A DNA stretch of 64,000 bases. It comes from Candidatus Poribacteria bacterium. GTDB taxonomy: Bacteria > Poribacteria > WGA-4E > WGA-3G. Below are positions 1 to 64,000 of this stretch, piece by piece. Both the position numbers and the translations under genes were made by a program. Under the pieces are notes generated by a model. That model saw nothing but the letters and a program-made list of their open reading frames with translations. It searched no databases and was not told where the DNA came from. Numbering within the stretch: position 1 is the first letter of the stretch; each line of letters opens with the position of its first letter. The stretch lies in NCBI GenBank assembly GCA_022824265.1, contig JAJEAG010000021.1, positions 22,577 to 86,576 on the forward strand, given 5' to 3'.

Positions 1-334
1 TCTGTGGTTGCTACCGGGAAGTCATAAAGCGATGCATGACCCAAACCATGATGACCTGCGTTATCCGTATCAATATCCTGGTGCTTTGGAGGTGTGTGCC
101 TCTGCGGGAAGCGCGATTTTATTCCATAACGCACTGTGGCATTCTGCGGGTATATTTACCAAACCCGAAGGATGTCGCGAGATGCTGTATTACGCTTATG
201 AACATCCGTGGATGATTGCATCTCAGGAGCATTGGGGGTATCCAAAAGATTTCTACGATACGAAACTATCACCTGCGCAACGTAAGTTTTTTCACGGATT
301 TGTCTTTGATCCTCCTGAACAGAGATGGGGGTAG
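1..334 (+). CDS. PhyH (phytanoyl-CoA dioxygenase) family Fe(II)/2-oxoglutarate oxygenase, C-terminal fragment; the 5' end lies outside the window
   Basis: The frame is open from the window edge to the stop at 332-334. 'LPGSHK' and 'AILFHNALWHSAG' match motifs in the three complete PhyH paralogs of this window. Confidence 0.75.
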   Translation, partial: LWLLPGSHKAMHDPNHDDLRYPYQYPGALEVCASAGSAILFHNALWHSAGIFTKPEGCREMLYYAYEHPWMIASQEHWGYPKDFYDTKLSPAQRKFFHGFVFDPPEQRWG

Positions 335-355
335 TTTAGAGAAGGAGAATATATC

Positions 356-1234
356 ATGCGTTTAACTGAAACTGAGGTGTCGTTTTTCCACGATAACGGG
401 TATCTACTGCTTGAGGATGTGTTAGATGAAAATGACCTTGATCCTGTGATTGAAGAGTATTCAACATTAATCGCTGAACGGGCAGAAAAATTGCACAATG
501 ATGGTCAAGTTACCTCTACACACACTGATAAACCATTCACTGAACGACTACTTCATCTCGCTGCAGAAGCACCTGAGGTTACTGCAGATTTGGACATTAT
601 GCGTGCCCGTGGTGAAGCAACATTTAACTTTCTCAGAAACCAAAAAATCCTTGACCTTGCAGAGTCATTTGTTGGTTCAGAGATTGTCTGTAATCCCATA
701 CAACACATCCGTGCAATATTACCGATAAAGGAATCTGAACGTCTTCCCACGCCTTGGCATCAGGATGCAGGTGTCTGTTGGCCCGATACAGACTCCTATT
801 TCATGCTTACAATTTGGATACCGATTGTAGATGCGACTTTGGAAAATGGGTGCCTACAAGTGTTACCCGGAAGTCATAAGTTTGGATTATTTCCACATGC
901 TTGGAATCAAGCTGGATTGGCAGTTCCACCGGAACATCAACCGCCAGACCTGACACCGAAGGAGTTACCGATACGTGCTGGAGGAGTAATACTTTTTCAC
1001 AATTACACGTTACACAGCGCAAAACCGAATGAGTCGGATACTGTCCGATGGAGTTTTGATCTGCGTTATCACGATGTATATCAACCGACAGGAAGACCTT
1101 ATTATCCTGCGTTTCTGATGCGGAGTCGAATGCGTCCAGAAGCATGTGATACAGATTACGAAACGTGGTGTAAACGATGGGAATTTGCGCTTGAAAATTC
1201 CAAAGGTGTACAGGCTTACCGTTGGAAACGGTAG
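356..1234 (+). CDS. PhyH family dioxygenase
   Basis: 292-aa ORF with a GAAGGAG RBS about 8 nt upstream of the ATG. Family hallmarks present: 'FFHDNGYLLLEDVL', 'PWHQDAG' (HxD), 'VLPGSHKFG' and 'ILFHNYTLHSAKPN' (distal His). Confidence 0.85.
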   Translation: MRLTETEVSFFHDNGYLLLEDVLDENDLDPVIEEYSTLIAERAEKLHNDGQVTSTHTDKPFTERLLHLAAEAPEVTADLDIMRARGEATFNFLRNQKILDLAESFVGSEIVCNPIQHIRAILPIKESERLPTPWHQDAGVCWPDTDSYFMLTIWIPIVDATLENGCLQVLPGSHKFGLFPHAWNQAGLAVPPEHQPPDLTPKELPIRAGGVILFHNYTLHSAKPNESDTVRWSFDLRYHDVYQPTGRPYYPAFLMRSRMRPEACDTDYETWCKRWEFALENSKGVQAYRWKR

Positions 1235-1250
1235 AAACGAGGAGTAAAAC

Positions 1251-1670
1251 GTGCTTGAGATTTCAGATCTTCCAACTGTCAATGCGACATTAAACTCTAT
1301 CAGTGCTATTTTCTTGATAGTAGGATATGTATTTATTCGACAAAGGAAAATATCAGCACATCAGAAGTGCATGCTTTCTGCCTTTGGTGTGTCGGTGCTA
1401 TTTCTGATTAGTTATTGTATATATCATGCGAATGCAGGGTCAACAAAATTTACACAAGAGGGATTGATACGACTTGTCTACTTTACGATCCTTATTTCAC
1501 ATATTATCTTGGCGTTTGTAATAGTTCCGCTGGCAATCGTCACGTTATACTTCGCATGGCGTAAAAGGTTTGATAAACACCGTCGAATTGCAAAAGTCAC
1601 TTTACCGATATGGCTTTATGTTTCTGTGACTGGCGTGGTTATCTATCTAATGTTGTATCAGATGGGGTAA
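1251..1670 (+). CDS. DUF420-type small integral membrane protein
   Basis: 139 aa with a GTG start after a GAGGAG RBS and four hydrophobic helices. 'NATLNSISAIFLIVGYVFIRQRK..H' and conserved His-containing helices look like DUF420. This is recognised from memory, not searched. Confidence 0.6.
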   Translation: MLEISDLPTVNATLNSISAIFLIVGYVFIRQRKISAHQKCMLSAFGVSVLFLISYCIYHANAGSTKFTQEGLIRLVYFTILISHIILAFVIVPLAIVTLYFAWRKRFDKHRRIAKVTLPIWLYVSVTGVVIYLMLYQMG

Positions 1671-1685
1671 ATAGGAGATTTACCT

Positions 1686-4019
1686 ATGCGACTAACACGC
1701 GTTTTATTTATTACAATTCTGCTTCTCAGCGCACTTTTACTATCATACACCTTCGCAGAAGACTACACACAATGGGGATTGCCTGAAGGTGCGAAGTTCA
1801 GACTTGGAAAAGGTGAACTCAAAAATTTCAGAGGAAGAACTCAATACCAGTTTACTCCAGATAGCAGTCAACTCATTGTAATCAGTTCGATTGGAATTTG
1901 GCGATACGATGTACATACAGGAAAAGAACTTAGTTTAACGTCTAAATACTTGGATCAAATGGATGAATTTATTGTTCTCAGTCCAGATTCAACGACTTTC
2001 ATTGATATCGGTAATGGATTGAACCGAAACAAGATTGAATTGTGGGATTTACATAGTGATGAACTTAGAAATACCTTTGAAAACCCATCTGGTGAAGTGA
2101 ATTCATTAGCGTACCATCCGAATGGTCGAATGTTCGTCAGTGGTGATTCTGAAGGGGTAATACGGTTATGGGACATTGAGAATGGAGAAAACCAAGAATT
2201 TCTAAGACTACAGCAACGTATTAGCAAGGTCGCTTTTAGTCCTGATGGAATGGCAATTATGTGTTGGAGCGATGGGATTATTCAGTTATTTGAGACCAAA
2301 ACAGGAAAAGCCATATCGAAATTAGAAAAGATGGAGGATATTGATCATATTTACTTCGGTCCCAATTGGAAACTTCTCGTTGGTGAGAAAAATAGAGAGA
2401 TTAGAATTTGGGATGGTGAAAGTGGTAAGGTAAAAATAAAGTTGGACTATCCCAATTGGGATAAACGTTACGCACTTTCCCTTGACGGAAAAACTATCGC
2501 GGATACAAAAAATAATGATTCAACAGTCCGGTTGTTGGATATACACACAGGTGGGATAATAAATACATTCACAGGCGAAAATATGAGAAGCCGTGTTCAG
2601 TCTATAGCATTTAGTCCTGATGGACAGACGATTGCGATTGCAAGTTATGGTGAGATTCGGTTGTGGGATACGGACTCAGGTATACATAAAGCAACCCTAA
2701 ATGGAATAGGATCTTTTTACAATCTTCTATTTAGTCCTGATGGACACACGTTTGCAGCGCGAGGTCACACATCCAAAAGAGAAACTGGACTTTATTTATG
2801 GGATATTGACTCAACAGATCTTCAAAAATCCAAACTGAAGCATTTCATTACCGGACATAAGCATTTCATTACCGGACATAACAATAAAATATCTTGCTTA
2901 TCCTTTAGTCCGGATGGACAAAAACTTGCAAGTGGACATGATCACTTAGTACGGTTGTGGGACGTTTCTGATGGAAAACATATAACTACAGGTCATGGAC
3001 ATCCAGTTCAAGTAAATGTTCGGTCTGTAGGTTTTTCTCCAGATGGAAACAAACTTGCGAGTTTATGCTTGACTTTTCAAAGTTCTAATTCAAATGCAGA
3101 GGTGCTTTTATGGGACGCTGCTACTGGTGAATATCAAGTTACCTTAAAGGGACATGGCAAAGCTATTGGAAAATCTCGTCCGTGGCACTCAAATAGCATG
3201 GTATTTACTTCCGATGGTAAAAGACTTGTAAGTGGAAGTCTTGATGGGACTGTTCGTTATTGGAATCCAAGAACAAAAGCACGAGATTCATTCTTTCATA
3301 ATATTTGGGGTTTAAATTTTGGGCACCACAAAACAACCTTAAAAGGTCACAAGAATCATGTGCTTTCTGTTGCATTAAGTCCTGATGGAAGTATGCTTGC
3401 CTCTGGCAGTGCGGATCATACGGTCCGTCTATGGGATGTACGTAAACACAAACTAATTGCAACGCTTGGAGAAATTGATGAGAATGCAGATACAGTTAAT
3501 CCAGACATTTTCAAAGGTATACCAATAACAAAGAACGCAACAATTATAAAAGATAACAGTGGTGCTATACATAGCCTTGCTTTCACTCCCGATGGGAAGA
3601 CACTTATAGCAGGTGCCAAAGAGAGGATAGTCCTTTGGAATATTCTCACAACTAAACGGACACTTTCCGTTACTTTGAAAAGTAATAATACTGCTACGGA
3701 ATATATAACTGCCGTCCACAACTATAAGGATGTTTCAACAACAAAGCCAAGCAACATTCAGATTGGTAATCCAAATAATGTTCAATTCCGTCAGACATCA
3801 ATCACAACTTTTGCACTTTGTCCTGATGGTAGTACACTTGCAGTTGGCTCTCCAATGGGAGGAATTGTATTGTTGGATATTCCTACATTTAATGTTAAAA
3901 AAACCTATTTACATAGACCTATGGGATGGGTAATGGATCTATCATTTAATCCGGATGGTTCTTTACTTGCGAGCGGAAGTATGGACGGTACTGTTCTTAT
4001 TTGGGAGTTAGAAAAATAA
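1686..4019 (+). CDS. Exported WD40-repeat protein (777 aa)
   Basis: The N-terminal signal-like segment is 'LLLSALLLSYTFA|EDY'. Many blades follow, with 'FSPDG..LASGS.DGT[IV]RLWD' signatures. Confidence 0.9.
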   Translation: MRLTRVLFITILLLSALLLSYTFAEDYTQWGLPEGAKFRLGKGELKNFRGRTQYQFTPDSSQLIVISSIGIWRYDVHTGKELSLTSKYLDQMDEFIVLSPDSTTFIDIGNGLNRNKIELWDLHSDELRNTFENPSGEVNSLAYHPNGRMFVSGDSEGVIRLWDIENGENQEFLRLQQRISKVAFSPDGMAIMCWSDGIIQLFETKTGKAISKLEKMEDIDHIYFGPNWKLLVGEKNREIRIWDGESGKVKIKLDYPNWDKRYALSLDGKTIADTKNNDSTVRLLDIHTGGIINTFTGENMRSRVQSIAFSPDGQTIAIASYGEIRLWDTDSGIHKATLNGIGSFYNLLFSPDGHTFAARGHTSKRETGLYLWDIDSTDLQKSKLKHFITGHKHFITGHNNKISCLSFSPDGQKLASGHDHLVRLWDVSDGKHITTGHGHPVQVNVRSVGFSPDGNKLASLCLTFQSSNSNAEVLLWDAATGEYQVTLKGHGKAIGKSRPWHSNSMVFTSDGKRLVSGSLDGTVRYWNPRTKARDSFFHNIWGLNFGHHKTTLKGHKNHVLSVALSPDGSMLASGSADHTVRLWDVRKHKLIATLGEIDENADTVNPDIFKGIPITKNATIIKDNSGAIHSLAFTPDGKTLIAGAKERIVLWNILTTKRTLSVTLKSNNTATEYITAVHNYKDVSTTKPSNIQIGNPNNVQFRQTSITTFALCPDGSTLAVGSPMGGIVLLDIPTFNVKKTYLHRPMGWVMDLSFNPDGSLLASGSMDGTVLIWELEK
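2838..2879 (+). repeat. Perfect in-frame 21-bp tandem duplication (2 x AAGCATTTCATTACCGGACAT) inside the WD40 gene
   Basis: Read directly from the sequence. It encodes KHFITGH-KHFITGH. Confidence 0.95.
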
Positions 4020-4041
4020 ATTACATAAGGAGTATTGACCA

Positions 4042-6258
4042 ATGAATAAAATATATAGATCCATAATGATACTGCTCTTGATTAACATAATGTCTCTCTC
4101 GTCTGCTTTTGCAGAAGACTACACACGTTGGGAACTACCAGAAGGTGCGAAGTTAAGGCTTGGGAAGGGAAAAATTCCTACAAACCGACTAAACCAATTT
4201 CCTCCATATATTTTTTCACCTGACAGCACGAAGTTCGCAGTGATGAGTTCACTTGGAATTTGGTTATACGATGTTCAGACAGGTAAAGAACTCGCTCTTT
4301 TACCAATAGCATTGAATCATATCAGTTGGCAGTTAGCATTCATGCCTAACAGTAATATTTTCGCAAGTGGAGACGTAAAAGGAGATATTCATTTCTGGAA
4401 TATCATTTCCAAGAAACATATAAAAATAATTACAGGTCACGCGCATTCGATTACAGGAATCTGCTTTAATTCCGATGGAAGTGTGCTTGTTTCAGGAAGT
4501 GGAGACGAGACGATACGATTGTGGGATACTAACACCGGACATTATAAGACAATTAATGTTGGGTATAGACCTGACACGGTTCTGTTGAGTCCTGATGGAA
4601 TGACACTCGCAACTTCTGGTTGGGAAGGTATCATGCTATGGAACGTAAATACTGGTGAACTCAAACATAGATTAGAAAATACAATATATAGCTTCCGAGT
4701 TAAATTTAGTCCTGATGGAAAGCTACTCGCAAGTAGTAAAGGTGAAGACACACTGTTATGGAATGTTGAAACAGGAAAAATCAAGATGAAATTCAAGGAT
4801 ACAAAGGAAAGGACTTCTATTGCATTCTCACCTGATGGCAAATGGTTTGCTACTATAGGAAAAAATCGCTATACAGTTCAATTGTGGGAGGTCCATACCG
4901 GAAAACTGAAAGATACATTTGAAGGAACACCCGATTATGTTGATATAATTGTGACCAATGAGGATGGTAAGAAAGAAAAGATCAAAGAAAATGGCAATAT
5001 AGTGAACACTTTTAAGTTTAGTCCTGATGGAAAGACCCTTGCTGTCTCTTATGTGAATGAGGAGATATTGTTGTGGGACATTCTCACTGGTCAACGGCAA
5101 ACAAAGCTTGAAGGTACACGGAATGTGTATGACTTGATGTTTAGTCCTGATGGACAGACCCTTGTTTCAAGGAATCAATACGGTATTTGTTTATCGAACA
5201 TAAACACAAAAAATATAGTAAAATCTGAACTGCGCCAAATGATTACGGGGCATCACTCAAATGCAAAATCTGTTGCATTTAGTCCTGATGGACAAACAAT
5301 GGCAAGCGGACATAGGGATTCACTTCAGCTGTGGAATACTACAACAGGTAAAATCAAACTAAGATTCAAAGAAACATTTTATCAGTCAGATATTCAGTCC
5401 GTGGCTTTCTCTCCGAATGGAAAAGTCATTGCCAGTTTAAGTCCTGATTATACGTATTTAGATGTGAACCTGTGGAATGCTGCCTCCGGAGAACACATAG
5501 TTGCCTTCAATGGACACGGTGAGAATAATAGGAAGGATTCTTCCCACCCATATACCAGGAACATTGCTTTTAGTCCAGACGGGAAAAATCTTGTCAGTGG
5601 TAGTCCTGATAATTTGGTGCGGATGTGGGATGTAAAGATTGCAATAAGTAACTCACACATTGATCCGTTTCGAGAACGTATCAGAGGTATTCAGACAGCT
5701 GTGTTTAAAGGACATACGGACCATATTTTATCGGTTGCATTTAGTCCTGATGGGCAGGTTCTTGCAAGCGGCAGTTCTGACAAAACTATCCGACTTTGGG
5801 ATGTCAACAAACGGAAACAAATTGCAACCCTTGAAGGACATACAGAAGAAGTTCTTACTGTTACCTTTAGTCCCGATGGTAAGACTCTTGCCAGTGGATG
5901 TCGTCACGGTTCTATACATTTGTGGGATGCTCACACCGGTAAACACAAGATTTCACTTATTGGAAATAGATTATTTTCTACACCTCCGTCTCTTCCTCCT
6001 AAAAAAGATGATCCACCTCATATTACTGGCAGGGGACGTGGTGATGTTTCCTCACTGATATTCAGTCCAGATGGGAATATTCTTGTCAATGGAAATAGAT
6101 ATGGAACAATTCACTTCTGGGACATAAAAACAAGACAGATCAAGTCATCTTTCTCAGGTCAAGGTGGTTTGAATTCTCTTGCTTTCAGTCCTGATGGACG
6201 CACACTTGCAAGTGGCAGTTCGGATGGGACAGTGCTTATATGGGATGTCAAACCCTAA
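4042..6258 (+). CDS. Exported WD40-repeat protein (738 aa), paralog of 1686-4019
   Basis: The signal-like N-terminus is 'SLSSAFA|EDY'. It shares the post-signal box 'AEDYT[QR]W[GE]LPEGAK[FL]RLGKG' with the upstream gene and has repeated 'FSPDGQ.LASGS.D.TIRLWD' blades. Confidence 0.9.
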   Translation: MNKIYRSIMILLLINIMSLSSAFAEDYTRWELPEGAKLRLGKGKIPTNRLNQFPPYIFSPDSTKFAVMSSLGIWLYDVQTGKELALLPIALNHISWQLAFMPNSNIFASGDVKGDIHFWNIISKKHIKIITGHAHSITGICFNSDGSVLVSGSGDETIRLWDTNTGHYKTINVGYRPDTVLLSPDGMTLATSGWEGIMLWNVNTGELKHRLENTIYSFRVKFSPDGKLLASSKGEDTLLWNVETGKIKMKFKDTKERTSIAFSPDGKWFATIGKNRYTVQLWEVHTGKLKDTFEGTPDYVDIIVTNEDGKKEKIKENGNIVNTFKFSPDGKTLAVSYVNEEILLWDILTGQRQTKLEGTRNVYDLMFSPDGQTLVSRNQYGICLSNINTKNIVKSELRQMITGHHSNAKSVAFSPDGQTMASGHRDSLQLWNTTTGKIKLRFKETFYQSDIQSVAFSPNGKVIASLSPDYTYLDVNLWNAASGEHIVAFNGHGENNRKDSSHPYTRNIAFSPDGKNLVSGSPDNLVRMWDVKIAISNSHIDPFRERIRGIQTAVFKGHTDHILSVAFSPDGQVLASGSSDKTIRLWDVNKRKQIATLEGHTEEVLTVTFSPDGKTLASGCRHGSIHLWDAHTGKHKISLIGNRLFSTPPSLPPKKDDPPHITGRGRGDVSSLIFSPDGNILVNGNRYGTIHFWDIKTRQIKSSFSGQGGLNSLAFSPDGRTLASGSSDGTVLIWDVKP

Positions 6259-6283
6259 AAGGATTGTCTAATGTTAAATCTTT

Positions 6284-7180
6284 TTATTTAGCAAATGGAC
6301 GGAAACCTCGTACCATTAGACCACGATCACTGTTGGCTTTCTTCGCTTCTTCTGCTGCGGCAGCACGTTTTTCTGCTTCTGCTCGATTTTCTGTAGTTGT
6401 TCCACCGATTATTACAAAGTCATCGGTTCGACGGTAACGGTTGATAAAGACCGGACGCGGTTTGTCAGACATATTTTGTTTTGAACCGTGTACAGTCTTG
6501 ACATTGAAAAAGATAGAATCTCCCGCATTTCCAATCACGGGAAGTGCGCTCTCCCAGGGCCACTCATCTTCCTCTAAACCGAGATGTGAGAATGTATCAA
6601 CATGTTTGAGTTGTCCAAGACGATGTGATCCTGGTACTACGTATAATGCACCGTTCACAAGGTCGGTATCCACAACATAGTTCAAGATACCTACTGGACC
6701 TTGATACCGATGCTCAAAATAAGCAGAATCTTGATGTAGGTGTTTGGGATGTCCGCCAACAGGTTCCTTGTAGAGACACTGTCCATTACCGAAAATCTCA
6801 ACGTTTGGACCAAGAATTGCTTCAACGATTTTGACGGCATTTTCATCAAAAGCTGAATGGAAAAATGCTGCACTTGACTGATAGTTAATTGCCAAAACCA
6901 TTATCTGCTTGTCTCGATCATACCCTTGTGGGGCAGGAATGAAAAGCGTCCCGTTGGGTGTTCTCCACCCTTCAACAATCTGTTGCGCCTGATCAAGAAG
7001 TGATAAGGATTCTGATGCTGCAGCTTCTATATCCTGATGGATTTGCTTAATATAAGGCTTCATCAAACCTCGTACGACGAGGCAGCCGTGTTCCTCAAAT
7101 ATATCTGCAGCCTCTTGGAAGTCCAATTTATCAACAGACATTTCAATGTCTTCTATTTTTACATCTGATTCACGTTCCAC
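6284..7180 (-). CDS. PhyH family dioxygenase
   Basis: 298 aa with a GTG start preceded by an AAGGAGAG RBS. Motifs present: 'HLHQDSAYF' (HxD), 'VVPGSHRLGQL' and 'FFNVKTVHGSKQN'. Confidence 0.8.
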   Translation of the reverse strand: MERESDVKIEDIEMSVDKLDFQEAADIFEEHGCLVVRGLMKPYIKQIHQDIEAAASESLSLLDQAQQIVEGWRTPNGTLFIPAPQGYDRDKQIMVLAINYQSSAAFFHSAFDENAVKIVEAILGPNVEIFGNGQCLYKEPVGGHPKHLHQDSAYFEHRYQGPVGILNYVVDTDLVNGALYVVPGSHRLGQLKHVDTFSHLGLEEDEWPWESALPVIGNAGDSIFFNVKTVHGSKQNMSDKPRPVFINRYRRTDDFVIIGGTTTENRAEAEKRAAAAEEAKKANSDRGLMVRGFRPFAK

Positions 7181-7257
7181 TTATTTCTCTCCTTAAATAT
7201 TTACATCTGTAAGCAGGTTACAAGAATATCGGTATATGTTCAATATAAACCTTCACA

Positions 7258-7626
7258 TTATCCCCATTTAGGTCTGCGTCCAGTTAATTTCTCTAAATAA
7301 TCTGCTGTTTTCTTTACATCATTTTTTAGTTGTTTTGCTGCTTTTAACTTTTGTACTTCATCAGTTCGATATCGGACTCGGTAGGTTCCTTTTTCAAGTG
7401 GTCTCAGCGCATACTCTCCTGGTACGTTTCGGTTAACATAGGACAACATATTACGTATCAACCAATAGACATCTGATGGAGAAAATCGTAATTGACAATA
7501 TTGTGAATTATCTTTAACCGAATTCAATGTTTTTTGCACAAATTCAACAACTTCAGCAAGGGTATAGGTTCTATTTTCTTCCAATTTAATGTGATTCAAT
7601 TCCGGTTTGAATTTAGTCTGACTCAT
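7258..7626 (-). CDS. Hypothetical protein (122 aa)
   Basis: The ORF has an AAGGAG RBS and starts 10 nt downstream of the xdhC-like stop, so it is probably co-transcribed. I recognise no family. Confidence 0.55.
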   Translation of the reverse strand: MSQTKFKPELNHIKLEENRTYTLAEVVEFVQKTLNSVKDNSQYCQLRFSPSDVYWLIRNMLSYVNRNVPGEYALRPLEKGTYRVRYRTDEVQKLKAAKQLKNDVKKTADYLEKLTGRRPKWG

Positions 7627-7636
7627 TTCCTACTCC

Positions 7637-8737
7637 TTATAACTTAATTGTAGGCATCCGAAGGGCTTGTGATTCTGAAGGTTGCATACCATCTGAACAA
7701 TTACGTATCTGAATAAGTTGAGATGCGATGCTTACCGCAATTTCAGGTACAGTCTTTGAGTTTATGTCTAATCCGATAGGTGCATATACTCGCTGCAATT
7801 TTTCTTGCGGAATACCGATGTCTAATAAATCATCAAAAATCAGTTTTATTTTCCGACGACTTCCAATTAATCCGATATATCTTGCATTAGATTCAACGAC
7901 ACTGTGAAGTGCAGACTCATCGTGTTGGTGTCCCCGGGTGACAATTACCACGTAGGTAAGATGGTTTTTAGGATATTTTTGAAGTTCTTCAGCAATATCA
8001 CCGATGATAATTTCGTCTGCTTCGGGGAGTCGTTCCGCCGATGCAAAATCTGCTCTATCATCAACAATAACAATATCAAAGTCCAACCAACTACCTATAT
8101 GGCAGAGAGCCTGTCCGACATGTCCAGCACCTGCTATTAGTAGAGTTGGTCGCGGTTGTAGCGGTTCCAGAAAGACTGAAGTAGTATCGTCTTGTTGAAA
8201 CAAACCTGCACTGTTTTTTTCAAGGATATCGGTAATTTGGTTTTCCACATCGGCTTCCAATGCCGTATTTCCCAAGGTGCCGATCCGTTCACCGTTTGTA
8301 GCAAATATCATTTTCATGCCGATTTTAGCAGTTTGATTATTGCTTTTCACAACTGTTGCACACATAAGGGGAATCTTTTCAGCATTTAGTTCCTGAAGTC
8401 GGTTAAACATTTCTGCTTCAGAACGAGTTTGTGGTAGGTCAATGAAGATTTTCATATTTCCGCCGCAGATTAAACCATCGTCCCATCCGTAATCACTATC
8501 CAACTGGAATTCCAGCAGTCGTGGGTTTCCATCTTGCATTAATCCGATGGCTTGTCGTCTTGCTTCTGCCTCAACACAACCACCCCCAAGTGTGCCAATA
8601 TTTCGTAAATCAGGAAGTATCAGGAGCTTTGCACCGGGTTTTTGTGGAGTAGAACCTTTGGTTTCAACGACAGTACAGTATGCACCGACTTGCTCTGATG
8701 CTATTAATTCTGGGATTTTTTGATATATCGCTCTCAT
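7637..8737 (-). CDS. XdhC/CoxI family molybdoenzyme maturation (accessory) protein
   Basis: The N-terminal XdhC_CoxI-like region is 'AYCTVVETKGSTPQKPGAKLLI'. The C-terminal Rossmann-like region is 'LLIAGAGHVGQAL'. No xanthine dehydrogenase or CO dehydrogenase subunits are nearby. Confidence 0.8.
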   Translation of the reverse strand: MRAIYQKIPELIASEQVGAYCTVVETKGSTPQKPGAKLLILPDLRNIGTLGGGCVEAEARRQAIGLMQDGNPRLLEFQLDSDYGWDDGLICGGNMKIFIDLPQTRSEAEMFNRLQELNAEKIPLMCATVVKSNNQTAKIGMKMIFATNGERIGTLGNTALEADVENQITDILEKNSAGLFQQDDTTSVFLEPLQPRPTLLIAGAGHVGQALCHIGSWLDFDIVIVDDRADFASAERLPEADEIIIGDIAEELQKYPKNHLTYVVIVTRGHQHDESALHSVVESNARYIGLIGSRRKIKLIFDDLLDIGIPQEKLQRVYAPIGLDINSKTVPEIAVSIASQLIQIRNCSDGMQPSESQALRMPTIKL

Positions 8738-8840
8738 CAGTACTTAATTACTTGTTTCACGCATTATGTCGAATCAAGCTATCTCTGTGTAGGAGTAAGT
8801 AAGAATTGTTTATTTTATCTAATTTCCTTTAGGCGTCCAA

Positions 8841-8868
8841 CCCCGTCTTTTAAGGCGGGGATGTGACA
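8841..8868 (-). repeat. GC-stem hairpin element, copy 1 (CCCCG-N10-CGGGG followed by ATGTGACA on the + strand)
   Basis: It lies 7 nt downstream of the stop of the minus-strand ORF 8875-9183. The related copy is at 9212-9242. It could act as a weak intrinsic terminator on the minus strand. Confidence 0.5.
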
Positions 8869-8874
8869 TCTGCT

Positions 8875-9183
8875 TTAGCATTTTTTCTTGACAGCAAACG
8901 CCAAGTCTGTTAATCTGTTCGTAGCAGCCGGCATTAGTTGTGATTGATGTTGTGGTAGACAGCTAAGCAGTGAAACAATCACGTAAAAGCCTTGCGATTC
9001 AAGACTGCTAAAGTTCTTTGTAACATCTATTGCACGTTCAGGGAAAGCAGCGTAACAACTCATCCCGTCTAAATCACGTGTGCTAATCGTTTTTAAGACC
9101 TCCTTTGGAGGTGCAGTTGGGACATCAACTGTTGGAGTAGGCTTTGTCAGACTTTCTTTGAAAGCAAAGGTCATTGATCCCAC
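8875..9183 (-). CDS. Hypothetical small protein (102 aa); coding status uncertain
   Basis: This is the only sizeable ORF between two copies of the hairpin element. It has a GTG start and no recognisable motif. Confidence 0.35.
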   Translation of the reverse strand: MGSMTFAFKESLTKPTPTVDVPTAPPKEVLKTISTRDLDGMSCYAAFPERAIDVTKNFSSLESQGFYVIVSLLSCLPQHQSQLMPAATNRLTDLAFAVKKKC

Positions 9184-9211
9184 GATCTACCCTGTGTGAG
9201 GGGACTAAGAA

Positions 9212-9242
9212 TCCCCCACGCTTTAGCAGGGGGAGTATGTCA
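9212..9242 (-). repeat. GC-stem hairpin element, copy 2 (TCCCCC-N11-GGGGGA followed by GTATGTCA on the + strand)
   Basis: It overlaps the TGA stop (9240-9242) of the MDH-like ORF. The stem type and 3' flank match copy 1. Confidence 0.5.
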
Positions 9243-10169
9243 ATTAACACTTTGTTCTGTAGCACTTTGTGCAATGAGTTGTTTAAACTGTTCACGCTGT
9301 GGTTCAGTTAACTCTAACGGAACAATACCTTCTATTCCGTTACTCCCGATTTTAGCGGGAACATTTAAAAATACTGATGTTGTGTCAGTTGAAATTAGTG
9401 TACCGACACTCATAACTCGTTTCTTATCAAGACTGATTGATGATATAAGCTGTAGAATATGGCTTGTAAGGGTAAATTCGTTTGCGGAAGTATATTGACA
9501 ACGTTCTGCAACATCAGTAATGAGATTCTGGATTTGTGGTTCATCCATTAATTGTGTGAGAGGAATTCCGTTAACTCTACAATACTGTGGCAACGGATAC
9601 GTTACTGCGTCATTCCCAATTGCCAATGCAGATACATCTTTCACAGATAATCCAATTCGACTTGCTATTTCGGCTTTTAAATGTGCTGTAGCAACACCGT
9701 TTGCAATACCAATTAAGTTACTTAATTCATAAGTCTGATGTATCCACGCGGCAACATAGTTTGCAAAAGGCATCGCAACCAATATGATAGCATCCTGAAT
9801 AGATGCTTGAATTTTTGGAACAATATTTCGAGCATTTGATAAATTCGTCGTTTTCAATGCCTGTGTTGAGTGGAAACCATACGGCAGGGACGTTGGCAGC
9901 AGTACTACTACATCCGATTCAGCGAGATCCTCAATATCGTTTGTAACAGAGACATCAGAATCACTCGCGCTCAATGCATTTGCATGTGTAAGATCTTCTA
10001 CACCATCAGCAGTAGAAGTGCTTTTTGTTACGCGCCGGGTCCCTTGTATTTTACCAGATTGTGTTCCAGTGAATATTACAATATCCTGAGCAAGTTCAGA
10101 ATGACAAATTCCCCAAGCCACAGTATATGCAAACTGATTTTGTCCAATCAATGCTATTTTCATGCGCAT
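9240..10169 (-). CDS. Malate/lactate dehydrogenase-fold protein with degenerate cofactor and catalytic motifs (probable pseudoenzyme)
   Basis: The 309-aa protein is collinear with LDH-like MDHs: 'MRMKIALIG...', 'DVVVLL', 'LDKKRVMSVGTL', 'VPAKIGSNGIEGIV'. However, GxGxxG reads 'GQNQFA'. The substrate-Arg loop reads 'TSLPYGFHS'. 'D..R' reads 'ATAHL'. The catalytic-His box 'GGHGD' reads 'IGNDA'. Confidence 0.75.
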   Translation of the reverse strand: MRMKIALIGQNQFAYTVAWGICHSELAQDIVIFTGTQSGKIQGTRRVTKSTSTADGVEDLTHANALSASDSDVSVTNDIEDLAESDVVVLLPTSLPYGFHSTQALKTTNLSNARNIVPKIQASIQDAIILVAMPFANYVAAWIHQTYELSNLIGIANGVATAHLKAEIASRIGLSVKDVSALAIGNDAVTYPLPQYCRVNGIPLTQLMDEPQIQNLITDVAERCQYTSANEFTLTSHILQLISSISLDKKRVMSVGTLISTDTTSVFLNVPAKIGSNGIEGIVPLELTEPQREQFKQLIAQSATEQSVN

Positions 10170-10174
10170 AGTTC

Positions 10175-12970
10175 CTATATCAATGTCTCAACAATTTCTT
10201 GGAAACGAGATTCAAGATTTTCACGTTGTTTGATCATCTCAGCATCTGCGTTTAATTTAGTATCCAGTAATTCATCGTAACGCTCAACATATTCCATTAA
10301 AGTTTCTACTTCTTTTTCGTAACACACGGCAGTGGATAATACTTTTTCCTTGACAATGACAGGTAGTTCATCATTGGTAATTTGTGTTAATTCCCATCTC
10401 CATACTTTTTCAGAAATATATGATACAAATCTATCTAAAACTTCCCCTTCATAACTACTATTTTGAAGTTCTTTTACCTCTTGAATAAGTCCTAAAACTT
10501 GGTTGAACAGATCATCTGATAGGATATTACGCAACTCCATTAAGATACGTCCGGTAGTAGATATCGGTAGTTGGTTTTGTAGCAGAAATACTCTAAGATT
10601 TTGATAATCATCCAAAGTTTTTATATCTGTAAGCCATGTTTTTTCAATTTCAGGAAGTTCATTTAAATCAAAACTTAATACCTGATTTTTCCTTAATTCT
10701 TCAATATCTGTGCCCCGTTTATTAATTCCAGCATGCGCTAATGTATACAACGACTGTGTTTCCCCATAAGGCTTCAAAAACGTTATCATCTCACTAACTT
10801 TTGTCTGTTCTGCTTGTATTGTGTCATAAGTGAGATTCCCATTATTATTGGGATTGGTAGCATTTCGTTTTTTACCTTTTCGTTGTGGATTTGAAAATCT
10901 GCTTGCCCGTTTTGCTAAAGTGTCATCGTATTTTTCCAATTCTTGACGAAGGAGAGACAACGTTACATCGCTATGTATTTCGAGTTTCTTTGCAGTCGTT
11001 ATATCACGAATAGAATGTCCGGTTTTGGCAACAAGTGCTTTATTCAGGTTGCGTTCAAGAGTTTTACGATCCTTTTCGCTCTCAACAACGAGTTGACTTT
11101 CCAAGGTGAGATTCATTAATCTTTTCGTCTGGTCTGGGACGCTGATGTTGATATCACATACTGGTTGAAAATCGGTCAGTAGTTTTTCACGAGATTTTCC
11201 ATTAAGTACTAAACTCCATAAAGTAGTGTAATAAGCTTGAAGTTTTTCAGTTTCAGATGGAGCTTGTTCTACCCATAGTTTAGTGATATGTAAACTATCA
11301 TCAATCTGTTCAAAGATGTGTTCAAGTTCAGAATCATCTATTTCAAACCCAATAAATTTTGCAGTCGAATTCCGGTTTGAATGGTTGTTCTTATTGGTAT
11401 TCGCTGATTTTTTTGCTAATAGTATATTCTCAAGCGGTTGGACTAACTTTTCAAAATCCTGTTGATGCATACTTGTAAAGTTTGCAATATGTAGTAAAGT
11501 CGACCAGATATTATGTAATCTATCAAGTTGCTCTGGATGGAGTGTTGAACGTATTCCGATCCGATTCAACTTTTCACGTATAGTGCCAGAAGTCCATTCG
11601 GGAAGATATATTTCCTCCATTGGAATATCATTTTCAGATATCTTTAGATTGACTGGTTTTACGTAACCTTTATCAATTAAATCGGCTTCAAAAACGAGAT
11701 CATGGAATAGTGCAGTGGCTTTATCCACTAACTGATTGGTCAAGGTGTAACTTGATTGAATCATGTAGTTAATGGTTAATTCTTGATTTTCTTGCAGTTG
11801 CCACTGTTCAATTATCGGGTTAATATTATCTTTAAGTGCGTCGGTAGCGGATTTTGTTGCTTCTTGATCAAAATGTTCGCCAAGATAGCTTTCATAGAAC
11901 TCACAGAAGGAGTTAAATGTATTCCTTAATTCACGTATAACCAGATCATCCCAAACCTTATTGTGTATACGTTGTCCTCGATTAAGCATCAGTGCTCGGA
12001 GTCGGCTTTCCACCCCTTGATGAAATTGTGCCATCAGTTGAAATACATGTTCATTTGCCTTAACGATATAGTTCTCTATTTTGGAGGAACTATTAGCAAT
12101 TGCCTCTTCAATTACATCCGATTGATCAGTAAATGCAATAGGAACTAATTTGACAAATGTGGGTTCAATCGGGTTATATACAGCTGCAGTTGGCAGTACC
12201 TTGACTGATAGTGGTTTTTCAGAACCCTTTTCATCTATAAATTTGTTATGAATTGTTAAACAGTCACCTAAATCAGTTAGGTCGGGGTAGGTTTTAATAA
12301 GTGTCCGCACCACGACTAAAACTGTATCATATTCTCCATTCTCAATCTCTGTGTACATTACATCCTCGTTGAGATGTAAACGGTGGATATGAGTCTGTTC
12401 TGGTATAACAACTTTAACTGAAGTATCGTCTGTATCTGTTCTTGTGAGGACAAAACCACCTGTTTTAATAGTGTTAGGTACTATTAAGCGAGATTCTAAT
12501 ACTTCCTCAGTCAGTTCAGAAAGTGTTAGAGATTTTCCCAAATGTTGTACGGTTATATTTGTAATTACACCGTCAGCAAAATCGGTGATTTGTCGTGTGT
12601 TACGTTCTAATTCTTGTACACTTTTGTGAACACGGTCATAATCATCATCTGCAGAAGCCTGTATCTTAGGTTCGTCAATCCAAGATATCCATGCTCCTGG
12701 ACGATGCTTTATTTTTAGTGTGAGTTTTCCATCTTGAGAGTCAAAAGCAGGAAGAATTTGGCTTTCAGAGGTAACTTTAGGAGTCCATATAATCAAATGT
12801 TTATTGTTATTATTACCGAGACCAACTCCAAATGTGTCGCCCCAACTAATCCTACCTTCAACACTTGCTTTGATCTTATCAGTTAATGTAAAAAGTGAGT
12901 CAGAGTTAAAATTAAGAGATATATCTTGCATTGCGTCAATTAGACGAGTCCTCCAAATGTTGGTAATCAA
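10175..12970 (-). CDS. Large uncharacterised protein (931 aa)
   Basis: One long uninterrupted ORF. Its TAG stop lies 5 nt before the ATG of the MDH-like ORF. I could find no NTPase, nuclease, protease or transmembrane signature. Residues 1-300 look beta-rich and the rest mostly helical, with two Asn/Lys-rich linkers at about aa 520-535 and 690-712. Confidence 0.85.
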   Translation of the reverse strand: MITNIWRTRLIDAMQDISLNFNSDSLFTLTDKIKASVEGRISWGDTFGVGLGNNNNKHLIIWTPKVTSESQILPAFDSQDGKLTLKIKHRPGAWISWIDEPKIQASADDDYDRVHKSVQELERNTRQITDFADGVITNITVQHLGKSLTLSELTEEVLESRLIVPNTIKTGGFVLTRTDTDDTSVKVVIPEQTHIHRLHLNEDVMYTEIENGEYDTVLVVVRTLIKTYPDLTDLGDCLTIHNKFIDEKGSEKPLSVKVLPTAAVYNPIEPTFVKLVPIAFTDQSDVIEEAIANSSSKIENYIVKANEHVFQLMAQFHQGVESRLRALMLNRGQRIHNKVWDDLVIRELRNTFNSFCEFYESYLGEHFDQEATKSATDALKDNINPIIEQWQLQENQELTINYMIQSSYTLTNQLVDKATALFHDLVFEADLIDKGYVKPVNLKISENDIPMEEIYLPEWTSGTIREKLNRIGIRSTLHPEQLDRLHNIWSTLLHIANFTSMHQQDFEKLVQPLENILLAKKSANTNKNNHSNRNSTAKFIGFEIDDSELEHIFEQIDDSLHITKLWVEQAPSETEKLQAYYTTLWSLVLNGKSREKLLTDFQPVCDINISVPDQTKRLMNLTLESQLVVESEKDRKTLERNLNKALVAKTGHSIRDITTAKKLEIHSDVTLSLLRQELEKYDDTLAKRASRFSNPQRKGKKRNATNPNNNGNLTYDTIQAEQTKVSEMITFLKPYGETQSLYTLAHAGINKRGTDIEELRKNQVLSFDLNELPEIEKTWLTDIKTLDDYQNLRVFLLQNQLPISTTGRILMELRNILSDDLFNQVLGLIQEVKELQNSSYEGEVLDRFVSYISEKVWRWELTQITNDELPVIVKEKVLSTAVCYEKEVETLMEYVERYDELLDTKLNADAEMIKQRENLESRFQEIVETLI

Positions 12971-13047
12971 ACGAAGTGTTGTTTATTTACTTCATTGATT
13001 AGAATATGATTAACTTGGTTACTACTCTTTATAGTATAAAAGTGTTG

Positions 13048-13626
13048 TCAATATACTTTTTCTTTTTTCTGTACTTGTCTTATTTCAAGTCCCCACACGT
13101 CCCAACCATCAACTTCCTTTCTTGCGAATAGTTCTATTTTACTCTGTTCAGGAAACATCTCATCAATACGTCGTCGTACCTCATCAGGTTTTTCGGAATG
13201 TCGAGTTCTTTTGGATTGGACAAGTTGACGGATATTTCTCATTCCTCTCGGTTGCGGAATAGTTCCACGTTTAAACACGAGACATAATTCGCATTGGCTC
13301 ATGGTATAAAAACCAGGATTTAGGCGGCACTTATCCCAAATAAAAGCGACTGTTGCCCAGCGAAATCCCCATGCTTTACCTAACATTATTGCTTGGTCAA
13401 GGTGAGGAGACGAACTCCACATAAACAAAAGACTGTTCTGGGTACTGATAGCTGCAATATTCCATTTGACCATCTCTGTTACAGAAATGGTTGGATAATG
13501 TCGTATTGCTCCACCGCTATCTTTTCCTGCTGCACCAGTGTATTGCAGTTGCCCTTTGTAATCCCAAGGTGGGTCAGCGTAGAGTATCTGATATTGTTTT
13601 TTTGGAAACGGAGGGTGTAATACCAT
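13048..13626 (-). CDS. MT-A70 family DNA N6-adenine methyltransferase
   Basis: 192 aa with 'YADPPWDY' (DPPW motif IV), 'HSEKPDEV' and 'ELFARKEVDGWDVWGLE'. These are classic MT-A70 signatures. Confidence 0.85.
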   Translation of the reverse strand: MVLHPPFPKKQYQILYADPPWDYKGQLQYTGAAGKDSGGAIRHYPTISVTEMVKWNIAAISTQNSLLFMWSSSPHLDQAIMLGKAWGFRWATVAFIWDKCRLNPGFYTMSQCELCLVFKRGTIPQPRGMRNIRQLVQSKRTRHSEKPDEVRRRIDEMFPEQSKIELFARKEVDGWDVWGLEIRQVQKKEKVY

Positions 13627-13724
13627 AGTAAGTTGATAGCAGTACCTATCATCCTAAACAGTAGTACTCGCTGTATTGTGAAGCCACGCACGTATAACTT
13701 TGGACAATATCCAGCATTATATTG

Positions 13725-14273
13725 TTACTGTGCTTCAACACTAAGTCCTTCCTGAACAATGTCATTGTTTGCAACCAACATATCACGGTCAAAGATAAAA
13801 TCACTCCGTTTGCTGCCAAGTTTTTCACCTTCTGCTTGACGTTCACGAAAATATTGCGGTAGTGTCAGTCCAGTCATACGTATAGCGTCTTCTGGACAAG
13901 CTTCAACACAATACCCGCAAAAAATACAACGTAGCATATTTATTTCAAAAATATCAGGATATTTTTCACGTTGATATCCTTCTTTGGTTGTCCATCCTTC
14001 TGGTGCAGGTGCTGCCTGAATTGTAATGCAGTCAGCGGGACAAGCAGTAGCACATAGGAAACATGCAACGCACTTTATTTCATCTTTTTCAGTGGTGGTC
14101 AATTTATGTATTCCGCGATATCGATCGTTTCGTTCATTGACACTTCTTGGGTCTTCTGGATACTGTACCGTTAATTTTTTTTTGGGAATATGTTTTAATG
14201 TTGTGAACATTCCCTTAATCAACGCGGGGATATAGAGTCTATCCCAAAATGACATTTCTTCGCTAACTTTCAT
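13725..14273 (-). CDS. NuoI-like 2x[4Fe-4S] ferredoxin (complex I subunit I family), solitary
   Basis: Motifs 'CVACFLCATACPADCI' and 'CIFCGYCVEACPEDAI', plus the NuoI-type N-terminus 'GMFTTLKHIPKKKLTVQYPE'. I chose the ATG at 14273 because it has an AAAGGA RBS. The ORF track begins at a TTG at 14306. Confidence 0.75.
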   Translation of the reverse strand: MKVSEEMSFWDRLYIPALIKGMFTTLKHIPKKKLTVQYPEDPRSVNERNDRYRGIHKLTTTEKDEIKCVACFLCATACPADCITIQAAPAPEGWTTKEGYQREKYPDIFEINMLRCIFCGYCVEACPEDAIRMTGLTLPQYFRERQAEGEKLGSKRSDFIFDRDMLVANNDIVQEGLSVEAQ

Positions 14274-14316
14274 AAACGAATTTCCTTTCTGATATGAAAT
14301 TTTCAATCAAGATAGT

Positions 14317-15846
<1,530 letters not shown>

Positions 15847-16087
15847 TTAGGTGGGTAAAAAGGCTTGTGAATGTAGTCCTAAAAACACGTATACCAAGTG
15901 TAATGTATTATATCATATTCTCACTTTCATGTCAAAATATTTTTGGTATCTTTTAAATGTAAAAAACTGACCGATGTCATAGACATTATATAAAAATTCT
16001 GCAAAGTTAATCAACATTTTTTAATCATTACAATTTCATCAACTGTGGTAAAATATCTTAAACAGTAGAAAAAAGGAGTAATATAAA

Positions 16088-17134
16088 ATGGCTAACTTAA
16101 ATGTCGGAATTGTTGGATTGGGTTGGGTTGCTGGAGCTCATATAGAAGCCTTTAAGGCTGTAAATGGAGGGGATGTCACTGCTATTTGTTCTCGTCGCGA
16201 ACACGATGAATCTATATTAGCAGAGACTTACGGTACTCCCTTAAAAGCATATACTGATTATGAAAAAATGCTTGCTGATCCTGATATTCATATCATAGAT
16301 ATTTGTACCCCTCACCCTTTTCATGCAGAACAGGCAATCGCTGCTGCAAATGCAGGCAAACATCTTATCATTGAAAAACCGATCTGTCTTACTTATGAAG
16401 ATGCCTTGGCAATCCGCGAAGCGGTGAAATCCACTGGTGTGAGTGTATGTGTCTGTTTTGAATGCCGGTATAGCGCACATTTCACAATGATTAGGTCTGT
16501 TATTGATAACGGTTTGCTTGGAGAACTGCACTACGCAGAAGTGGATTACTACCACGGTATTGGACCTTGGTACGGTCAATATGAATGGAACATCAAGAAA
16601 GATTTTGGGGGTAGCACACTACTCACTGCAGGATGCCATGCCCTTGATGCACTTCTCTTTTTTATGGATGGTAATGTTGAAGAAGTGACCAGTTATCACA
16701 CACAATCTAAAGGTGAAGCATTTCAACCTTATGAATACAAGACAACAAGTGTCAGCCTACTCAAGTTTGAGGGTGGTGGCAAAATTGGAAAAGTTACCTC
16801 TTGTGTTGACTGCTTACAGCCGTATTATTTCCACATCCATCTTGTTGGTAGTGAAGGAAGTTTGTTGGACAATCGTATTTACTCAGCGAAACTTAAGGGG
16901 ATGGATAAAAGTAAGTGGAGTACGCTGGAGACCTCATTGATCGATTCTGGTGATGTGAGCGATCATCCTTATGAACCGCAGTTCCAAGCGTTTGTTGATA
17001 GCATTGGAAGAAATGAACCTATGCCGTTGACAGACTTTGATACAGCATTTGAAACGCATCGCGTTGTGTTTGCTGCTGACAAATCTGCAGAAGATGATGG
17101 ACGGACTGTAAAGTTGTCTGAACTTGCAATTTAA
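16088..17134 (+). CDS. Gfo/Idh/MocA family NAD(P)-dependent oxidoreductase
   Basis: Motifs '[13 protein letters not shown]', '[10 protein letters not shown]' context and 'GKHLIIEKP'. An AAGGAG RBS is present. Confidence 0.85.
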
Positions 17135-17173
17135 TATTTGGATATGTCTTGATGAGGTGGGAAAGTCTGTAAG

Positions 17174-18190
17174 CTATGGCTGTGAGTTGTGCCAATCTTG
17201 AACTGCATGTGGAATAGTCTGTAGGTTTTCAATCGTGGTTTGGAGAGGAATAGCACATTCTGGACCAATCAGAGGCACCCCCGCTTCAAGGTTCTTTACC
17301 ACCTCTGCGTGAACATCTTCTGGATCCTTTGCAAAAAGTGTTTCAGGATTGTTTATGTTGCCGACCAAAGCAATCCGTTTTTGCACTATATCCATAGATT
17401 CTTTCGGTTCGTTCTTTGAGTCGTAATGGAAGGCTGCCATACCTGTTTGTGCAATGTACTCCATCCGATCAACAGTGCGTCCACAGATATGTAGGATGAG
17501 TGGAATCGGAATACGTTCTACAAATTCTATGTGTAAGTCACGTAGATATTGCTTATAATAGTCACCACTAACGAGGTCGCCTGTAGCGTGGTCTGGCAGT
17601 GTGAGTGCATCTGCTCCTGCTTCTATCTGTGCAATGCCGAATTGCACTGTGGCTTCTTTCATACGATCCAATGCGAGTTTTGTTTTACCTGGGTCGTCAA
17701 GGGACAGTAGTAGAAAAGGTTCAACACCGAAACAGTGGTAACCAAGGGACCATGGTCCCATCGTCTTACCAATAACTGCCACTTCATCACCATATTCTTT
17801 TTTTAATATTTTTATTGCTTCCAGCACGCATTGAGTATCGGGATGGGTTAAGAAATCGTTTGGGATGCTAATATCGTCAACATCTTCCCAAATTGGTTCA
17901 CGCATTTTTACGGTGGGCCAATTATCTTTTTGTTCCCACTGTATTTTACATCCGAGTGCACTGGATTCTTGAATGATTGTGAAAACCGGCATGATGGTAT
18001 CAAATCCAAGTTCGGTATATCCAGTGGCAGCAAGTCTTGCCATCAGTTCAGGTTCGCGATTTGCTTGTGGGAATGGTGCATCGACCAGATCCATCAATTC
18101 AACGGTAGCAACAGAGGTAGGATTACAAACAGGAGTACGGTCGGTTGGTTCATTTCGTAGGGCAGCGAGAACACGTTCACGTCCAGACAT
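17174..18190 (-). CDS. Uroporphyrinogen decarboxylase (URO-D) superfamily protein, MtaA/CmuA-like methyltransferase type
   Basis: The N-terminus 'MSGRERVLAALRNEPTDRTPV' and overall length are typical of the family. I chose the ATG at 18190. The track start, a GTG at 18265, would overlap the upstream ORF. Confidence 0.65.
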   Translation of the reverse strand: MSGRERVLAALRNEPTDRTPVCNPTSVATVELMDLVDAPFPQANREPELMARLAATGYTELGFDTIMPVFTIIQESSALGCKIQWEQKDNWPTVKMREPIWEDVDDISIPNDFLTHPDTQCVLEAIKILKKEYGDEVAVIGKTMGPWSLGYHCFGVEPFLLLSLDDPGKTKLALDRMKEATVQFGIAQIEAGADALTLPDHATGDLVSGDYYKQYLRDLHIEFVERIPIPLILHICGRTVDRMEYIAQTGMAAFHYDSKNEPKESMDIVQKRIALVGNINNPETLFAKDPEDVHAEVVKNLEAGVPLIGPECAIPLQTTIENLQTIPHAVQDWHNSQP

Positions 18191-18233
18191 CGATTTCACA
18201 ACGTGCTTATCATCATTATGCACAGTGATTACC

Positions 18234-18872
18234 TCAACTTTGTTGGCTTGGTGCAGCAAGTACACCCCGTGCAGTACCTGCTTCCTCTTCCCGAATAATT
18301 ACACGAACGTTCGGTGCACGGACTAACAAGAGTCCGACAAGGGCATCGTGCGACTGTCCGCATGGAAATGTTACGGAATCAGTCGAATTCTCTTCTGTAG
18401 GTTCTAACTCCCCTAATTTCATCAAACCACCAGCAATCGCAGAAATACGTCGTTCAGCACTACGACCTTCTCCGTTTGACTTTACTTTGTATATGCCGTT
18501 TCCAAGAGAGTCAACAGAAATAGTTAACTTGGATTTTTTATCAAGAATACTTAGTGGACGTGGTTCAACAGAGGTGTCCGATGTGAGTTTGCATGCTTCT
18601 AAAAAAACTCGTCGACATGCTGCTTCATGTTTTTCCCCACAAGGAAAATAGAGCAAACCATCAGATGTCTTTTGCAAGCCACCCAATATCTGCATAGAAC
18701 CGATAATTTCTTCTATTCGTTTTGTAGCACCTTTTATACGACTGTATGTGTGAACTCGGAAGACTGCACGTGTATCAATTTCTTGACGATATAGTGCTAT
18801 AGTAATATCCTTGAAATGAGGGTCAATAGGGACGAGTTCAATTCGTCTACCGATGTCTACAATGGATGTCAT
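18234..18872 (-). CDS. Hypothetical protein (212 aa) built from an internal tandem duplication
   Basis: The two halves align: 'VFRVH..RIEEIIGSMQILGGL..LLYFPCGEKHEAA' against 'IYKVK..RISAIAGGLMKLGEL..SVTFPCGQSHDAL'. I recognise no family. Confidence 0.6.
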   Translation of the reverse strand: MTSIVDIGRRIELVPIDPHFKDITIALYRQEIDTRAVFRVHTYSRIKGATKRIEEIIGSMQILGGLQKTSDGLLYFPCGEKHEAACRRVFLEACKLTSDTSVEPRPLSILDKKSKLTISVDSLGNGIYKVKSNGEGRSAERRISAIAGGLMKLGELEPTEENSTDSVTFPCGQSHDALVGLLLVRAPNVRVIIREEEAGTARGVLAAPSQQS

Positions 18873-18891
18873 AAGCGATTTCTATTATTTA

Positions 18892-19806
18892 TTAGCGAAG
18901 GACAAAACTGCCGCCATAGGTGTTGTCGATATAATCGTAAACTCTTTCGGATACACGACGTAGAATATTGGCACGTTGACCAACCCATGCACCAAAGGAT
19001 ATCTTGCGTCTGTACCTATTCGTTTTTGTTTTATCTTCAATTAAACCTGTAAAGACATAAGGTCTATGGTTACCTTTTGGATCACGCATGACAATAATAC
19101 CGCTATCTCCTATCAATCCGTAAACAGTTCCTGTTTTATTGAGGACTTTTGCAGATGAAGGTATACGTGTTTTTTTATAGATGTAATCCCCATTCGGGAG
19201 TTCAAAATAATACTTCATTTTGTCTGAGTGTGGAAGTTTATTATCCCACAAACGCACATAAAACTCATTCAGATCTCTGGCACTGGTTAGATTACGGTAT
19301 GTCCTCCCGTTTGCGGGTATATATTCAATAATCTTTGTATGCTTGAATGCAGGATAATTTGCTCTAAGTTTGCTGTTGACTTTGTAGGGACCACCTAAGA
19401 GTCGCATAAAATAGTTTGTTGATGTGTTTGAACTATACCGAATCATCTTTTTTAAATGTTCCCGATTTCGATTTGAATGATATAGTCTACCTTGTTTTAC
19501 TTCATGAAAATATACGAGCATCACAAAATTTTTCACTAATGAAGCAGCCATCATCTGACGGTTCTCATTAATTGAAACCAGTTTCTTTCCTCTTGTAAGA
19601 TCATAAACGACAAAACTCGTACGTTCTGTTGAAGCCAATGTGCCTTTACGTCTGAACTGTTTTATAACATCGTCAATCGTTTGTTCAAGTGGGGAATCAA
19701 TTGTTGGGTCATGTGCTGCCTGAATCTCTGTAATCGGACCAAGTAAGACACAGAATCCACAGCAGACTAATAATCCGATAATTCTTTTAAAATATACATT
19801 TATCAC
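18892..19806 (-). CDS. Exported serine hydrolase, class A beta-lactamase / DD-peptidase-like
   Basis: It has a signal peptide, an 'ASLVK' (SxxK) motif and 'NKTGT' (KTG). Confidence 0.65.
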   Translation of the reverse strand: MINVYFKRIIGLLVCCGFCVLLGPITEIQAAHDPTIDSPLEQTIDDVIKQFRRKGTLASTERTSFVVYDLTRGKKLVSINENRQMMAASLVKNFVMLVYFHEVKQGRLYHSNRNREHLKKMIRYSSNTSTNYFMRLLGGPYKVNSKLRANYPAFKHTKIIEYIPANGRTYRNLTSARDLNEFYVRLWDNKLPHSDKMKYYFELPNGDYIYKKTRIPSSAKVLNKTGTVYGLIGDSGIIVMRDPKGNHRPYVFTGLIEDKTKTNRYRRKISFGAWVGQRANILRRVSERVYDYIDNTYGGSFVLR

Positions 19807-19903
19807 GATTTGTCTTCCTCTTTAGTATGTATGATGTCCACGAAAGATGTGGGATATAAATGCTTATGATATAATGTAATGACGCTTATTGACCAAAAAC
19901 CGT

Positions 19904-21445
19904 TTATTGAATCGGTAAACGGTAACAAGCTGCTTCTCGACTGTTTCGTACAAGTAGATAATTTCCTACAAGTGCTGGGTTGTTCCATGTCTGTCCATTT
20001 ATTGCGGAATACCGTGCAAGTTCTTTATGTTCGTCAGGGTTTGGTTCTATTAGGACGATATCACCAGATTCAGTTAGTACCAACAGGACATCAGATATTA
20101 GGAGTGTTTGTCCATGTCCATAACGACCACGTTTCCATTGCCGTGTACCGTCTGCAGGATTCACACATGCGAAGATACCGTCATCAAGTCCATATATATA
20201 ACCTTCGTAATAAATGATGGTGGTAAATTTAGCTTTAAAGTAGATACTTTCCCATAAAAGCTTAACGTTAAAATCTGCAGATGAGTTACTTCTGGTAATA
20301 TGAAATAATTTTGCCCCAATACCATAAGCAGATGAGACGAATAATTTATCTCCAGGAAGCGGCGTTGGCTGTGTTGCAATTTCTACACTTGCAGCGGGCC
20401 ACTTTTGTTTCCAAAGGAGTTCACCAGATGAAGGTTCATGTGAGGTTACAAGACCATCGTCGAACAATAGCACCTGTTCTGTTCCAGCAAAGGTAGCAAG
20501 TAGAGGGGAACTATATGCACTTTGAATTCTTTGTCCTGTCCATGCGATATTGCCAGTAACTTTGTCATACGCTACTGCCCCTCCAGCACTCACAATTACA
20601 AGTTCATCAAGAACGAGAGGGGAAACACTTACACCCCATGGCGGTGCAGAAGCCTTGTTTTCTTCAAATATATTGGTAGACCAAATTTGTTCTCCAGTTT
20701 CAAACTGCAAACAATTTAGAATACCAGTTCCTCCCACAGTGTAGACACGGTCTCCGTCAATAGTCGGTGTTGCCCGCGGACCAAGTTGACCAAGTGCAGT
20801 ATAATATCGTGTTTTATCCTTGTGCGTCCACTTTTCTTCACCGGTATGTAGGTCATAGCATACAACCTTTTCCCATTCATCTTCTTGTTCCTGTGTAATT
20901 GCAGAATCACCGACAACTGCATAACTTGACCATCCCGCACCGATGGGATGTCGCCATATTAATTCTGGTGGATTGTTTTTCCAATCAGTGTCGAGTTTAA
21001 TTCCTGTTACTATAGCATTCCTGTTAGGACCAAGGAATTGTGGATAATCTGTCAGAGACTTGTGTGATGAGTTTTGTATTTGTGCAAAAGTGCTGTGGGG
21101 TTCTCCGCGCCAACGGAGTTTAAATTGTGGGACAAGGTCACCACTGAACCCATTAAATTGAAATAACGTTACAAAGGAAACGATGATTAGAAGGAATACA
21201 GTGAAACCGAGTAATTTTATTCTCCAAGTCAGACGTGATAATACTAACAACCACATTATTCCCAGAACAACCATAAAAAAAAGAAGTAACACAGAGAGTG
21301 CAACTTTATCTTGACGATGACCTGCATCACGTAACCACACAATACCGATCCCAAGTATGGTAAGACCGATAATGATCAATAGGGGCCACAATCGTATGCT
21401 TTTATTTTTCTGGGGCATGAACGGAAACTCTACTTTACGAAACAA
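19904..21445 (-). CDS. Membrane-anchored PQQ-like / BamB-like beta-propeller repeat protein
   Basis: Three N-terminal hydrophobic helices are followed by repeated 'G.VY..' and 'W...' propeller blade patterns typical of PQQ-like repeats. Confidence 0.65.
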   Translation of the reverse strand: MFRKVEFPFMPQKNKSIRLWPLLIIIGLTILGIGIVWLRDAGHRQDKVALSVLLLFFMVVLGIMWLLVLSRLTWRIKLLGFTVFLLIIVSFVTLFQFNGFSGDLVPQFKLRWRGEPHSTFAQIQNSSHKSLTDYPQFLGPNRNAIVTGIKLDTDWKNNPPELIWRHPIGAGWSSYAVVGDSAITQEQEDEWEKVVCYDLHTGEEKWTHKDKTRYYTALGQLGPRATPTIDGDRVYTVGGTGILNCLQFETGEQIWSTNIFEENKASAPPWGVSVSPLVLDELVIVSAGGAVAYDKVTGNIAWTGQRIQSAYSSPLLATFAGTEQVLLFDDGLVTSHEPSSGELLWKQKWPAASVEIATQPTPLPGDKLFVSSAYGIGAKLFHITRSNSSADFNVKLLWESIYFKAKFTTIIYYEGYIYGLDDGIFACVNPADGTRQWKRGRYGHGQTLLISDVLLVLTESGDIVLIEPNPDEHKELARYSAINGQTWNNPALVGNYLLVRNSREAACYRLPIQ

Positions 21446-21570
21446 CTAAGTTAGGTTACTAATATGATATTTATATTTTTAAAAATTGTCAAGTATAAAT
21501 TTGATATTTTTTACTTTAATATACATGAGAAAGTTATAGCGATTACGATAGTTCAAAATTTAAAATATAA

Positions 21571-21599
21571 TTGACACGTTCAGGTAATGGTGCTACAAT
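21571..21599 (+). promoter_or_regulatory. Sigma-70 type promoter for serA (TTGACA-N17-TACAAT)
   Basis: TTGACA at 21571-21576, a 17-nt spacer, then TACAAT at 21594-21599. A GGGAGG RBS precedes the ATG at 21638. Confidence 0.6.
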
Positions 21600-21637
21600 T
21601 TAGAATGCTTCATGAGTCCGTGGGAGGTAAATCAATT

Positions 21638-23221
21638 ATGGACAAAGTGCTGGTTAGCGATTTGCTATCACAGCAGGGGTTAGATGTTCTAATCAATAAT
21701 GGTAATTTTAAGGTTGATGTCGAATTAGAGTTGTCACCTGAGCAACTTTTGGAACGGATTGGAGACTATGATGCCCTATTGATTAGAAGTGAAACGAGGG
21801 TAACTGCGGATGTCATTGATGCGGCAAAGCATCTGAAGGTTATTGGGCGCGCTGGCGTTGGTGTAGACAATATAGATGTAGAAGCAGCAACACGAAACGG
21901 TATTTTGGTCGTCAACACGCCTACTGGTAATACAATTGCTGCGGCAGAACATACCATCGCATTGTTATTAGCACTTGCGCGTAACATAGTGCCTGCTGGT
22001 ATTTCCCTCAAAAACCGCACTTGGCAACGTAGCGATTTTATCGGTGTTGAGTTATACGGTAAAGTATTCGGGACAGTCGGACTCGGTCGAGTTGGACGTG
22101 AAGTTACCAAACGAGCACACGCTTTTGGCATGCAACTCATCGCTTATGATCCACATATATCTGCCAATGCTGCCGATGAATTAGGTGTTCGACTTGTTGA
22201 TCGGCAGACCTTATTTCGTGAATCAGATTACATCTCAATTCACACCATCCTTAATGCCGATACCTACCACAGTATCGGTGAAGCGGAATTCCAACTGATG
22301 AAACCATCTGGACGTTTGATAAATTGTGCGCGTGGTGGTATCATTGACGAAAAGGCACTGTTTCACGCGTTGAAAGAAAAACAGATTGCTGGTGCTGCTC
22401 TTGATGTATTTGAAGATGAACCTGCAATTGAAAATCCGTTACTTGAATTGGATAACGTACTCGCACTCCCACACCTCGGAGCATCAACAACAGAAGCACA
22501 AGAACACGTTGCTATTGAAGTAGCACAACAAGTCATCAACGCCCTAAACGACAAACCTGTTGCAAACGCTGTTAATCAACCCAAAATTGATCCCAAAGTG
22601 TTTGATATATTGGGTCCCTATTTGGAACTTGCAGAAAAGATTGGAAGTTTTCATGCACAAATTGTTGAAGGACAAGTTTCTGCAATCAAGATTCATTATA
22701 GTGGAACGCTCTTTGAAAAAGAGGATGTAACACCTATTACTGTCGCATTACAAAAGGGAATATTATCACCAGTATTAACAGAAGTAAATTATGTCAACGC
22801 ACCTTTTCTTATCAAACAGCGTGGAATATCAGTTACTGAAACAAAAAGCGATTCTTTGGCGGATTTTGCTAACTTAATGTCAGTAACTGTAATTACAGAT
22901 AAAGGTGAAACAATCATTGCAGGGACAACATTTGGGAAGAAAGATATTCGTATCGTCCGTATAAACCAACTACACCTTAACGCAACGCCAGAAGGATATA
23001 TATTACTTATTTACAACCGTGATCAACCGGGTATGATCGGTCTAATAGGAACTATTTTGGGAGAACATGACATCAACATTGCAGATATGACAGTTGGCCG
23101 TTCAGTCATTGGAGAATTCGCACTTACATTGATTAATGTAGATAGTTTAGTGCCACGAAATGTAATAAACACAATCGCAGCTCAGGATAAGATAGATTTC
23201 GTCAAGCAGGTTATTATATAA
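21638..23221 (+). CDS. serA: D-3-phosphoglycerate dehydrogenase (long form with ASB/ACT regulatory domains)
   Basis: Motifs 'GRAGVGVDNIDV', 'GTVGLGRVGREV' and 'NCARGGIID', plus a C-terminal ACT-like region. The start is set at M18 of the track ORF because the promoter overlaps the longer ORF. Confidence 0.9.
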   Translation: MDKVLVSDLLSQQGLDVLINNGNFKVDVELELSPEQLLERIGDYDALLIRSETRVTADVIDAAKHLKVIGRAGVGVDNIDVEAATRNGILVVNTPTGNTIAAAEHTIALLLALARNIVPAGISLKNRTWQRSDFIGVELYGKVFGTVGLGRVGREVTKRAHAFGMQLIAYDPHISANAADELGVRLVDRQTLFRESDYISIHTILNADTYHSIGEAEFQLMKPSGRLINCARGGIIDEKALFHALKEKQIAGAALDVFEDEPAIENPLLELDNVLALPHLGASTTEAQEHVAIEVAQQVINALNDKPVANAVNQPKIDPKVFDILGPYLELAEKIGSFHAQIVEGQVSAIKIHYSGTLFEKEDVTPITVALQKGILSPVLTEVNYVNAPFLIKQRGISVTETKSDSLADFANLMSVTVITDKGETIIAGTTFGKKDIRIVRINQLHLNATPEGYILLIYNRDQPGMIGLIGTILGEHDINIADMTVGRSVIGEFALTLINVDSLVPRNVINTIAAQDKIDFVKQVII

Positions 23222-23255
23222 AAACCAAGATTGTATATACTTTGGGAGAGATAGT

Positions 23256-24665
23256 TTGGATGCAAAACAGATATGTTTGTTGATCAATGATGAGATTCCG
23301 AAAGAGAAGTTGTTTTCCGCAGAAAAACGGGGTGTTCATCCTAACTGCAATACCTCATGGAGAATCTCACCAGAACCTTTCTGGATTTCACAAAAAGAGC
23401 TAAGTTGGTTTGAAGAACTGGGTCCACATTTATTACAATTTTACCGCGCCTGCAATTTACTCTATTCGCAAAGTGTACGAGGCATTCAACCCTCTTGGAT
23501 AGCAGAATATTTAGATATTGGCAAACCTGAGACTGTCATTCAACAGGGACGAATGAATCGGTTCAAAAGCCATATTCCGTCTGTAATTCGTCCTGATATA
23601 TTACCTACCTCTGAAGACACACGTGTAATTACTGAATTGGACTCTATTCCCGGTTTCATTGGTGCAACGGGTTGCTTGGCAAGACTATATACGAAGCTTG
23701 GGTATTCCATTGTCGGTGGAAAAGACGGCATGGTAAATTCCTATGCAGAGATGATACGTGCTTTGGCAAAGAAGGATGATCCGACACTCGCTATTGTCGT
23801 TTCTGATGAATCTGAGGACTACCGTCCTGAGATGATTTGGCTGGCTAAAGCACTTTGTGATGTTGGACTTAGAACTGCAGCAGTAAAGCCGAACGATGTT
23901 ATTTTTACTGAGGAAGGGTTACTGGTAGAAAGTCAATATGGTAAAATAAATGTAGATGTCGTTTACCGTTTCTATGAGATGTTTGATCTTCAGAATATTC
24001 CCAAAGCGGAGTTAATCTTCTATAGCGCAAAGAAACGCAGCATCACCCTGACACCTCCACCTAAGGCATACTTAGAAGAGAAGTTGTATTTTGCTCTCTT
24101 TCATCATCTATCCCTACAGTCTTTCTGGCAACGTCAACTTGGCAAAAAAACCTATCCATTTCTGCAGAAGGTAATCCCACATACATGGATCCTTGACCCG
24201 CGTCCGCTTCCACCACATGCAGTGATACCGAACTTAGAGATTGAAGATAAACCTGTAACAGACTGGCGACAACTTTCAGATATGACACAACGTCAACGTG
24301 AATTGGTAATCAAACCATCAGGTTTTTCTGAACTGGCATGGGGCAGCCGTGGTGTAGCTATAGGGCATGACCTACCCACAGAGGAGTGGGAAGCAGTTAT
24401 TGAAAATGCAATAACTAATTTTGAGAATACACCTTATGTTCTTCAAGAATTTCATACAGCAAATCGTATCCGTATGCAGTATTATGATTTTGACACTGAG
24501 GAAATACAAGAGATGCCATCACGTCCACTACTCCGTCCATACTATTTTGTTGTAGGGGACACCGTTAAACTTGGTGGCATACAGGCAGCTGTCTGTCCAG
24601 CAGATAAGAAAATTATACACGGTATGGTGGATTCAATTATTGTCCCTTGTGCAAAAAGAGCATAA
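23256..24665 (+). CDS. Hypothetical protein, possibly of the circularly permuted ATP-grasp type
   Basis: 469 aa with a TTG start. The N-terminal 'SPEPFWISQKELSWFEELGPHLLQFYRACNLLY' and 'RPDILPTSEDTRVITELDSIPG' resemble CP-ATP-grasp proteins. This is a tentative recollection only. Confidence 0.35.
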   Translation: MDAKQICLLINDEIPKEKLFSAEKRGVHPNCNTSWRISPEPFWISQKELSWFEELGPHLLQFYRACNLLYSQSVRGIQPSWIAEYLDIGKPETVIQQGRMNRFKSHIPSVIRPDILPTSEDTRVITELDSIPGFIGATGCLARLYTKLGYSIVGGKDGMVNSYAEMIRALAKKDDPTLAIVVSDESEDYRPEMIWLAKALCDVGLRTAAVKPNDVIFTEEGLLVESQYGKINVDVVYRFYEMFDLQNIPKAELIFYSAKKRSITLTPPPKAYLEEKLYFALFHHLSLQSFWQRQLGKKTYPFLQKVIPHTWILDPRPLPPHAVIPNLEIEDKPVTDWRQLSDMTQRQRELVIKPSGFSELAWGSRGVAIGHDLPTEEWEAVIENAITNFENTPYVLQEFHTANRIRMQYYDFDTEEIQEMPSRPLLRPYYFVVGDTVKLGGIQAAVCPADKKIIHGMVDSIIVPCAKRA

Positions 24666-24726
24666 ATTGATTAGACAAGATATTGAATCCTACGGAGATT
24701 ATAAGCGTAATGGCATGTCTATATCT

Positions 24727-25749
24727 CTAATTCTCAATTTTTAGGTATCCCCAGAATGTGCGATATTTATCCATTGCTGCTACATTTAAACTATCTGTAG
24801 TAAATTCTTCAACAGTAGGAAGAATTTGGGGACCAAGACCTTCAACAACACCACCTACAGCATAAATTTTTCCGTTGGCTATTCCTGATCCTAAGAAAAC
24901 ACGGGCAGTTGGCATATCTGTGCTTTTCTCCCATGTATCTGTTAACGGATTATACATTTCAACTGTTGCTATTCCAGGACCTTGCACAACAGGTGCCCCA
25001 CCAATAGCATAGATTTTTGAATTTGCAATACTTACTGCCAATGCAGTTCGGGGAGTTGGTATATTTGCTTTTTTTGTCCATGTGTCTGTGTTAGGATCAT
25101 ATTCCTGTACTTCTTTAACAAACGGACCGACTATACCACTGACTCCGCCAATTAGGTATATTTTATCCCTATATTCTGCTGTAGCCATCCCTGAACGAGG
25201 GTCTGGCATATTTGCTTTTTTTGTCCATTCGTCTGTGTTTGTGTCATAGACTTCAACAGTTGATAACACTGGACCAACATTCATCGCAACGCCACCGAAT
25301 GTGTATATTTTCTCATCTACGGCAACTGCCGAGAAAAATGAACGTGGCGTAGGCATATCGGCTTTTTTCACCCACGTATCCTTACTCGGGTCATATACTT
25401 CTACTGTACCAAGTGCAGGATTTTGTCCATCCCATCCGCCAATTGCGTAAATTTTACCATCCACTTCACAGGAAACAACCCCTGCTCGTGGAGATAGCAA
25501 ACTGGATTTCTGACTCCACCTATCAGTTTTTGGGTTGTATACCTCAACACTGTCCATCGGGTCTGCAAGCATGCCACCAATAACATATATCTCATCGCCA
25601 AGAGCAGAAACGGAAAAAAACAATCTCGGATTCACCATATCTGCTTTCTTTTCCCATTCTTGGGCATTGACGTTATTAATAAAAATAAAAAATGTAAAAA
25701 TGCTAAAAAACAAACTTAATTGTACACCTAAAATAAAATATCTTTTCAC
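24727..25749 (-). CDS. Exported Kelch-repeat beta-propeller protein
   Basis: A signal peptide ('FINNVNA|QE') is followed by six repeats of the type 'R......V.DGKIY.IGG......L..VE.YDP..D.W'. Confidence 0.85.
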   Translation of the reverse strand: MKRYFILGVQLSLFFSIFTFFIFINNVNAQEWEKKADMVNPRLFFSVSALGDEIYVIGGMLADPMDSVEVYNPKTDRWSQKSSLLSPRAGVVSCEVDGKIYAIGGWDGQNPALGTVEVYDPSKDTWVKKADMPTPRSFFSAVAVDEKIYTFGGVAMNVGPVLSTVEVYDTNTDEWTKKANMPDPRSGMATAEYRDKIYLIGGVSGIVGPFVKEVQEYDPNTDTWTKKANIPTPRTALAVSIANSKIYAIGGAPVVQGPGIATVEMYNPLTDTWEKSTDMPTARVFLGSGIANGKIYAVGGVVEGLGPQILPTVEEFTTDSLNVAAMDKYRTFWGYLKIEN

Positions 25750-25778
25750 TTAATTCCTCTTTTCATCTTTAAATTATA

Positions 25779-26372
25779 TTAATGTTTGTAAATTGTAACT
25801 TCCATACCATCACGTCTTGGTGGTCCTGGATTGTTTCCGCCATCACGTCTTCGTCGCCAACTTTCAAACCAGTGTGTTTCTGATTCATAATTAGATCTGA
25901 CATGGTCGAGATAATCTGCCATCTGATCAGCTCTACCGACATTGTCAGCGACAATCGTTGCGGGATTCGTCAATCGAGATTCAATTGCTTTGTAACAGGC
26001 AAAATAACCGTCCTTGTTGTTGTCAAGAAAAAGAAAATCAACAGGTTCTTCAATCGTTTTTAGGACTTCTGAGGCATCTCCAATTCGAGAGTCAACAAGG
26101 TCAGACACACCAGCCTTTTCAAAATTTGCACGTGCACGTTGTGCGTTATCCTCTTCTATCTCAACTGTTATTAAACGTCCTGCACCAATCTTTTTCAGTT
26201 CACGTAATATCCACAATCCTGAATAACCGATGGCAGTACCACACTCTACAATAAGTGATGGTTTCGCCTTTTCAACACAACCTGCTAACAGTTTCGCCTT
26301 TTGTGGTCCCAACATCGGTATTCGTTCAGCACGACACTGTTCCTCAACTTCATTTAAGACATTATCAAACAT
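25779..26372 (-). CDS. Class I SAM-dependent O-methyltransferase (catechol/caffeoyl-CoA OMT-like)
   Basis: Motifs 'IVECGTAIGYSGLWI' (motif I) and 'DFLFLDNNKDGY', typical of O-methyltransferase family 3. Confidence 0.75.
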   Translation of the reverse strand: MFDNVLNEVEEQCRAERIPMLGPQKAKLLAGCVEKAKPSLIVECGTAIGYSGLWILRELKKIGAGRLITVEIEEDNAQRARANFEKAGVSDLVDSRIGDASEVLKTIEEPVDFLFLDNNKDGYFACYKAIESRLTNPATIVADNVGRADQMADYLDHVRSNYESETHWFESWRRRRDGGNNPGPPRRDGMEVTIYKH

Positions 26373-26469
26373 AAATCCTCCTTAAAATATAATTTATATG
26401 TAAAGTAAACGGTTAAAATACCTGTGCATGTGCAATAAAACAATAGGATAGGATGTTGTTGATAGGAGA

Positions 26470-27630
26470 TCATTCAGATATGATATTATCAAAGGATTCT
26501 TTGTCATTTTCATGATCTGCCAGAGTATAATGTTCCCAGAGTGTCTTTGGGACACGATTTAAGGCAAATATTCCATAATCATTCCCATTTGGTGAACGAA
26601 CAATCGTATGGATATGATTTGGGCTGCCCCCACTCCTGCCTTCGTCATTGAATTCAATCCAAACAGCAGGGTTAAAAACGCGGTAATAAATAGAATCCTT
26701 ATCTGTCGTCCCACCAATCCATACAAAATAGGTGTCATTTATTCCTTCATCAATATCTTTCATCCATATATCTGCGAACTCAGATTCAAGATTATAGACA
26801 TAGGATTTAATTAGTTTACGTAAGTTCTCTTTTTGTTCATCGTTCATCTCTGATGCTTTTAAGCCGATTCCCACAAAATCAGAGTAATCATAATCAAGGT
26901 ACGGGTCCGTAGTGCTACCCGGACCTACTTTAAGTCCACGACGACCATCTGTCTGTATCGTTTTTTCTTTTTGTTCTGAATCAAGACTATCAAGTAAGGT
27001 TAATGCATTTGTTCTTTCACCTTCCAGCACTATTTCACCGTCAAAGATCGTTGGTGAAGTTCCCAAATGGGTTGGAGCGATTGAGACCTCATCCCCATGC
27101 ACTAAAAGGTTTAACCCAAGATGATGTCCGTCCAACTGGAATCCCCATGAACCGTCTGTCTCTGGATTTCCAAATAATGCTATATAATATGGACGTGAAT
27201 TCCAAAAATTAGGATTAATTTCACCTATTGGTGTTTTGGATTTTTGGGTGATAAGTAAAATTTTAGTGTAACCTTCATCACTCAAGAACACTTTCAGAAC
27301 TTCATGAAACAGAATCAATTGATCAGTTGATAATTCACTGAAACCAATTCCTCCACGATCAAAGTTATTAGATGGTGGTAAATTAGACCATGAATATGAT
27401 TCTTTATGTCCAAGTGGAAAGGAGGCATCGGTAAGAAGTTCTTCGCTTAGTGTGTTGCGAAAACTTTTCATGGTAGATGCCAATGTTACTATTGACGGTT
27501 TTTCAGATATGTCGGCGATCTCTTTTGCTTTTTCACCGTTACTTTCTGCAGAATCCAAAATGTTCAACGTAAATGATAAAATACATGCTATTAAAATTAG
27601 AATGAGTAAAAATAGAGTTTGACGTAACAT
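26470..27630 (-). CDS. DUF3500 family exported protein
   Basis: Motifs 'WGFQLDGHHLGLN' and 'YYRVFNPAVWIEFNDE....NHIHTIVR' match my recollection of DUF3500. The start is set at the ATG at 27630, which has an AAAGGA RBS and gives a signal peptide. Confidence 0.65.
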   Translation of the reverse strand: MLRQTLFLLILILIACILSFTLNILDSAESNGEKAKEIADISEKPSIVTLASTMKSFRNTLSEELLTDASFPLGHKESYSWSNLPPSNNFDRGGIGFSELSTDQLILFHEVLKVFLSDEGYTKILLITQKSKTPIGEINPNFWNSRPYYIALFGNPETDGSWGFQLDGHHLGLNLLVHGDEVSIAPTHLGTSPTIFDGEIVLEGERTNALTLLDSLDSEQKEKTIQTDGRRGLKVGPGSTTDPYLDYDYSDFVGIGLKASEMNDEQKENLRKLIKSYVYNLESEFADIWMKDIDEGINDTYFVWIGGTTDKDSIYYRVFNPAVWIEFNDEGRSGGSPNHIHTIVRSPNGNDYGIFALNRVPKTLWEHYTLADHENDKESFDNIISE

Positions 27631-27980
27631 AGAAATCCTTTCAAATCCCAAATCATTAATGCAGTTATTGCGAAATCCTTCATATCATATAAAACACTAT
27701 CGTTATTTTAGTCATATCAAAAATAAATTAGTTCGTAGTTTCTTGAATAATAATCAGTGGAAGAATTTATAATATGATCTCATATCCTTTGGTACGCATA
27801 GGTTTATCTATTTCGCACAATTGATATAATTATTGGTTTTAGATTCAACCGTAGACGTGAAACCTACATAATAAATTAAGTTGACAATATGCCGAGGTAA
27901 ATTGTCATCTACTTGTATGTTATACCATTTCTAATAAACAAAGTCAAAGTGCCATTTTCGTGGAATACTTATAGGATCTA

Positions 27981-28018
27981 CCTCGAATCAACGCCAATTG
28001 CGTTTATGGCATTCCCGG
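27981..28018 (+). repeat. Short interspersed repeat 'GAATCAACGCC...GGCATTC' (family R5)
   Basis: Related copies lie at 28201-28243 (+) and 37060-37100 (-), with a partial copy at 37115-37128 (-). Confidence 0.7.
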
Positions 28019-28200
28019 TTATAAACGTCTTGCCTTATGAATTGTGATTTTTTTTCTAATGAAATTGTGACCTTTTATTAAGTCACAATGACGTGATGAA
28101 TCCAGTCAGGACAAGGAATGTGACGCGATTTTTGATTTTTTTTATTTGTTCCATTTTAGTTCTGTTTTATTCAAGATATAAAGACTACACACCTGTCATC

Positions 28201-28243
28201 CCTCGGAATCAACGCCAAATACGCTTGTGGTATTTGGCGGGAC
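28201..28243 (+). repeat. Family R5 repeat copy
   Basis: 'CCTCGGAATCAACGCCAAATACGC..' aligns with 27981-28018 and with the reverse complement of 37060-37100. Confidence 0.7.
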
Positions 28244-28255
28244 TTTAGTGTTTAT

Positions 28256-28339
28256 GTCGTAGGTCGCTTCGCTCGCTCTGACCTACCAGGCTTGATGTGA
28301 GAATGCGGGCGAGGAAACCTCGCCCTACGATAGTGTAAT
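28256..28339 (-). repeat. Composite palindromic repeat of about 80 nt (family R4), made of two hairpins
   Basis: Its reverse complement aligns along its length with 48370-48441. The shared hairpins are 'TATCGTAGGGGCGAGG-N3-CCTCGCCC' and a 'GAGCGAGC' hairpin. Confidence 0.8.
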
Positions 28340-28479
28340 ACCAATTCTATAAATGATTTTCCCATTTGGATTGGAATGTCCGAGGCGCAATGAATTGCGC
28401 GACTACGAACACGTTTTTTGTTAATGAAAAGTTATTATTTACAAATGGTATAATTATGAATTTTACCATAATCTTCATT

Positions 28480-28666
28480 TAGTTGTTTTTTCGGTTTTTG
28501 TGTTTTGGTATGTCGTCATTGGTTTCCTCGATTTTGCAAGTTCTGTGTTGGATGTTGGGTTATATTATACTTGAGGGCCGTTTGGTTTTGTAGTGTTATT
28601 GCGTTTGATAACAATATATATCCAATATGTTTGATGTCTGTTTCAGTTTTTTGGTTTAGTTTTCAG
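28480..28666 (+). repeat. TG-rich, C-poor interspersed repeat, copy A
   Basis: It aligns with 44191-44440 (same strand) and, more distantly, with the reverse complement of 52605-52725. I hand-counted 17 C in 28481-28660 (180 nt). Confidence 0.85.
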
Positions 28667-28962
28667 CAGGGTTATTTAGTTTTATCAATTTATAGTTGAC
28701 GAGTTGGACTAATAGTTAGATTTGAATTGCATCGGTGCCTACTACCATGTTGAGTTCCTAAGTATTACCTTACCTACATTACATTAACGTTTGTGATAAA
28801 ATGCATCAGAAAAACCGAAAACTAAATAATCCTGAATACAAAAAATGCCTATAGCAAAAAAAAGTGAAATGTGGTATACTCATCACACATTATTAGATTT
28901 GCCTCCGGAATATGTAATAACATATAATTCCTAATCAAGTTATAGTAGGAAAGATAAAAAAT

Positions 28963-29790
28963 ATGCAATTATCAGAAACACAAATCGCTCAATTTCGTGA
29001 AAATGGTTACCTTGCAATTGATGGCTTTTTTTCCGCTGTAGAGGCGGAAGCACTGCGATTAGAATTGGAACGGATATACAATACTGAACTGGAAAAAGGA
29101 ACTGGCATCAATTGCGCGGTCCAAGAGGATGGCACCAAACGCGATAACGAAGGCGAACGTCAAAATCTACAAGTTATCCCTCTAAACAACCGCAGCGACT
29201 TGCACAAAGGGTTACCATTTCATCCCAAAGTTGTTTCTACGGTGAAGCAGCTTATCGGTGATGAATTTATGCTGGAACTTGACCAAGCGTTTTGGAAACC
29301 ACCGAAAGTAGGTATAGGGACCAGTTGGCATCAGGATAACGCTTATTTCAAAATTGCGGATCCTTTGCGTGGGACTGCTATGTGGATTGCAATTCACGAT
29401 GCAAACATTGAAAATGGGTGTATGCATGTTATTCCCGGTAGCCATCGTGAATCTTATGAACATTATAAGGATCCATTGAGCGACCACCATATTCGCTGTG
29501 ACCCTCCTGAAGAACGTGCTGTGCCAATTGAGTTGAAAGCAGGTGGAGTGCTATTCTTCTGTTATGGTGTTGCCCATTGCACTCGGTCAAACCTATCCGA
29601 TAAGGAACGTGCAGGTGTTGCATTGCACTTTCTACATAACGATTTCGGTGGTAAAGAACTATGGGAACGGAATAATTCAACAAAACCAATGATTACAGGA
29701 CACTTGGCAACTGGCGGGGAAGAAGAATTTGGTGAGAAATATGAGGGAAGATGGCAAGAATTGGTAGACAACATACTTACAACTACATAA
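28963..29790 (+). CDS. PhyH family dioxygenase
   Basis: Motifs 'QFRENGYLAIDGFF', 'SWHQDNAYF', 'VIPGSHRES' and 'LFFCYGVAHCTRSN'. Confidence 0.85.
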   Translation: MQLSETQIAQFRENGYLAIDGFFSAVEAEALRLELERIYNTELEKGTGINCAVQEDGTKRDNEGERQNLQVIPLNNRSDLHKGLPFHPKVVSTVKQLIGDEFMLELDQAFWKPPKVGIGTSWHQDNAYFKIADPLRGTAMWIAIHDANIENGCMHVIPGSHRESYEHYKDPLSDHHIRCDPPEERAVPIELKAGGVLFFCYGVAHCTRSNLSDKERAGVALHFLHNDFGGKELWERNNSTKPMITGHLATGGEEEFGEKYEGRWQELVDNILTTT

Positions 29791-30054
29791 ATAATATAAT
29801 TGTAAAGACACTTTGATTAACTCTTGAATAAGAACTCAATATGACTTGTCGGTTTCATTTCCGTAGTGGATATGTTGATTTTCTGTTAACTTGGATAAGT
29901 ATCTTTTCTTCTTTCATATTGTTGTATATCACTTTGGCATATTACAATAATCTAAAGTCGGACATTGATTTTTAGTCATTAACTTCTAAAACTTGTGAAT
30001 ATAGATTGATACCAATAAAGTATAACAGTAACTATCAATAGGAGGGTTATCCCA

Positions 30055-30843
30055 ATGTTACGAACGATACTTGTTTCTGTCTTAGTAACGCTTATGTTGA
30101 TTACGGTCGGAACTGTACTCGCGGCACTTGAAGACGATCTCGTAATCTACTTCACTTTTGACGATATTGATGGTAAAACGGTTTCTGATAGTTCAGGAAA
30201 CGGACTGGATGCAAACATTATCGCAAATACAGAAATCGTTGATGGTAAAAATGGAAAGGCAATCAAAATTACTGCTGAAGGAGCAGATTGTGTCAACGTT
30301 CCTGCTGATGATAAACTCAAAATCAGTGGCGAAATAACCATGGCAGCTTGGGTTTGGATGGAAGCGTGGAATAACGACTCACAATGGTTTGATAAAAACT
30401 GCCATAACGGTGGAGAACATACATCCTACGGTATCGGTGTTTTTGGCGATGGAAATAGTTTTAATATGTTTCTGGGATCAGATCAAAACCGTCAAACTTT
30501 GAACAAACCACACAACCTTAAAGCAAAAACATGGCATTATGTTGTAGGAATTTACGACGGTGATGCTATGAAAGTTTATGTTGATGGTGACCTCGCGGTA
30601 GAAGATGCTAAAAAGTTTAACTTCACTGGTACCAACGACCAAGACCTACGAATCGGATGTTCCAAAGATCGACCACAGTATACATTCGAAAATGGTATGA
30701 TTGACGATGTAGCATTATGGAGCCGTGCGATTAGTGAAGCTGAAATTAGTCAAGCAATGGGTGGAGACCTTCTTGCTGTTACAGCTAAAAACAAAGCAGC
30801 GACAACATGGGGAAGCATTAAGCAAAGAACTATCACATATTAA
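30055..30843 (+). CDS. Exported LamG / concanavalin-A-like lectin domain protein
   Basis: It has an AGGAGG RBS and a signal peptide. 'LDANI...DGKNGKAIKI....CVNVP' and 'WHYVVGIYDG..MKVYVDG' are typical of LamG_3-type domains. It carries the C-terminal 'TTWGSIKQR' tag. Confidence 0.8.
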   Translation: MLRTILVSVLVTLMLITVGTVLAALEDDLVIYFTFDDIDGKTVSDSSGNGLDANIIANTEIVDGKNGKAIKITAEGADCVNVPADDKLKISGEITMAAWVWMEAWNNDSQWFDKNCHNGGEHTSYGIGVFGDGNSFNMFLGSDQNRQTLNKPHNLKAKTWHYVVGIYDGDAMKVYVDGDLAVEDAKKFNFTGTNDQDLRIGCSKDRPQYTFENGMIDDVALWSRAISEAEISQAMGGDLLAVTAKNKAATTWGSIKQRTITY

Positions 30844-30867
30844 TTGTTAAATTCATCAGATGTAAAC

Positions 30868-30912
30868 GGCACAGATACGAATTCGTAAGGGAATGTATCT
30901 GTGCCTTCTTCT
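30868..30912 (+). terminator. Putative intrinsic terminator
   Basis: A perfect 11-bp stem (GGCACAGATAC / GTATCTGTGCC) with a 16-nt loop is followed by TTCTTCT. Confidence 0.55.
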
Positions 30913-30929
30913 ATAAAAGGATATAGAAT

Positions 30930-31979
30930 ATGATTAAAATCGGAATTGTAGGTATTGGTTTTATGGGAATGATACACTACTACGGTATCCAACGTGGTAA
31001 GGGTGCTGAAGTAGTCGCGATATGTACACGTGACCAGAAAAAACTTGATGGTGATTGGACCGGAATACAAGGTAATTTCGGACCGCGCGGTGGGCAGGAA
31101 GACTTGTCAAACGTCCGAAAATACAACGATATTGACGAAATTCTTGCTGATAAGGACATTGACTTTGTTGATATATGCTTACCTACGCACCTTCATAAAT
31201 CTGTGAGTATGGCATCTATAAAAGCAGGAAAACACACGCTTGTTGAAAAACCAATATCTATTGATATTGACGATGCAAACGAAATCGTTGAACTTGCTGA
31301 AAAAACAGACAAAGAGTTCATGGTTGCACACGTACTTCCCTTCTTTGCAGAATATGCGTATGCTAAGCAAATCGTAGAAAGTGGGGAGTATGGACAATTG
31401 CTCGGTGGACATTTCAAACGTGTCATCTCTAAACCGAGTTGGTCGCGTGATGTTGCTGATTTAGAAAAAAGTGGAGGTCCTGGCATTGATCTGCACATAC
31501 ACGACAACCACTTTATTCAACTCCTCTGTGGTGTTCCGGATGCTGTGTTTTCACAAGGGAAAATAGCAGGTGGTAATTATTTAGATTATTTGACAACACA
31601 ATACATCTATAATGACAAAGAACTTACTGTCAGTTGTTCTTCAGGTGCTATTTCCCAAAAAGGCAGAGCCTTTTCACACGGTTTTGAGATTTTTCTTGAA
31701 AAAGCAACGTTACTCTTCGATTTTTCAACACTTGCAGGTGAACCTACTACTGCAGTCCCATTGACACTTATCACTGAAGACGGTATAGTAGAACAAGTAG
31801 ATTTGGGTGAAGTTGACCCAATTGATGCATTTACTGCAGAAATTCAATATGCAGTTGATGCTATCAATAACAACGATAAACCTACTGCTTTGTCTGGTGT
31901 AGGTGCAAGAGACGCGCTTTTGCTTTGCTACAAAGAGGCTGAATCCGTAAAAACTGGCAAGATTGTAGCAGTTAAATAG
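30930..31979 (+). CDS. Gfo/Idh/MocA family oxidoreductase
   Basis: Motifs 'IGIVGIGFMGMIH', 'DICLPTHLH' and 'GKHTLVEKP'. Confidence 0.85.
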   Translation: MIKIGIVGIGFMGMIHYYGIQRGKGAEVVAICTRDQKKLDGDWTGIQGNFGPRGGQEDLSNVRKYNDIDEILADKDIDFVDICLPTHLHKSVSMASIKAGKHTLVEKPISIDIDDANEIVELAEKTDKEFMVAHVLPFFAEYAYAKQIVESGEYGQLLGGHFKRVISKPSWSRDVADLEKSGGPGIDLHIHDNHFIQLLCGVPDAVFSQGKIAGGNYLDYLTTQYIYNDKELTVSCSSGAISQKGRAFSHGFEIFLEKATLLFDFSTLAGEPTTAVPLTLITEDGIVEQVDLGEVDPIDAFTAEIQYAVDAINNNDKPTALSGVGARDALLLCYKEAESVKTGKIVAVK

Positions 31980-31993
31980 AAACACTTCAGGTA

Positions 31994-33130
31994 ATGAACC
32001 AATTTTATTCCATCAATCCAATTGGAGAATTATATGTTCCCGTTGAATATCGTGACGCTGTTTCTGCGCGCGGTAGTGTAAAGTTATTTGCACATCATGA
32101 ATTAGATAAACTTGGTCGTATCTTTACACATATTCAACGTGGTGGTGTCGCAGTTGTCCAAGGGGATTGGACAAAGATAATCAATTTGATGGAGTATGTT
32201 GAACAACATAAAAAGGAATTGTCCAACACATCAAAAGGTAACAGATCTAAAAATAACAGAAATAGGAGAGAACGTCACAATCCGAAACAGGAGCGAGAAG
32301 TCGCATTATCAAAGTTGATGTGTTGGGCAGATAAGAATGGTAAACTACAAGTCGACCCTACACCCGATATGCCATTTTTATTGGAACTGATTGGTGAAAA
32401 TCCAGACGCTAATCAGGACAGTCCGTTTCTTGTGTCCATAACTAAAATTCAACGTATCCAACGGGCACTTGAGGAAAGTTATGACTTAAATGCACTCAAT
32501 GCCTCCCTCGTTGCATCCGAAAATGTGCTCGCACCGCGTTCTCAGGAAACAATAGAATGTTTTCAGGAAGCGTTACAAAGTCTACCTCGTGAGAACTTAC
32601 CGAGTAAACCTATTGTTGCAGATATTGGTTGTGGTAGTGGTTGCTTGACACTACTGGCACATCAGGAGTTAGAAGATACCTTTGAAATATATGCATCTGA
32701 CATTCTCCCTGAAGCTACTGCTATAACAAAAATAAACTGTCATCGTATACTATCTGATCCACATAATGTCAAAGTCATACATCCCGGTGATTTGTTTGAA
32801 CCGTTTCCACAGCAACAGTTTGATATAATCATCTTCAATGCTCCATGGGTAGTTGCACGTGTCCGAAACAGATCCGAATTGGCAATTCACGATGAGAAAC
32901 AGCAGACTTTGAGACGTTTTGTTGAACAAGTTCCCAACTACATAAAACCAGATGGATTTCTGCTATTAGGTTACGCTGATGCATCAGGTCCCAAAGCAAT
33001 TGCTAACCTTGAAACGTTAATTGAGGATGCTGGTTTTGTGTGCAATACTGTGGTTAAGAGACGTGTCGCAACACATCGGTCAAAACGTAAGTGGGAACAT
33101 ATTCAGGTTTATGTATTAGGTAGGAAATAG
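31994..33130 (+). CDS. HemK/PrmC-like N-methyltransferase domain fused to an unrecognised basic N-terminal domain of about 170 aa
   Basis: Motifs 'VLAPRSQETIECFQEAL' (compare PrmC 'VLIPRPETE'), 'VADIGCGSGCL' (motif I) and 'IIIFNAPWV' (NPPY-type motif IV). The N-terminus contains 'KGNRSKNNRNRRERHNPKQ'. Confidence 0.65.
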   Translation: MNQFYSINPIGELYVPVEYRDAVSARGSVKLFAHHELDKLGRIFTHIQRGGVAVVQGDWTKIINLMEYVEQHKKELSNTSKGNRSKNNRNRRERHNPKQEREVALSKLMCWADKNGKLQVDPTPDMPFLLELIGENPDANQDSPFLVSITKIQRIQRALEESYDLNALNASLVASENVLAPRSQETIECFQEALQSLPRENLPSKPIVADIGCGSGCLTLLAHQELEDTFEIYASDILPEATAITKINCHRILSDPHNVKVIHPGDLFEPFPQQQFDIIIFNAPWVVARVRNRSELAIHDEKQQTLRRFVEQVPNYIKPDGFLLLGYADASGPKAIANLETLIEDAGFVCNTVVKRRVATHRSKRKWEHIQVYVLGRK

Positions 33131-33178
33131 AAAAAGAGCACTATCTATTCAACATTCCAAATAGATAGTGCTCTTTTT
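33131..33178. terminator. Bidirectional intrinsic terminator between convergent genes
   Basis: A perfect 19-bp stem (AAAAAGAGCACTATCTATT / AATAGATAGTGCTCTTTTT) with a 10-nt loop. The A and T tracts give a U-run on both strands. Confidence 0.8.
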
Positions 33179-33219
33179 AGTTTGAAAAGATGTTTCTGAG
33201 AAAAATGGTCAAAGACTAA

Positions 33220-34011
33220 CTAATAGCGTTGTTTGACATTTCCCCAAGTGGTTGTCATTTTTCCTTCTGCTTCAACAGCAGTAAGCGTTTGTTCAAATCC
33301 ATCATTCATGAGTGATTCAATATCCGATTGCTCCAAAGCCACACTGAATATAGCAACTTCATCAATTAACGCATTTCCAAATCTTCCTGCACAACAAGTA
33401 TCTCTACCAATAAAAACGGGTCCAGTATCAGCGTCAAGCGGGGTCTGATCAATATCCATTTCACTCGCAACTTCTGCATCAATGTAGATGATCCATTTTC
33501 CTGTAGCACTATCAAATGTTGTTGTATACAAGTGCCACTGGGTAATATCATCGGGACCGGTTGACTGATCATTCCAGCCACCAGGTTTATTCCAACATCC
33601 ACCATTGCAAACTGCCCACGCCATAACCTTCGTATTTGTGTTGGGATGCAGAATATAAGCATTCCGTTTTTCAACAAACCAGCCATGCTGATTCCAAGTT
33701 TCTGTCTTACTTTTTACCCAGATAGACACAGTGATAGCATCCCGCGGGTTCTCATGTCCAGGTACTTCTACATACGCACCACTTCCGTCCAATTCAAGTG
33801 CTGTACCAAATTGTCCATCTACCCAATTGGGATCTCCCTGTACAGTACCATCCAACTCATTCCCCGACATATCACCAGCAACATTGCCTGACCCTTCGTC
33901 AAACAGCCAAGCTCCGACAATGGTCTCTGGATCAATAGCAGAATCACTTGAAACAATTAATAAACTAAAACATAGACACAAAACAATTGCAAAAATCATA
34001 CTGAATTTCAT
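33220..34011 (-). CDS. Exported LamG-like domain protein (paralog 2)
   Basis: The start is set at the ATG at 34011, after GGAGGA. It has a signal peptide and is highly similar to 34158-34949. It carries the C-terminal 'TTWGNVKQRY' tag. Confidence 0.8.
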   Translation of the reverse strand: MKFSMIFAIVLCLCFSLLIVSSDSAIDPETIVGAWLFDEGSGNVAGDMSGNELDGTVQGDPNWVDGQFGTALELDGSGAYVEVPGHENPRDAITVSIWVKSKTETWNQHGWFVEKRNAYILHPNTNTKVMAWAVCNGGCWNKPGGWNDQSTGPDDITQWHLYTTTFDSATGKWIIYIDAEVASEMDIDQTPLDADTGPVFIGRDTCCAGRFGNALIDEVAIFSVALEQSDIESLMNDGFEQTLTAVEAEGKMTTTWGNVKQRY

Positions 34012-34157
34012 CTGAAATTCCTCCAATTAACTTAAGAGTGTAATGTGATAAAATAAAATCTAAGTATATTTTCCTACACGACAAAGCAATGTAAGATAAT
34101 AGAATGTGTCCCTTTATACGCTGATAACACCATATAACACAATAACATATTAAACAA

Positions 34158-34949
34158 CTAATAGCGTTGTTTTACATTTCCCCATGTGGTCGTCATTTTA
34201 CCTTCAGCATCAACATTAAGAACTGATTGTGAGAGACCATTTTTCATGAGCGACTCTATTTCTTTTTGTTCTAATGCTACACTAAAAATAGCAACTTCGT
34301 CAACTATCGCATTGCCAAACCTACCCGCGCAACAAGTATCTCTACCAATAAAAACAGGTCCATTATCCGGATCAATTGGTGTCTTGTTGATAACCATTTC
34401 ACTCGCAACTTCTGCATCAATGTAAATGAACCATTCTCCAGTATTGCTGTCAAAAGTTGTCGTATACATGTGCCATTCAGTAATATCGTTGGGACCGACT
34501 GACCTATCGTTCCAACCACCAGGTTTGTTCCAACACCCACCATTGCAAACTGCCCACGCCATAACCTTCGTATTTGTGTTGGGATGCAGAATATAAGCAT
34601 TCCGTTTTTCAACGAACCAACCGTGTTGATTCCAAGCAGCTGTGTTACTTTTCACCCATATTGAAACTGTTATAGCTTCTTGTGGATTAGCATGAGCAGG
34701 TATTTCAACATAAGAAGAACTTCCATTGAATTCAAGGGCATTTCCAAACTGTCCATCTACCCATTTTGGATTGTCATGTAGGACACCATCCAAGTCATTT
34801 CCCGAAGCATCGCCAGCAGTATTACCTTTATTCTCATCAAACAACCAGGCTCCGACAAGTGTCTCTGGATCGAATTCTGCATCGCTTGATAGAATTAGAC
34901 ATCCAAAACCAAAAAATACAAGAATCGTAAATAAAACAAAATATTTCAC
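34158..34949 (-). CDS. Exported LamG-like domain protein (paralog 3, tandem duplicate)
   Basis: The start is set at the GTG at 34949, after GGAGGGA. It shares long identical peptide blocks with the neighbouring paralog, for example 'WNQHGWFVEKRNAYILHPNTNTKVMAWAVCNGGCWNKPGGWND'. Confidence 0.8.
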   Translation of the reverse strand: MKYFVLFTILVFFGFGCLILSSDAEFDPETLVGAWLFDENKGNTAGDASGNDLDGVLHDNPKWVDGQFGNALEFNGSSSYVEIPAHANPQEAITVSIWVKSNTAAWNQHGWFVEKRNAYILHPNTNTKVMAWAVCNGGCWNKPGGWNDRSVGPNDITEWHMYTTTFDSNTGEWFIYIDAEVASEMVINKTPIDPDNGPVFIGRDTCCAGRFGNAIVDEVAIFSVALEQKEIESLMKNGLSQSVLNVDAEGKMTTTWGNVKQRY

Positions 34950-35446
34950 CGGAATTCCCTCCATTTAGACCTTAACTTATAAGGTTTCGCTTCAATCAGT
35001 AACTTACACATATATTTTCGTATTATTATTATGCCGTAAATCCAATTCGAAAAAAGTAATGTGTGAACTTAGTAACTTTGCCTATCGGTTTTATCTAAGA
35101 GATAATATTCACAACTATAGTATGAATTTTTTGAAGAAATCAGAGAATTGATTTTCCACTAACATGTTTGGTAGGGGAAGTAAACGTTAAATGAATTCAC
35201 TCAATGAATTATACCAACACTATCTTATCAAATACGACATTTTCTGTCAATAAAATTATTATGTATCTTTAGTTTTTAGTACATCTGAAACAATATGAAG
35301 GGCTAAAGAATAGTTTAACCGTTTAGTCCGTAGGTTGGAGCGAGTGTAGTTATCTCCAAAACGTATAGTTTTATTAACTACCTATGTTGAAGGTCATTTT
35401 GCTTGCTTCCGACCTACAAGTGTCAAATCGGACTTTGCACACTCAA

Positions 35447-36154
35447 CTATGGTTGTCCATGAAGCAAATCCGGTAATTCAGCAAGACTCCGTATCGTCTC
35501 CTTCCATCTCCCTTGTTGTGAACCTTCCCTGTCAATGAGTATCGGACGAATACCCACGCCTTGTGCGCCGATAATATCTGCTTCAAATGTATCGCCTACA
35601 TGAACGGTTTCCTCAGGTGTAACACCAACTGCATTGAGCGTGTAGTGGAAAATATGAGGGTCTGGTTTTGCGGAACGAACACGCGTATCGTGTGATGCGG
35701 TGATTACATCAAAATACTTGGCAATACCTAAACGTTCGGCAAGCGGGTCTAATGGTGTATCCCAGTTAGAGACAATTGCTAACTTGTAACCATCACCATG
35801 TAATTGTTGGAGTGTTGGTAGTGTGTCATTATATAACGATGCGACGTTTGCCGCAAAGAGCGAATGACCTGCTTGTAATAATTCCCAAGCCATTTGGTCT
35901 GCATGTTCTTTTACTCCGAGCTGACGAATAAATTCGCAATAACTCTTTACAATTGCATCCATCGTTTCAAGGATTGAATGTGTAGTAGGATCTGTGTCTG
36001 AAGCTTCGGCAAACAGATTCTGAACTGCAACTGCATACTGATTCCAATCAATTTCAAATTGGTATCTATCTGCTATTTTTTGTAGACTATCTTCAAGTGG
36101 CAACCCCCATACACCTAAAGTATAATAGAAATCAAAGAAAACTGCTTTTATCAT
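35447..36154 (-). CDS. HAD superfamily hydrolase, subfamily IA (haloacid-dehalogenase-like DxY variant)
   Basis: Motif I is 'FFDFYYTLG' (compare 'FDLYGTL' of L-2-haloacid dehalogenases). Also present: 'IVSNWD' and 'KPDPHIF....VHVGDTFEADIIGA'. Confidence 0.7.
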   Translation of the reverse strand: MIKAVFFDFYYTLGVWGLPLEDSLQKIADRYQFEIDWNQYAVAVQNLFAEASDTDPTTHSILETMDAIVKSYCEFIRQLGVKEHADQMAWELLQAGHSLFAANVASLYNDTLPTLQQLHGDGYKLAIVSNWDTPLDPLAERLGIAKYFDVITASHDTRVRSAKPDPHIFHYTLNAVGVTPEETVHVGDTFEADIIGAQGVGIRPILIDREGSQQGRWKETIRSLAELPDLLHGQP

Positions 36155-36166
36155 AATTACTAATAT

Positions 36167-36925
36167 TTATCCTTCAATGTATCGGGTTGGATCGGGAATG
36201 CCAGCATCCTCAAAACCTTTTTTACGTAGTTGACAACTATCACATCTGCCACATGCTCTTCCATCCATATCTGGATCATAACAACTCAGTGTAAGACTAT
36301 AGTCAACACCCAATTCCACTCCAATTTTGATTATTTCTGCTTTTGTTTTATCAAGTAAAGGTGTGCGAATGATTATTTCATTCTTACCTTCAACCCCAAC
36401 TTGTGTTGCAAGGTTTGCCATTTTCTGATATGCCTGTATATATTCCGGACGACAATCGGGGTATCCACTGTAATCGATAGCATTCACACCGATGAAAATT
36501 GCATCTGCTGTCAGCACTTCTGCCCAAGCAAGTGCATAAGAGAGGAAAATTGTGTTTCGTGCGGGGACATAGGTGATAGGAATACCGCTTTCTGAATGTG
36601 AATCAGGATTATATTCAGGTACTTCAATATCGTCAGTTAGTGCGGATGCACCGAACAGACGTAGGTCTATATTTATTATGGAGTGTTGTTTTGCATTAAG
36701 CGACTTTGCGAGATTTGCTGCACATTGGAGTTCTGCTTTGTTCCGTTGACCGTAGCGAAAACTCATAACATAACAATCATAGCCTTCGTTTCGCGCTATT
36801 GCTAAGATGGTGGTCGAATCTAATCCACCACTCAGAAGAACAACTGCTTTTAGAGGATTATGTGTAGGATTGAGAGATGTAGTATTTGTAACCAATTTGA
36901 TTCTTTTTATGAGACGACATATCAA
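36167..36925 (-). CDS. queC: 7-cyano-7-deazaguanine synthase
   Basis: Motifs '[13 protein letters not shown]', 'YVPARNTIF' and the C-terminal Zn cluster '[14 protein letters not shown]'. There is no in-frame ATG, so the start is a TTG at either 36925 or 36895. Confidence 0.85.
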
Positions 36926-37255
36926 GATTAATTTATTCTTTCGGTAATATTAATTTCCTAATAGCCTGTAGGCGCGCTTTGATGAAGATTAATTTATTCT
37001 TTCGGTAATTTTCTACATTCCCAATCTCGGTAGGCGGGGAATGCCAAAAGGCATTCATACCCGCCGAATGCCAAACGCGCATTCGGCGTTGATTTGGGGG
37101 AACGCCTACAAGCATGTGGCGTTGATTCTGTTCATACCGTTGATTTCTTGATTTGGCGGTTTCCTAACCGCACCGGACTTTGATATAATATTACCGAATC
37201 TATTTTTTAATTTTCATGTAAGCGCGCTGGACTTCAATAGTAAATTACCGAATCT
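36924..37255. repeat. Nested cluster of inverted and direct short repeats (families R5, R6, R7)
   Basis: 'AAGATTAATTTATTCTTTCGGTAAT' occurs at 36924-36948 and 36985-37009. The inverted 'ATTACCGAA..' occurs at 37189-37230 and 37244-37255. Between them lie GAATGCC hairpins (37033-37084), R5 copies and a GCGGTT-TCCT-AACCGC hairpin (37156-37171). Confidence 0.8.
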
Positions 37256-37293
37256 GACATTTATTGCGTTATACATGATTGTCTCCTTATTCC

Positions 37294-38202
37294 TCATTTC
37301 CCATCTTCAACTTCTTCTGCAACAATTTCATAAGCCTGTAATTCATAAGATGTGACATCTGGTTGTGTTCGGGGATCCTCAGGGAAATCAGAATCTGTTA
37401 TAAGATTGACTATTATCTTTTCTGATTCTTGGTGATATTTTACAATACCAACATTCGGTGCTAACCAAATTGTAGTAACAGATTCACCAAGTTCTTCCAG
37501 ATCTGAATTAGGATTAGAGGGAGTCAGTTCAGTTTCAGTTTGGAATTGGATTTTCAGACAATCTTCAAATGTGCCAGCAGTAACATCTACGGTTTCAGTG
37601 CCGAGGATTATCCCAGTTTCTTGTATATCCAATGTAATCGTCGGATATTCTTGAGTGCGTTGAACTTCCGGTGATCCCTTAATGTCCATAGTCATTGAAA
37701 TAATTGCCTTGATGTTTATAGAATCCCATTCTACATCTGGAGTCACACCCAATGGAAGTAGGAAGATGTTCTCGTCAGCTTCTGTCTCCACATCATAGGT
37801 GATGCTGATAGTGGCATTCACTCCAGGGACAGTCTCTGCCAGCTCTGAAAGCGAATCTATCTCTTTACTAAGCCGTGCTTTCAAAGCATTTTCTACCTCT
37901 TCCCCAACAAGAGATGAGACCCATTCATCACTGACATGGAACAGATACGGCATAAAATGTTGGTCAAAATCAACCCAGTCCTTCAATTCAGGATCATAGC
38001 TGAATCCGTAATATGTCACACCAGATTTTTCTTCACCTTCAACGACTTGTCGGGTCAATTCGTTTCCATCTTTATCTTCATAAACCCAAGAACTTCCAAG
38101 CGTGCTTGGAAAATATAACTTTGCTGTTTCATTACCACTCAGTGTTGCACTTAGAATAGTGAGAAGTAGGATTGAAAAAGTGGTACTTAATCGCTTTAAC
38201 AT
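37294..38202 (-). CDS. Exported hypothetical protein (302 aa)
   Basis: It has an AAAGGAG RBS and the signal peptide 'LLLTILSATLSG'. It is acidic and I recognise no family. Confidence 0.65.
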   Translation of the reverse strand: MLKRLSTTFSILLLTILSATLSGNETAKLYFPSTLGSSWVYEDKDGNELTRQVVEGEEKSGVTYYGFSYDPELKDWVDFDQHFMPYLFHVSDEWVSSLVGEEVENALKARLSKEIDSLSELAETVPGVNATISITYDVETEADENIFLLPLGVTPDVEWDSINIKAIISMTMDIKGSPEVQRTQEYPTITLDIQETGIILGTETVDVTAGTFEDCLKIQFQTETELTPSNPNSDLEELGESVTTIWLAPNVGIVKYHQESEKIIVNLITDSDFPEDPRTQPDVTSYELQAYEIVAEEVEDGK

Positions 38203-38382
38203 TTTAATTCTCCTTTATCAGTTTGATAAAAAACTTCAGATTGATCCTTATCCTCTCCTTGTATTCCGCCCAATAGTTTTTTGCACGTTTTATATCTCTG
38301 TCTTGTGAGGACTTGTCACCACCACATAGCAAGAGAATAACATAATTCTATATGGATGTCAATGGTTTTGGAATTGTCTAAA

Positions 38383-38430
38383 CCAGGATGAGAGGGTTGG
38401 GGTTAGGAAACCCCAACCCTCTCATCCTGG
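38383..38430. repeat. Perfect 22-bp-stem palindrome with a 4-nt loop (CCAGGATGAGAGGGTTGGGGTT-AGGA-AACCCCAACCCTCTCATCCTGG)
   Basis: Read directly from the sequence. It lies 87 nt downstream of the stop of the minus-strand gene 38518-39591 and may act as a terminator or REP-like element. Confidence 0.9.
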
Positions 38431-38517
38431 CCATCTATAAATCCTGCAAATCCTGGTTCAGACAATGTTGATGTTGATAAAGTCAACGATACCCCGTATG
38501 AAGATTAACTTATCAAT

Positions 38518-39591
38518 TTATCCGTTTTGTCTCCGCTGCATTTCGGTGTTGACGGCGCGAATACCCATCGCCGTCTCGTTAATCTGATTGTTTGCGTGGT
38601 CGCGAAATCCGTACTTGCGTGCGTGGTTCTTAATGTAGGCACCACACAGATGGTATCCGACGCATTGCGGAATATCCCAGAGCGCGTCCATCACTTGGCG
38701 ATAGTGGTCTACATCATGCAAGCGGTCCGCTGTCGGGGGCCATCCGGCATCACCGTGGGTGCGTATATGCCCCGCCGCGTCTGCCAGGAGCACCGGTTTG
38801 TCTGCGAAGTCTGCCCAGTGCCGCATCTTCGTGGTGATATTCTCTACTGTCCCAAAACATTGAAAACTGAGCACATCAACGTAGGGCAGTGCCGCATGGA
38901 CCACCTCTTCTGGAAGTGCTGCGTTTGCCTCCCATCGGTCACCGAGGATTAAGTGGTTCGGGTCGTAGCGGCGGATAACGTCATGGGTGACCCTATAGTA
39001 GCGTTCGGCAATCGCAGAGAGTTCACGGCGGCCTGCCGCTGATTCGAGCAGGTCTGGATCGACTAACGACCCACGCCATTTCGTGTCAGGCGAGGTATGC
39101 ACCCACTGCGGACAATCGCAGTAGAAGTAACCAATCAGTTTCGGATCATCGCGCAAGCGGGAGCACACATCGCGGGCAACGTAGTCACACCACTCCTCAA
39201 AATCGGCACGCATCAGGTCGGGCATACGCACCTCAACTTGCCATTGATGTGCCTCGGTGAAAGGGAGCAGGTGGCAGTAAGGCATATCCGCCCATTGGTA
39301 TTCTTCATAAGTAAAGGGGCGCGAATGTCGATGGTAACCTTGCGTGATAATTACGACCTCTTGGGTCCAGCCAATCGTGTTAAAGCCCCAATCCCGCAAG
39401 TCATTGGCGACTGCGCGTAGCCAATGTTCATGGCTGTTGCCGAACTCTCGGTTCCATACATCGTCCGAGTCTGTATACCGCAACGCGGCCGAGTCGATAT
39501 GGTTCATGCCGATGGACCAGAATCGCGCACCTTCCGGTGTGATAAACCACCAACGCCCGTCTCGCTTCTCAATCGTGTAACAGTCTGCCAT
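38518..39591 (-). CDS. Glycoside-hydrolase-like (TIM-barrel type) protein; the function call is tentative
   Basis: The start is at the ATG at 39591, after an AGGAG RBS. The 'RWWFITPEGARFWSIGMNHID' N-terminus and 'GFNTIGW' resemble GH-clan proteins. G+C is clearly higher than in the neighbours. Confidence 0.5.
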   Translation of the reverse strand: MADCYTIEKRDGRWWFITPEGARFWSIGMNHIDSAALRYTDSDDVWNREFGNSHEHWLRAVANDLRDWGFNTIGWTQEVVIITQGYHRHSRPFTYEEYQWADMPYCHLLPFTEAHQWQVEVRMPDLMRADFEEWCDYVARDVCSRLRDDPKLIGYFYCDCPQWVHTSPDTKWRGSLVDPDLLESAAGRRELSAIAERYYRVTHDVIRRYDPNHLILGDRWEANAALPEEVVHAALPYVDVLSFQCFGTVENITTKMRHWADFADKPVLLADAAGHIRTHGDAGWPPTADRLHDVDHYRQVMDALWDIPQCVGYHLCGAYIKNHARKYGFRDHANNQINETAMGIRAVNTEMQRRQNG

Positions 39592-39793
39592 GCTGTTGAC
39601 GCTCCTTTCATCTTCTTGACAATCTTTAACCATTGTAGCAGTTTACACGATTTGTGACGATCTTTTCATGTAAATGAGGCTATTTAGTTAGCAAAGATTT
39701 TGATATGTTCTATCACAGATGTTATCCGTGTTCTTCCGTGTTTTCCGCTATTCTGACCACCCATCGATTCAGATATGAAAAAGTTAGAATTGC

Positions 39794-39961
39794 TCAATGA
39801 TCGCTAAAACCCCTATATAGTAGACATTTCCACTGATAAAGACTGAGGCTTTTCAGATGCCGATAAAGCGTAGCAGTCGGGATCGCCAAGGCAGTTGCCA
39901 ATTGATGCGGATTATAGAGTCCAAACAGATGACCGGTTGAAGCAAAAGCAAGACTTCTCAC
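39794..39961 (-). pseudogene. Short remnant ORF with a helix-turn-helix ('QLATALAIPTATLYRHLK'), possibly a decayed recombinase, transposase or regulator gene
   Basis: The 55-codon frame starts at a GTG. An out-of-frame 27-codon ORF with a perfect AGGAGG RBS (ATG at 40041) runs into it, which suggests a frameshifted gene. Confidence 0.3.
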
Positions 39962-40251
39962 AGTTGTGATGTCATCTTTCGGAAGTTAGAATAGAGAAGT
40001 ATTTGAAAATACATAACTGATTTGATAAGATGTTGTTGCATGGGATAGCCTCCTAAAATGTAATAGGTGAACTTTTATCATTTAGGATGATATCTCATGC
40101 ACTAAAAGTCAAGAAAAAATCAAAACAAAACGCATTTTCATAGCGTTTTACATGCTAAATGTTGATTGCTATCAGCTTAAACACTATTATGAGAAATATC
40201 AGCTAATTTATTTTTTAATTTTCATATATCGTCCCATTTCAGGTTTATAGG

Positions 40252-40779
40252 TTATTCACTTTCAAATTCAAGTTTTGCAAAACGGAGAAAAATACCTCCA
40301 CCTGGTCTTGCCAGAGGACCGTTGATGGCTAAACATGCAATCACATGTGTTGCACCCGGTTCAGCGTTATCAGTTACAACGACGCGTTGCGGGGCATTGA
40401 AACCAGAAGCAGCACCCCGTCCAGACTCTCCAAAAGCTAAGTCAATTTCACCGTTGACCCATACCTCACCGTAATCATCTATACAAGTATGAAACCATAC
40501 CTTTGAACCAGCAACGGACTTTCCGTCAACTTCTTCAGGAATAGTGACAGTAATCCGATACCAACCAAAGCAAAGACCTTGTAAGACAACTTCTTGGATA
40601 TTTTCACAAACATCCCAGTCTGAATCGTCATAATCACCAAGACGAGCTGGTGAGTCTGCCATTAGATTAACTAAGCCGCCATTAGGTTCACCAGGAACGA
40701 GTCCTTCTGCAAACTTCCAATGTGAATTTGTTAATTCAAGGTGTTCAGCATTTTCTAAATCAAGTTCAGCAATAATCAT
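40252..40779 (-). CDS. Stand-alone galactose-binding-domain-like protein (GH2 N-terminal sugar-binding type); tentative
   Basis: 'GWYRITVTIPEEVDGK....KVWFHTCIDDYGEVWVNGE' matches the GH2_N pattern. The ATG at 40779 overlaps the TGA of the upstream MFS gene (ATGA). Confidence 0.45.
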   Translation of the reverse strand: MIIAELDLENAEHLELTNSHWKFAEGLVPGEPNGGLVNLMADSPARLGDYDDSDWDVCENIQEVVLQGLCFGWYRITVTIPEEVDGKSVAGSKVWFHTCIDDYGEVWVNGEIDLAFGESGRGAASGFNAPQRVVVTDNAEPGATHVIACLAINGPLARPGGGIFLRFAKLEFESE

Positions 40780-41972
40780 ATATGTTCCTTCCTTAGTTTT
40801 AGTTTTGCCCGCCAAAGTTTATAGGCGATACATGTTGAACAAATCAGGAATATTCCTGCGATAAAAAAAGGTAAATGGATAGAGACATTGATAAGTAGTC
40901 CGCTTACGACATAACCGAGTAGGAATCCAGTGCTCCATGCCATATGTGTCAGTCCTACTCCGTGCCCCTTTTCATGTGATTCTGTAAATTCGTTGATAAA
41001 CCGTGGTATAGTGGTAGATAGTGACCATGCAGCACCTGCACCAAGAATACCGAATATTTCCAAACCAACTAAAGAATCGTGATAAAATACCAGACCAAAT
41101 GCGAGTATTGTGACAAATACATTTGCTACTAATGCAGGAATTCTGTGACCCATTATATCACATATTTTGCCTGTAACGAACTGACATGCAAATGCAAATA
41201 ATAGGCTAAATGCACCATAATAGCCTGTGACCTTTTCTCCTGCGATATTTTTTATCAAGATGGGCATGAGTAGGTTCACAGAACCCCAATAATATGTTGG
41301 AAAGATGCGTAGACCAATAAGCATCCGTATGTTAGATCGACGGCATAAGTTAATGTAGTTTCCAACGTTTAATGTAGATTTCCATAACCCTTCCTTTCTC
41401 TGTTGTATGTTGTCCCTATGTTGTCTAAGCCGAGGTAGAAAAAACAAAGCAGATACAAACAGTATACCAGACAGAAAAACTGCACCAATTCCGAATACAT
41501 TGTAGTCAATTCGGTGAATTATTTCTCCTGCAATTGCATTTCCGATTGCACTGCCAACTGTGCTACTGATAAAATATAGTCCTGTAGCAAACCCTAAACG
41601 TTCCGATGAAACAGAACTGATAAGATAAGATTGTCCGCCTGCTGTTTTGAAACCTGATGCTATTCCTTCATAACAGAGAATACCCCAAATAAATAACGGT
41701 ATTTGTGTTATAAAAAGGCTCCCAATAACCACTGCCCCTGTAATACCGATGAGTAAAGTGGGTTTTCGTCCGAATCTGTCGCTTAACGTTCCTCCAATTA
41801 GTGCAGTTATACCTCCCAGACCTATAGGTATCGCACGTATTAATGATGCAAATAGAGGATTTTCATCTAATACTGCTACTGCATAAACCGGAAAGAAGAA
41901 ATGAACGGGTCCGGTAATTAATCCGATAACAAACACGACGAGACATAAAGAAAAAAATCCTCGCGTCCACAT
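40776..41972 (-). CDS. MFS transporter
   Basis: 398 aa with about 12 hydrophobic helices and the 'GGTLSDRFGRKPTL' motif-A loop between TM2 and TM3. Confidence 0.85.
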   Translation of the reverse strand: MWTRGFFSLCLVVFVIGLITGPVHFFFPVYAVAVLDENPLFASLIRAIPIGLGGITALIGGTLSDRFGRKPTLLIGITGAVVIGSLFITQIPLFIWGILCYEGIASGFKTAGGQSYLISSVSSERLGFATGLYFISSTVGSAIGNAIAGEIIHRIDYNVFGIGAVFLSGILFVSALFFLPRLRQHRDNIQQRKEGLWKSTLNVGNYINLCRRSNIRMLIGLRIFPTYYWGSVNLLMPILIKNIAGEKVTGYYGAFSLLFAFACQFVTGKICDIMGHRIPALVANVFVTILAFGLVFYHDSLVGLEIFGILGAGAAWSLSTTIPRFINEFTESHEKGHGVGLTHMAWSTGFLLGYVVSGLLINVSIHLPFFIAGIFLICSTCIAYKLWRAKLKLRKEHI

Positions 41973-42029
41973 CAGATTAAACCAGTAAATTGTTCCATAA
42001 CAAAAGCCTGATTAAATGTTGATATTTTA

Positions 42030-43664
42030 TTACCATTGCGAACTTATCCGAAGCAAACTATCTGTAATATTGGGTGCAGCAGTACCAAGTCCGCAAGCAC
42101 TTGTTGCCTTCATCACCGATCCGATTTCAGTAATCAGTTCCTTCGATTTTGTATTAATCGGATCAGACAATAATTCTGTGAGTCTATGAGTCCCAATGCG
42201 ACATGGAAAACATTTCCCACAAGATTCTTCAGCAAAAAATTCCATTGCGTTGTGTGCAACATCAAGCATATTTCGTGTATTGTCAAAGACCATTATACCA
42301 CCTGCCCCGAGCATAGCACCAACCTTTTGAAAACTCGGTTCGTCAATAGTGATGTCTAATTCTTTTTCTCCGATAAATCCTCCTGACAATCCAGCGGAAG
42401 TAATTGCTTGAATAGTACGTCCTTCATAAGGTCCATCCGCCCAATCGTATAACAGTGTTTTTAGTGGTAGTCCAAACGGAACTTCGTAATTTCCAGGTTT
42501 TTGTATATCTCCTGATAGACTTATGATTTTTGTTCCAGATAGATCCTTATCAAAACTCAAGTTTTTATACCACATAGCACCGTGTCGCAGAATTTGTGTT
42601 GCAGCGGCAAGTGTCTCTACATTGTTGACTACAGTAGGTAGGTTTTCAAAACCGTGTGTTACTGGGTATGGAGGTCTGTTTCGCGGAAATGGATGTTTTC
42701 CTTCTAAACTGTTCAGCAGTGAACCTTCTTCTCCACACACATAAGCCCCTGCACCACGTCTGATATAAATGTGAAAGTTAAATTGCTCTCCAAGTATGTT
42801 ATCTCCAAGGTATTCAGATTCTTCTGCTTCAGAGAGTGCTCGTTCAAGTGTTTTCAAGATTTCAGGATATTCATAACGGAGATAGATAAATCCTCGTGTT
42901 GCACCTGTTGCATAAGCTGCGAGTATCATTCCTTCAATTATAAGATGTGGTGCATAATCAAGAATGACTCTATCTTTGAAACACCCAGGTTCACCTTCAT
43001 CTGCATTGCAAACAATAGTTTTTGGTTCTCCCGACGCATTCAGAACTGATTCCCACTTCATTCCTGTTGGGAATCCTGCCCCACCTCTACCTGCAAGTTG
43101 ACTCTCTTTTAATATATTAATAACTTCAGTGGGAGTTTGTGATTTGATTGCATTTTTTAAAGCATCATACCCACCCTTGTGTTGGTAACCTTCTATTGTG
43201 TTGTAATGTGTTTCTCGGATATCTGCGAATATACATTCTTCACCGCTACCTGGGTAGGATGGTGGTAAAGGTGTGGGATGAATCTTTAGTTTATCTGCAA
43301 TTCTACCTGTGAATACTTGATGACCTCTTAAAACAGGAACACAGTCATCACATCTTCCAGCACACGGCATTGGTGTTGCATCCTCGGTTTTCAGTTCTTT
43401 AAGGATTTCTAAACCACCTTGTAATCTACAAACAGGACCGGTACAGACGCGCGATGCGTTTTGTCCTGGTGCTTCTCGTGCGAAATGGTGATAAAAGGTA
43501 AGAGTGCCATATAATTCGGCAAGTGGGATTCTGAAACCTATTGCAATTTCACTTAATGCATCTTCTGAAATAAAACCATCCCTATCATGGATGGCATGTA
43601 ATATACTTAGAAGTGGAGCAGGTGCGTTGCACCATTTTGCAATCAGTTCCGAATTTGTTACCAT
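42030..43664 (-). CDS. NuoE-NuoF fusion-type NAD(H)-binding flavoprotein (complex I / HoxF / formate-dehydrogenase-beta family), solitary
   Basis: The N-terminal [2Fe-2S] thioredoxin-like part is 'CTGPVC....CAGRCDDC'. 'GRGGAGFPTGMKW' is the FMN site. Also present: 'CNADEGEPGCFKDR' and 'ESCGKCFPCRIGT' (N3 cluster). Confidence 0.85.
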   Translation of the reverse strand: MVTNSELIAKWCNAPAPLLSILHAIHDRDGFISEDALSEIAIGFRIPLAELYGTLTFYHHFAREAPGQNASRVCTGPVCRLQGGLEILKELKTEDATPMPCAGRCDDCVPVLRGHQVFTGRIADKLKIHPTPLPPSYPGSGEECIFADIRETHYNTIEGYQHKGGYDALKNAIKSQTPTEVINILKESQLAGRGGAGFPTGMKWESVLNASGEPKTIVCNADEGEPGCFKDRVILDYAPHLIIEGMILAAYATGATRGFIYLRYEYPEILKTLERALSEAEESEYLGDNILGEQFNFHIYIRRGAGAYVCGEEGSLLNSLEGKHPFPRNRPPYPVTHGFENLPTVVNNVETLAAATQILRHGAMWYKNLSFDKDLSGTKIISLSGDIQKPGNYEVPFGLPLKTLLYDWADGPYEGRTIQAITSAGLSGGFIGEKELDITIDEPSFQKVGAMLGAGGIMVFDNTRNMLDVAHNAMEFFAEESCGKCFPCRIGTHRLTELLSDPINTKSKELITEIGSVMKATSACGLGTAAPNITDSLLRISSQW

Positions 43665-43895
43665 CTATTTGTCCAATATCATTACACTAATTTCTTTTTA
43701 AACTACGCATTTTGTTTTTCGTTAGAATATTCCTGATCTTTTGAAACCGTAATTAGAGTATCAGATTTTGATGTTATGGTCAACTTTTTTATATACACGT
43801 GTTGTGCTATTTAACAATGGGTGTGTTTATATTTCATATGTTCACTTCGTTGAGGTTTGAATGCTGCAATTTTCAGATACCCGACGACCTCAAAG

Positions 43896-43961
43896 GTAGG
43901 AGGGCACTCCGATTCTCGACTAACGATATGTTTCGTCGCGATTCGGAAATCGCTCCTACAG
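43896..43961 (+). repeat. 66-nt repeat with GTAGGAG/CTCCTAC termini (family R3)
   Basis: It aligns end to end with 61436-61501 ('GTAGGAGGG.ACT.CGATTC..GAC...TTTCGTCGCGATTCGGA.ATC.CTCCTACAG'). Confidence 0.85.
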
Positions 43962-44190
43962 AGGAATAACTTTAGTAAATAGTCATAATTAATGGTAAAC
44001 TGAATGGCTCTGAATGAAAATTGGAATAACCGATTTAATAACTTTATCTGCATTTAGTTGTTTTTAGTTGTTTTTTAGTCGTTTTTTTTATATTTTTGGT
44101 TAAGTGTCCTCGATCCTGTAGTGATAAGGGTTTAAGTCGGTTTTTATTATTGACGGAAATTAAAAAAAACAACTAACAGCAAGTTTTTTT

Positions 44191-44440
44191 TAGTCGTTTT
44201 TTCGGTTTTGTGTTTTGATATGTTGTCATTGCCTTGCAGAAGTATTGTGTGATTTATTTGAAGATTTCGTTTTTGGATTTGGCAGATTGTCATTGGGTTC
44301 CTCTATTTTGTAAGTTGTGTGTTGGTTGTTGGGTTATATTATACTTGATGGTCGTTCGTTTTTGTAGTGTTATTGATTTTGATAACAATATATATCCAAT
44401 ATGTTTAATGTCCGTTTCAGTTTTTTGGTTTAGTCTTCAG
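44191..44440 (+). repeat. TG-rich, C-poor interspersed repeat, copy B
   Basis: It aligns with 28480-28666. It carries a 64-nt extra segment bounded by the direct repeat TTGTCATTG (44223-44231 and 44287-44295). Confidence 0.85.
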
Positions 44441-44453
44441 TATTGACTAAACC

Positions 44454-44485
44454 GGGATTTTCAGGATAATAGGTCGCTCCTACAG
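44454..44485 (+). repeat. Short repeat 'GGATTTTCAGGATAA.AGGTCGCTCCTACA' (family R2)
   Basis: The reverse-complement copy is at 52554-52583. Both sit immediately 3' of a TG-rich repeat copy, read in the TG-rich orientation. Confidence 0.85.
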
Positions 44486-44757
44486 AAGAAAGATTGCCAA
44501 TAAATAACAATGGTTGAATCCAGTATGGATAATATTATTAGAATTGGTATAAGTATATCAATGATTGGAGATTGCTGCCCCTTGCTTAAACATTCGAACC
44601 GAATTCGCAATAAACACACTAATCAATTCAACGTCAAAATTAAAAACACCTATTTGAGTAATATATACTGTCCTGATTAACTGGGACAGGAAGGATTCTG
44701 ACAATTCGCAGTCTACTCGGTCTCAAGAAATACGTTAAACAATATCAATACGCAGTT

Positions 44758-46467
44758 TTGATCAGTTTCATACTTGTGGTTCTGACAAATGGGTTACTGC
44801 TGATCAGTCCAAAAATCTTACAAACATTTTTTGATGAGTTAGAACAAGCGTATCGGGATATAAACATCACCGTATCTCATGATCGGATATTGCTTTTTGC
44901 CTCACTCCTTTTTGGAGTAGCACTGATCGGTGGGATAATACGTTTTGCACAAAGACGGATTATCCAAGGTGTTGCTCGTAAGATAGAATTTCATCTACGT
45001 GCCGATTTCTTTCTCCATCTTCAAAAACTCTCCGCATCATATTACGATAATGTCCGAACTGGCGATTTGATGACGCGTGCCACGAGTGATCTAAACGCAA
45101 TTAGGATGGTTCTTAGTAGTGCGATTATGTATACTGCTGATGCTACCGTATTTTTTGGTTTGGCACTTGTCATTATGCTTCGTATTGATACAAGTTTGAC
45201 ACTTGTCGCATTGTTGCCCTACCCGATTCTTGCATTGGTTATTCGTTTCCTTGGTAAACGTCTACATGCGCGTTATGAACGCATTCAAGATGCCTTTTCT
45301 GTGATGAACACAAAAGTGCAGGAGAATTTATCAGGCGTGCGTGTCGTGAAAGCATATACATTGGAAGCGAATGAAATTGACCACTTCAATGGATTAAATC
45401 AAGAATTTGTCCATCGCAACCACATGCAGATTAAATTGATGTCTTTCTTCTTTCCGTTGTTCCGTTTTCTACCGGGAATAGGTATTGTTGTGCTGCTCTG
45501 GATGGGTGGACTCCATGTTATTGATGGAAAAATAACACTTGGTGATTTTGTTGCATTCCAAGCATACCTTATGATGCTTGTACGCCCAATGATTACACTC
45601 GGTTTCATTGTTAATACCTTTGAACGTGGTGCAGCATCTATGGATAGGATTAATGAAATCCTTAACGAAGAACCTGAAATATATGATTCGGAACGTGTAA
45701 AATGGAATATAAAAAATATTGAAGGTGAAATAGTATTTAAAAACCTGAATTTCTCCTATACGGATGGGCAAACCGTACTTAAAAATATAAATCTAAAAGT
45801 CAACAAAGGCTCTACCCTTGCGATTGTTGGGGGAACTGGCTCAGGAAAATCCACATTTGTAAACCTTATTCCGCGTATACGTCAAGCAGAACGGGGAACC
45901 ATATTTATTGATGGAACTGATATACAGGACATACCATTAAGTATTCTACGTTCAAATATCGGGTTTGTCGAACAAGAACCATTTCTATTTTCTGACTATT
46001 TACGGAATAACATCGCTTATGGGATGGAAACACCGAATGACGATGAGATTAAAGAGGCAGCGCACACAGCAGACCTGTTAGCACAAATTGAAGAATTTCC
46101 TGATGGATTACAAACATTGCTTGGTGAACGTGGCATGACAATATCAGGTGGACAACGACAACGTAGTGCTCTGGCACGCGCAATATTGATCAAACCTAAA
46201 ATACTCATCCTTGATGACGCATTCGCAAATGTTGATACACAGACTGAGGACACAATACTAACCAGACTGTCGGAAATTATGAAGGATAGGACAACCATAC
46301 TAATTTCACATAGAATTTCAACAGTTAAAGGCGCGGATAACATAATCGTTTTGAATGACGGTAGCATTGTGGAGTCAGGAACGCACGAGCAGCTTCTAAA
46401 TAAAAATGGCATTTACGCAGGTATATATGAAACACAACTCCTTCAGGATGAACTTGAGGAACTTTAA
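44758..46467 (+). CDS. ABC exporter, fused permease/ATPase subunit (heterodimer partner 1)
   Basis: It has a six-helix TMD, Walker A 'GGTGSGKST', signature 'ISGGQRQR' and Walker B 'ILILDDA'. The frame is open upstream to 44677 and encodes the family-typical 'LLGLKKYVKQYQYAVL', so the true start is probably a non-ATG codon near 44695-44704. Confidence 0.9.
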   Translation: MISFILVVLTNGLLLISPKILQTFFDELEQAYRDINITVSHDRILLFASLLFGVALIGGIIRFAQRRIIQGVARKIEFHLRADFFLHLQKLSASYYDNVRTGDLMTRATSDLNAIRMVLSSAIMYTADATVFFGLALVIMLRIDTSLTLVALLPYPILALVIRFLGKRLHARYERIQDAFSVMNTKVQENLSGVRVVKAYTLEANEIDHFNGLNQEFVHRNHMQIKLMSFFFPLFRFLPGIGIVVLLWMGGLHVIDGKITLGDFVAFQAYLMMLVRPMITLGFIVNTFERGAASMDRINEILNEEPEIYDSERVKWNIKNIEGEIVFKNLNFSYTDGQTVLKNINLKVNKGSTLAIVGGTGSGKSTFVNLIPRIRQAERGTIFIDGTDIQDIPLSILRSNIGFVEQEPFLFSDYLRNNIAYGMETPNDDEIKEAAHTADLLAQIEEFPDGLQTLLGERGMTISGGQRQRSALARAILIKPKILILDDAFANVDTQTEDTILTRLSEIMKDRTTILISHRISTVKGADNIIVLNDGSIVESGTHEQLLNKNGIYAGIYETQLLQDELEEL

Positions 46468-46480
46468 AGAGGAATAACAG

Positions 46481-48283
46481 ATGTTTGGTATGGGTAGTAA
46501 CCTATATGAATATAGTGATGAAGAGGATAACATCGGTAAGGTGTATGATCGTGAGTTGATGAAACGACTCATCGCATATCTAAAACCCTATAAGTTCCAA
46601 CTGGTTGTTATTGCATTTCTAATGGTTGGCACAACACTATCACGTTTAGTGGGACCCTATCTTATGCAAATTGCTATTGATCAGCATATCATACCTGGTG
46701 AATTAGAAGGATTGGGTTTGATTGCAGCTTTTCTTGTTATGGGATTGATAGGTGAATTTTTGTTTTCCTATTTTGAAGAATATCGTATGCAAATGGTTGG
46801 TCAACATGTAATGCGTGATTTACGTCACACGTTGTTCTCACATTTACAACGTTTGGACGTGCAATACTTTGATAAAAATCCTGTTGGAAGATTAATGACA
46901 CGGGTTATGGGAGATGTGCAAGTTCTGAATGAACTCTTTACCTCTGGTGTCATCACAGTTTTCGGGAATCTGTTGAGCATTCTCGGTATAATGGTGGCGA
47001 TGCTGCTTTACAACTGGAGACTGGCGTTTGTAACGTTTGCTGTAATCCCTATAATCTTTGGAGCAACACTTGTCTACCAAATATATTCGCGTCGTGCCTT
47101 TCGTGAACAACGTAAGCAGTATGCACGAATCAATGCATTTCTTCAGGAGAATATTGTTGGGATGACGACAATGAAACTATTTGCACAGGAACGGCGGAGT
47201 TACCTGCGTTTTAATGAACGGAACCGTCGATACCTCGCCGCGAATCTCAATAGTATTTTCTATTTTTCTATTTTCCATCCCTTAATTGAGGTGACAGCAT
47301 CGCTTGCAACTGCCGTAATTATATGGTTCGGTGGTGGACAAATTGTTCAGGGCGCGTTGACATTTGGGGTTTTAGTTGCATTCATCCGTTATGCAGAACG
47401 TTTCTTTTGGCCAATCCGAGAACTCAGTGAGAAATATACCATTTTCCAAAACGCGATGGCATCATCTGAACGTATCTTCCAACTACTTGATACTGAACCT
47501 GATATTGTTTCTACTACAGAGAAACGGGGCATAAAAACGTTGAAGGGTGAGATAGAGTTTCGTAACGTTTGGTTTGCTTATAACGACGAGGATTATGTTT
47601 TACGAGATGTATCGTTCAAGGTGGAACCGGGTGAAAAGGTTGCACTTGTAGGACATACAGGTGCCGGTAAAACTTCAATCATCAATCTACTATGCCGATT
47701 CTATGAGATAAACAAGGGGCAAATTTTGATTGATGGCGTAGACTTACGTGAAATGAATTTGGAGGAACTACGAAGTGCGATTAGCATTGTTCAACAAAAT
47801 ATCTTCCTATTTTCCGAAACCATTGAACGGAATATCAGTTTGGGGAATACATCCATTCCAACGCAACAAGTTGTGCAAGCATCAAAAAATGTTCATTTAG
47901 ATCGTTTTGTTCAGAAAATGCCTGATTTGTATGGAACAGAAATCAAAGAGGAAGGAGGCGGATTATCTGTTGGACAGAAACAGTTAGTTGCCTTTGCACG
48001 TGCATTAGCATCAAATCCAAGTATTCTTATTCTTGATGAGGCTACCTCAAGTGTTGACACAGAAACCGAGATTTTGATTGAAGATGCCCTCAGTCGGTTG
48101 ATGGAAGATCGCACATCGGTAGTAATTGCACATCGTCTATCTACAATCCAGAATGCAGATAAAATAATTGTGATGCATCGTGGAGAAATCCGTGAGATTG
48201 GTACACATAACGATTTGCTACAAAAAGGTGGGATATATTATCGGTTGTATCAGTTGCAATACAAAGGACAAGAAGGAAGATAG
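46481..48283 (+). CDS. ABC exporter, fused permease/ATPase subunit (heterodimer partner 2)
   Basis: Motifs 'GHTGAGKTS', 'LSVGQKQL' and 'ILILDEATS', with a GAGGAA RBS. It starts 13 nt after the partner gene. Confidence 0.92.
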   Translation: MFGMGSNLYEYSDEEDNIGKVYDRELMKRLIAYLKPYKFQLVVIAFLMVGTTLSRLVGPYLMQIAIDQHIIPGELEGLGLIAAFLVMGLIGEFLFSYFEEYRMQMVGQHVMRDLRHTLFSHLQRLDVQYFDKNPVGRLMTRVMGDVQVLNELFTSGVITVFGNLLSILGIMVAMLLYNWRLAFVTFAVIPIIFGATLVYQIYSRRAFREQRKQYARINAFLQENIVGMTTMKLFAQERRSYLRFNERNRRYLAANLNSIFYFSIFHPLIEVTASLATAVIIWFGGGQIVQGALTFGVLVAFIRYAERFFWPIRELSEKYTIFQNAMASSERIFQLLDTEPDIVSTTEKRGIKTLKGEIEFRNVWFAYNDEDYVLRDVSFKVEPGEKVALVGHTGAGKTSIINLLCRFYEINKGQILIDGVDLREMNLEELRSAISIVQQNIFLFSETIERNISLGNTSIPTQQVVQASKNVHLDRFVQKMPDLYGTEIKEEGGGLSVGQKQLVAFARALASNPSILILDEATSSVDTETEILIEDALSRLMEDRTSVVIAHRLSTIQNADKIIVMHRGEIREIGTHNDLLQKGGIYYRLYQLQYKGQEGR

Positions 48284-48369
48284 GAATTCTATTTCTGATA
48301 ATATTGTCTAACTCTAAGCATCTATTTACGGAAGAGATGCGTTTGTAGTCGCTTAATTCATTTCGCTTC

Positions 48370-48441
48370 TTACATTATCGTAGGGGCGAGGTCTCCTCGC
48401 CCGAATGCCCACGTAAATCGGAGCGAGCAAAGCGATTCAGA
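48370..48441 (+). repeat. Family R4 composite palindromic repeat
   Basis: It aligns with the reverse complement of 28256-28339 and contains the hairpin GGGCGAGG-TCT-CCTCGCCC (48384-48402). Confidence 0.8.
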
Positions 48442-48553
48442 CAAGCAAGAATCATTAAATTGATGCCTATGGTTCGATAAACCAACCCAACCTACAGTGG
48501 TAATTGGATTTAATTATCAAACTCACGTTACAGTAATATAGAGCAGATTTACC

Positions 48554-49741
48554 ATGTTTCACATATTTAAGAATGTATTTCAACAATTCAAACAACACCA
48601 ATGTCTACATCAAGCTGCATCGCTTACGTTTACATCATTGCTATCACTTGTTCCTTTATCAGCTGTTGCCCTTTTTCTTTTAAATACTTTCGGTGTAGTA
48701 AACAACGAGAATTCTCCATTGATTGCTACACTTAACAATTATCTACCAAGTTATCGGGCAGACGAAATAGTTTCTGGTATCTCGGAATTTACGAATAGAA
48801 ACCTTACCGGACTTGGGGTTGGCGGGTTCTTATTCTTTCTTGTTATATCTCTGATCCTATTCATTTCTATTGAAAACCACTTTAATCATATATGGGGAAG
48901 TCCTCGTAGACTTCCATTGATGCGTGCCTTTCAAAAATACTTAGTTTTCTGCATGTTGTTGCTAATTGGACCTTTGGTAATATGGCTCATTTTTTCACAG
49001 GTTAGGAACGTGTTGATATCTAACTTGTTTCCTTGGATTTCTGTCTATTTTTTGTTTTTCGTCATGTATATTGCATTTCCCAACACTTCTGTTAATTGGA
49101 TATCTGGATTGATCGGTGCAGTAATATCAGGAACACTTTTTCAAATCGCAAGAATTGTGTTTGCAAATTACTTTGCATTGGTTTGGCAAAATTATTCAGA
49201 CATCTATGGAACATTTGCAATGCTAATAATATTAGCAATATGGATTTATGCAACTTGGACAGTAATACTATTTGGGGTTGAGGTATCTAATACAGTCCAA
49301 CGTTCAGTATTTACTAAGAAAATGTATGGTAAATTTCTAAATGATCATAGCGAATTAATTAATGTTCCAGGCATTATCTCGTTGTATCTCATAGTAGCGG
49401 AACATTTCAATAAAGGGAAAGGGGCATGTTCAACATCAGATGTTGCTACTACTGCAAAGGTATCTGAAACACTGGTTCAACAGATATTTGAATGTTTCAA
49501 AGCAGCTAATCTACTGTATGAGGTAGAAGGAGATACAAAAGGATACATTCCTGTCAGATCGTTAGATACAATAACACTTGACTCTCTGATTGTTTCAGTT
49601 GATGATGAACTGACTAAACATTTTACAGAGGAGTTGGATGCATCACCGGAGTTGACCAAGATCTTTACTGATCTTCAAGAATCTCAAATTGATAAACTAA
49701 AAGATATTACAGTGAGTTCAATTTTAGATGATTTTAGTTGA
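48554..49741 (+). CDS. YihY/BrkB family membrane protein with a C-terminal winged-helix-like extension
   Basis: 'FTSLLSLVPLSAVALFLL' and six helices are typical of YihY. The last 130 aa or so ('STSDVATTAKVSETLVQQIFECFKAANLLYEVEGDTKGYIPVRSLDTITL') resemble an Rrf2-type wHTH. Confidence 0.7.
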   Translation: MFHIFKNVFQQFKQHQCLHQAASLTFTSLLSLVPLSAVALFLLNTFGVVNNENSPLIATLNNYLPSYRADEIVSGISEFTNRNLTGLGVGGFLFFLVISLILFISIENHFNHIWGSPRRLPLMRAFQKYLVFCMLLLIGPLVIWLIFSQVRNVLISNLFPWISVYFLFFVMYIAFPNTSVNWISGLIGAVISGTLFQIARIVFANYFALVWQNYSDIYGTFAMLIILAIWIYATWTVILFGVEVSNTVQRSVFTKKMYGKFLNDHSELINVPGIISLYLIVAEHFNKGKGACSTSDVATTAKVSETLVQQIFECFKAANLLYEVEGDTKGYIPVRSLDTITLDSLIVSVDDELTKHFTEELDASPELTKIFTDLQESQIDKLKDITVSSILDDFS

Positions 49742-49777
49742 TACTAAACGTAGATGTGAATCTAAAATAAAATATCA

Positions 49778-51697
49778 TCAATGCCATACAATATATGTAG
49801 GCATTTTCAAAACAAGTCCAATCAGACTCCATACACATCCAAGCGTATAATCCCCCAAGATTAAGCCTAAGAAAAATGGCACAGCTTGGCGGTACAACTT
49901 AACGCCACCAATTTTTAACACTGTCGCTTTTGCTAACCAACTAAGAAAAATCGGAAACCACAACCTTCCCATTCCTGTTCCGCTGACCAACACATAGCCA
50001 CCTGGATGTAGGGGCCACCAAAGAAAACGCACCTTCATAATCATAAGGAATATAGTAAATAGAAAACTACTACTAATTACACCGAGTTCTGGGACGCTTG
50101 CCTCCCGTGGACTGACAAGCCATGTATGTAATCGATTGAACGTCTCCCACCCCATATAGACGATCCAACCGCGTGCCTTACTTCCTGCACCCATATCATA
50201 TAATACATGTAGATATGCCCAAAAAGTAATCAATATACCGAAAACTATTGCCAATATCATACCTATCAGAAGTTGACGATAACCGATTCTACTGCGCTCT
50301 GCTAAACGAAACGCCTCTAACTCACTCGGAGTAGGATGTGCACGGAAACACCGAACAAATGGATACAGAAATGTTAGACCTGTTAAGTTTCCTAAACCGA
50401 GTCGTCTTGTCCCTAAACCTAATACCATTGTCCGTCCGGGATCCACAAGAATTAACTGATGTAATGGAGGTCCAATTTCAGCCCGAATCCTTGTTATACC
50501 CAGAATCATTGGGAAGTATAGCAAGAAAAATAATCCGATTGCCCATAATGCCATACCCATTTGAAAACAGAAAAAGAATAGAAACAATATTCCAACAGTA
50601 AACAACAATGCTGCAGATCGGTATCGCATCGGTTCAGTAGAATCGTCAGGAGGAGATACTCCGCGTGGTTGTGGAATACCAAATACCTTTCTAATGATGC
50701 GTCCGTAATAACGTCTTCCCATCCATAGCGGTATGCACCCAAACGCAAGCCACGCACCAGTTTGCTGTTCAAGGTTGTATATGTTTCTCGCTCCAAACAT
50801 ATCAGTTACGACAAGCTGCACACGGGTTAACACCCAAAAAAACCAACAAGAAAACGAAAGATCCAATGGAGTAAAGAACATCAACCCAATGCTAAAAGGA
50901 TAGAAGGAGATATTGATAGGACCCATCGCACTCCACGGTTTGGCACTGAATTGACCAAGACGTTTGTTCCTAATTGGTAGCGAAGGGATTTCAGGGAATA
51001 GAAAACTCAAGCCATTTAGTAGTTCAACACTTGCTGCAAGTGCGAATCCGAGCCACATCCAAGGAGAACTAAAGAATCGTTTTGGGTTACTCGTCAAAGC
51101 TAAAGGCAATTGGACAATAGGATAGTTGAGACGTTCATTCTCAGTCCACTGCTTACGGAGAAATATAGTAACTGCCAACAAGGTCAACCACAGCGCAATT
51201 ACAAAACTGGACCAAGCAAGAACCGGAGGGATCCATGCATTGAGAGTATCAGGATTATAAAATGTGGAATCCCCGTTATAGAATCCATCAAGAATACGTG
51301 GGTTTTTGACAGCAATCCAATCTGGGAGGTTATTCCCAAAAAGAGACAACCATTCATTTTCAGGAGAAGCGAACTGGAATGTATGTGCTAAGACGGGTAT
51401 GAGGTAACCCATCATTGTATGTCCACTGAGCGTTGTAACCATCACGACCATTACATAGATGGTCTGAAGGTCGGCTTGGGACATTGCCAATTTGGGAAGA
51501 TATTTTTGAAATAAGAGATTGAGAAGGACGAAAACAAGAAGGGTGAAGACAGCATTGAAGAACAGCGATGCGATTGTCAATTGGGTGGAATGCCACACCT
51601 CTGTTCCCATGAGACACCAGTAGCTATTAAAAGCCACAAGGACTAATCCAATTAATAGGATGTGCGGCTTAACACGGTGCTGTTTTCCGTTAGCCAT
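49778..51697 (-). CDS. Large polytopic membrane protein (639 aa), family not recognised
   Basis: It has more than 12 hydrophobic segments. Its ATG overlaps the preceding gene's stop by 8 nt (ATGGCTAA), with an AGGAG RBS inside that gene. Confidence 0.8.
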   Translation of the reverse strand: MANGKQHRVKPHILLIGLVLVAFNSYWCLMGTEVWHSTQLTIASLFFNAVFTLLVFVLLNLLFQKYLPKLAMSQADLQTIYVMVVMVTTLSGHTMMGYLIPVLAHTFQFASPENEWLSLFGNNLPDWIAVKNPRILDGFYNGDSTFYNPDTLNAWIPPVLAWSSFVIALWLTLLAVTIFLRKQWTENERLNYPIVQLPLALTSNPKRFFSSPWMWLGFALAASVELLNGLSFLFPEIPSLPIRNKRLGQFSAKPWSAMGPINISFYPFSIGLMFFTPLDLSFSCWFFWVLTRVQLVVTDMFGARNIYNLEQQTGAWLAFGCIPLWMGRRYYGRIIRKVFGIPQPRGVSPPDDSTEPMRYRSAALLFTVGILFLFFFCFQMGMALWAIGLFFLLYFPMILGITRIRAEIGPPLHQLILVDPGRTMVLGLGTRRLGLGNLTGLTFLYPFVRCFRAHPTPSELEAFRLAERSRIGYRQLLIGMILAIVFGILITFWAYLHVLYDMGAGSKARGWIVYMGWETFNRLHTWLVSPREASVPELGVISSSFLFTIFLMIMKVRFLWWPLHPGGYVLVSGTGMGRLWFPIFLSWLAKATVLKIGGVKLYRQAVPFFLGLILGDYTLGCVWSLIGLVLKMPTYIVWH

Positions 51698-52427
51698 CTG
51701 GACTCCTACTGATATACTGTAATGCCTGCTGTAGAATATCCTCGTTATTATAGTGTGTCAATTTGTTTTGTAGATCTGAATCATTTGTTAATTTCAATAT
51801 TTCTTTACATAACAGTGGTAGTGTTCGTACAACATTATCAACAATGGTTATACTCGCCTGTTTAGCAGTTCGAGACATCGGGTTTAGATCTACCGTAACT
51901 ACATCTTTTCCCATCTTTCGGAGTGCCTCACAGCGATCCCCATCTTCAAGTGGTACAAAAACAACATCAGCTATGAAAATACCCCCTGGATGTACATATT
52001 TTCTATTGGAATCAATATATGAGAGTTGAGCATCCTGTGAGGGCATCAGCACATTGTCTGCACCATTTTTCAATAGGTGTTGCCGGATTTTCTCTTCTCT
52101 TCCAGTCTCTGTGTGAAATATGTTGACTTCCAAAGGTGCTTTTAGTATGTGAGCTAATTCTATGAGTTCCTTCGGCACCAATGCAGCTACATTACCATTC
52201 ACGGAGATGACTGGGTGATTTGATAGCTTCAGCATCGCAGCAGCAACACATATTGCATTTGTAGCAAACGATTGTGTTTTCTCACCAATTAGGTAGTCAA
52301 AAGCTTCCCCGCGTCCGTGTGCAATGAGACCGTGGATAGATGTGATGCCTTTCTCTACACCTTCAACTATTCTATCTCGTAATGTCAACGAAAGATAACG
52401 CGGATGTGACTTAGGTACATCGCTCAT
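51690..52427 (-). CDS. Archaeal-type 4-phosphopantoate--beta-alanine ligase (phosphopantothenate synthetase, PPS) homolog
   Basis: Motifs 'PKSHPRYLSLTLRDRIVEGVEKGITSIHGLIAHGRGEAFDYLIGEKT', 'VISVNGNVAALVPKE', 'VPLEDGDRCEAL' and 'DLNPMSRTA' match my recollection of archaeal PPS (COG1701). Confidence 0.75.
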   Translation of the reverse strand: MSDVPKSHPRYLSLTLRDRIVEGVEKGITSIHGLIAHGRGEAFDYLIGEKTQSFATNAICVAAAMLKLSNHPVISVNGNVAALVPKELIELAHILKAPLEVNIFHTETGREEKIRQHLLKNGADNVLMPSQDAQLSYIDSNRKYVHPGGIFIADVVFVPLEDGDRCEALRKMGKDVVTVDLNPMSRTAKQASITIVDNVVRTLPLLCKEILKLTNDSDLQNKLTHYNNEDILQQALQYISRSPDG

Positions 52428-52553
52428 ATAATAGCACCTTAATATCAGTTTATGTCTATTATACAGTGCCTTGAATTAGTTTTCAAGTAAGCGGTATCTT
52501 GGACAGATCCATTCAGTTTCCAAATCCTATTTTTTCAATATTAAACCTTCCTT

Positions 52554-52583
52554 TGTAGGAGCGACCTCTTATCCTGAAAATCC
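52554..52583 (-). repeat. Family R2 repeat copy (reverse orientation)
   Basis: 'TGTAGGAGCGACCTCTTATCCTGAAAATCC' is the reverse complement of the 44454-44485 element, with one mismatch in the core. Confidence 0.85.
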
Positions 52584-52604
52584 TTGTTCAAACAATTTTG
52601 ACAA

Positions 52605-52725
52605 CTGAAAACCGAAACATACATAAAACATACATGAAACATATTGTCCCAAACCACACAACCCCTTCACACCCTTTCCCACCACCTGTTATACTACTAC
52701 CACTATGAAACACAAAAACCGACTA
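52605..52725 (-). repeat. TG-rich repeat, diverged copy C (TG-rich on the minus strand)
   Basis: The reverse complement shares 'TAGTCGGTTTTTGTGTTT', 'AATATGTTTCATGT' and 'GTTTCGGTTTTCAG' blocks with copies A and B. The skewed tract continues to about 52915. I hand-counted 16 G in 52621-52860 (240 nt). Confidence 0.6.
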
Positions 52726-53179
52726 CACCCCACATTCACAACAAAAACCGTCACCCATCACCCAAAAGCTGACCAAAATCAAGCAAATAAAAAACGCACA
52801 AAAAATGAAAAACTCAGAATTTTCAAAAACCCCTATAAACCCAGTACCAGACTGGCATAACCCCAAACATCAAAACGCACAAATGTGCAAAAAACACCTT
52901 ATTTTAGTGCGTTTTTAGATGGAGCAAAAACCGATGTATTCACAAGAAAAGCACAAACAATTCGCAGTCAATCCCTTTAACCTCATTCTAATCGTACGGA
53001 CGAGGTTACCTCGCTTGTCTAATCTGTATTTTCTCTTTATTCGGAATGGGAAACTCCTCCTTATGATTGGAATGTGCTGTGGAATCAACCCTTTCTGTGT
53101 CTTCAGTGCTTCAGACAGTAATGTCAACAATTGAATGTCTCAGTTCTTAGAAACCAAAACCTCCTATGTGATAACACAC

Positions 53180-53208
53180 TTGCAATTTGCTTGATTTTGA
53201 AGTATAAT
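53180..53208 (+). promoter_or_regulatory. Sigma-70 type promoter for gap-tpiA-secG (TTGCAA-N17-TATAAT)
   Basis: TTGCAA at 53180-53185, a 17-nt spacer, then TATAAT at 53203-53208. Confidence 0.6.
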
Positions 53209-53261
53209 TACAATCGTATTTATAGCGTATATTTTATAAAATTAAATTGATTAAACAGTGA

Positions 53262-54310
<1,049 letters not shown>

Positions 54311-54311
<1 letters not shown>

Positions 54312-55078
54312 TGGGAAGGACTATGAGAACACCTATCATTGCTGGGAATTGGAAACTAAACAAAACCGTTTCCGAGGCAGTTGCACTTACGAGTGAATTG
54401 AAGGAGTTAGTTGAAGGAACCGATGGTGTAGAAATTGTCGTTGCACCGACTTTTACTGCTCTTCATGCTGTTAGTAATTCCATTAAAGACAGCAACGTCC
54501 TACTTGCTGCACAAGATGTTTATTGGGAAGATAGTGGAGCATATACAGGTGAAGTGTCCGCACCGATGTTGAAAGACGTTGGATGTGATTACGTTATAAT
54601 CGGACATTCAGAGAGACGGCAATATTTTGGTGAGACGAATGAAACAGTCAATCAAAAAGTAAAAACTGCATTATCACACAACTTAAAACCGATTGTTTGT
54701 GTCGGTGAACAACTTGAAGAACGGGAATCTGGACAGACCGAAAGCATCATTAAGGATCATATCACGGGTGGAACCAGTGGGTTAACTGCTGATGCTTTGT
54801 TATCATGTGTAATCGCTTATGAACCAGTATGGGCAATAGGCACTGGAAAAACCGCCACACCAGAACAAGCACAAGAAGTACATCAGTTTATACGGAATTT
54901 GCTAAGGGATAACTTCTCAGATGAAGTTGCATCTCAAGTAAGAATACAATACGGGGGAAGTGTCAAGCCTGAAAATGCAGCAGAACTTATGGCACAACCC
55001 GATGTGGATGGTGCACTTGTTGGTGGGGCAAGCCTTCAAGCAGAATCTTTCGCACAAATTGTGAAAAACACAATATAG
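54311..55078 (+). CDS. tpiA: Triosephosphate isomerase
   Basis: Motifs 'IIAGNWKLN', 'IIGHSERR' and 'AYEPVWAIGTG'. The start is either the ATG at 54311 (TAATG overlap with gap) or the ATG at 54323. Confidence 0.93.
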
Positions 55079-55119
55079 TTTTATGATTTGCCAAATCGAC
55101 ATATAGAGAGGAATATATA

Positions 55120-55554
55120 ATGGGACTTTTCGTAACAATAGCACTAATAATCTTTGTTCCAGTTTGTATTGTCCTGACATTGATTATTCTCTTACAAGAC
55201 AGCAAAGGTGAAGGTTTGTCATCAAGTGCATTTGGTGGTGCAGAGATGCAATCTATTCTTGGTGGACATGGTGCAGCAACATTTCTGAGTAAACTTACTA
55301 CTTGGGTTGCTGTTGGATTTATGGTGATTTCACTGTTCTTAATGCGTTTTTATGGAGAGACTGGATCTACCAACCTAACTCCCATAGATGATGAATCACA
55401 ACAAGCCCAAGAGGCTACTGGTGCAGATGCCGGAGACCAGATTGAAAAAGACACATCTGATGATGATCCAAAAGGAACAATTACAACCAAACAAGAACCA
55501 AGTGATGATACAAACGAAGACACACCTGCGGATGACCCAAAAGGAACTGAATAG
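55120..55554 (+). CDS. secG: Preprotein translocase subunit SecG with a long acidic C-terminal tail
   Basis: 'IALIIFVPVCIVLTLIILLQDSKGEGLSS.FGG' is typical of SecG, and the gene sits in the conserved position after tpiA. The tail contains two 'DDPKGT' repeats. Confidence 0.8.
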   Translation: MGLFVTIALIIFVPVCIVLTLIILLQDSKGEGLSSSAFGGAEMQSILGGHGAATFLSKLTTWVAVGFMVISLFLMRFYGETGSTNLTPIDDESQQAQEATGADAGDQIEKDTSDDDPKGTITTKQEPSDDTNEDTPADDPKGTE

Positions 55555-55557
55555 TAA

Positions 55558-56025
55558 GTGACAGATATACACAGGACAAATCAAGAAGTTGATTCTGTGT
55601 CTGATGAGGCTAATCTAAATGACATTTCGTGGACCGTTCACCCATTCGTTGAGAATTGGAAACGTTCCACATTCTTATTACTATTTCTGTTATCTATTTT
55701 GGTTATCATTTTTATTAGTTTTAAGTCAATTTTATATCTGCTTTTTTCTGCAATTCTACTAATCGCACCACTCTACAAATACTTTCTACCTTTTCATTTC
55801 TGCTGTAGTATAGACCACCTCGTAGTCGCTGCATGTTGTTACAAAGTTGAACGTGAGTGGTCTGATTTTCGCAGCTTTTATGTTGACAAAAACGGTGTAC
55901 TTCTTAGTCCGTTCGCAAAACCGACGCGCCTTGAAAACTTCCGTGGCACTTATATCCGTTTTGGAACACACCCTCCTGAAGAAATCGTAAATTATATCCA
56001 AGACAAACTTAACCCGGAGTCCTAA
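55558..56025 (+). CDS. Hypothetical membrane protein (155 aa)
   Basis: GTG start, two hydrophobic helices and tight spacing to both neighbours. I recognise no family. Confidence 0.5.
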   Translation: MTDIHRTNQEVDSVSDEANLNDISWTVHPFVENWKRSTFLLLFLLSILVIIFISFKSILYLLFSAILLIAPLYKYFLPFHFCCSIDHLVVAACCYKVEREWSDFRSFYVDKNGVLLSPFAKPTRLENFRGTYIRFGTHPPEEIVNYIQDKLNPES

Positions 56026-56026
56026 T

Positions 56027-57307
56027 ATGAACCAACAAAATCCAAATAGTGATCTAAAAATTGACGCAATTGATCAATTGAAATCCACTATTACTGATGT
56101 TGTAAATACACAAGAGATAACCGACATTCATACACATCTTTTTAGTCCACCTTTTGGAGAGCTCTTGTTATGGGGTATCGATGAATTGTTGACCTATCAC
56201 TATCTTATCGCTGAGGTATTCCGAAAATCAGATGTATCGTATCAGCAATTTTGGTCAATGACAAAACCTCAACAAGCAGATTTGATCTGGCAAACGCTTT
56301 TCATAGATAATTCTCCAATAAGTGAAGCTTGCCGTGGTGTTATCACAACATTAGATGCATTAGGGTTAGATGTCAGTTCACGGAACTTAAATGAGTATCG
56401 CGCCTATTTTTCTGACACATCTGTTGAGGACTTCATTGATACTGTTTTTGCACAGTCAAATGTCTCTAATGTTGTAATGACGAATGATCCATTTGACCCT
56501 TTAGAGATACCTGTGTGGGAATCTGGTGATACAGGAGATAAACGGTTTGAAGCTGCCCTTCGTATGGACGTGCTAATAAATACCTACGAGGAATCTGGTT
56601 ATGATCAACTAAAGGCACTTGACTATGATGTAGACCCAAAACTTTCATCAGAGAAAAGTTACAAAGAAGTGCGTCGCTTTTTGGAGATATGGATACAACG
56701 GATGAACCCAAAATACATGGCTGTCTCCCTACCTCCAGACTTTCAATATCCTGATGATGGTGTTCTTGGTCGTCTGTTTGATAATTGTATTTTACCTGTG
56801 TCGCGTGAATTCAACGTTCCATTTGCTTTGATGATAGGTGTGAAACGTGCTGTCAATCCTCAACTTCGGATGGCGGGAGATGGTACTGGAAAAGCAGATT
56901 TGACAAGCCTTGAAACACTGTTACGCGAAAATCCTGACAATAAATTCCTCGTGACGCTTCTATCCAGAGAAAACCAGCATGAACTGTGTGTTATCGGACG
57001 CAAATTCAAGAATCTGATGATATTTGGTTGTTGGTGGTTTATGAATAATCCAAGTATCATTGAAGAGATAACACGCGAGCGTATTGAATTACTGGGGTTG
57101 AGTGTCATTCCACAACATTCGGATGCGCGGATATTAGATCAACTTATTTACAAGTGGAAGCACTCTCGACAGATCATTGCTGACGTTTTGTTTGAAAAAT
57201 ATCAATCTTTGATAGATGTTGGGTGGAGTCTAACAAAGTCAGAAATTGAAAGGGATGTGAATAATCTATTCGGTGGTAACTTTGATAAGTTTCTGAATGG
57301 GAATTAA
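56027..57307 (+). CDS. Amidohydrolase-superfamily protein, uronate-isomerase-like (tentative)
   Basis: It has 'ITDIHTHLF' (HxH metal motif) near the N-terminus, 'DELLTYHY' and a TIM-barrel-size length of 426 aa. Confidence 0.45.
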   Translation: MNQQNPNSDLKIDAIDQLKSTITDVVNTQEITDIHTHLFSPPFGELLLWGIDELLTYHYLIAEVFRKSDVSYQQFWSMTKPQQADLIWQTLFIDNSPISEACRGVITTLDALGLDVSSRNLNEYRAYFSDTSVEDFIDTVFAQSNVSNVVMTNDPFDPLEIPVWESGDTGDKRFEAALRMDVLINTYEESGYDQLKALDYDVDPKLSSEKSYKEVRRFLEIWIQRMNPKYMAVSLPPDFQYPDDGVLGRLFDNCILPVSREFNVPFALMIGVKRAVNPQLRMAGDGTGKADLTSLETLLRENPDNKFLVTLLSRENQHELCVIGRKFKNLMIFGCWWFMNNPSIIEEITRERIELLGLSVIPQHSDARILDQLIYKWKHSRQIIADVLFEKYQSLIDVGWSLTKSEIERDVNNLFGGNFDKFLNGN

Positions 57308-57330
57308 TAGCAAGTTATAGATTTACGCCT

Positions 57331-57615
57331 TTAACATGTGCATGGTGTACTGCTGCATTTTGGACAACCCTTTTCATATATACTTGCAGCATCTTCAAGT
57401 GAAATACCGAGCAGACTTGCAAGTGTAGATAACCACGCGAAAACATCCGCAAATTCCTCACGCAATCTTTCCATATCTTGTGGTTCTTTACGAATTTCCT
57501 TTGCTAATTCTCCTACCTCCTCTACAAACCAGGTGAATGTTAACGGGACACCGCGTTCAGAATCGCGTTCATAATATATTGCCTCAATCTGTTTTTGAAA
57601 TTCTTGTATAGTCAT
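57331..57615 (-). CDS. MazG-like nucleotide pyrophosphohydrolase domain protein
   Basis: Motifs 'FVEEVGELAKEIRK' and 'EEFADVFAWLSTLASLLGISLEDA' (EExxE/D motifs). The C-terminus carries the Cys cluster 'CPKCSSTPCTC'. Confidence 0.75.
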   Translation of the reverse strand: MTIQEFQKQIEAIYYERDSERGVPLTFTWFVEEVGELAKEIRKEPQDMERLREEFADVFAWLSTLASLLGISLEDAASIYEKGCPKCSSTPCTC

Positions 57616-57662
57616 TTAAGTTAATCTTTTCTTCAATCATCAGAATAGATAAATTTATAACC

Positions 57663-58583
57663 TTACTGGATTTCCATTGCATCAGCAAATACATCCTCAA
57701 GGGAATGCTTCACCTCTCTTAATTGTCGGAGTTGAACACCAGTTTCATGTGCTAATTTAAAGAAAAATGTGCCTTCTGTTTTTTCCTGTTCTCTGGAGGT
57801 AACACGTATGTGACCATCTTGTCTCAGTTCAGTATCATAGGGGTGGCGCGCTAATGCGGAAACATAAGAATCACGATCCCCTACTATTTTCAGATCAAAT
57901 GCTTGTCCGATGTTTTTTCTGAGTTCTTCGATTTCACCTTGAATTACAAGACTACCGTGTGATAGTCCCATAACATAACGACATGCAGACTCTACATCAG
58001 GCAAGAGATGTGATGATAAGACAACATCTATCCCTTTATCAACAGCAATATCCTGTACAAGCAAAAGCATTTCCTCTCTACCTGATGTATCCATACCATT
58101 GGTAGGTTCATCAAGTAGTAATAACTTGGGATCATGCACTAAAGCTTGTGCTAACTTTACACGTTGACGCATCCCCACAGAATATCCCTCAATTGGACGG
58201 TACCGTTCCTCATCTATACCGACATAATATAGAACTTCGTGTGCGCGTTGCATGGAATCACGTGCAGGCATACCGCATAATTCGCCCGCATAAGCGACCA
58301 GTTGAACAGCATTCATTTGTGGAATTAAACAGTCGTCTTCAGGCATATATCCAACTTTTTGACGAATTGAAACTTGTTCAGAATTTATATCCAACCCGAA
58401 CACCTTGGCATCACCATTACTTGGCATAATAAAACCGAGTAACATCTTTATCAAAGTGCTTTTTCCTGCACCATTAGGTCCTAATAATCCGATGGCACCA
58501 CCACCTTCTAATTCCACCGATAAATCATTCAAAGCAGGATTTGTGCCAAAATAGACTGAAAGGTTATTTATTTCAATTAACAT
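57663..58583 (-). CDS. ABC transporter ATP-binding protein (ABC-2 / NatA-like)
   Basis: Motifs 'GLLGPNGAGKSTL', 'YSVGMRQRV' and 'LLLLDEPTNGMD'. No cognate permease is adjacent. Confidence 0.88.
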   Translation of the reverse strand: MLIEINNLSVYFGTNPALNDLSVELEGGGAIGLLGPNGAGKSTLIKMLLGFIMPSNGDAKVFGLDINSEQVSIRQKVGYMPEDDCLIPQMNAVQLVAYAGELCGMPARDSMQRAHEVLYYVGIDEERYRPIEGYSVGMRQRVKLAQALVHDPKLLLLDEPTNGMDTSGREEMLLLVQDIAVDKGIDVVLSSHLLPDVESACRYVMGLSHGSLVIQGEIEELRKNIGQAFDLKIVGDRDSYVSALARHPYDTELRQDGHIRVTSREQEKTEGTFFFKLAHETGVQLRQLREVKHSLEDVFADAMEIQ

Positions 58584-58597
58584 AGTTTTTATTTACT

Positions 58598-59713
58598 TCA
58601 TTTATATATTCGTTTCACACGTTTGCCTATGTTTGTTAGAATCTCATACGATATTGTATTTGCATGATCTGCGATTTCATCTGCGCTGATTTCTTCGTTT
58701 CCCTGTTTTCCAATCAATACCACCTCATCTCCCACCGTCACCTTGTCTGCTGACTCCAATTTACACACCATCATATCCATACAGATCCGACCAAGAATAG
58801 GACGACGAATTCCGCCAATTAACACTTCACCTTTACCTGATAATGCTCTTGGATATCCATCTCCATAGCCAACTTGTATACTTGCTATCCGTATTCTATT
58901 TTGTGCCTTATATGTCAGTCCATAACTAACAGTTTCTCCAGGTTCAATATAATCAATCCATCCGATCTTAGCCTTCCATGTGAGAGCAGGATTGAGTTGG
59001 ATAGACTTTTTCTTAGTAGGATAGATTCCATATAAACTCAAGCCTGTTCGAACAGCGTCAAGATGGGATTCATGTATTGTATGTGCTGCAGCACTATTGG
59101 CAATATGTAGTAAATGAATGTCCGATATGTCCTTTATAACTGAATGAAACCTATTCAGTTGTAGGTGTGCAAAACTATGATCGTCTTCATCTGCAGTAGC
59201 AAAGTGGGTAAAAACACCTTCAATCTCAAGTAGGGATAAGGATTTTAGTTCTTTGATAAACTTTTTTGCTTCAGTGTAGCGAACACCACAACGATTCATT
59301 CCAGTATTAACATTGATATGTATTTTTGCCTTTAATTTATTAGCAGGTTGTGATTGGTGATTTCTATCTAAAATCACTCTGTTTAGTTGTTCTGCCAAAA
59401 TCCAATTGTCAACTGCAGCAGTCAAATCGTAATCAATAATATCTACTGCTAAATCTGGTAAAGGACTAAACAGAATGAGAATAGGAATTTGAATGCCTGC
59501 TTGACGTAGTTCAATTCCTTCAGCAACCGTTGCAACAGCAAACATATCCGCAATATTTTGTAATGCTTCAGTAACAGGAATAACACCGTGTCCATAAGCA
59601 TCTGCTTTCACAACTGCAATTAGTTTACTGCCTGTATGTTCTTTTATTGCTTTTGCGTTTGCTTTTATTGCATTTAGGTTTATTTCTACGTGTGTTTGAT
59701 TCGTTGCATCCAC
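58598..59713 (-). CDS. alr: Alanine racemase
   Basis: Motifs 'AVVKADAYGHG' (PLP lysine) and 'VSYG', plus a C-terminal beta domain. GTG start. Confidence 0.9.
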   Translation of the reverse strand: MDATNQTHVEINLNAIKANAKAIKEHTGSKLIAVVKADAYGHGVIPVTEALQNIADMFAVATVAEGIELRQAGIQIPILILFSPLPDLAVDIIDYDLTAAVDNWILAEQLNRVILDRNHQSQPANKLKAKIHINVNTGMNRCGVRYTEAKKFIKELKSLSLLEIEGVFTHFATADEDDHSFAHLQLNRFHSVIKDISDIHLLHIANSAAAHTIHESHLDAVRTGLSLYGIYPTKKKSIQLNPALTWKAKIGWIDYIEPGETVSYGLTYKAQNRIRIASIQVGYGDGYPRALSGKGEVLIGGIRRPILGRICMDMMVCKLESADKVTVGDEVVLIGKQGNEEISADEIADHANTISYEILTNIGKRVKRIYK

Positions 59714-59728
59714 AACTAAATCCAGTTT

Positions 59729-60481
59729 TTAACGAATTTCAGTCAGAGATCCTTCAACCCCAATTATCGTTAGTTTTTGAAGAAGCCATGCATCTTGCAT
59801 TACGTTTACTATTTCCAATGTAAGTTTAAGTTCATAGACACCTGAAGACTGTAAGATTGATGAAACATCAACTTCGTCTGCAATTAATACCGGACCGTCA
59901 GGTTGTACTTCCCCAATATCACGATTCCGTACAATTGTTGTGTCGTCAATAGAGATAGTCAAAAATGCCCCTGTCCGTGCGGTTTCTTGTAAGATCTCAT
60001 ATCGCAATCTGATGTTATCAAGAAACACCTCGTCAACATTTAACCTATATTTTAATGTCTGCGTAAAGGTATTACCTTGCCAATATCGGTTCGGAGATGC
60101 AATAATTGCATGTCCAATATTCACAGTAATACGTATCTCATCACGAACAGTTACTTTTCCATCTGTGACTTCAAGTGTTATCGTATATGTACCTGTATTT
60201 TCAGGGGCAATATAAACTATTGATGTTCCTTCGCCAACTATTCTTCCACCATTCGTGTTCCACTCGTAGACAAGAACATCAGCATTCGCAGAATAGTCAA
60301 CATTCGCCTTAATGGCTGTAGTATCACCGATATTGAGTGTTTGGGAATCAGATTCTAAATCTATATCAAGCATCTCAGAATCTAAATTCAATAGATTTTC
60401 TGTGTCGCATGCAGGAACTATACACATAACGCACAAGACACAGAAGATAGGGAGTAGAATCCGTAAGTTTATGCTTTTCAT
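59729..60481 (-). CDS. Lipoprotein with a PKD/Ig-like domain
   Basis: A signal peptide with the lipobox 'IVPAC', and a 'YEWNTNGGRIVGEGTSIVYIAPENTGTYTITLEVTDGK' PKD-like segment. Confidence 0.6.
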   Translation of the reverse strand: MKSINLRILLPIFCVLCVMCIVPACDTENLLNLDSEMLDIDLESDSQTLNIGDTTAIKANVDYSANADVLVYEWNTNGGRIVGEGTSIVYIAPENTGTYTITLEVTDGKVTVRDEIRITVNIGHAIIASPNRYWQGNTFTQTLKYRLNVDEVFLDNIRLRYEILQETARTGAFLTISIDDTTIVRNRDIGEVQPDGPVLIADEVDVSSILQSSGVYELKLTLEIVNVMQDAWLLQKLTIIGVEGSLTEIR

Positions 60482-60516
60482 AACAAATATATTATACCAT
60501 AATTGAAGCAGAATCG

Positions 60517-61293
60517 TTAGTTAGTTTGTATGTTTCGGTTGCGAAACCACAAAAAGAGAGGGATAAAACCGATTGAGTTGACTAACAATATAGTAGATAT
60601 AGCATTTAACTCAGGTGTCATACCAAACTTTAGACTTGAGTAAATATACACCGATAATGTTGTATAACCAACCCCAGAAGTAAAGAAAGTGATAACAAAA
60701 TCATCTATTGAGAGCGTGAAAGCAAGTAGTGCTCCACCGATTATACCGGGTGAAATGAGTGGTAATGTAATATGCCAAAAAGTCTGCCATTCGTTTGCAC
60801 CAAGATCAAGGGCTGCTTCTTCTATAGTATCATCATATCCCTGCAATCGCGCTCGGACGACAATGGTTACATACGCAATACAAAAAACAACATGTGCGAT
60901 AATTACCGATGATAACTTCAGTGGAAATTTGATTTGTGAGTAGAAAGTTAACAACGCTATCGCTAAAACAATATCTGGAATTATTAGCGGAAGATATAAG
61001 ATTCGAGTTAAAGTTGTGCGTAACTGAAACTGGTACTTATTGATTGCGAGTGCTGCTGCCGTTCCAATGATTGTTGACAATAACGTTGATACACATGCTA
61101 TGATCAAACTATTTTTACAGGCACGCCATGCATCTGGATTACTAAATAGTTTAGTATACCAACTTAGAGAGAACCCTTCCCAAACAGATATCTGATCCCC
61201 ACTATTGAATGAGAACACAACTACCACTATGATCGGAATATAGAGGAACAGAAAAACAAATATTACATTAGTTTCTAATAGTCTTTTCATCAT
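60517..61293 (-). CDS. ABC transporter permease, PotC-like (spermidine/putrescine type)
   Basis: 'EAALDLGANEWQTFWHITLPLISPGIIGG' is the EAA loop of binding-protein-dependent permeases. It has six helices. No PotA, PotB or PotD genes are adjacent. Confidence 0.85.
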   Translation of the reverse strand: MMKRLLETNVIFVFLFLYIPIIVVVVFSFNSGDQISVWEGFSLSWYTKLFSNPDAWRACKNSLIIACVSTLLSTIIGTAAALAINKYQFQLRTTLTRILYLPLIIPDIVLAIALLTFYSQIKFPLKLSSVIIAHVVFCIAYVTIVVRARLQGYDDTIEEAALDLGANEWQTFWHITLPLISPGIIGGALLAFTLSIDDFVITFFTSGVGYTTLSVYIYSSLKFGMTPELNAISTILLVNSIGFIPLFLWFRNRNIQTN

Positions 61294-61330
61294 ATTTGCA
61301 TCGTCTGAATTTCCTTAAATTGACGCTTAT

Positions 61331-61381
61331 GGTTCGGTTTCCTAACTGAACCTGTGTAAATAGTGCGGTTAGAAACCGCAC
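61331..61381. repeat. Two adjacent hairpins of the 'GGTT-loop-AACC' family (R6)
   Basis: GGTTCGGTT-TCCT-AACTGAACC at 61331-61352 and GTGCGGTT-AGA-AACCGCAC at 61363-61381. Confidence 0.8.
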
Positions 61382-61435
61382 CTACCACGGAGTGTGAATA
61401 TATTTTTGGATTTTACTATAATACACTGATGGTTT

Positions 61436-61501
61436 GTAGGAGGGAACTTCGATTCCTGACTATCAGTGAGTTTCGTCGCGATTCGGAGATCACTCCTACA
61501 G
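61436..61501 (+). repeat. Family R3 repeat copy
   Basis: It aligns end to end with 43896-43961. Confidence 0.85.
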
Positions 61502-61573
61502 AAATGTGTCTCTTTAATTTCAATGTTCACTATAATCATGCAATTTCCTCAATATCAATATACAATCTCATGA

Positions 61574-62938
61574 TTATTCAATTCTTCTTGAAAAAACTGC
61601 AGCTGCGATTACTGCAAATCCAAATAGTGTAAAAGGCATTTGCCATAAAAGAAAACTCATGTGCGTATGAATATATGAATGCGCTTTGAAGATTATAAAC
61701 CAAGATAACGGTGCTGAAATTGAAAACCAAGTTGTAATTATCAAGGCAATAATTTTGGGATTACTCACATCATTTTTATTAATCCGCCAATAAAGTAATA
61801 TTGAAGTCAATACAAAAAGGACAATAAGGTAGTAATATCGGATTTTGAAAAGATAGTTTGATATGAATGTGTTTGTAGTAGATATATAGTTATTAAGATC
61901 GAAGAATATACCATTTATGTAGGTGATAACGACTCCGTACGCACCTGCTTCAAGACTGGCAGCATATACAGGAGGAAAGTCTTCAGCGTTTCCATAAGTG
62001 CGTTTACCAAAAGACCAAATCACATGCTCAACACCATCCATAAAACCACCTTTCACAGCACCAATCTGGAAACATAACATTATCATGCTTAGAAAAATAG
62101 CTACACCAGAACCAAGAACGACAACCGATGTCAATTTCAAGCACTTTTCCTTACTCCACTTGTCAAGAAATGCATAATATATACAAGGAGTGACCATCAT
62201 TAGCAAAGTCGTTGTTATATACTCATAGCCATTTATAAAACATTTTATAGATACTGCAATGAAGATCAAAACACCAAACTTAACAAATTGTCGATTTTCT
62301 ATGTCTCTATTACTCTGAAGGTATTTCATTACGACAATCATTGGGAGATAGAATGCCCATATACACCACCAAAGATTCCTTCCAAATACTGTCAACCATT
62401 GAGAAAGCACAATCGAACATAGAACAAATATAGCGGCTAATCCCCCAAACTCATTATAGAACCAGCCAATTATATAAGTCAGTGCAACTGCAGATAAGAG
62501 AGATGTTAATACATAGAATGTCCAAAATTTGAATGTTGGTGATAGTGGAATGAGTCTATCAAGTAGACTAAATACCATTCCTTGACCACCGGGTTGTGAC
62601 TTATAGGTTGAGTAATTTTCAAAGGAGAGTTCGTAAAGATAGGCATTATATTGAGGACCTAGCTCAGTAGAAGGTATCCATTCTGCATCATTTATTTTTG
62701 CTGTTCCCCATCCGTTCAATCCTCCAGCTGAGAGGATCCCATCTTGACGAGATTTGACCATTCTGCCCATAATATGGCTTTCGGTATCTTTCTGATGATT
62801 CGCAAACCAATTCTGATCTGCAACACGCCATGAATTAGAGAAAAATCCTAAAAAAATGAGGATGATGGATATTGACCATAAAGACAACTTCCTGATGGAT
62901 TCTGATTGATATGAAGATTTAAGAAGTTTGGTTAACAT
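61574..62938 (-). CDS. Polytopic membrane protein (454 aa), family not recognised
   Basis: It has about 10 hydrophobic helices with a loop of about 90 aa after TM1. This architecture resembles glycosyltransferase or polymerase-like membrane proteins, but no motif was identified. Confidence 0.7.
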   Translation of the reverse strand: MLTKLLKSSYQSESIRKLSLWSISIILIFLGFFSNSWRVADQNWFANHQKDTESHIMGRMVKSRQDGILSAGGLNGWGTAKINDAEWIPSTELGPQYNAYLYELSFENYSTYKSQPGGQGMVFSLLDRLIPLSPTFKFWTFYVLTSLLSAVALTYIIGWFYNEFGGLAAIFVLCSIVLSQWLTVFGRNLWWCIWAFYLPMIVVMKYLQSNRDIENRQFVKFGVLIFIAVSIKCFINGYEYITTTLLMMVTPCIYYAFLDKWSKEKCLKLTSVVVLGSGVAIFLSMIMLCFQIGAVKGGFMDGVEHVIWSFGKRTYGNAEDFPPVYAASLEAGAYGVVITYINGIFFDLNNYISTTNTFISNYLFKIRYYYLIVLFVLTSILLYWRINKNDVSNPKIIALIITTWFSISAPLSWFIIFKAHSYIHTHMSFLLWQMPFTLFGFAVIAAAVFSRRIE

Positions 62939-63032
62939 GAGTATAGAAATGCCCCTTTACTTTTACAACCTATGGTCATTATACCGATTTCTACTTTGGT
63001 AGTCAACTTTGATTGTTATCATATTCCACTCG

Positions 63033-63041
63033 TGGTATAAT
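63033..63041 (+). promoter_or_regulatory. Possible extended -10 promoter element (TGGTATAAT)
   Basis: TG at 63033-63034 and TATAAT at 63036-63041, about 55 nt upstream of the ATG at 63095. Confidence 0.35.
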
Positions 63042-63094
63042 AGCACAGAAATTACATTGGAACAAAATAATAGAGAAGAATCAACCCATTTGAC

Positions 63095-64000
63095 ATGAAA
63101 CACACTAATTTTATTGATGCTCTATCAACAGACAATATGGATGCAATTAAAGCTGCTCCAAAAACTGACCTTCACTCTCATGCGTTTCTCAGTACAAGAA
63201 TAGAAAACTTGGAACATTGGGTAGGACATTCTGTAACGAAGCCTCCTGAAAGAATGAATGGACTTGAAGAGATGATGGAATATGTTATCACGGTTTTAGC
63301 ACCACTCCAGAAATCGCGTGAAGGATTTGAATTTGTTTCATCATCAGGTGTAAATGATGCTATTCAGGATGGTGTGGTTGAACTTGAGATGAGTTTTGAC
63401 ATTATGATGACAAGGTTTTATCCAGATGGATTAGCAGGAGTAAAAACGTATATTGAGGGTTTAGTTAACCAATACCAACCACAAATTGATCTACGACCAG
63501 AACTCGGTTATCCTCGGACACATGCTAATGAACCAAAGTTGATGAAGTTGGCACATGAAGCGATAGAATTAGGTGTGTTCAAGTCCATCGATCTGTATAG
63601 TTTTCAGGAAGCATGTTTGCCAGAAGCAGTTCAATCTTTATATTCAACGGCGCGTGCATCTGGGATGAAATTAAAGGCACATGTTGGAGAATTCGGTGGT
63701 GCTGAAGAAATACGACGAACCGTGGAAATCCTTGACTTAGACGAGGTTCAACACGGAATCGCTGCTGCAGAATCAGTTGAAATCATGCAATGGCTTTCAG
63801 AAAATCATATACAGTTAAACGTGTGTCCAACGAGTAATGTAATGTTAGGTGGTGTTAAGGATATTGCATCTCACCCGATACGGATTTTGTATGACAATGG
63901 TGTTCGGGTTACTATTAACACGGATGATCTGATGATATTTGGTCAAAGTGTTTCCGAAGAGTATCGTAATCTATACAAAGCAGGTGTTTTCAGTGCACAG
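63095..64000 (+). CDS. Adenosine/adenine deaminase family metallohydrolase; the 3' end lies outside the window
   Basis: I translated this by hand and the frame is open from the ATG at 63095 to the window end. Motifs: 'DLHSHAF' (HxH), 'KAHVGEFGG', 'VQHGI', 'LNVCPTSN' and 'VTINTDDL'. Confidence 0.8.
   Translation, partial: MKHTNFIDALSTDNMDAIKAAPKTDLHSHAFLSTRIENLEHWVGHSVTKPPERMNGLEEMMEYVITVLAPLQKSREGFEFVSSSGVNDAIQDGVVELEMSFDIMMTRFYPDGLAGVKTYIEGLVNQYQPQIDLRPELGYPRTHANEPKLMKLAHEAIELGVFKSIDLYSFQEACLPEAVQSLYSTARASGMKLKAHVGEFGGAEEIRRTVEILDLDEVQHGIAAAESVEIMQWLSENHIQLNVCPTSNVMLGGVKDIASHPIRILYDNGVRVTINTDDLMIFGQSVSEEYRNLYKAGVFSAQ

Follow-up and report, generated by a model that had tools for sequence, protein, structure and literature searches.

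Small MT-A70 methyltransferases (beta-class, MunI-like) of phages and bacteria have about 190 amino acids, span the full length of PF05063 and carry a DPPW motif. Orphan methylases such as Dam and CcrM are conserved, vertically inherited and without an adjacent nuclease. LDH-like malate dehydrogenases (for example 4plh, 1guz and 1gv1) provide the closest relatives for a second protein considered here, and for a third the nearest likeness lies with inactive MPN/JAB scaffolds (Npl4 and the MPN-minus KIAA0157/Abraxas) and RadC-like JAB domains. Emerging functions of pseudoenzymes have been the subject of a review (Biochem J 2023;480:715; PMC10211241), and sponge microbiomes have been reported to be enriched in features related to defence, among them CRISPR and restriction-modification (PMC5099237, PMC5649159). 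We analysed a stretch of 64,000 nt from a Candidatus Poribacteria bacterium (contig JAJEAG010000021.1; hereafter the window), in which an initial annotation had proposed that an MT-A70 methyltransferase, a 931-aa orphan protein and an inactivated MDH/LDH homologue form one novel defence or epigenetic module. The three minus-strand ORFs are all present in the ORF list where that annotation had placed them (Table 1), and its assignments for the neighbours (guaB, a NuoI-like 2x[4Fe-4S] protein and XdhC) were confirmed by profile scans. As detailed below, we rather favour a different reading, namely that the trio consists of two independent neighbours, an orphan MT-A70 and an older, Poribacteria-specific pair of the large and the MDH-like protein, which would likely form a non-catalytic complex.

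Table 1. Features of the MT-A70/large/MDH-like region in the window (position 1 is the first letter of the window).
Feature	Coordinates	Strand	Remarks
Large protein gene	10175..12931	(-)	918 aa from ATG; ORF open back to TTG 12970 (931 aa)
MT-A70 gene	13048..13626	(-)	192 aa, predicted N6-adenine DNA methyltransferase
MDH-like gene	9240..10169	(-)	309 aa; probable start 10163
Noncoding leader	12932..12957	(-)	conserved nucleotides just 5' of large gene
Terminator-like hairpin	9213-9233	(-)	3' of MDH-like gene

The TTG from which 931 residues had been counted is almost certainly not the start of the large gene; an ATG matching position 12931 was found in 34 of 34 sampled orthologues, and upstream of it the DNA is noncoding and of variable spacing among orthologues. 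With this start, the gap between MT-A70 and the large gene amounts to 116 nt and not to 77 nt. Just upstream, a leader with the pattern TTTGGAGG-N9-TAATTGAC-GCA-ATG is shared by the upstream regions of orthologues (79 distinct ones), where it is conserved in its nucleotides and occurs in two variants, GGAGG..TAATTGAC and GAAAGG..RAATCGAC. The spacing between leader and ATG varies by 1 nt, and therefore the leader is not coding. A structured RNA at this position was considered and rejected, as no consensus structure emerged when 35 sequences were folded with RNAalifold; Rfam gave no match to the leader and one sub-threshold SAM-II match elsewhere (E=0.85). For the MDH-like gene, the distance of 5 nt between the TAG of the large gene and the next ATG holds if the ATG at 10169 is used. 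However, most MDH-like orthologues open with MKIAL, so the second ATG is favoured and probably represents the start, 11 nt past the TAG and with an AGGA that overlaps the stop codon.

Judged by its sequence, the 192-aa protein is a genuine member of the MT-A70 DNA methyltransferases (PF05063). It matched the Pfam profile over positions 1-172 of 172 with 59.3 bits (cut-off 23.9; E=6e-16), the PADLOC model MTase_II PDLC03262 with E=3e-55 and PHROG 359 ('DNA methyltransferase') with E=5e-60. Motif IV is intact (ILYADPPWDY, residues 14-23), and its DPPW aligns with the DPPW of Tetrahymena MTA1 (7f4r). The protein shares length, full-length PF05063 match and DPPW with the small phage and bacterial enzymes, and differs from this group in that the poribacterial member is confined to one poribacterial clade. 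Its gene has an average G+C content for the window (41.6%) and is under purifying selection (dN/dS 0.03-0.10). Scans with Pfam, PADLOC and PHROG revealed beside it no cognate nuclease of the kind that a type II restriction-modification system would have, its neighbours being Fer4 and the large protein, and we regard it as a putative orphan methyltransferase, active-looking and with no partner nuclease nearby. In the lack of an adjacent nuclease, its conservation and its vertical inheritance it resembles Dam and CcrM, a likeness that we take to be one of functional analogy and not of homology.

MT-A70 homologues number more than 3,600, and relatives occur in 516 phage records. Among them, a protein 69% identical is found in the actinomycetotal sponge symbiont Ca. 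Poriferisodalis and one 63% identical in the gammaproteobacterial sponge symbiont AqS1 (locus L118), where the gene lies amid housekeeping genes. Such identities in unrelated sponge symbionts suggest horizontal spread of the methylase within the sponge microbiome, and sharing across sponge-symbiont phyla fits the defence-feature enrichment mentioned above. At L118, the single non-poribacterial MT-A70 context examined, neither a large nor an MDH-like partner is present. The initial annotation had itself named a solitary MT-A70 gene elsewhere as evidence against the trio acting as a unit, and this is what the neighbourhood survey encountered. Literature searches combining Poribacteria and MT-A70 found nothing specific.

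The MDH-like protein obtained 83 matches to PDB sequences at E<=1e-3, the best being 4plh (E=1.4e-22; query residues 2-299), and it aligns end-to-end with the LDH-like malate dehydrogenases 4plh, 1guz and 1gv1 at about 25-29% identity (E 1e-22 to 1e-20). Scores for NCBIfam models fall far under the cut-offs, with 114 versus 283 bits for NF004863, 100 versus 352 for TIGR01763 and 65 versus 304 for TIGR01771. While its length is similar to that of these dehydrogenases, it differs from them in the replacement of every NAD-binding and catalytic residue throughout the family and, within the window's clade, in a 12-20-residue insertion past the second strand. The inactivation suspected earlier was thus confirmed: GxGxxG, Asp53, Arg102, Arg109, Asn140, Asp168, Arg171 and His195 are replaced in 20 of 20 aligned family members. 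In place of the GAGNIG loop, the family has GQNQFA, GHSQLA or GNSQLA, and IGGHGD has become IGNDAV or IGSDQE (His to Asp); in all members, DSSRFR is changed to ATAHLK and PRKPGMSRD to LPYGFHSTQ. New motifs such as PLPQYCRVNGIP, with an invariant Cys, are conserved in the family. An intermediate lineage (see below) still keeps GGG from the nucleotide-binding loop (GGGSCI) and has also lost His195, Arg171 and Arg109. These replacements identify the protein as a predicted LDH/MDH-fold pseudoenzyme that is catalytically dead. Its gene has an average G+C content (39.2%) and a dN/dS of 0.10-0.15, and PADLOC gave no match. Some members are labelled 'malate dehydrogenase' in IMG, and such labels on a pseudoenzyme could distort metabolic reconstructions of uncultivated sponge symbionts. 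Literature searches on bacterial LDH/MDH pseudoenzymes found nothing specific and, as far as these searches show, this bacterial pseudoenzyme family, coupled to the large protein, is undescribed.

For the large protein (918 aa), a mass of 105.6 kDa and a pI of 5.1 were calculated, and it is predicted to be soluble and acidic. It is not an orphan as had been thought, since 280 homologues were found; all source-named ones among these are from Poribacteria, and full-length homologues are present in more than 100 species of Candidatus Poribacteria. Among 1.84e9 proteins, the family accounts for only 24 clusters at 50% identity, and a dN/dS of 0.10-0.16 indicates purifying selection. The view that it belongs to no known family or fold stood up to searches with Pfam, NCBIfam, PADLOC, PHROG, PDB and Foldseek, as did the statement that it lacks nuclease, helicase and ATPase domains, none of which appeared in profile-library scans. 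The protein had no family match in Pfam, NCBIfam, PADLOC, PHROG or PDB sequences. PADLOC-DB 2.0 returned SAVED alone (E=0.032), with no significant stretch, and the best hit in PDB sequence searches, performed with the single sequence and with a 131-sequence profile, was the low-complexity match HCV NS5B (E=0.07). Scans with Pfam, NCBIfam, PADLOC and PHROG, among them single scans of 11 divergent homologues at E<=5, yielded only inconsistent chance matches (DUF7841, RUN, DUF6994, SAVED), and a metagenome scan with homologue P0244 gave no finds. The N-terminal half contains the invariant polar motifs WGDT, WTPK, ELERN, DFADG, PEQT, HLNxD and YPD, which persist down to 26% identity, and a TTTGR motif is nearly invariant in the C-terminal helical domain. 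A classical helix-turn-helix at TTTGR was rejected, as the helices are separated by a 7-residue loop in the model and there is no profile support. This 105-kDa family, confined to Poribacteria and without detectable relatives or fold match, remains a well-defined target.

A first AF2 model of the large protein, based on a 30-sequence alignment, reached a pLDDT of 58 and was uninformative in Foldseek, and a second one, based on 131 sequences, reached a pLDDT of 81 and a pTM of 0.68. The predicted layout begins with an alpha+beta domain, followed by an alpha/beta domain that weakly resembles JAB/MPN; the remainder would comprise long helical bundles, two disordered basic linkers and the C-terminal helical domain. 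Foldseek searches with the pLDDT-81 model against PDB and BFVD returned nothing at E<=0.001, all E-values being at least 0.09. Within this range, local JAB/MPN-like matches (RadC, Npl4, BRCC36/KIAA0157, phage JAB) recurred in two structure libraries and with two AF2 models at probabilities of 0.6-0.93; those to phage RadC had probabilities of 0.92-0.93 and an rmsd of 2.9-3.3 A over 100-111 columns, and those to the Npl4 MPN domain probabilities of 0.72-0.75. About 100-160 model residues align with inactive MPN/JAB scaffolds and RadC-like JAB domains. Like the MPN-minus domains, the large protein lacks the metal-binding motif, whereas sequence profiles lend the resemblance no support and the rest of the 918 residues is without counterpart.

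The region is collinear throughout. In 28 of 28 loci found via the large protein the gene order is GFO/GuaB-Fer4-MT-A70-large-MDH-like-XdhC-hyp122-PhyH; the trio with MT-A70 is seen in 27 of them, and the contig of the remaining locus (L001) ends short of the MT-A70 slot. Of the loci derived from the MDH-like protein, 75 extend far enough upstream, and 74 of these have the same order, L043 being the exception; more than 100 species of Poribacteria share the collinear run from GuaB to PhyH. Many of the poribacterial chromosomes recovered (OZ and OY records) are single entries of 4.3-6.7 Mb labelled 'chromosome', which may represent long-read assemblies. The unit had been described as slightly AT-rich, which applies to the large gene (35.9% G+C; z = -1.5 versus 47 window genes) but not to MDH-like (z = -0.4) or MT-A70 (z = +0.3), both of which are average. 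G+C and GC3 of each gene lie no more than 1.5 sd from the window mean, which is normal spread. The idea of a defence or genomic island thus did not survive, given the collinear core in more than 100 species, the absence of a compositional anomaly and dN/dS values of at most 0.16. The segment is core chromosome of a sponge-associated Candidatus Poribacteria genome and not a mobile or defence island.

Sampling at greater evolutionary depth separated the trio. In an intermediate lineage (L115/L116), the large protein is 48% and the MDH-like protein 37.5% identical to those of the window, and the order is Fer4, a gap of 216 nt, large, MDH-like and XdhC, with no MT-A70 match anywhere in 18.9 kb. 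In deep lineages (L032-34, L117, L119), where the large protein is about 26% identical, neither an MT-A70 nor an MDH-like gene lies around the large gene. An ABC ATPase gene is located 5' of it, Pfam-assigned in L032-34 and L117 and, in L119, presumed from ORF size and position only. The large protein as restriction partner of MT-A70 was therefore rejected, as it is present without the methylase in two older lineages.

As had been claimed for the last two genes, the large and the MDH-like gene are tightly coupled and kept as a pair across loci. From stop to start, they lie 5-11 nt apart in the window, and the median over 79 loci is 17 nt. The dN and dN/dS values of the two genes are nearly equal (0.163 and 0.148, 0.100 and 0.099, 0.111 and 0.128 for large and MDH-like, respectively). 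Among five neighbouring genes the distance-matrix correlation is highest for this pair (r = 0.96, partial r = 0.53), but other partial correlations are close (0.49 for MT-A70/MDH-like and 0.42 for large/XdhC), so that mirror-tree support for the pairing is weak. In one species (L043, whose contig is also that of L013), the two are separated by four inserted genes, and therefore tight translational coupling is not obligatory.

That the three genes form one epigenetic or defence module, in which the methyltransferase would mark self and the large and MDH-like proteins would be a novel effector or sensor, is very improbable. It would agree with the contiguous, co-directional arrangement in the MT-A70 clade, with the match of MT-A70 to a PADLOC type II methyltransferase model and with the weak local similarity of the large protein to RadC/JAB domains, which are found in conflict proteins of phages and conjugative elements. 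However, the flanking housekeeping genes are just as syntenic, and a methyltransferase beside unknowns does not make a module where synteny is as strong across the entire neighbourhood, which removes a defence candidate. Defence systems are typically patchy and mobile, whereas these genes are single-copy, phylum-restricted, vertically inherited, under strong purifying selection and inconspicuous in composition, and among the three proteins only the methyltransferase has a PADLOC match; nuclease, helicase or ATPase matches are lacking for the other two. The pair exists without MT-A70 and the large protein without either partner; since it persists alone, it is not an effector that needs a protective methylase, and the phyletic pattern already largely refutes the module. 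Sampling at rising evolutionary depth tells true partners from mere neighbours. That the large protein is an unrecognised enzyme, with its activity in the N-terminal alpha+beta and JAB/MPN-like domains and with the MDH-like protein as its allosteric regulator, is unlikely. The invariant polar and charged clusters, kept over such a range of identities, could mark an unrecognised active site rather than a pure scaffold, the fold matches to phage RadC and the Npl4 MPN domain recur, and pseudoenzymes commonly regulate active partners. On the other hand, all Foldseek E-values are weak, and Pfam JAB and RadC remained unmatched even at E<=5. A JAMM protease was rejected, as the zinc-binding motif (E...H-x-H-x7-S-x2-D) is absent. 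In THIHRLHLNED, the spacing of Ser and Asp is missing, and across the family HxH is not kept, the window's HIH being NIH in P0241 and ISA in deep lineages.

It is hardly probable that the large and MDH-like proteins cooperate with the adjacent ferredoxin Fer4 and chaperone XdhC to mature a molybdenum-cofactor oxidoreductase or to supply it with electrons. The four genes lie next to one another in the intermediate lineage as well as in the window's clade, the gap between MDH-like and XdhC, with a median of 126 nt, shrinks to 3 nt in some species, distances of large and XdhC are partially correlated (see above), and a ligand resembling a dinucleotide could in principle be bound by an LDH/MDH fold; but the window's clade has its nucleotide-binding loop destroyed, deep-lineage large genes lie beside neither XdhC nor Fer4, guaB and PhyH are equally syntenic with no obvious link, and the spacer before XdhC varies greatly, reaching 2.3 kb, and contains a terminator-like hairpin in the window. 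Poribacteria are reported to have an unusual internal cell organisation. In a decidedly unlikely scenario, the large protein and the dead dehydrogenase would constitute a new phylum-specific machine built from inactivated folds, both subunits being derived from or mimicking MPN-minus-like and LDH/MDH-like folds, and, in the sponge-associated clade, MT-A70 might later have become part of its regulation via the leader of the large gene; such a machine could be a complex with a structural or organisational role, specific to Poribacteria.

In the favoured reading of two independent neighbours, the ancestor of one poribacterial clade would have gained MT-A70 by insertion between Fer4 and the large gene, or the sister lineage would have lost it, and it would have been inherited vertically thereafter. 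It most likely methylates the host chromosome in an epigenetic or self-marking role with no partner nuclease. The large and MDH-like proteins would be translated from one transcript and most likely form a non-catalytic complex, in which the dead LDH/MDH fold may act as an oligomerising or adaptor subunit of a large multidomain scaffold. Because deep lineages carry the large protein alone, this scaffold would predate its pairing with MDH-like. The trio is together in all MT-A70-clade genomes examined, and therefore a secondary functional link is conceivable.

The 'repeat hairpin' proposed at the end of the unit exists, with a 7-bp stem including 2 G-U pairs and a weak T tract, but it is not a repeat, as the window contains its sequence a single time even when up to 3 mismatches are allowed. 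Terminator-like sites are not enriched in the window (5 found versus 6.6 expected from shuffles). The spacer between MDH-like and xdhC measures 502 nt in the window and is lineage-variable in relatives (3-2285 nt). A small ORF, orf102 (8875-9183), was considered as a further member of the unit and rejected as lineage-specific filler, since it is fully conserved in the nearest relative only; one further partial match (51%) lies on the opposite strand elsewhere in L027.

The initial annotation had proposed that an MT-A70 methyltransferase, a large orphan protein and a malate dehydrogenase (MDH)-like protein may form a novel defence or epigenetic module. Their three co-directional minus-strand ORFs are found exactly where it had placed them, and Pfam or NCBIfam matches agree with its flanking genes guaB, the NuoI-like gene (Fer4) and xdhC. 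The 931-aa reading frame is open, but the large protein almost certainly starts further downstream: an ATG at residue M14 (12931) is common to 34 of 34 sampled orthologues, and the sequence 5' of it shifts in length by single nucleotides among them, so the region upstream of 12931 is non-coding. Therefore, the large protein has 918 aa and the spacer to the MT-A70 gene amounts to 116 nt, replacing the 77 nt given initially. Similarly, the 5 nt GAACT stand between the stop codon TAG of the large ORF (10177-10175) and the ATG annotated initially, but most MDH-like orthologues begin with MKIAL and the second ATG (10163), 11 nt past the TAG, is therefore the likely start; an AGGA overlaps that stop.

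Positions of features in the window and of predicted regions in the large protein
Feature	Position	Strand	Remarks
PhyH dioxygenase gene	356-1234	plus	
WD40 beta-propeller protein	1686-4019	plus	777 aa
WD40 beta-propeller protein	4042-6258	plus	738 aa
PhyH dioxygenase gene	6284-7180	minus	
XdhC	7637-8737		downstream flank of the trio
MDH-like/xdhC spacer	8738-9239		502 nt
orf102	8875-9183	minus	102 aa
MDH-like ORF	10169..9240	minus	309 aa
Large ORF	12970..10175	minus	931 aa as called, TTG start
Leader of large gene	12957-12932	minus	26 nt
Hairpin	13000-12965		in some lineages only
MT-A70 ORF	13626..13048	minus	192 aa
NuoI-like 2x[4Fe-4S] protein (Fer4)	13725-14306		TIGR01971, 112 bits vs cut-off 113.05, marginally below
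guaB	14317-15840		upstream flank of the trio
Sigma-70-type promoter match	15907-15935	minus	upstream of guaB; perfect TTGACA-17 nt-TATAAT, extended TG; heads co-directional run guaB to PhyH
171-nt intergenic repeat	28496-28666 and 44270-44440		88% identity
Inverted repeat	38383-38430		perfect, 22 nt
371-aa ORF	38518-39633	minus	
67-nt intergenic element	43896-43962 and 61436-61502		84% identity
Large protein, alpha+beta domain	residues about 1-115		predicted
Large protein, alpha/beta domain	residues about 115-270		predicted
Large protein, long helical bundle	residues 271-420		predicted
Large protein, further helical regions	residues 448-505 and 533-680		predicted
Large protein, disordered basic linkers	residues 512-523 and 684-699		predicted; second with KGKKR
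Large protein, C-terminal helical domain	residues 702-917		predicted; nearly invariant TTTGR motif

The leader before the large-gene ATG, TTTGGAGG-N9-TAATTGAC-GCA, is conserved at the nucleotide level in 79 of 79 distinct orthologous upstream regions (loci L002-L114), in two clade-specific variants and with variable spacing to the ATG. Its general pattern (a GGAGG or GAAAGG box, 8-9 nt, (T/R)AATYGAC, 2-3 nt, ATG) is kept between lineages with saturated synonymous sites (dS > 1.5). The element hints at a conserved signal for initiation or regulation that belongs to the large gene itself, independent of the MT-A70 gene. Its purine-rich, Shine-Dalgarno-like box, located 18-20 nt from the ATG, is too distant for a canonical Shine-Dalgarno sequence; neither a consensus RNA structure nor an Rfam family was found for the leader.

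The methyltransferase belongs to a well-known family (>3,600 homologues), of which it is a new member; it has a complete domain (Pfam PF05063, 59.3 bits vs a cut-off of 23.9), an intact DPPW catalytic motif and matches to PADLOC MTase_II (3e-55) and PHROG 359 'DNA methyltransferase' (5e-60). Homologues occur in an actinomycetotal (Ca. Poriferisodalis, 69% identity) and a gammaproteobacterial sponge symbiont (AqS1, 63%), while relatives in 516 phage records reach at most 40.6% identity. At the AqS1-type locus, the methyltransferase gene stands among housekeeping genes with the large and MDH-like genes both missing, and it is thus separable from them.

LDH-like malate dehydrogenases match the MDH-like protein from end to end (4plh, 1.4e-22), and its scores stay far under every NCBIfam MDH/LDH cut-off (e.g., 114 vs 283 bits). 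When 20 family members were aligned with 4plh, the GxGxxG loop, Asp53, Arg102, Arg109, Asn140, Asp168, Arg171 and the catalytic His195 were each found replaced in 20 of 20, bearing out the view that this is an MDH/LDH homologue with inactivated active-site and cofactor residues; new motifs, among others ATAHLK and PLPQYCRVNGIP, are kept. With a dN/dS of 0.10-0.15, the gene encodes, as judged from sequence, a conserved pseudoenzyme and is not decaying. Within the LDH/MDH superfamily, the family represents a new branch that is catalytically dead. Several members (P0132, P0137, P0213, P0217, P0226) carry the IMG/JGI label 'malate dehydrogenase' and, as a practical caveat, metabolic reconstructions of Poribacteria may score the pseudoenzyme as an MDH.

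An acidic, soluble protein of 105.6 kDa (pI 5.1) that lacks hydrophobic segments, the large protein has no match in Pfam, NCBIfam, PADLOC or PHROGs, nor among PDB sequences. It is no orphan, as 280 homologues were found; the best 120 of these 280 cover the full length (891-957 aa, 56-96% identity), and the source name, wherever given, is Candidatus Poribacteria. Searched exhaustively with a profile, 1.84 billion representative proteins yielded only 24 clusters. The family is uncharacterised, without detectable relatives, restricted to the phylum and universal within its clade. An AF2 model from a 30-sequence alignment was poor (pLDDT 58), and one from 131 sequences, divergent relatives included, reached pLDDT 81 and pTM 0.68. 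Foldseek found nothing at E<=0.001 in PDB or BFVD, in agreement with the initial statement that the protein has no known fold or family. The sole recurrent signal, in both models and both libraries, was a locally JAB/MPN-like stretch of ~100-160 residues (E>=0.09) resembling Chlorobium RadC, the Npl4 MPN domain, BRCC36/KIAA0157 and phage RadC/JAB, the last with prob up to 0.93 and rmsd ~3 A at E of at least 0.09. The JAMM metal motif is absent from the large protein, and the segment would at most be an inactive MPN-like module. In a 177-aa metagenomic ORF (P0255), a P-loop (KILYWGIGGSGKTT) is fused straight to the C-terminal domain of the family; this ORF is probably chimeric or frameshifted or, less likely, a real domain fusion.

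In 28 species-level genomes recovered via the large protein, the gene order GFO | GuaB, Fer4, MT-A70, large, MDH-like, XdhC, hyp122, PhyH is kept throughout. The reciprocal search via the MDH-like protein yielded 124 loci, 80 of which were kept (78 titled Poribacteria, 2 uncultured bacterium), and the trio is syntenic there as well, with the large and MT-A70 genes in place in 74 of the 75 loci with enough upstream sequence. The exception, L043, lies on the same contig as L013 (PYJA01000114); in this species, a 6.6-kb block (L013 10760-17370) of four co-directional genes, for proteins of 330, 465 and 231 aa without Pfam match and an 802-aa STT3-like oligosaccharyltransferase, splits the large from the MDH-like gene. 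Since the housekeeping neighbours are equally syntenic, synteny at this depth is uninformative on a functional module.

At greater depth the trio does not hold together as one unit. The window's clade (L001-L030, L036-L114; large protein 54-96% identical) has Fer4, MT-A70, large, MDH-like and XdhC. An intermediate lineage (L115/L116; 48%) has GuaB ... Fer4, a 216-nt gap, large, MDH-like, XdhC and hyp, and no MT-A70 gene was found across its 18.9 kb; its MDH-like protein, 37.5% identical to the window's, is by its sequence likewise catalytically dead, and other neighbours have diverged too (GuaB 75% identical). In deep lineages (L032-34, L117, L119), the large protein (about 26% identical, 1107-1326 aa; P0244, L117 2445-6338; P0243, L032 8001-11324; L119 7992-11972) occurs alone, with neither MDH-like nor MT-A70 gene at these loci and downstream of an ABC ATPase gene (TOBE_2 domain) that was assigned by Pfam in L032-34 and L117 and from ORF size and position only in L119. 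Some deep proteins have a highly acidic Pro/Glu-rich insert between basic linker and C-terminal domain (~300 aa in P0244, shorter in P0243). The simplest history is stepwise: the large protein, as a scaffold, would be ancient in the phylum, the pseudo-MDH would have joined it later and the methyltransferase would have entered the Fer4/large spacer later still, probably by horizontal acquisition within the sponge microbiome; possibly, MT-A70 was instead lost from the intermediate lineage.

In the window, 5-11 nt separate the large gene from the MDH-like gene; the median at 79 loci is 17 nt, compared to medians of 177 nt for MT-A70/large and 126 nt for MDH-like/XdhC. Both genes evolve at about twice their neighbours' rate, with nearly equal dN and dN/dS. 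Their distance matrices correlate with r = 0.96, the highest value among five neighbouring genes, and with a partial r of 0.53 once the other three genes are regressed out; this mirror-tree result gives weak support for coupling, because other pairs reach partial r values of 0.4-0.5 as well. In other species, the MDH-like/xdhC spacer is between 3 and 2285 nt long. Within the window's spacer, orf102, flanked by two CCCC...GGGG hairpins, is complete in no relative but the nearest, L001 (98%), and has elsewhere one partial 51% match, on the opposite strand in L027.

We consider the following combined reading fairly likely. An orphan m6A DNA methyltransferase would modify the host chromosome and, beside it, the large and MDH-like genes would form an independent, co-translated pair. 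Proteins with an LDH/MDH fold form obligate dimers or tetramers, and the dead fold would act within a large non-catalytic scaffold as its oligomerising or adaptor subunit. The analysis establishes what the genes are, that the catalytic residues have gone, how the genes are distributed among lineages and that MT-A70 can be separated from the pair; co-transcription, complex formation and the scaffold role are what we infer. Alternatively, the large protein might be an enzyme so far unrecognised and under the control of the pseudoenzyme; its invariant polar motifs speak for this, but no catalytic family matches it and we regard this as unlikely. That the pair takes part in the maturation of molybdoenzymes, together with Fer4 and XdhC, is more doubtful still, as the adjacency is not kept in the deep lineages.

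Least probable is that the three genes make up one genuine defence or epigenetic module, a reading that both the phyletic pattern and the core-genome behaviour contradict. The AT-richness ascribed to the trio applies to the large gene (35.9% G+C; window mean 40.6%, sd 3.1), but even there z is only -1.5, and the MDH-like (39.2%) and MT-A70 (41.6%) genes are ordinary. Purifying selection acts on each of the three genes and, with core synteny and ordinary G+C, speaks against a defence island; nothing was found in favour of a new defence mechanism. What remains is a pair of genes that is conserved and lineage-specific in an uncultivated symbiont phylum, and for which the experimental route is clear.

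By composition, the true outlier of the window is the 371-aa ORF (54.7% G+C, 61% GC3; z = +4.6 and +5.6 relative to the other genes), a probable recent horizontal acquisition without Pfam match and with the inverted repeat just downstream. The 171-nt and 67-nt repeat families, the latter with self-complementary ends (GTAGGAG...CTCCTAC), are possibly REP-like elements or miniature mobile elements. Sponge symbionts typically show eukaryote-like expansions of repeat proteins and PhyH genes; in the window, the two WD40 proteins are tandem paralogues, and further PhyH genes, in addition to the two listed, are present in the related loci L029/L030.

Follow-up and report, generated by a model that had tools for sequence, protein, structure and literature searches.

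Genes for exported proteins with a shared C-terminal tag

The window, a 64-kb stretch of DNA from Candidatus Poribacteria that was analysed as a whole, encodes four exported proteins, one Kelch propeller and three LamG proteins, which share a C-terminal motif of approximately 17 residues (Table 1). Re-examination of the open reading frame list reproduced the four ORFs and their C-termini as given by the first-pass annotation, and the N-terminal signal peptides that it had assigned to all four are borne out by hydrophobic stretches with AxA-like ends in the sequences and by N-terminal helices in the AlphaFold models. A six-frame regular-expression scan of the 64-kb window confined the tag to these four ORFs, 3-6 residues from the stop codon, and a 20-position HMM of the tail recovered the same four ORFs and no others.

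Table 1. Tagged genes of the window with their tags and signal peptides (a slash marks the predicted cleavage site)
Feature	Position	Strand	Basis
Kelch gene, exported six-bladed propeller, 340 aa, tagged	24727..25749	(-)	ORF; Pfam Kelch_1 9e-72, six repeats
Tag on Kelch, residues 321-340, LNVAAMDKYRTFWGYLKIEN	24730..24789	(-)	tail HMM 31 bits; pLDDT 41-43
Signal peptide of Kelch, MKRYFILGVQLSLFFSIFTFFIFINNVNA/QE	25663..25749	(-)	sequence; helix 2-28 in model
LamG1 gene, exported Laminin_G_3, 262 aa, tagged	30055..30843	(+)	ORF; Pfam PF13385 3.7e-26
Signal peptide of LamG1, MLRTILVSVLVTLMLITVGTVLA/AL	30055..30123	(+)	sequence; helix 2-19 in model
Tag on LamG1, residues 240-262, LAVTAKNKAATTWGSIKQRTITY	30772..30840	(+)	tail HMM 45 bits; pLDDT 34-38
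LamG2 gene, exported Laminin_G_3, 268 aa from TTG start	33220..34026	(-)	ORF; Pfam PF13385 1.9e-20
Tag on LamG2, TAVEAEGKMTTTWGNVKQRY	33223..33282	(-)	regex scan; tail HMM 37 bits
Signal peptide region of LamG2, …MKFSMIFAIVLCLCFSLLIVSSDSA/ID	33937..34026	(-)	sequence
LamG3 gene, 268 aa, tandem paralogue of LamG2	34158..34964	(-)	ORF; Pfam PF13385 3e-19
Tag on LamG3, LNVDAEGKMTTTWGNVKQRY	34161..34220	(-)	regex scan; tail HMM 38 bits
Signal peptide of LamG3, MEGIPVKYFVLFTILVFFGFGCLILSSDA/EF	34878..34964	(-)	sequence

LamG1 has 120 orthologues (63-96% identical; those named are Candidatus Poribacteria) that keep the tail even at 63% overall identity, and among them the tag residues V242, K247, T250, T251, W252, G253 and K256 are 93-100% conserved. 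LamG2 and LamG3 are 73% identical to each other, and translation of LamG2 probably begins at the ATG of residue 6 rather than at the TTG. The Kelch protein carries a deviant, "Kelch-type" version of the motif, which in its relatives takes the relaxed form [AS]V[SEDN][PA]x[GD]K[LF][PA][TS]xWGx[IL]K; the nearest relative (P0356) ends in LNVAPLDKRLTSWGNIK.

Sequence conservation and predicted structure of the tag

The consensus of the tag (approximately 17 residues) is L-A-V-[SEDT]-[PA]-x-[GDN]-K-L-[AT]-T-T-W-[GA]-x-[IL]-K, after which the 468 tagged sequences continue for 0-12 residues in a variable, Arg-rich stretch. W(0) and K(+4) are invariant by definition of this sequence set, and conservation is 97% at V(-10), 96% at K(-5), 90% at T(-2), 87% at T(-1) and 82% at G(+1). 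The final Lys lies 0-6 residues from the C-terminus in most sequences and is usually not the terminal residue. At the DNA level, the invariant residues are encoded by every synonymous codon among 168 distinct tag DNAs, and the four tails of the window differ at third codon positions and lose all DNA similarity right after the stop codon; thus, purifying selection acts on the peptide and not on a DNA repeat. An Rfam search found no match.

As the first-pass annotation had proposed, the tag follows the globular domain and is not accompanied by a transmembrane (TM) helix. AlphaFold predicts a disordered tail outside the globular fold in both LamG and Kelch, with pLDDT of 34-43 in the tails of LamG1 and Kelch versus >90 for their domains (>95 over residues ~32-318 of Kelch). 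The tag is much too polar to partition into a membrane (mean Eisenberg hydrophobicity -0.06; best Kyte-Doolittle 10-residue window 0.48). Its composition would fit an extended or hairpin conformation, in that two T and a V are beta-branched, P and G are fixed, and the hydrophobic moment is higher for beta than for alpha structure, whereas AlphaFold draws short, low-confidence helices in the tails instead.

Distribution among genomes and cargo proteins

When 185,579 species genomes were scanned with a DNA pattern that is blind to fold, at least 118 tag loci were identified in species-representative genomes, and approximately 105 of the matches listed are labelled Poribacteria, a range of nearly one phylum; the same scan of 2.9 million viral contigs returned no match. 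Clustered at 50% identity, the tagged proteins fall into at least 235 groups, so that the motif is by no means confined to the paralogues of the window, and all 109 tail HMM matches in related loci end 0-12 aa ahead of the stop codon. Outside Poribacteria, the tag is found on a syntenic gene pair of an Oligoflexales chromosome, whose long-read MAG accession series is shared by many of the Poribacteria loci. It also occurs in a MAG labelled "Pseudomonadota" (RHO2), the name of which suggests a sponge source. Poribacteria MAGs with the tag include some whose names point to deep-sea water, plume or sediment (e.g. OC6_3000m_MAG_233, UWMA-0232 and Meg22).

The tag occurs on approximately 19 body clusters, more than 12 of them mutually unrelated by detectable similarity; it is modular and independent of fold, as had been claimed from the window. 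The body clusters include LamG_3, Kelch, 3-keto-disaccharide-hydrolase/DUF1080 and a CarboxypepD_reg-containing C-terminal fragment (30.3 bits, slightly under the Pfam cutoff of 32.3); a family with weak F5/8-C likeness scores under the Pfam cutoff, and approximately ten clusters have no Pfam match. A pseudo-trypsin-like family bears the tag too, and a PD40 fragment and an esterase-like protein were both found separately as cargo. Most carriers are small proteins. The tag is also found on fusions of an ECF sigma factor, a TM segment and a Kelch domain, which are tethered in the inner membrane. Signal-peptide-like N-termini were identified, with a crude predictor, in 137 of 142 tagged ORFs versus 185 of 498 untagged ORFs (Fisher p≈6e-42), an enrichment that makes the tag specific to exported proteins and rules out its equal occurrence on cytoplasmic ones.

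Comparison with known C-terminal signals

As a short element at the ends of many unrelated exported proteins, outside their folds, under selection and restricted in lineage, the tag is placed provisionally in the generic class of modular C-terminal sorting or docking tags. It is absent from the curated signal libraries: no entry in Pfam, NCBIfam or PDB matches the tail, NCBIfam scans of the whole proteins and of the isolated tails at E≤10 yielded no sorting-domain match, and a literature search found no description of it. The expectation that no described sorting domain would account for the tag therefore holds. The tripartite sorting signals (LPXTG/sortase, PEP-CTERM/exosortase, GlyGly-CTERM/rhombosortase and MYXO-CTERM) are likewise short and lineage-restricted, follow the same many-to-one logic, and place on many proteins per genome a signature near the C-terminus and then basic residues, but unlike the tag they have a hydrophobic TM helix between motif and basic cluster. 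PEP-CTERM/exosortase (TIGR02595 and variants) was rejected in the absence of a hydrophobic helix (window maximum 0.48) and of a curated HMM match, its likeness being limited to the basic residues after the motif. LPXTG/sortase was rejected because L-A-T-T-W-G is one residue longer than LPXTG, with neither a TM segment nor an HMM match.

The T9SS CTD resembles the tag in being C-terminal, TM-less and carried by Sec-exported proteins of many unrelated folds, and in where it sits on homologous Kelch propellers, but it is a folded beta-sandwich of ~70-100 aa that ends in K-x-x-x-K-type strands, whereas the tag has ~17 aa and a different motif. The type A CTD (TIGR04183/PF18962) was rejected for a tail of ~20 aa with pLDDT <50 and no Pfam or NCBIfam match; true T9SS CTDs, found on other proteins (P0293, P0334, P0355 and a WD40 protein of contig L119), are clearly unlike the tag. 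Dockerin, in the dockerin-cohesin system, is also a modular C-terminal appendage that gives unrelated cargo a common attachment (for the tag, a proposed function), but it is a folded Ca-binding module of ~60-70 aa, and PF00404 matches neither the four window proteins nor their tails. The TonB box, colicin TolB box, OMP YxF (DegS) and PTS1-PEX5 signals, peptide epitopes that are bound in the periplasm or by TPR receptors, are, like the tag, short and disordered with a conserved core; their sequences are unrelated, and they are N-terminal or are read from the very last residues, whereas the conserved block of the tag sits inside a variable tail and its receptor is only proposed.

The first-pass annotation had compared the tag to outer-membrane beta-signals on account of a terminal aromatic residue. 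This likeness does not survive: the last residue among the 468 sequences may be R, Y, Q, K, F, N, H or others after a trailing stretch of varying length, and the tag is borne by soluble proteins, beta-sandwiches or propellers rather than barrels. A C-terminal degron for PDZ or tail-specific proteases was rejected because the extreme C-terminus is conserved in neither length nor sequence, and cytoplasmic cargo tags (BMC encapsulation and encapsulin cargo-loading peptides) were rejected because nearly all tagged ORFs are signal-peptide-like.

Neighbouring genes

In the neighbourhoods of 118 tag loci and of the window, no protease, sortase-like enzyme or transporter was linked to the tagged genes, nor was any translocon, peptidase, S41 or PDZ gene, or L,D-transpeptidase. 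Genes for secreted TPR proteins adjoin tagged genes at several loci, directly in approximately five independent contexts, which would be in keeping with a receptor-bound tag. The proteins concerned are paralogues that have diverged widely (median 32% identity, with generic TPR similarity only), and none is encoded next to the four tagged genes of the window; thus, they are unlikely to be one universal receptor.

Proposed function of the tag

The explanation that we favour, at slightly better than even confidence, is that the tag is a modular, disordered short linear motif that serves Sec-exported poribacterial proteins as a common handle for docking or sorting in the envelope. Tagged proteins would first cross to the periplasm via Sec, where one shared envelope component would bind the tag as an extended or beta-hairpin peptide, perhaps by strand augmentation, and binding would give all carriers one localisation, through docking or anchoring at the envelope or surface or through hand-over to a sorting step. 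The presence of the tag on the inner-membrane ECF-sigma–TM–Kelch fusions indicates that it can act there, as expected of an interaction motif on the periplasmic side, and makes it less likely that the tag is purely a signal for secretion at the outer membrane. Homologous single-domain Kelch propellers terminate either in the tag or in a T9SS CTD or a dockerin-like module, a choice-of-anchor pattern that would fit the favoured explanation. The more specific proposition, that the tag marks a phylum-specific sorting or surface-display system of Poribacteria with a dedicated receptor, translocon or transpeptidase, is tentative and has rather less than an even chance of being correct.

The tag is unlikely to be a cleavable signal for crossing of the outer membrane, functionally a small counterpart of the T9SS CTD that a poribacterial translocon would read before its removal and, possibly, the covalent attachment of cargo to the surface. 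Such a signal would suit carriers that are Sec-exported (137 of 142 signal-peptide-like), and Kelch homologues in other organisms bear T9SS CTDs or dockerin-like modules at the position of the tag. Kamke et al. 2014 (PMC3909097) reported CTD-like domains in Poribacteria but no Por secretion (structural) genes, so that the phylum may have another export route. However, the inner membrane retains the tagged sigma factor fusions, the tag, at 17 aa and disordered, is no beta-sandwich of 70-100 aa and has no TIGR04183/PF18962 match, the neighbourhoods link neither a translocon nor a peptidase to the tagged genes, and contig L119 encodes genuine T9SS-type CTDs as well as the tag, which indicates two distinct signals.

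In cell-surface signalling of Pseudomonas, sigma/anti-sigma hybrids are processed by Prc and RseP. The tag, being C-terminal, disordered and periplasmic and occurring on sigma/anti-sigma-like hybrids, might by analogy be a site for a periplasmic PDZ protease of the Prc/Ctp type that controls the maturation or turnover of its carriers, including regulated proteolysis of the sigma fusions; we consider this improbable. PDZ proteases recognise the extreme C-terminal residues, whereas the conserved block of the tag is internal and precedes an end of 0-12 residues that is constant in neither length nor sequence. Neither an S41 nor a PDZ gene is linked to the tagged genes, and strong purifying selection on a degron across approximately 20 unrelated lectin-like families would be hard to explain.

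Still less probable is direct anchoring by the tag, either as a membrane-interface peptide similar to the C-terminal amphipathic anchor of PBP5 or through an invariant Lys bound covalently to peptidoglycan as in Braun lipoprotein. An anchor would accord with the two invariant Lys residues, the final one mostly 0-6 residues from the C-terminus, with the Arg-rich variable tail and with the invariance of Trp, which is typically found at membrane interfaces, but the tag is much too polar (best Kyte-Doolittle window 0.48 versus 1.01 for the PBP5 anchor), its Lys is mostly non-terminal, no L,D-transpeptidase is linked to it, and neither a lipid nor a peptidoglycan target would explain the invariant V-x-P…TTWG.

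We give very little credence to a host-directed motif that would be read by sponge cells or matrix and spread by horizontal transfer among sponge symbionts, of which Poribacteria are dominant members (PMC3909097). The Oligoflexales and RHO2 occurrences could reflect such transfer, but the tag also occurs in the Poribacteria MAGs whose names point to deep-sea water, plume or sediment, so that it is not obviously restricted to sponges, and the inner-membrane-tethered sigma fusions would be unable to reach a host. Finally, the idea that the tag contributes to folding or oligomerisation, or that it merely results from a DNA or RNA element conserved at the 3' ends of genes, for which the gene-end position alone speaks, is effectively refuted by tail pLDDT <50 in both folds, the occurrence on more than 12 unrelated families, free synonymous codon use, conservation that ends at the stop codon, and the lack of an Rfam match.

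Significance for Poribacteria

Poribacteria, which are uncultivated, rank with the most abundant symbionts of sponges. With four tagged genes in a 64-kb window, the 17-residue tag is a searchable marker for a set of exported poribacterial proteins; LATTWGxIK is a diagnostic tryptic peptide for existing sponge metaproteomes, and a tag carried by hundreds of exported proteins may be used as bait, in peptide or HMM form, in the search for machinery that would read it. If dedicated machinery exists, the tag, being short, disordered and devoid of a TM helix, would represent a new architectural class among the C-terminal sorting signals of prokaryotes. No short, linear C-terminal sorting signal without a TM helix would have been known before it from Sec-exported proteins of a diderm bacterium. 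Much of the exported lectin-like and "eukaryote-like" proteome of Poribacteria would pass through such a dedicated system.

Tagged genes of the window

The first-pass annotation had described a shared C-terminal motif on four exported proteins of two unrelated folds, and each part of this description is borne out. A reading of the ORFs, a six-frame regular-expression search and a 20-position tail HMM find the motif confined, within the 64-kb window, to one Kelch and three LamG genes, with the stop codon 3-6 residues on; Pfam recognizes six Kelch repeats in the former and Laminin_G_3 in the latter three; and all four N-termini have the basic residue, hydrophobic stretch and AxA-like end of a typical signal peptide. 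LamG2 and LamG3 are tandem duplicates (73% identity), and LamG1 is 27% identical to them overall, yet the three tails align without gaps. At least 120 clusters of LamG1 orthologues (63-96% identity; the named ones are Candidatus Poribacteria) were listed, and the tail is kept in all 120, with V242, K247, T250, T251, W252, G253 and K256 conserved at 93-100%, and with variable residues in the linker and the last six positions.

Coordinates of tagged genes and other features in the window and in other tag-bearing loci (L-numbers)
Sequence	Feature	Position	Strand	Remarks
Window	PhyH-like genes	356-1234; 6284-7180; 28963-29790		interleaved with tagged genes
Window	Tandem WD40 proteins	1686-4019; 4042-6258	+	777 and 738 aa; signal peptides; no C-terminal tag
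Window	Gfo/Idh/MocA-like genes	16088-17134; 30930-31979		interleaved with tagged genes
Window	Beta-lactamase-family protein	18892-19806		exported; adjoins the PQQ_2 propeller gene
Window	PQQ_2 propeller protein	19904-21445	-	513 aa; N-terminal TM segments, BamB-like beta-propeller
Window	Kelch protein	24727-25749	-	340 aa; ends in tag
Window	Stretch of 1.3 kb	27652-28962		no ORF ≥80 aa; between DUF3500 and PhyH genes
Window	LamG1	30055-30843	+	262 aa; ends in tag
Window	LamG2	33220-34026	-	268 aa; ends in tag
Window	LamG3	34158-34964	-	268 aa; ends in tag
Window	GC-rich stretch	38001-40000		GC 0.476, about 0.39 elsewhere; surrounds ORF 38518-39633 (371 aa, no Pfam match); may be recently acquired
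Window	DUF6785/DUF6784 protein	49778-51697	-	multi-pass membrane protein
L016	Tagged pseudo-trypsin-like pair	915-3155		outside Poribacteria
L101	Tagged pseudo-trypsin-like pair	5656-7051		outside Poribacteria
L119	Tagged Kelch genes	819-1997; 7950-9734; 11635-12690; 13393-14613		ECF sigma-TM-Kelch hybrid with tag at 8001-9737
L119	WD40 protein	2061-3533	+	classical T9SS-type CTD (…SGVYFYLMEAGSFRATKKMVIIR)
L034	Esterase-like ORF	2560-3761	-	apparent frameshift, then …SVHPRGKLATTWGEIKGSR*

Definition of the tag

The tag, as defined from 398 unique 19-mers, has the consensus LAVSPKGKLATTWGNIKQR. Counted from the invariant Trp (0), it consists of L (-12), A (-11), V (-10, 97%), S/E/D/T (-9), P (68%) or A (19%) at -8, G/D/N (-6), K (-5, 96%), L (-4), A/T (-3), T (-2, 90%), T (-1, 87%), G (82%) or A (17%) at +1, I/L (+3) and K (+4), beyond which there are 0-12 variable, Arg-rich residues, the last of them not conserved. 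The conservation of V(-10) and P(-8) is independent evidence, because the search pattern left both positions unconstrained.

The tag is a feature of the peptide rather than a repeat in the DNA. The window's four tail-coding sequences differ at third codon positions, and their similarity vanishes directly past the stop codon. Among 168 distinct tag-coding DNAs from related loci, all synonymous codons occur at the invariant residues (four for Val -10, six for Leu -4, four each for Thr -2 and -1, four for Gly +1). Rfam and tRNA scans of the window, including the 1.3-kb stretch, gave no match.

Distribution and cargo families

A word-indexed homology search with the tail profile, for which the motif is too short, returned 16 candidates, all of them fragments. 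An exhaustive search of representative sequences with a tail-containing profile returned at least 235 clusters (50% identity, E≤1e-3); all 40 alignment columns were modelled, so that this number is biased to the terminal helix of the LamG domain and is no measure of fold diversity. The fold-blind alternative was to back-translate K-L-[AT]-T-T-W-G-x-I-K to a degenerate DNA pattern and to scan a collection of 185,579 species at one genome each, in which no more than a handful of chance matches was estimated. At least 118 loci were found, and among the matches listed about 105 are labelled Poribacteria and the rest are mostly unclassified MAGs; no match to the same pattern turned up among 2.9 million viral contigs. 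In the 118 listed loci, 109 ORFs are matched by the tail HMM, and in 109 of 109 the stop codon lies 0-12 residues beyond the match.

With their tails removed, the tagged proteins of these loci and the window fall into 19 clusters: LamG_3 (the majority), 3-keto-disaccharide-hydrolase/DUF1080, a weakly F5/8 type C-like family (below the Pfam cutoff), a C-terminal fragment with CarboxypepD_reg (30.3 bits, just under the Pfam cutoff of 32.3), the Kelch propeller of the window, and about ten families with no Pfam match. Outside this set are a PD40 fragment (P0224), the pseudo-trypsin-like pair of L016 and L101, and the esterase-like ORF of L034, a 3.7-kb contig binned as Deltaproteobacteria that is probably a mis-binned poribacterial contig or contains a sequencing frameshift. 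Two other candidates were rejected: P0135, whose four matches are a propeller repeat with Phe for Trp, and P0174, a read-through into the next gene. Most carriers are small (210-400 aa) and single-domain. Enrichment of the tag among signal-peptide proteins is evident: a signal-peptide-like N-terminus was called in 137 of 142 tagged ORFs versus 185 of 498 untagged ORFs (Fisher p=6e-42) by one crude predictor applied alike to both sets.

The complete Oligoflexales chromosome OZ245333.1 (L101) and a 'Pseudomonadota' MAG (L016, from a sponge if its name is a guide) have in common a syntenic pair of tagged genes (46-49% identity), and therefore the tag is overwhelmingly but not exclusively poribacterial. 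In one of the L101 genes, about 450 bp of sequence that looks non-coding separates the tag from the rest; an insertion may have occurred, or the gene may be a pseudogene. Horizontal transfer of the tag among sponge symbionts is plausible.

Comparison with known sorting signals

No sorting-domain model of NCBIfam or Pfam, those for PEP-CTERM, LPXTG, GlyGly-CTERM and the type IX secretion C-terminal domain (T9SS CTD) included, matched the full proteins or the isolated tails (E≤10), in keeping with the initial view that the tag differs from PEP-CTERM or LPXTG-type anchors; it has no defining feature of any catalogued sorting signal that was tested. A tail profile search of PDB sequences was empty, and searches of the literature for motif strings returned only DNA primers and similar items. 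The literature on poribacterial sorting signals yielded nothing relevant besides a report of TIGR04183-like tails on poribacterial repeat proteins in the absence of Por secretion genes (Kamke et al. 2014, PMC3909097). The likeness to outer-membrane beta-signals that was first proposed does not hold, since the tag has no conserved terminal residue.

The tail of the window Kelch protein (…MDKYRTFWGYLK…) deviates from the consensus. It is a true tag all the same: P0356, the closest relative, ends in …LNVAPLDKRLTSWGNIK, and about 35 of the best 120 Kelch relatives, which have 320-360 aa and a single domain, terminate in [AS]V[SEDN][PA]x[GD]K[LF][PA][TS]xWGx[IL]K. Other homologous propellers end in T9SS CTDs (P0293, P0334, P0355, P0367), in dockerin-like modules (P0288, P0333, P0369) or in a LamG domain. 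These propellers show a choice-of-anchor pattern, the best indirect argument that the tag is comparable in function to sorting or docking modules. Four tagged Kelch proteins and a WD40 protein with a CTD are encoded on the same metagenome contig (L119); therefore, the two signals are distinct and coexist in one organism.

Gene neighbourhoods and the search for a partner

All ORFs of the 118 listed loci and the window were clustered, and the recurrent untagged neighbours are PhyH, Gfo/Idh/MocA, WD40, TPR, FG-GAP/ASPIC, DUF6785, ABC-2 and FGE-sulfatase proteins. PhyH (26 loci) and Gfo/Idh/MocA (19 loci) are the commonest in other Poribacteria, and together with the DUF1080/3-keto-disaccharide-hydrolase cargo they hint at glycan-oxidation loci. 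As partners of the tag, PhyH, Gfo/Idh/MocA, FG-GAP/ASPIC, FGE-sulfatase and ABC-2 were rejected as merely large poribacterial families. DUF6785/DUF6784 membrane proteins looked enriched close to tags and were also rejected, being a family of many paralogues (30-40% identity) whose genes are paired with PhyH; besides the window, six loci have such paralogues in the vicinity of tagged genes, often as pairs flanking a PhyH gene. The tandem WD40 proteins of the window, which belong to another recurrent neighbour family, have in common the N-terminal motif 'AEDYT[QR]W[GE]LPEGAK.RL'.

C-terminal peptides are classic ligands of TPR domains. In 13 of 15 loci, a gene for a secreted TPR protein directly adjoins tagged genes and runs in the same direction, in the order tagged gene(s), secreted TPR, sometimes FGE-sulfatase, then FG-GAP/ASPIC (CRTAC1-like); the loci with the tagged-TPR order are L028, L032, L051, L052, L055, L069, L073, L084, L088, L094, L097, L103, L104 and L105. 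Allowing for synteny, these amount to about five independent contexts, which involve two tagged families. The adjacent TPR proteins are divergent (median 32% identity) and generically TPR-like; an identification as PrsT was rejected (111-133 bits versus a cutoff of 312), no specific NCBIfam identity being found. The four tagged genes of the window have no TPR gene next to them. The TPR neighbours are a candidate partner, to be taken as a lead and not as a finding.

Possible function of the tag

In AlphaFold2 models built from orthologue alignments, the LamG1 sandwich has pLDDT above 90 to about residue 238 versus 34-38 for the tail (242-262), and the Kelch propeller has pLDDT above 95 to about residue 318 versus 41-43 for the tail (321-340); the N-terminal strand, and not the tail, closes the last Kelch blade. 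In both of these unrelated folds the tail is therefore a disordered appendage. AlphaFold drew low-confidence helices in the tails; the hydrophobic moment, which is higher at beta (0.46) than at alpha periodicity (0.22), the beta-branched residues and the fixed Pro and Gly suggest an extended or hairpin peptide. The most likely mechanism, which we favour with modest confidence, is that the tag would give its carriers a common, disordered handle for docking or sorting, recognized by the same partner in the cell envelope.

The best of the alternatives, a cleavable signal for secretion across the outer membrane, seems unlikely. At least three proteins (P0347, P0352, P0398; also P0284, partial) combine an ECF sigma-70 domain (regions 2 and 4) with a single TM helix, a Kelch propeller in the periplasm and the tag, and therefore the tag can sit on proteins tethered to the inner membrane, which argues for an interaction motif on the periplasmic side over a pure outer-membrane secretion signal. 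The sigma-Kelch hybrids may be sensors wired to the partner of the tagged cargo. That a tail of this kind is a recognition site for a protease is improbable. Direct anchoring to membrane or peptidoglycan is very improbable: the tag is polar (best 10-residue Kyte-Doolittle window, 0.48) and therefore contains no TM helix. A test of lipobox exclusivity was not significant (p=0.26), and the lipobox matches were rejected as cysteines within the hydrophobic region of the signal peptide. There is a slim chance that the motif is directed at a host; against a purely host-directed role, it is also found in Poribacteria MAGs with names pointing to deep water, plume or sediment. The chance of a fold element or an artefact is negligible.

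In essentials, the first-pass reading of a sorting or attachment signal, as against a fold element, is supported; its beta-signal analogy is given up. The initial observation is confirmed and generalized beyond the window, and the tag is classed with C-terminal sorting or docking tags.
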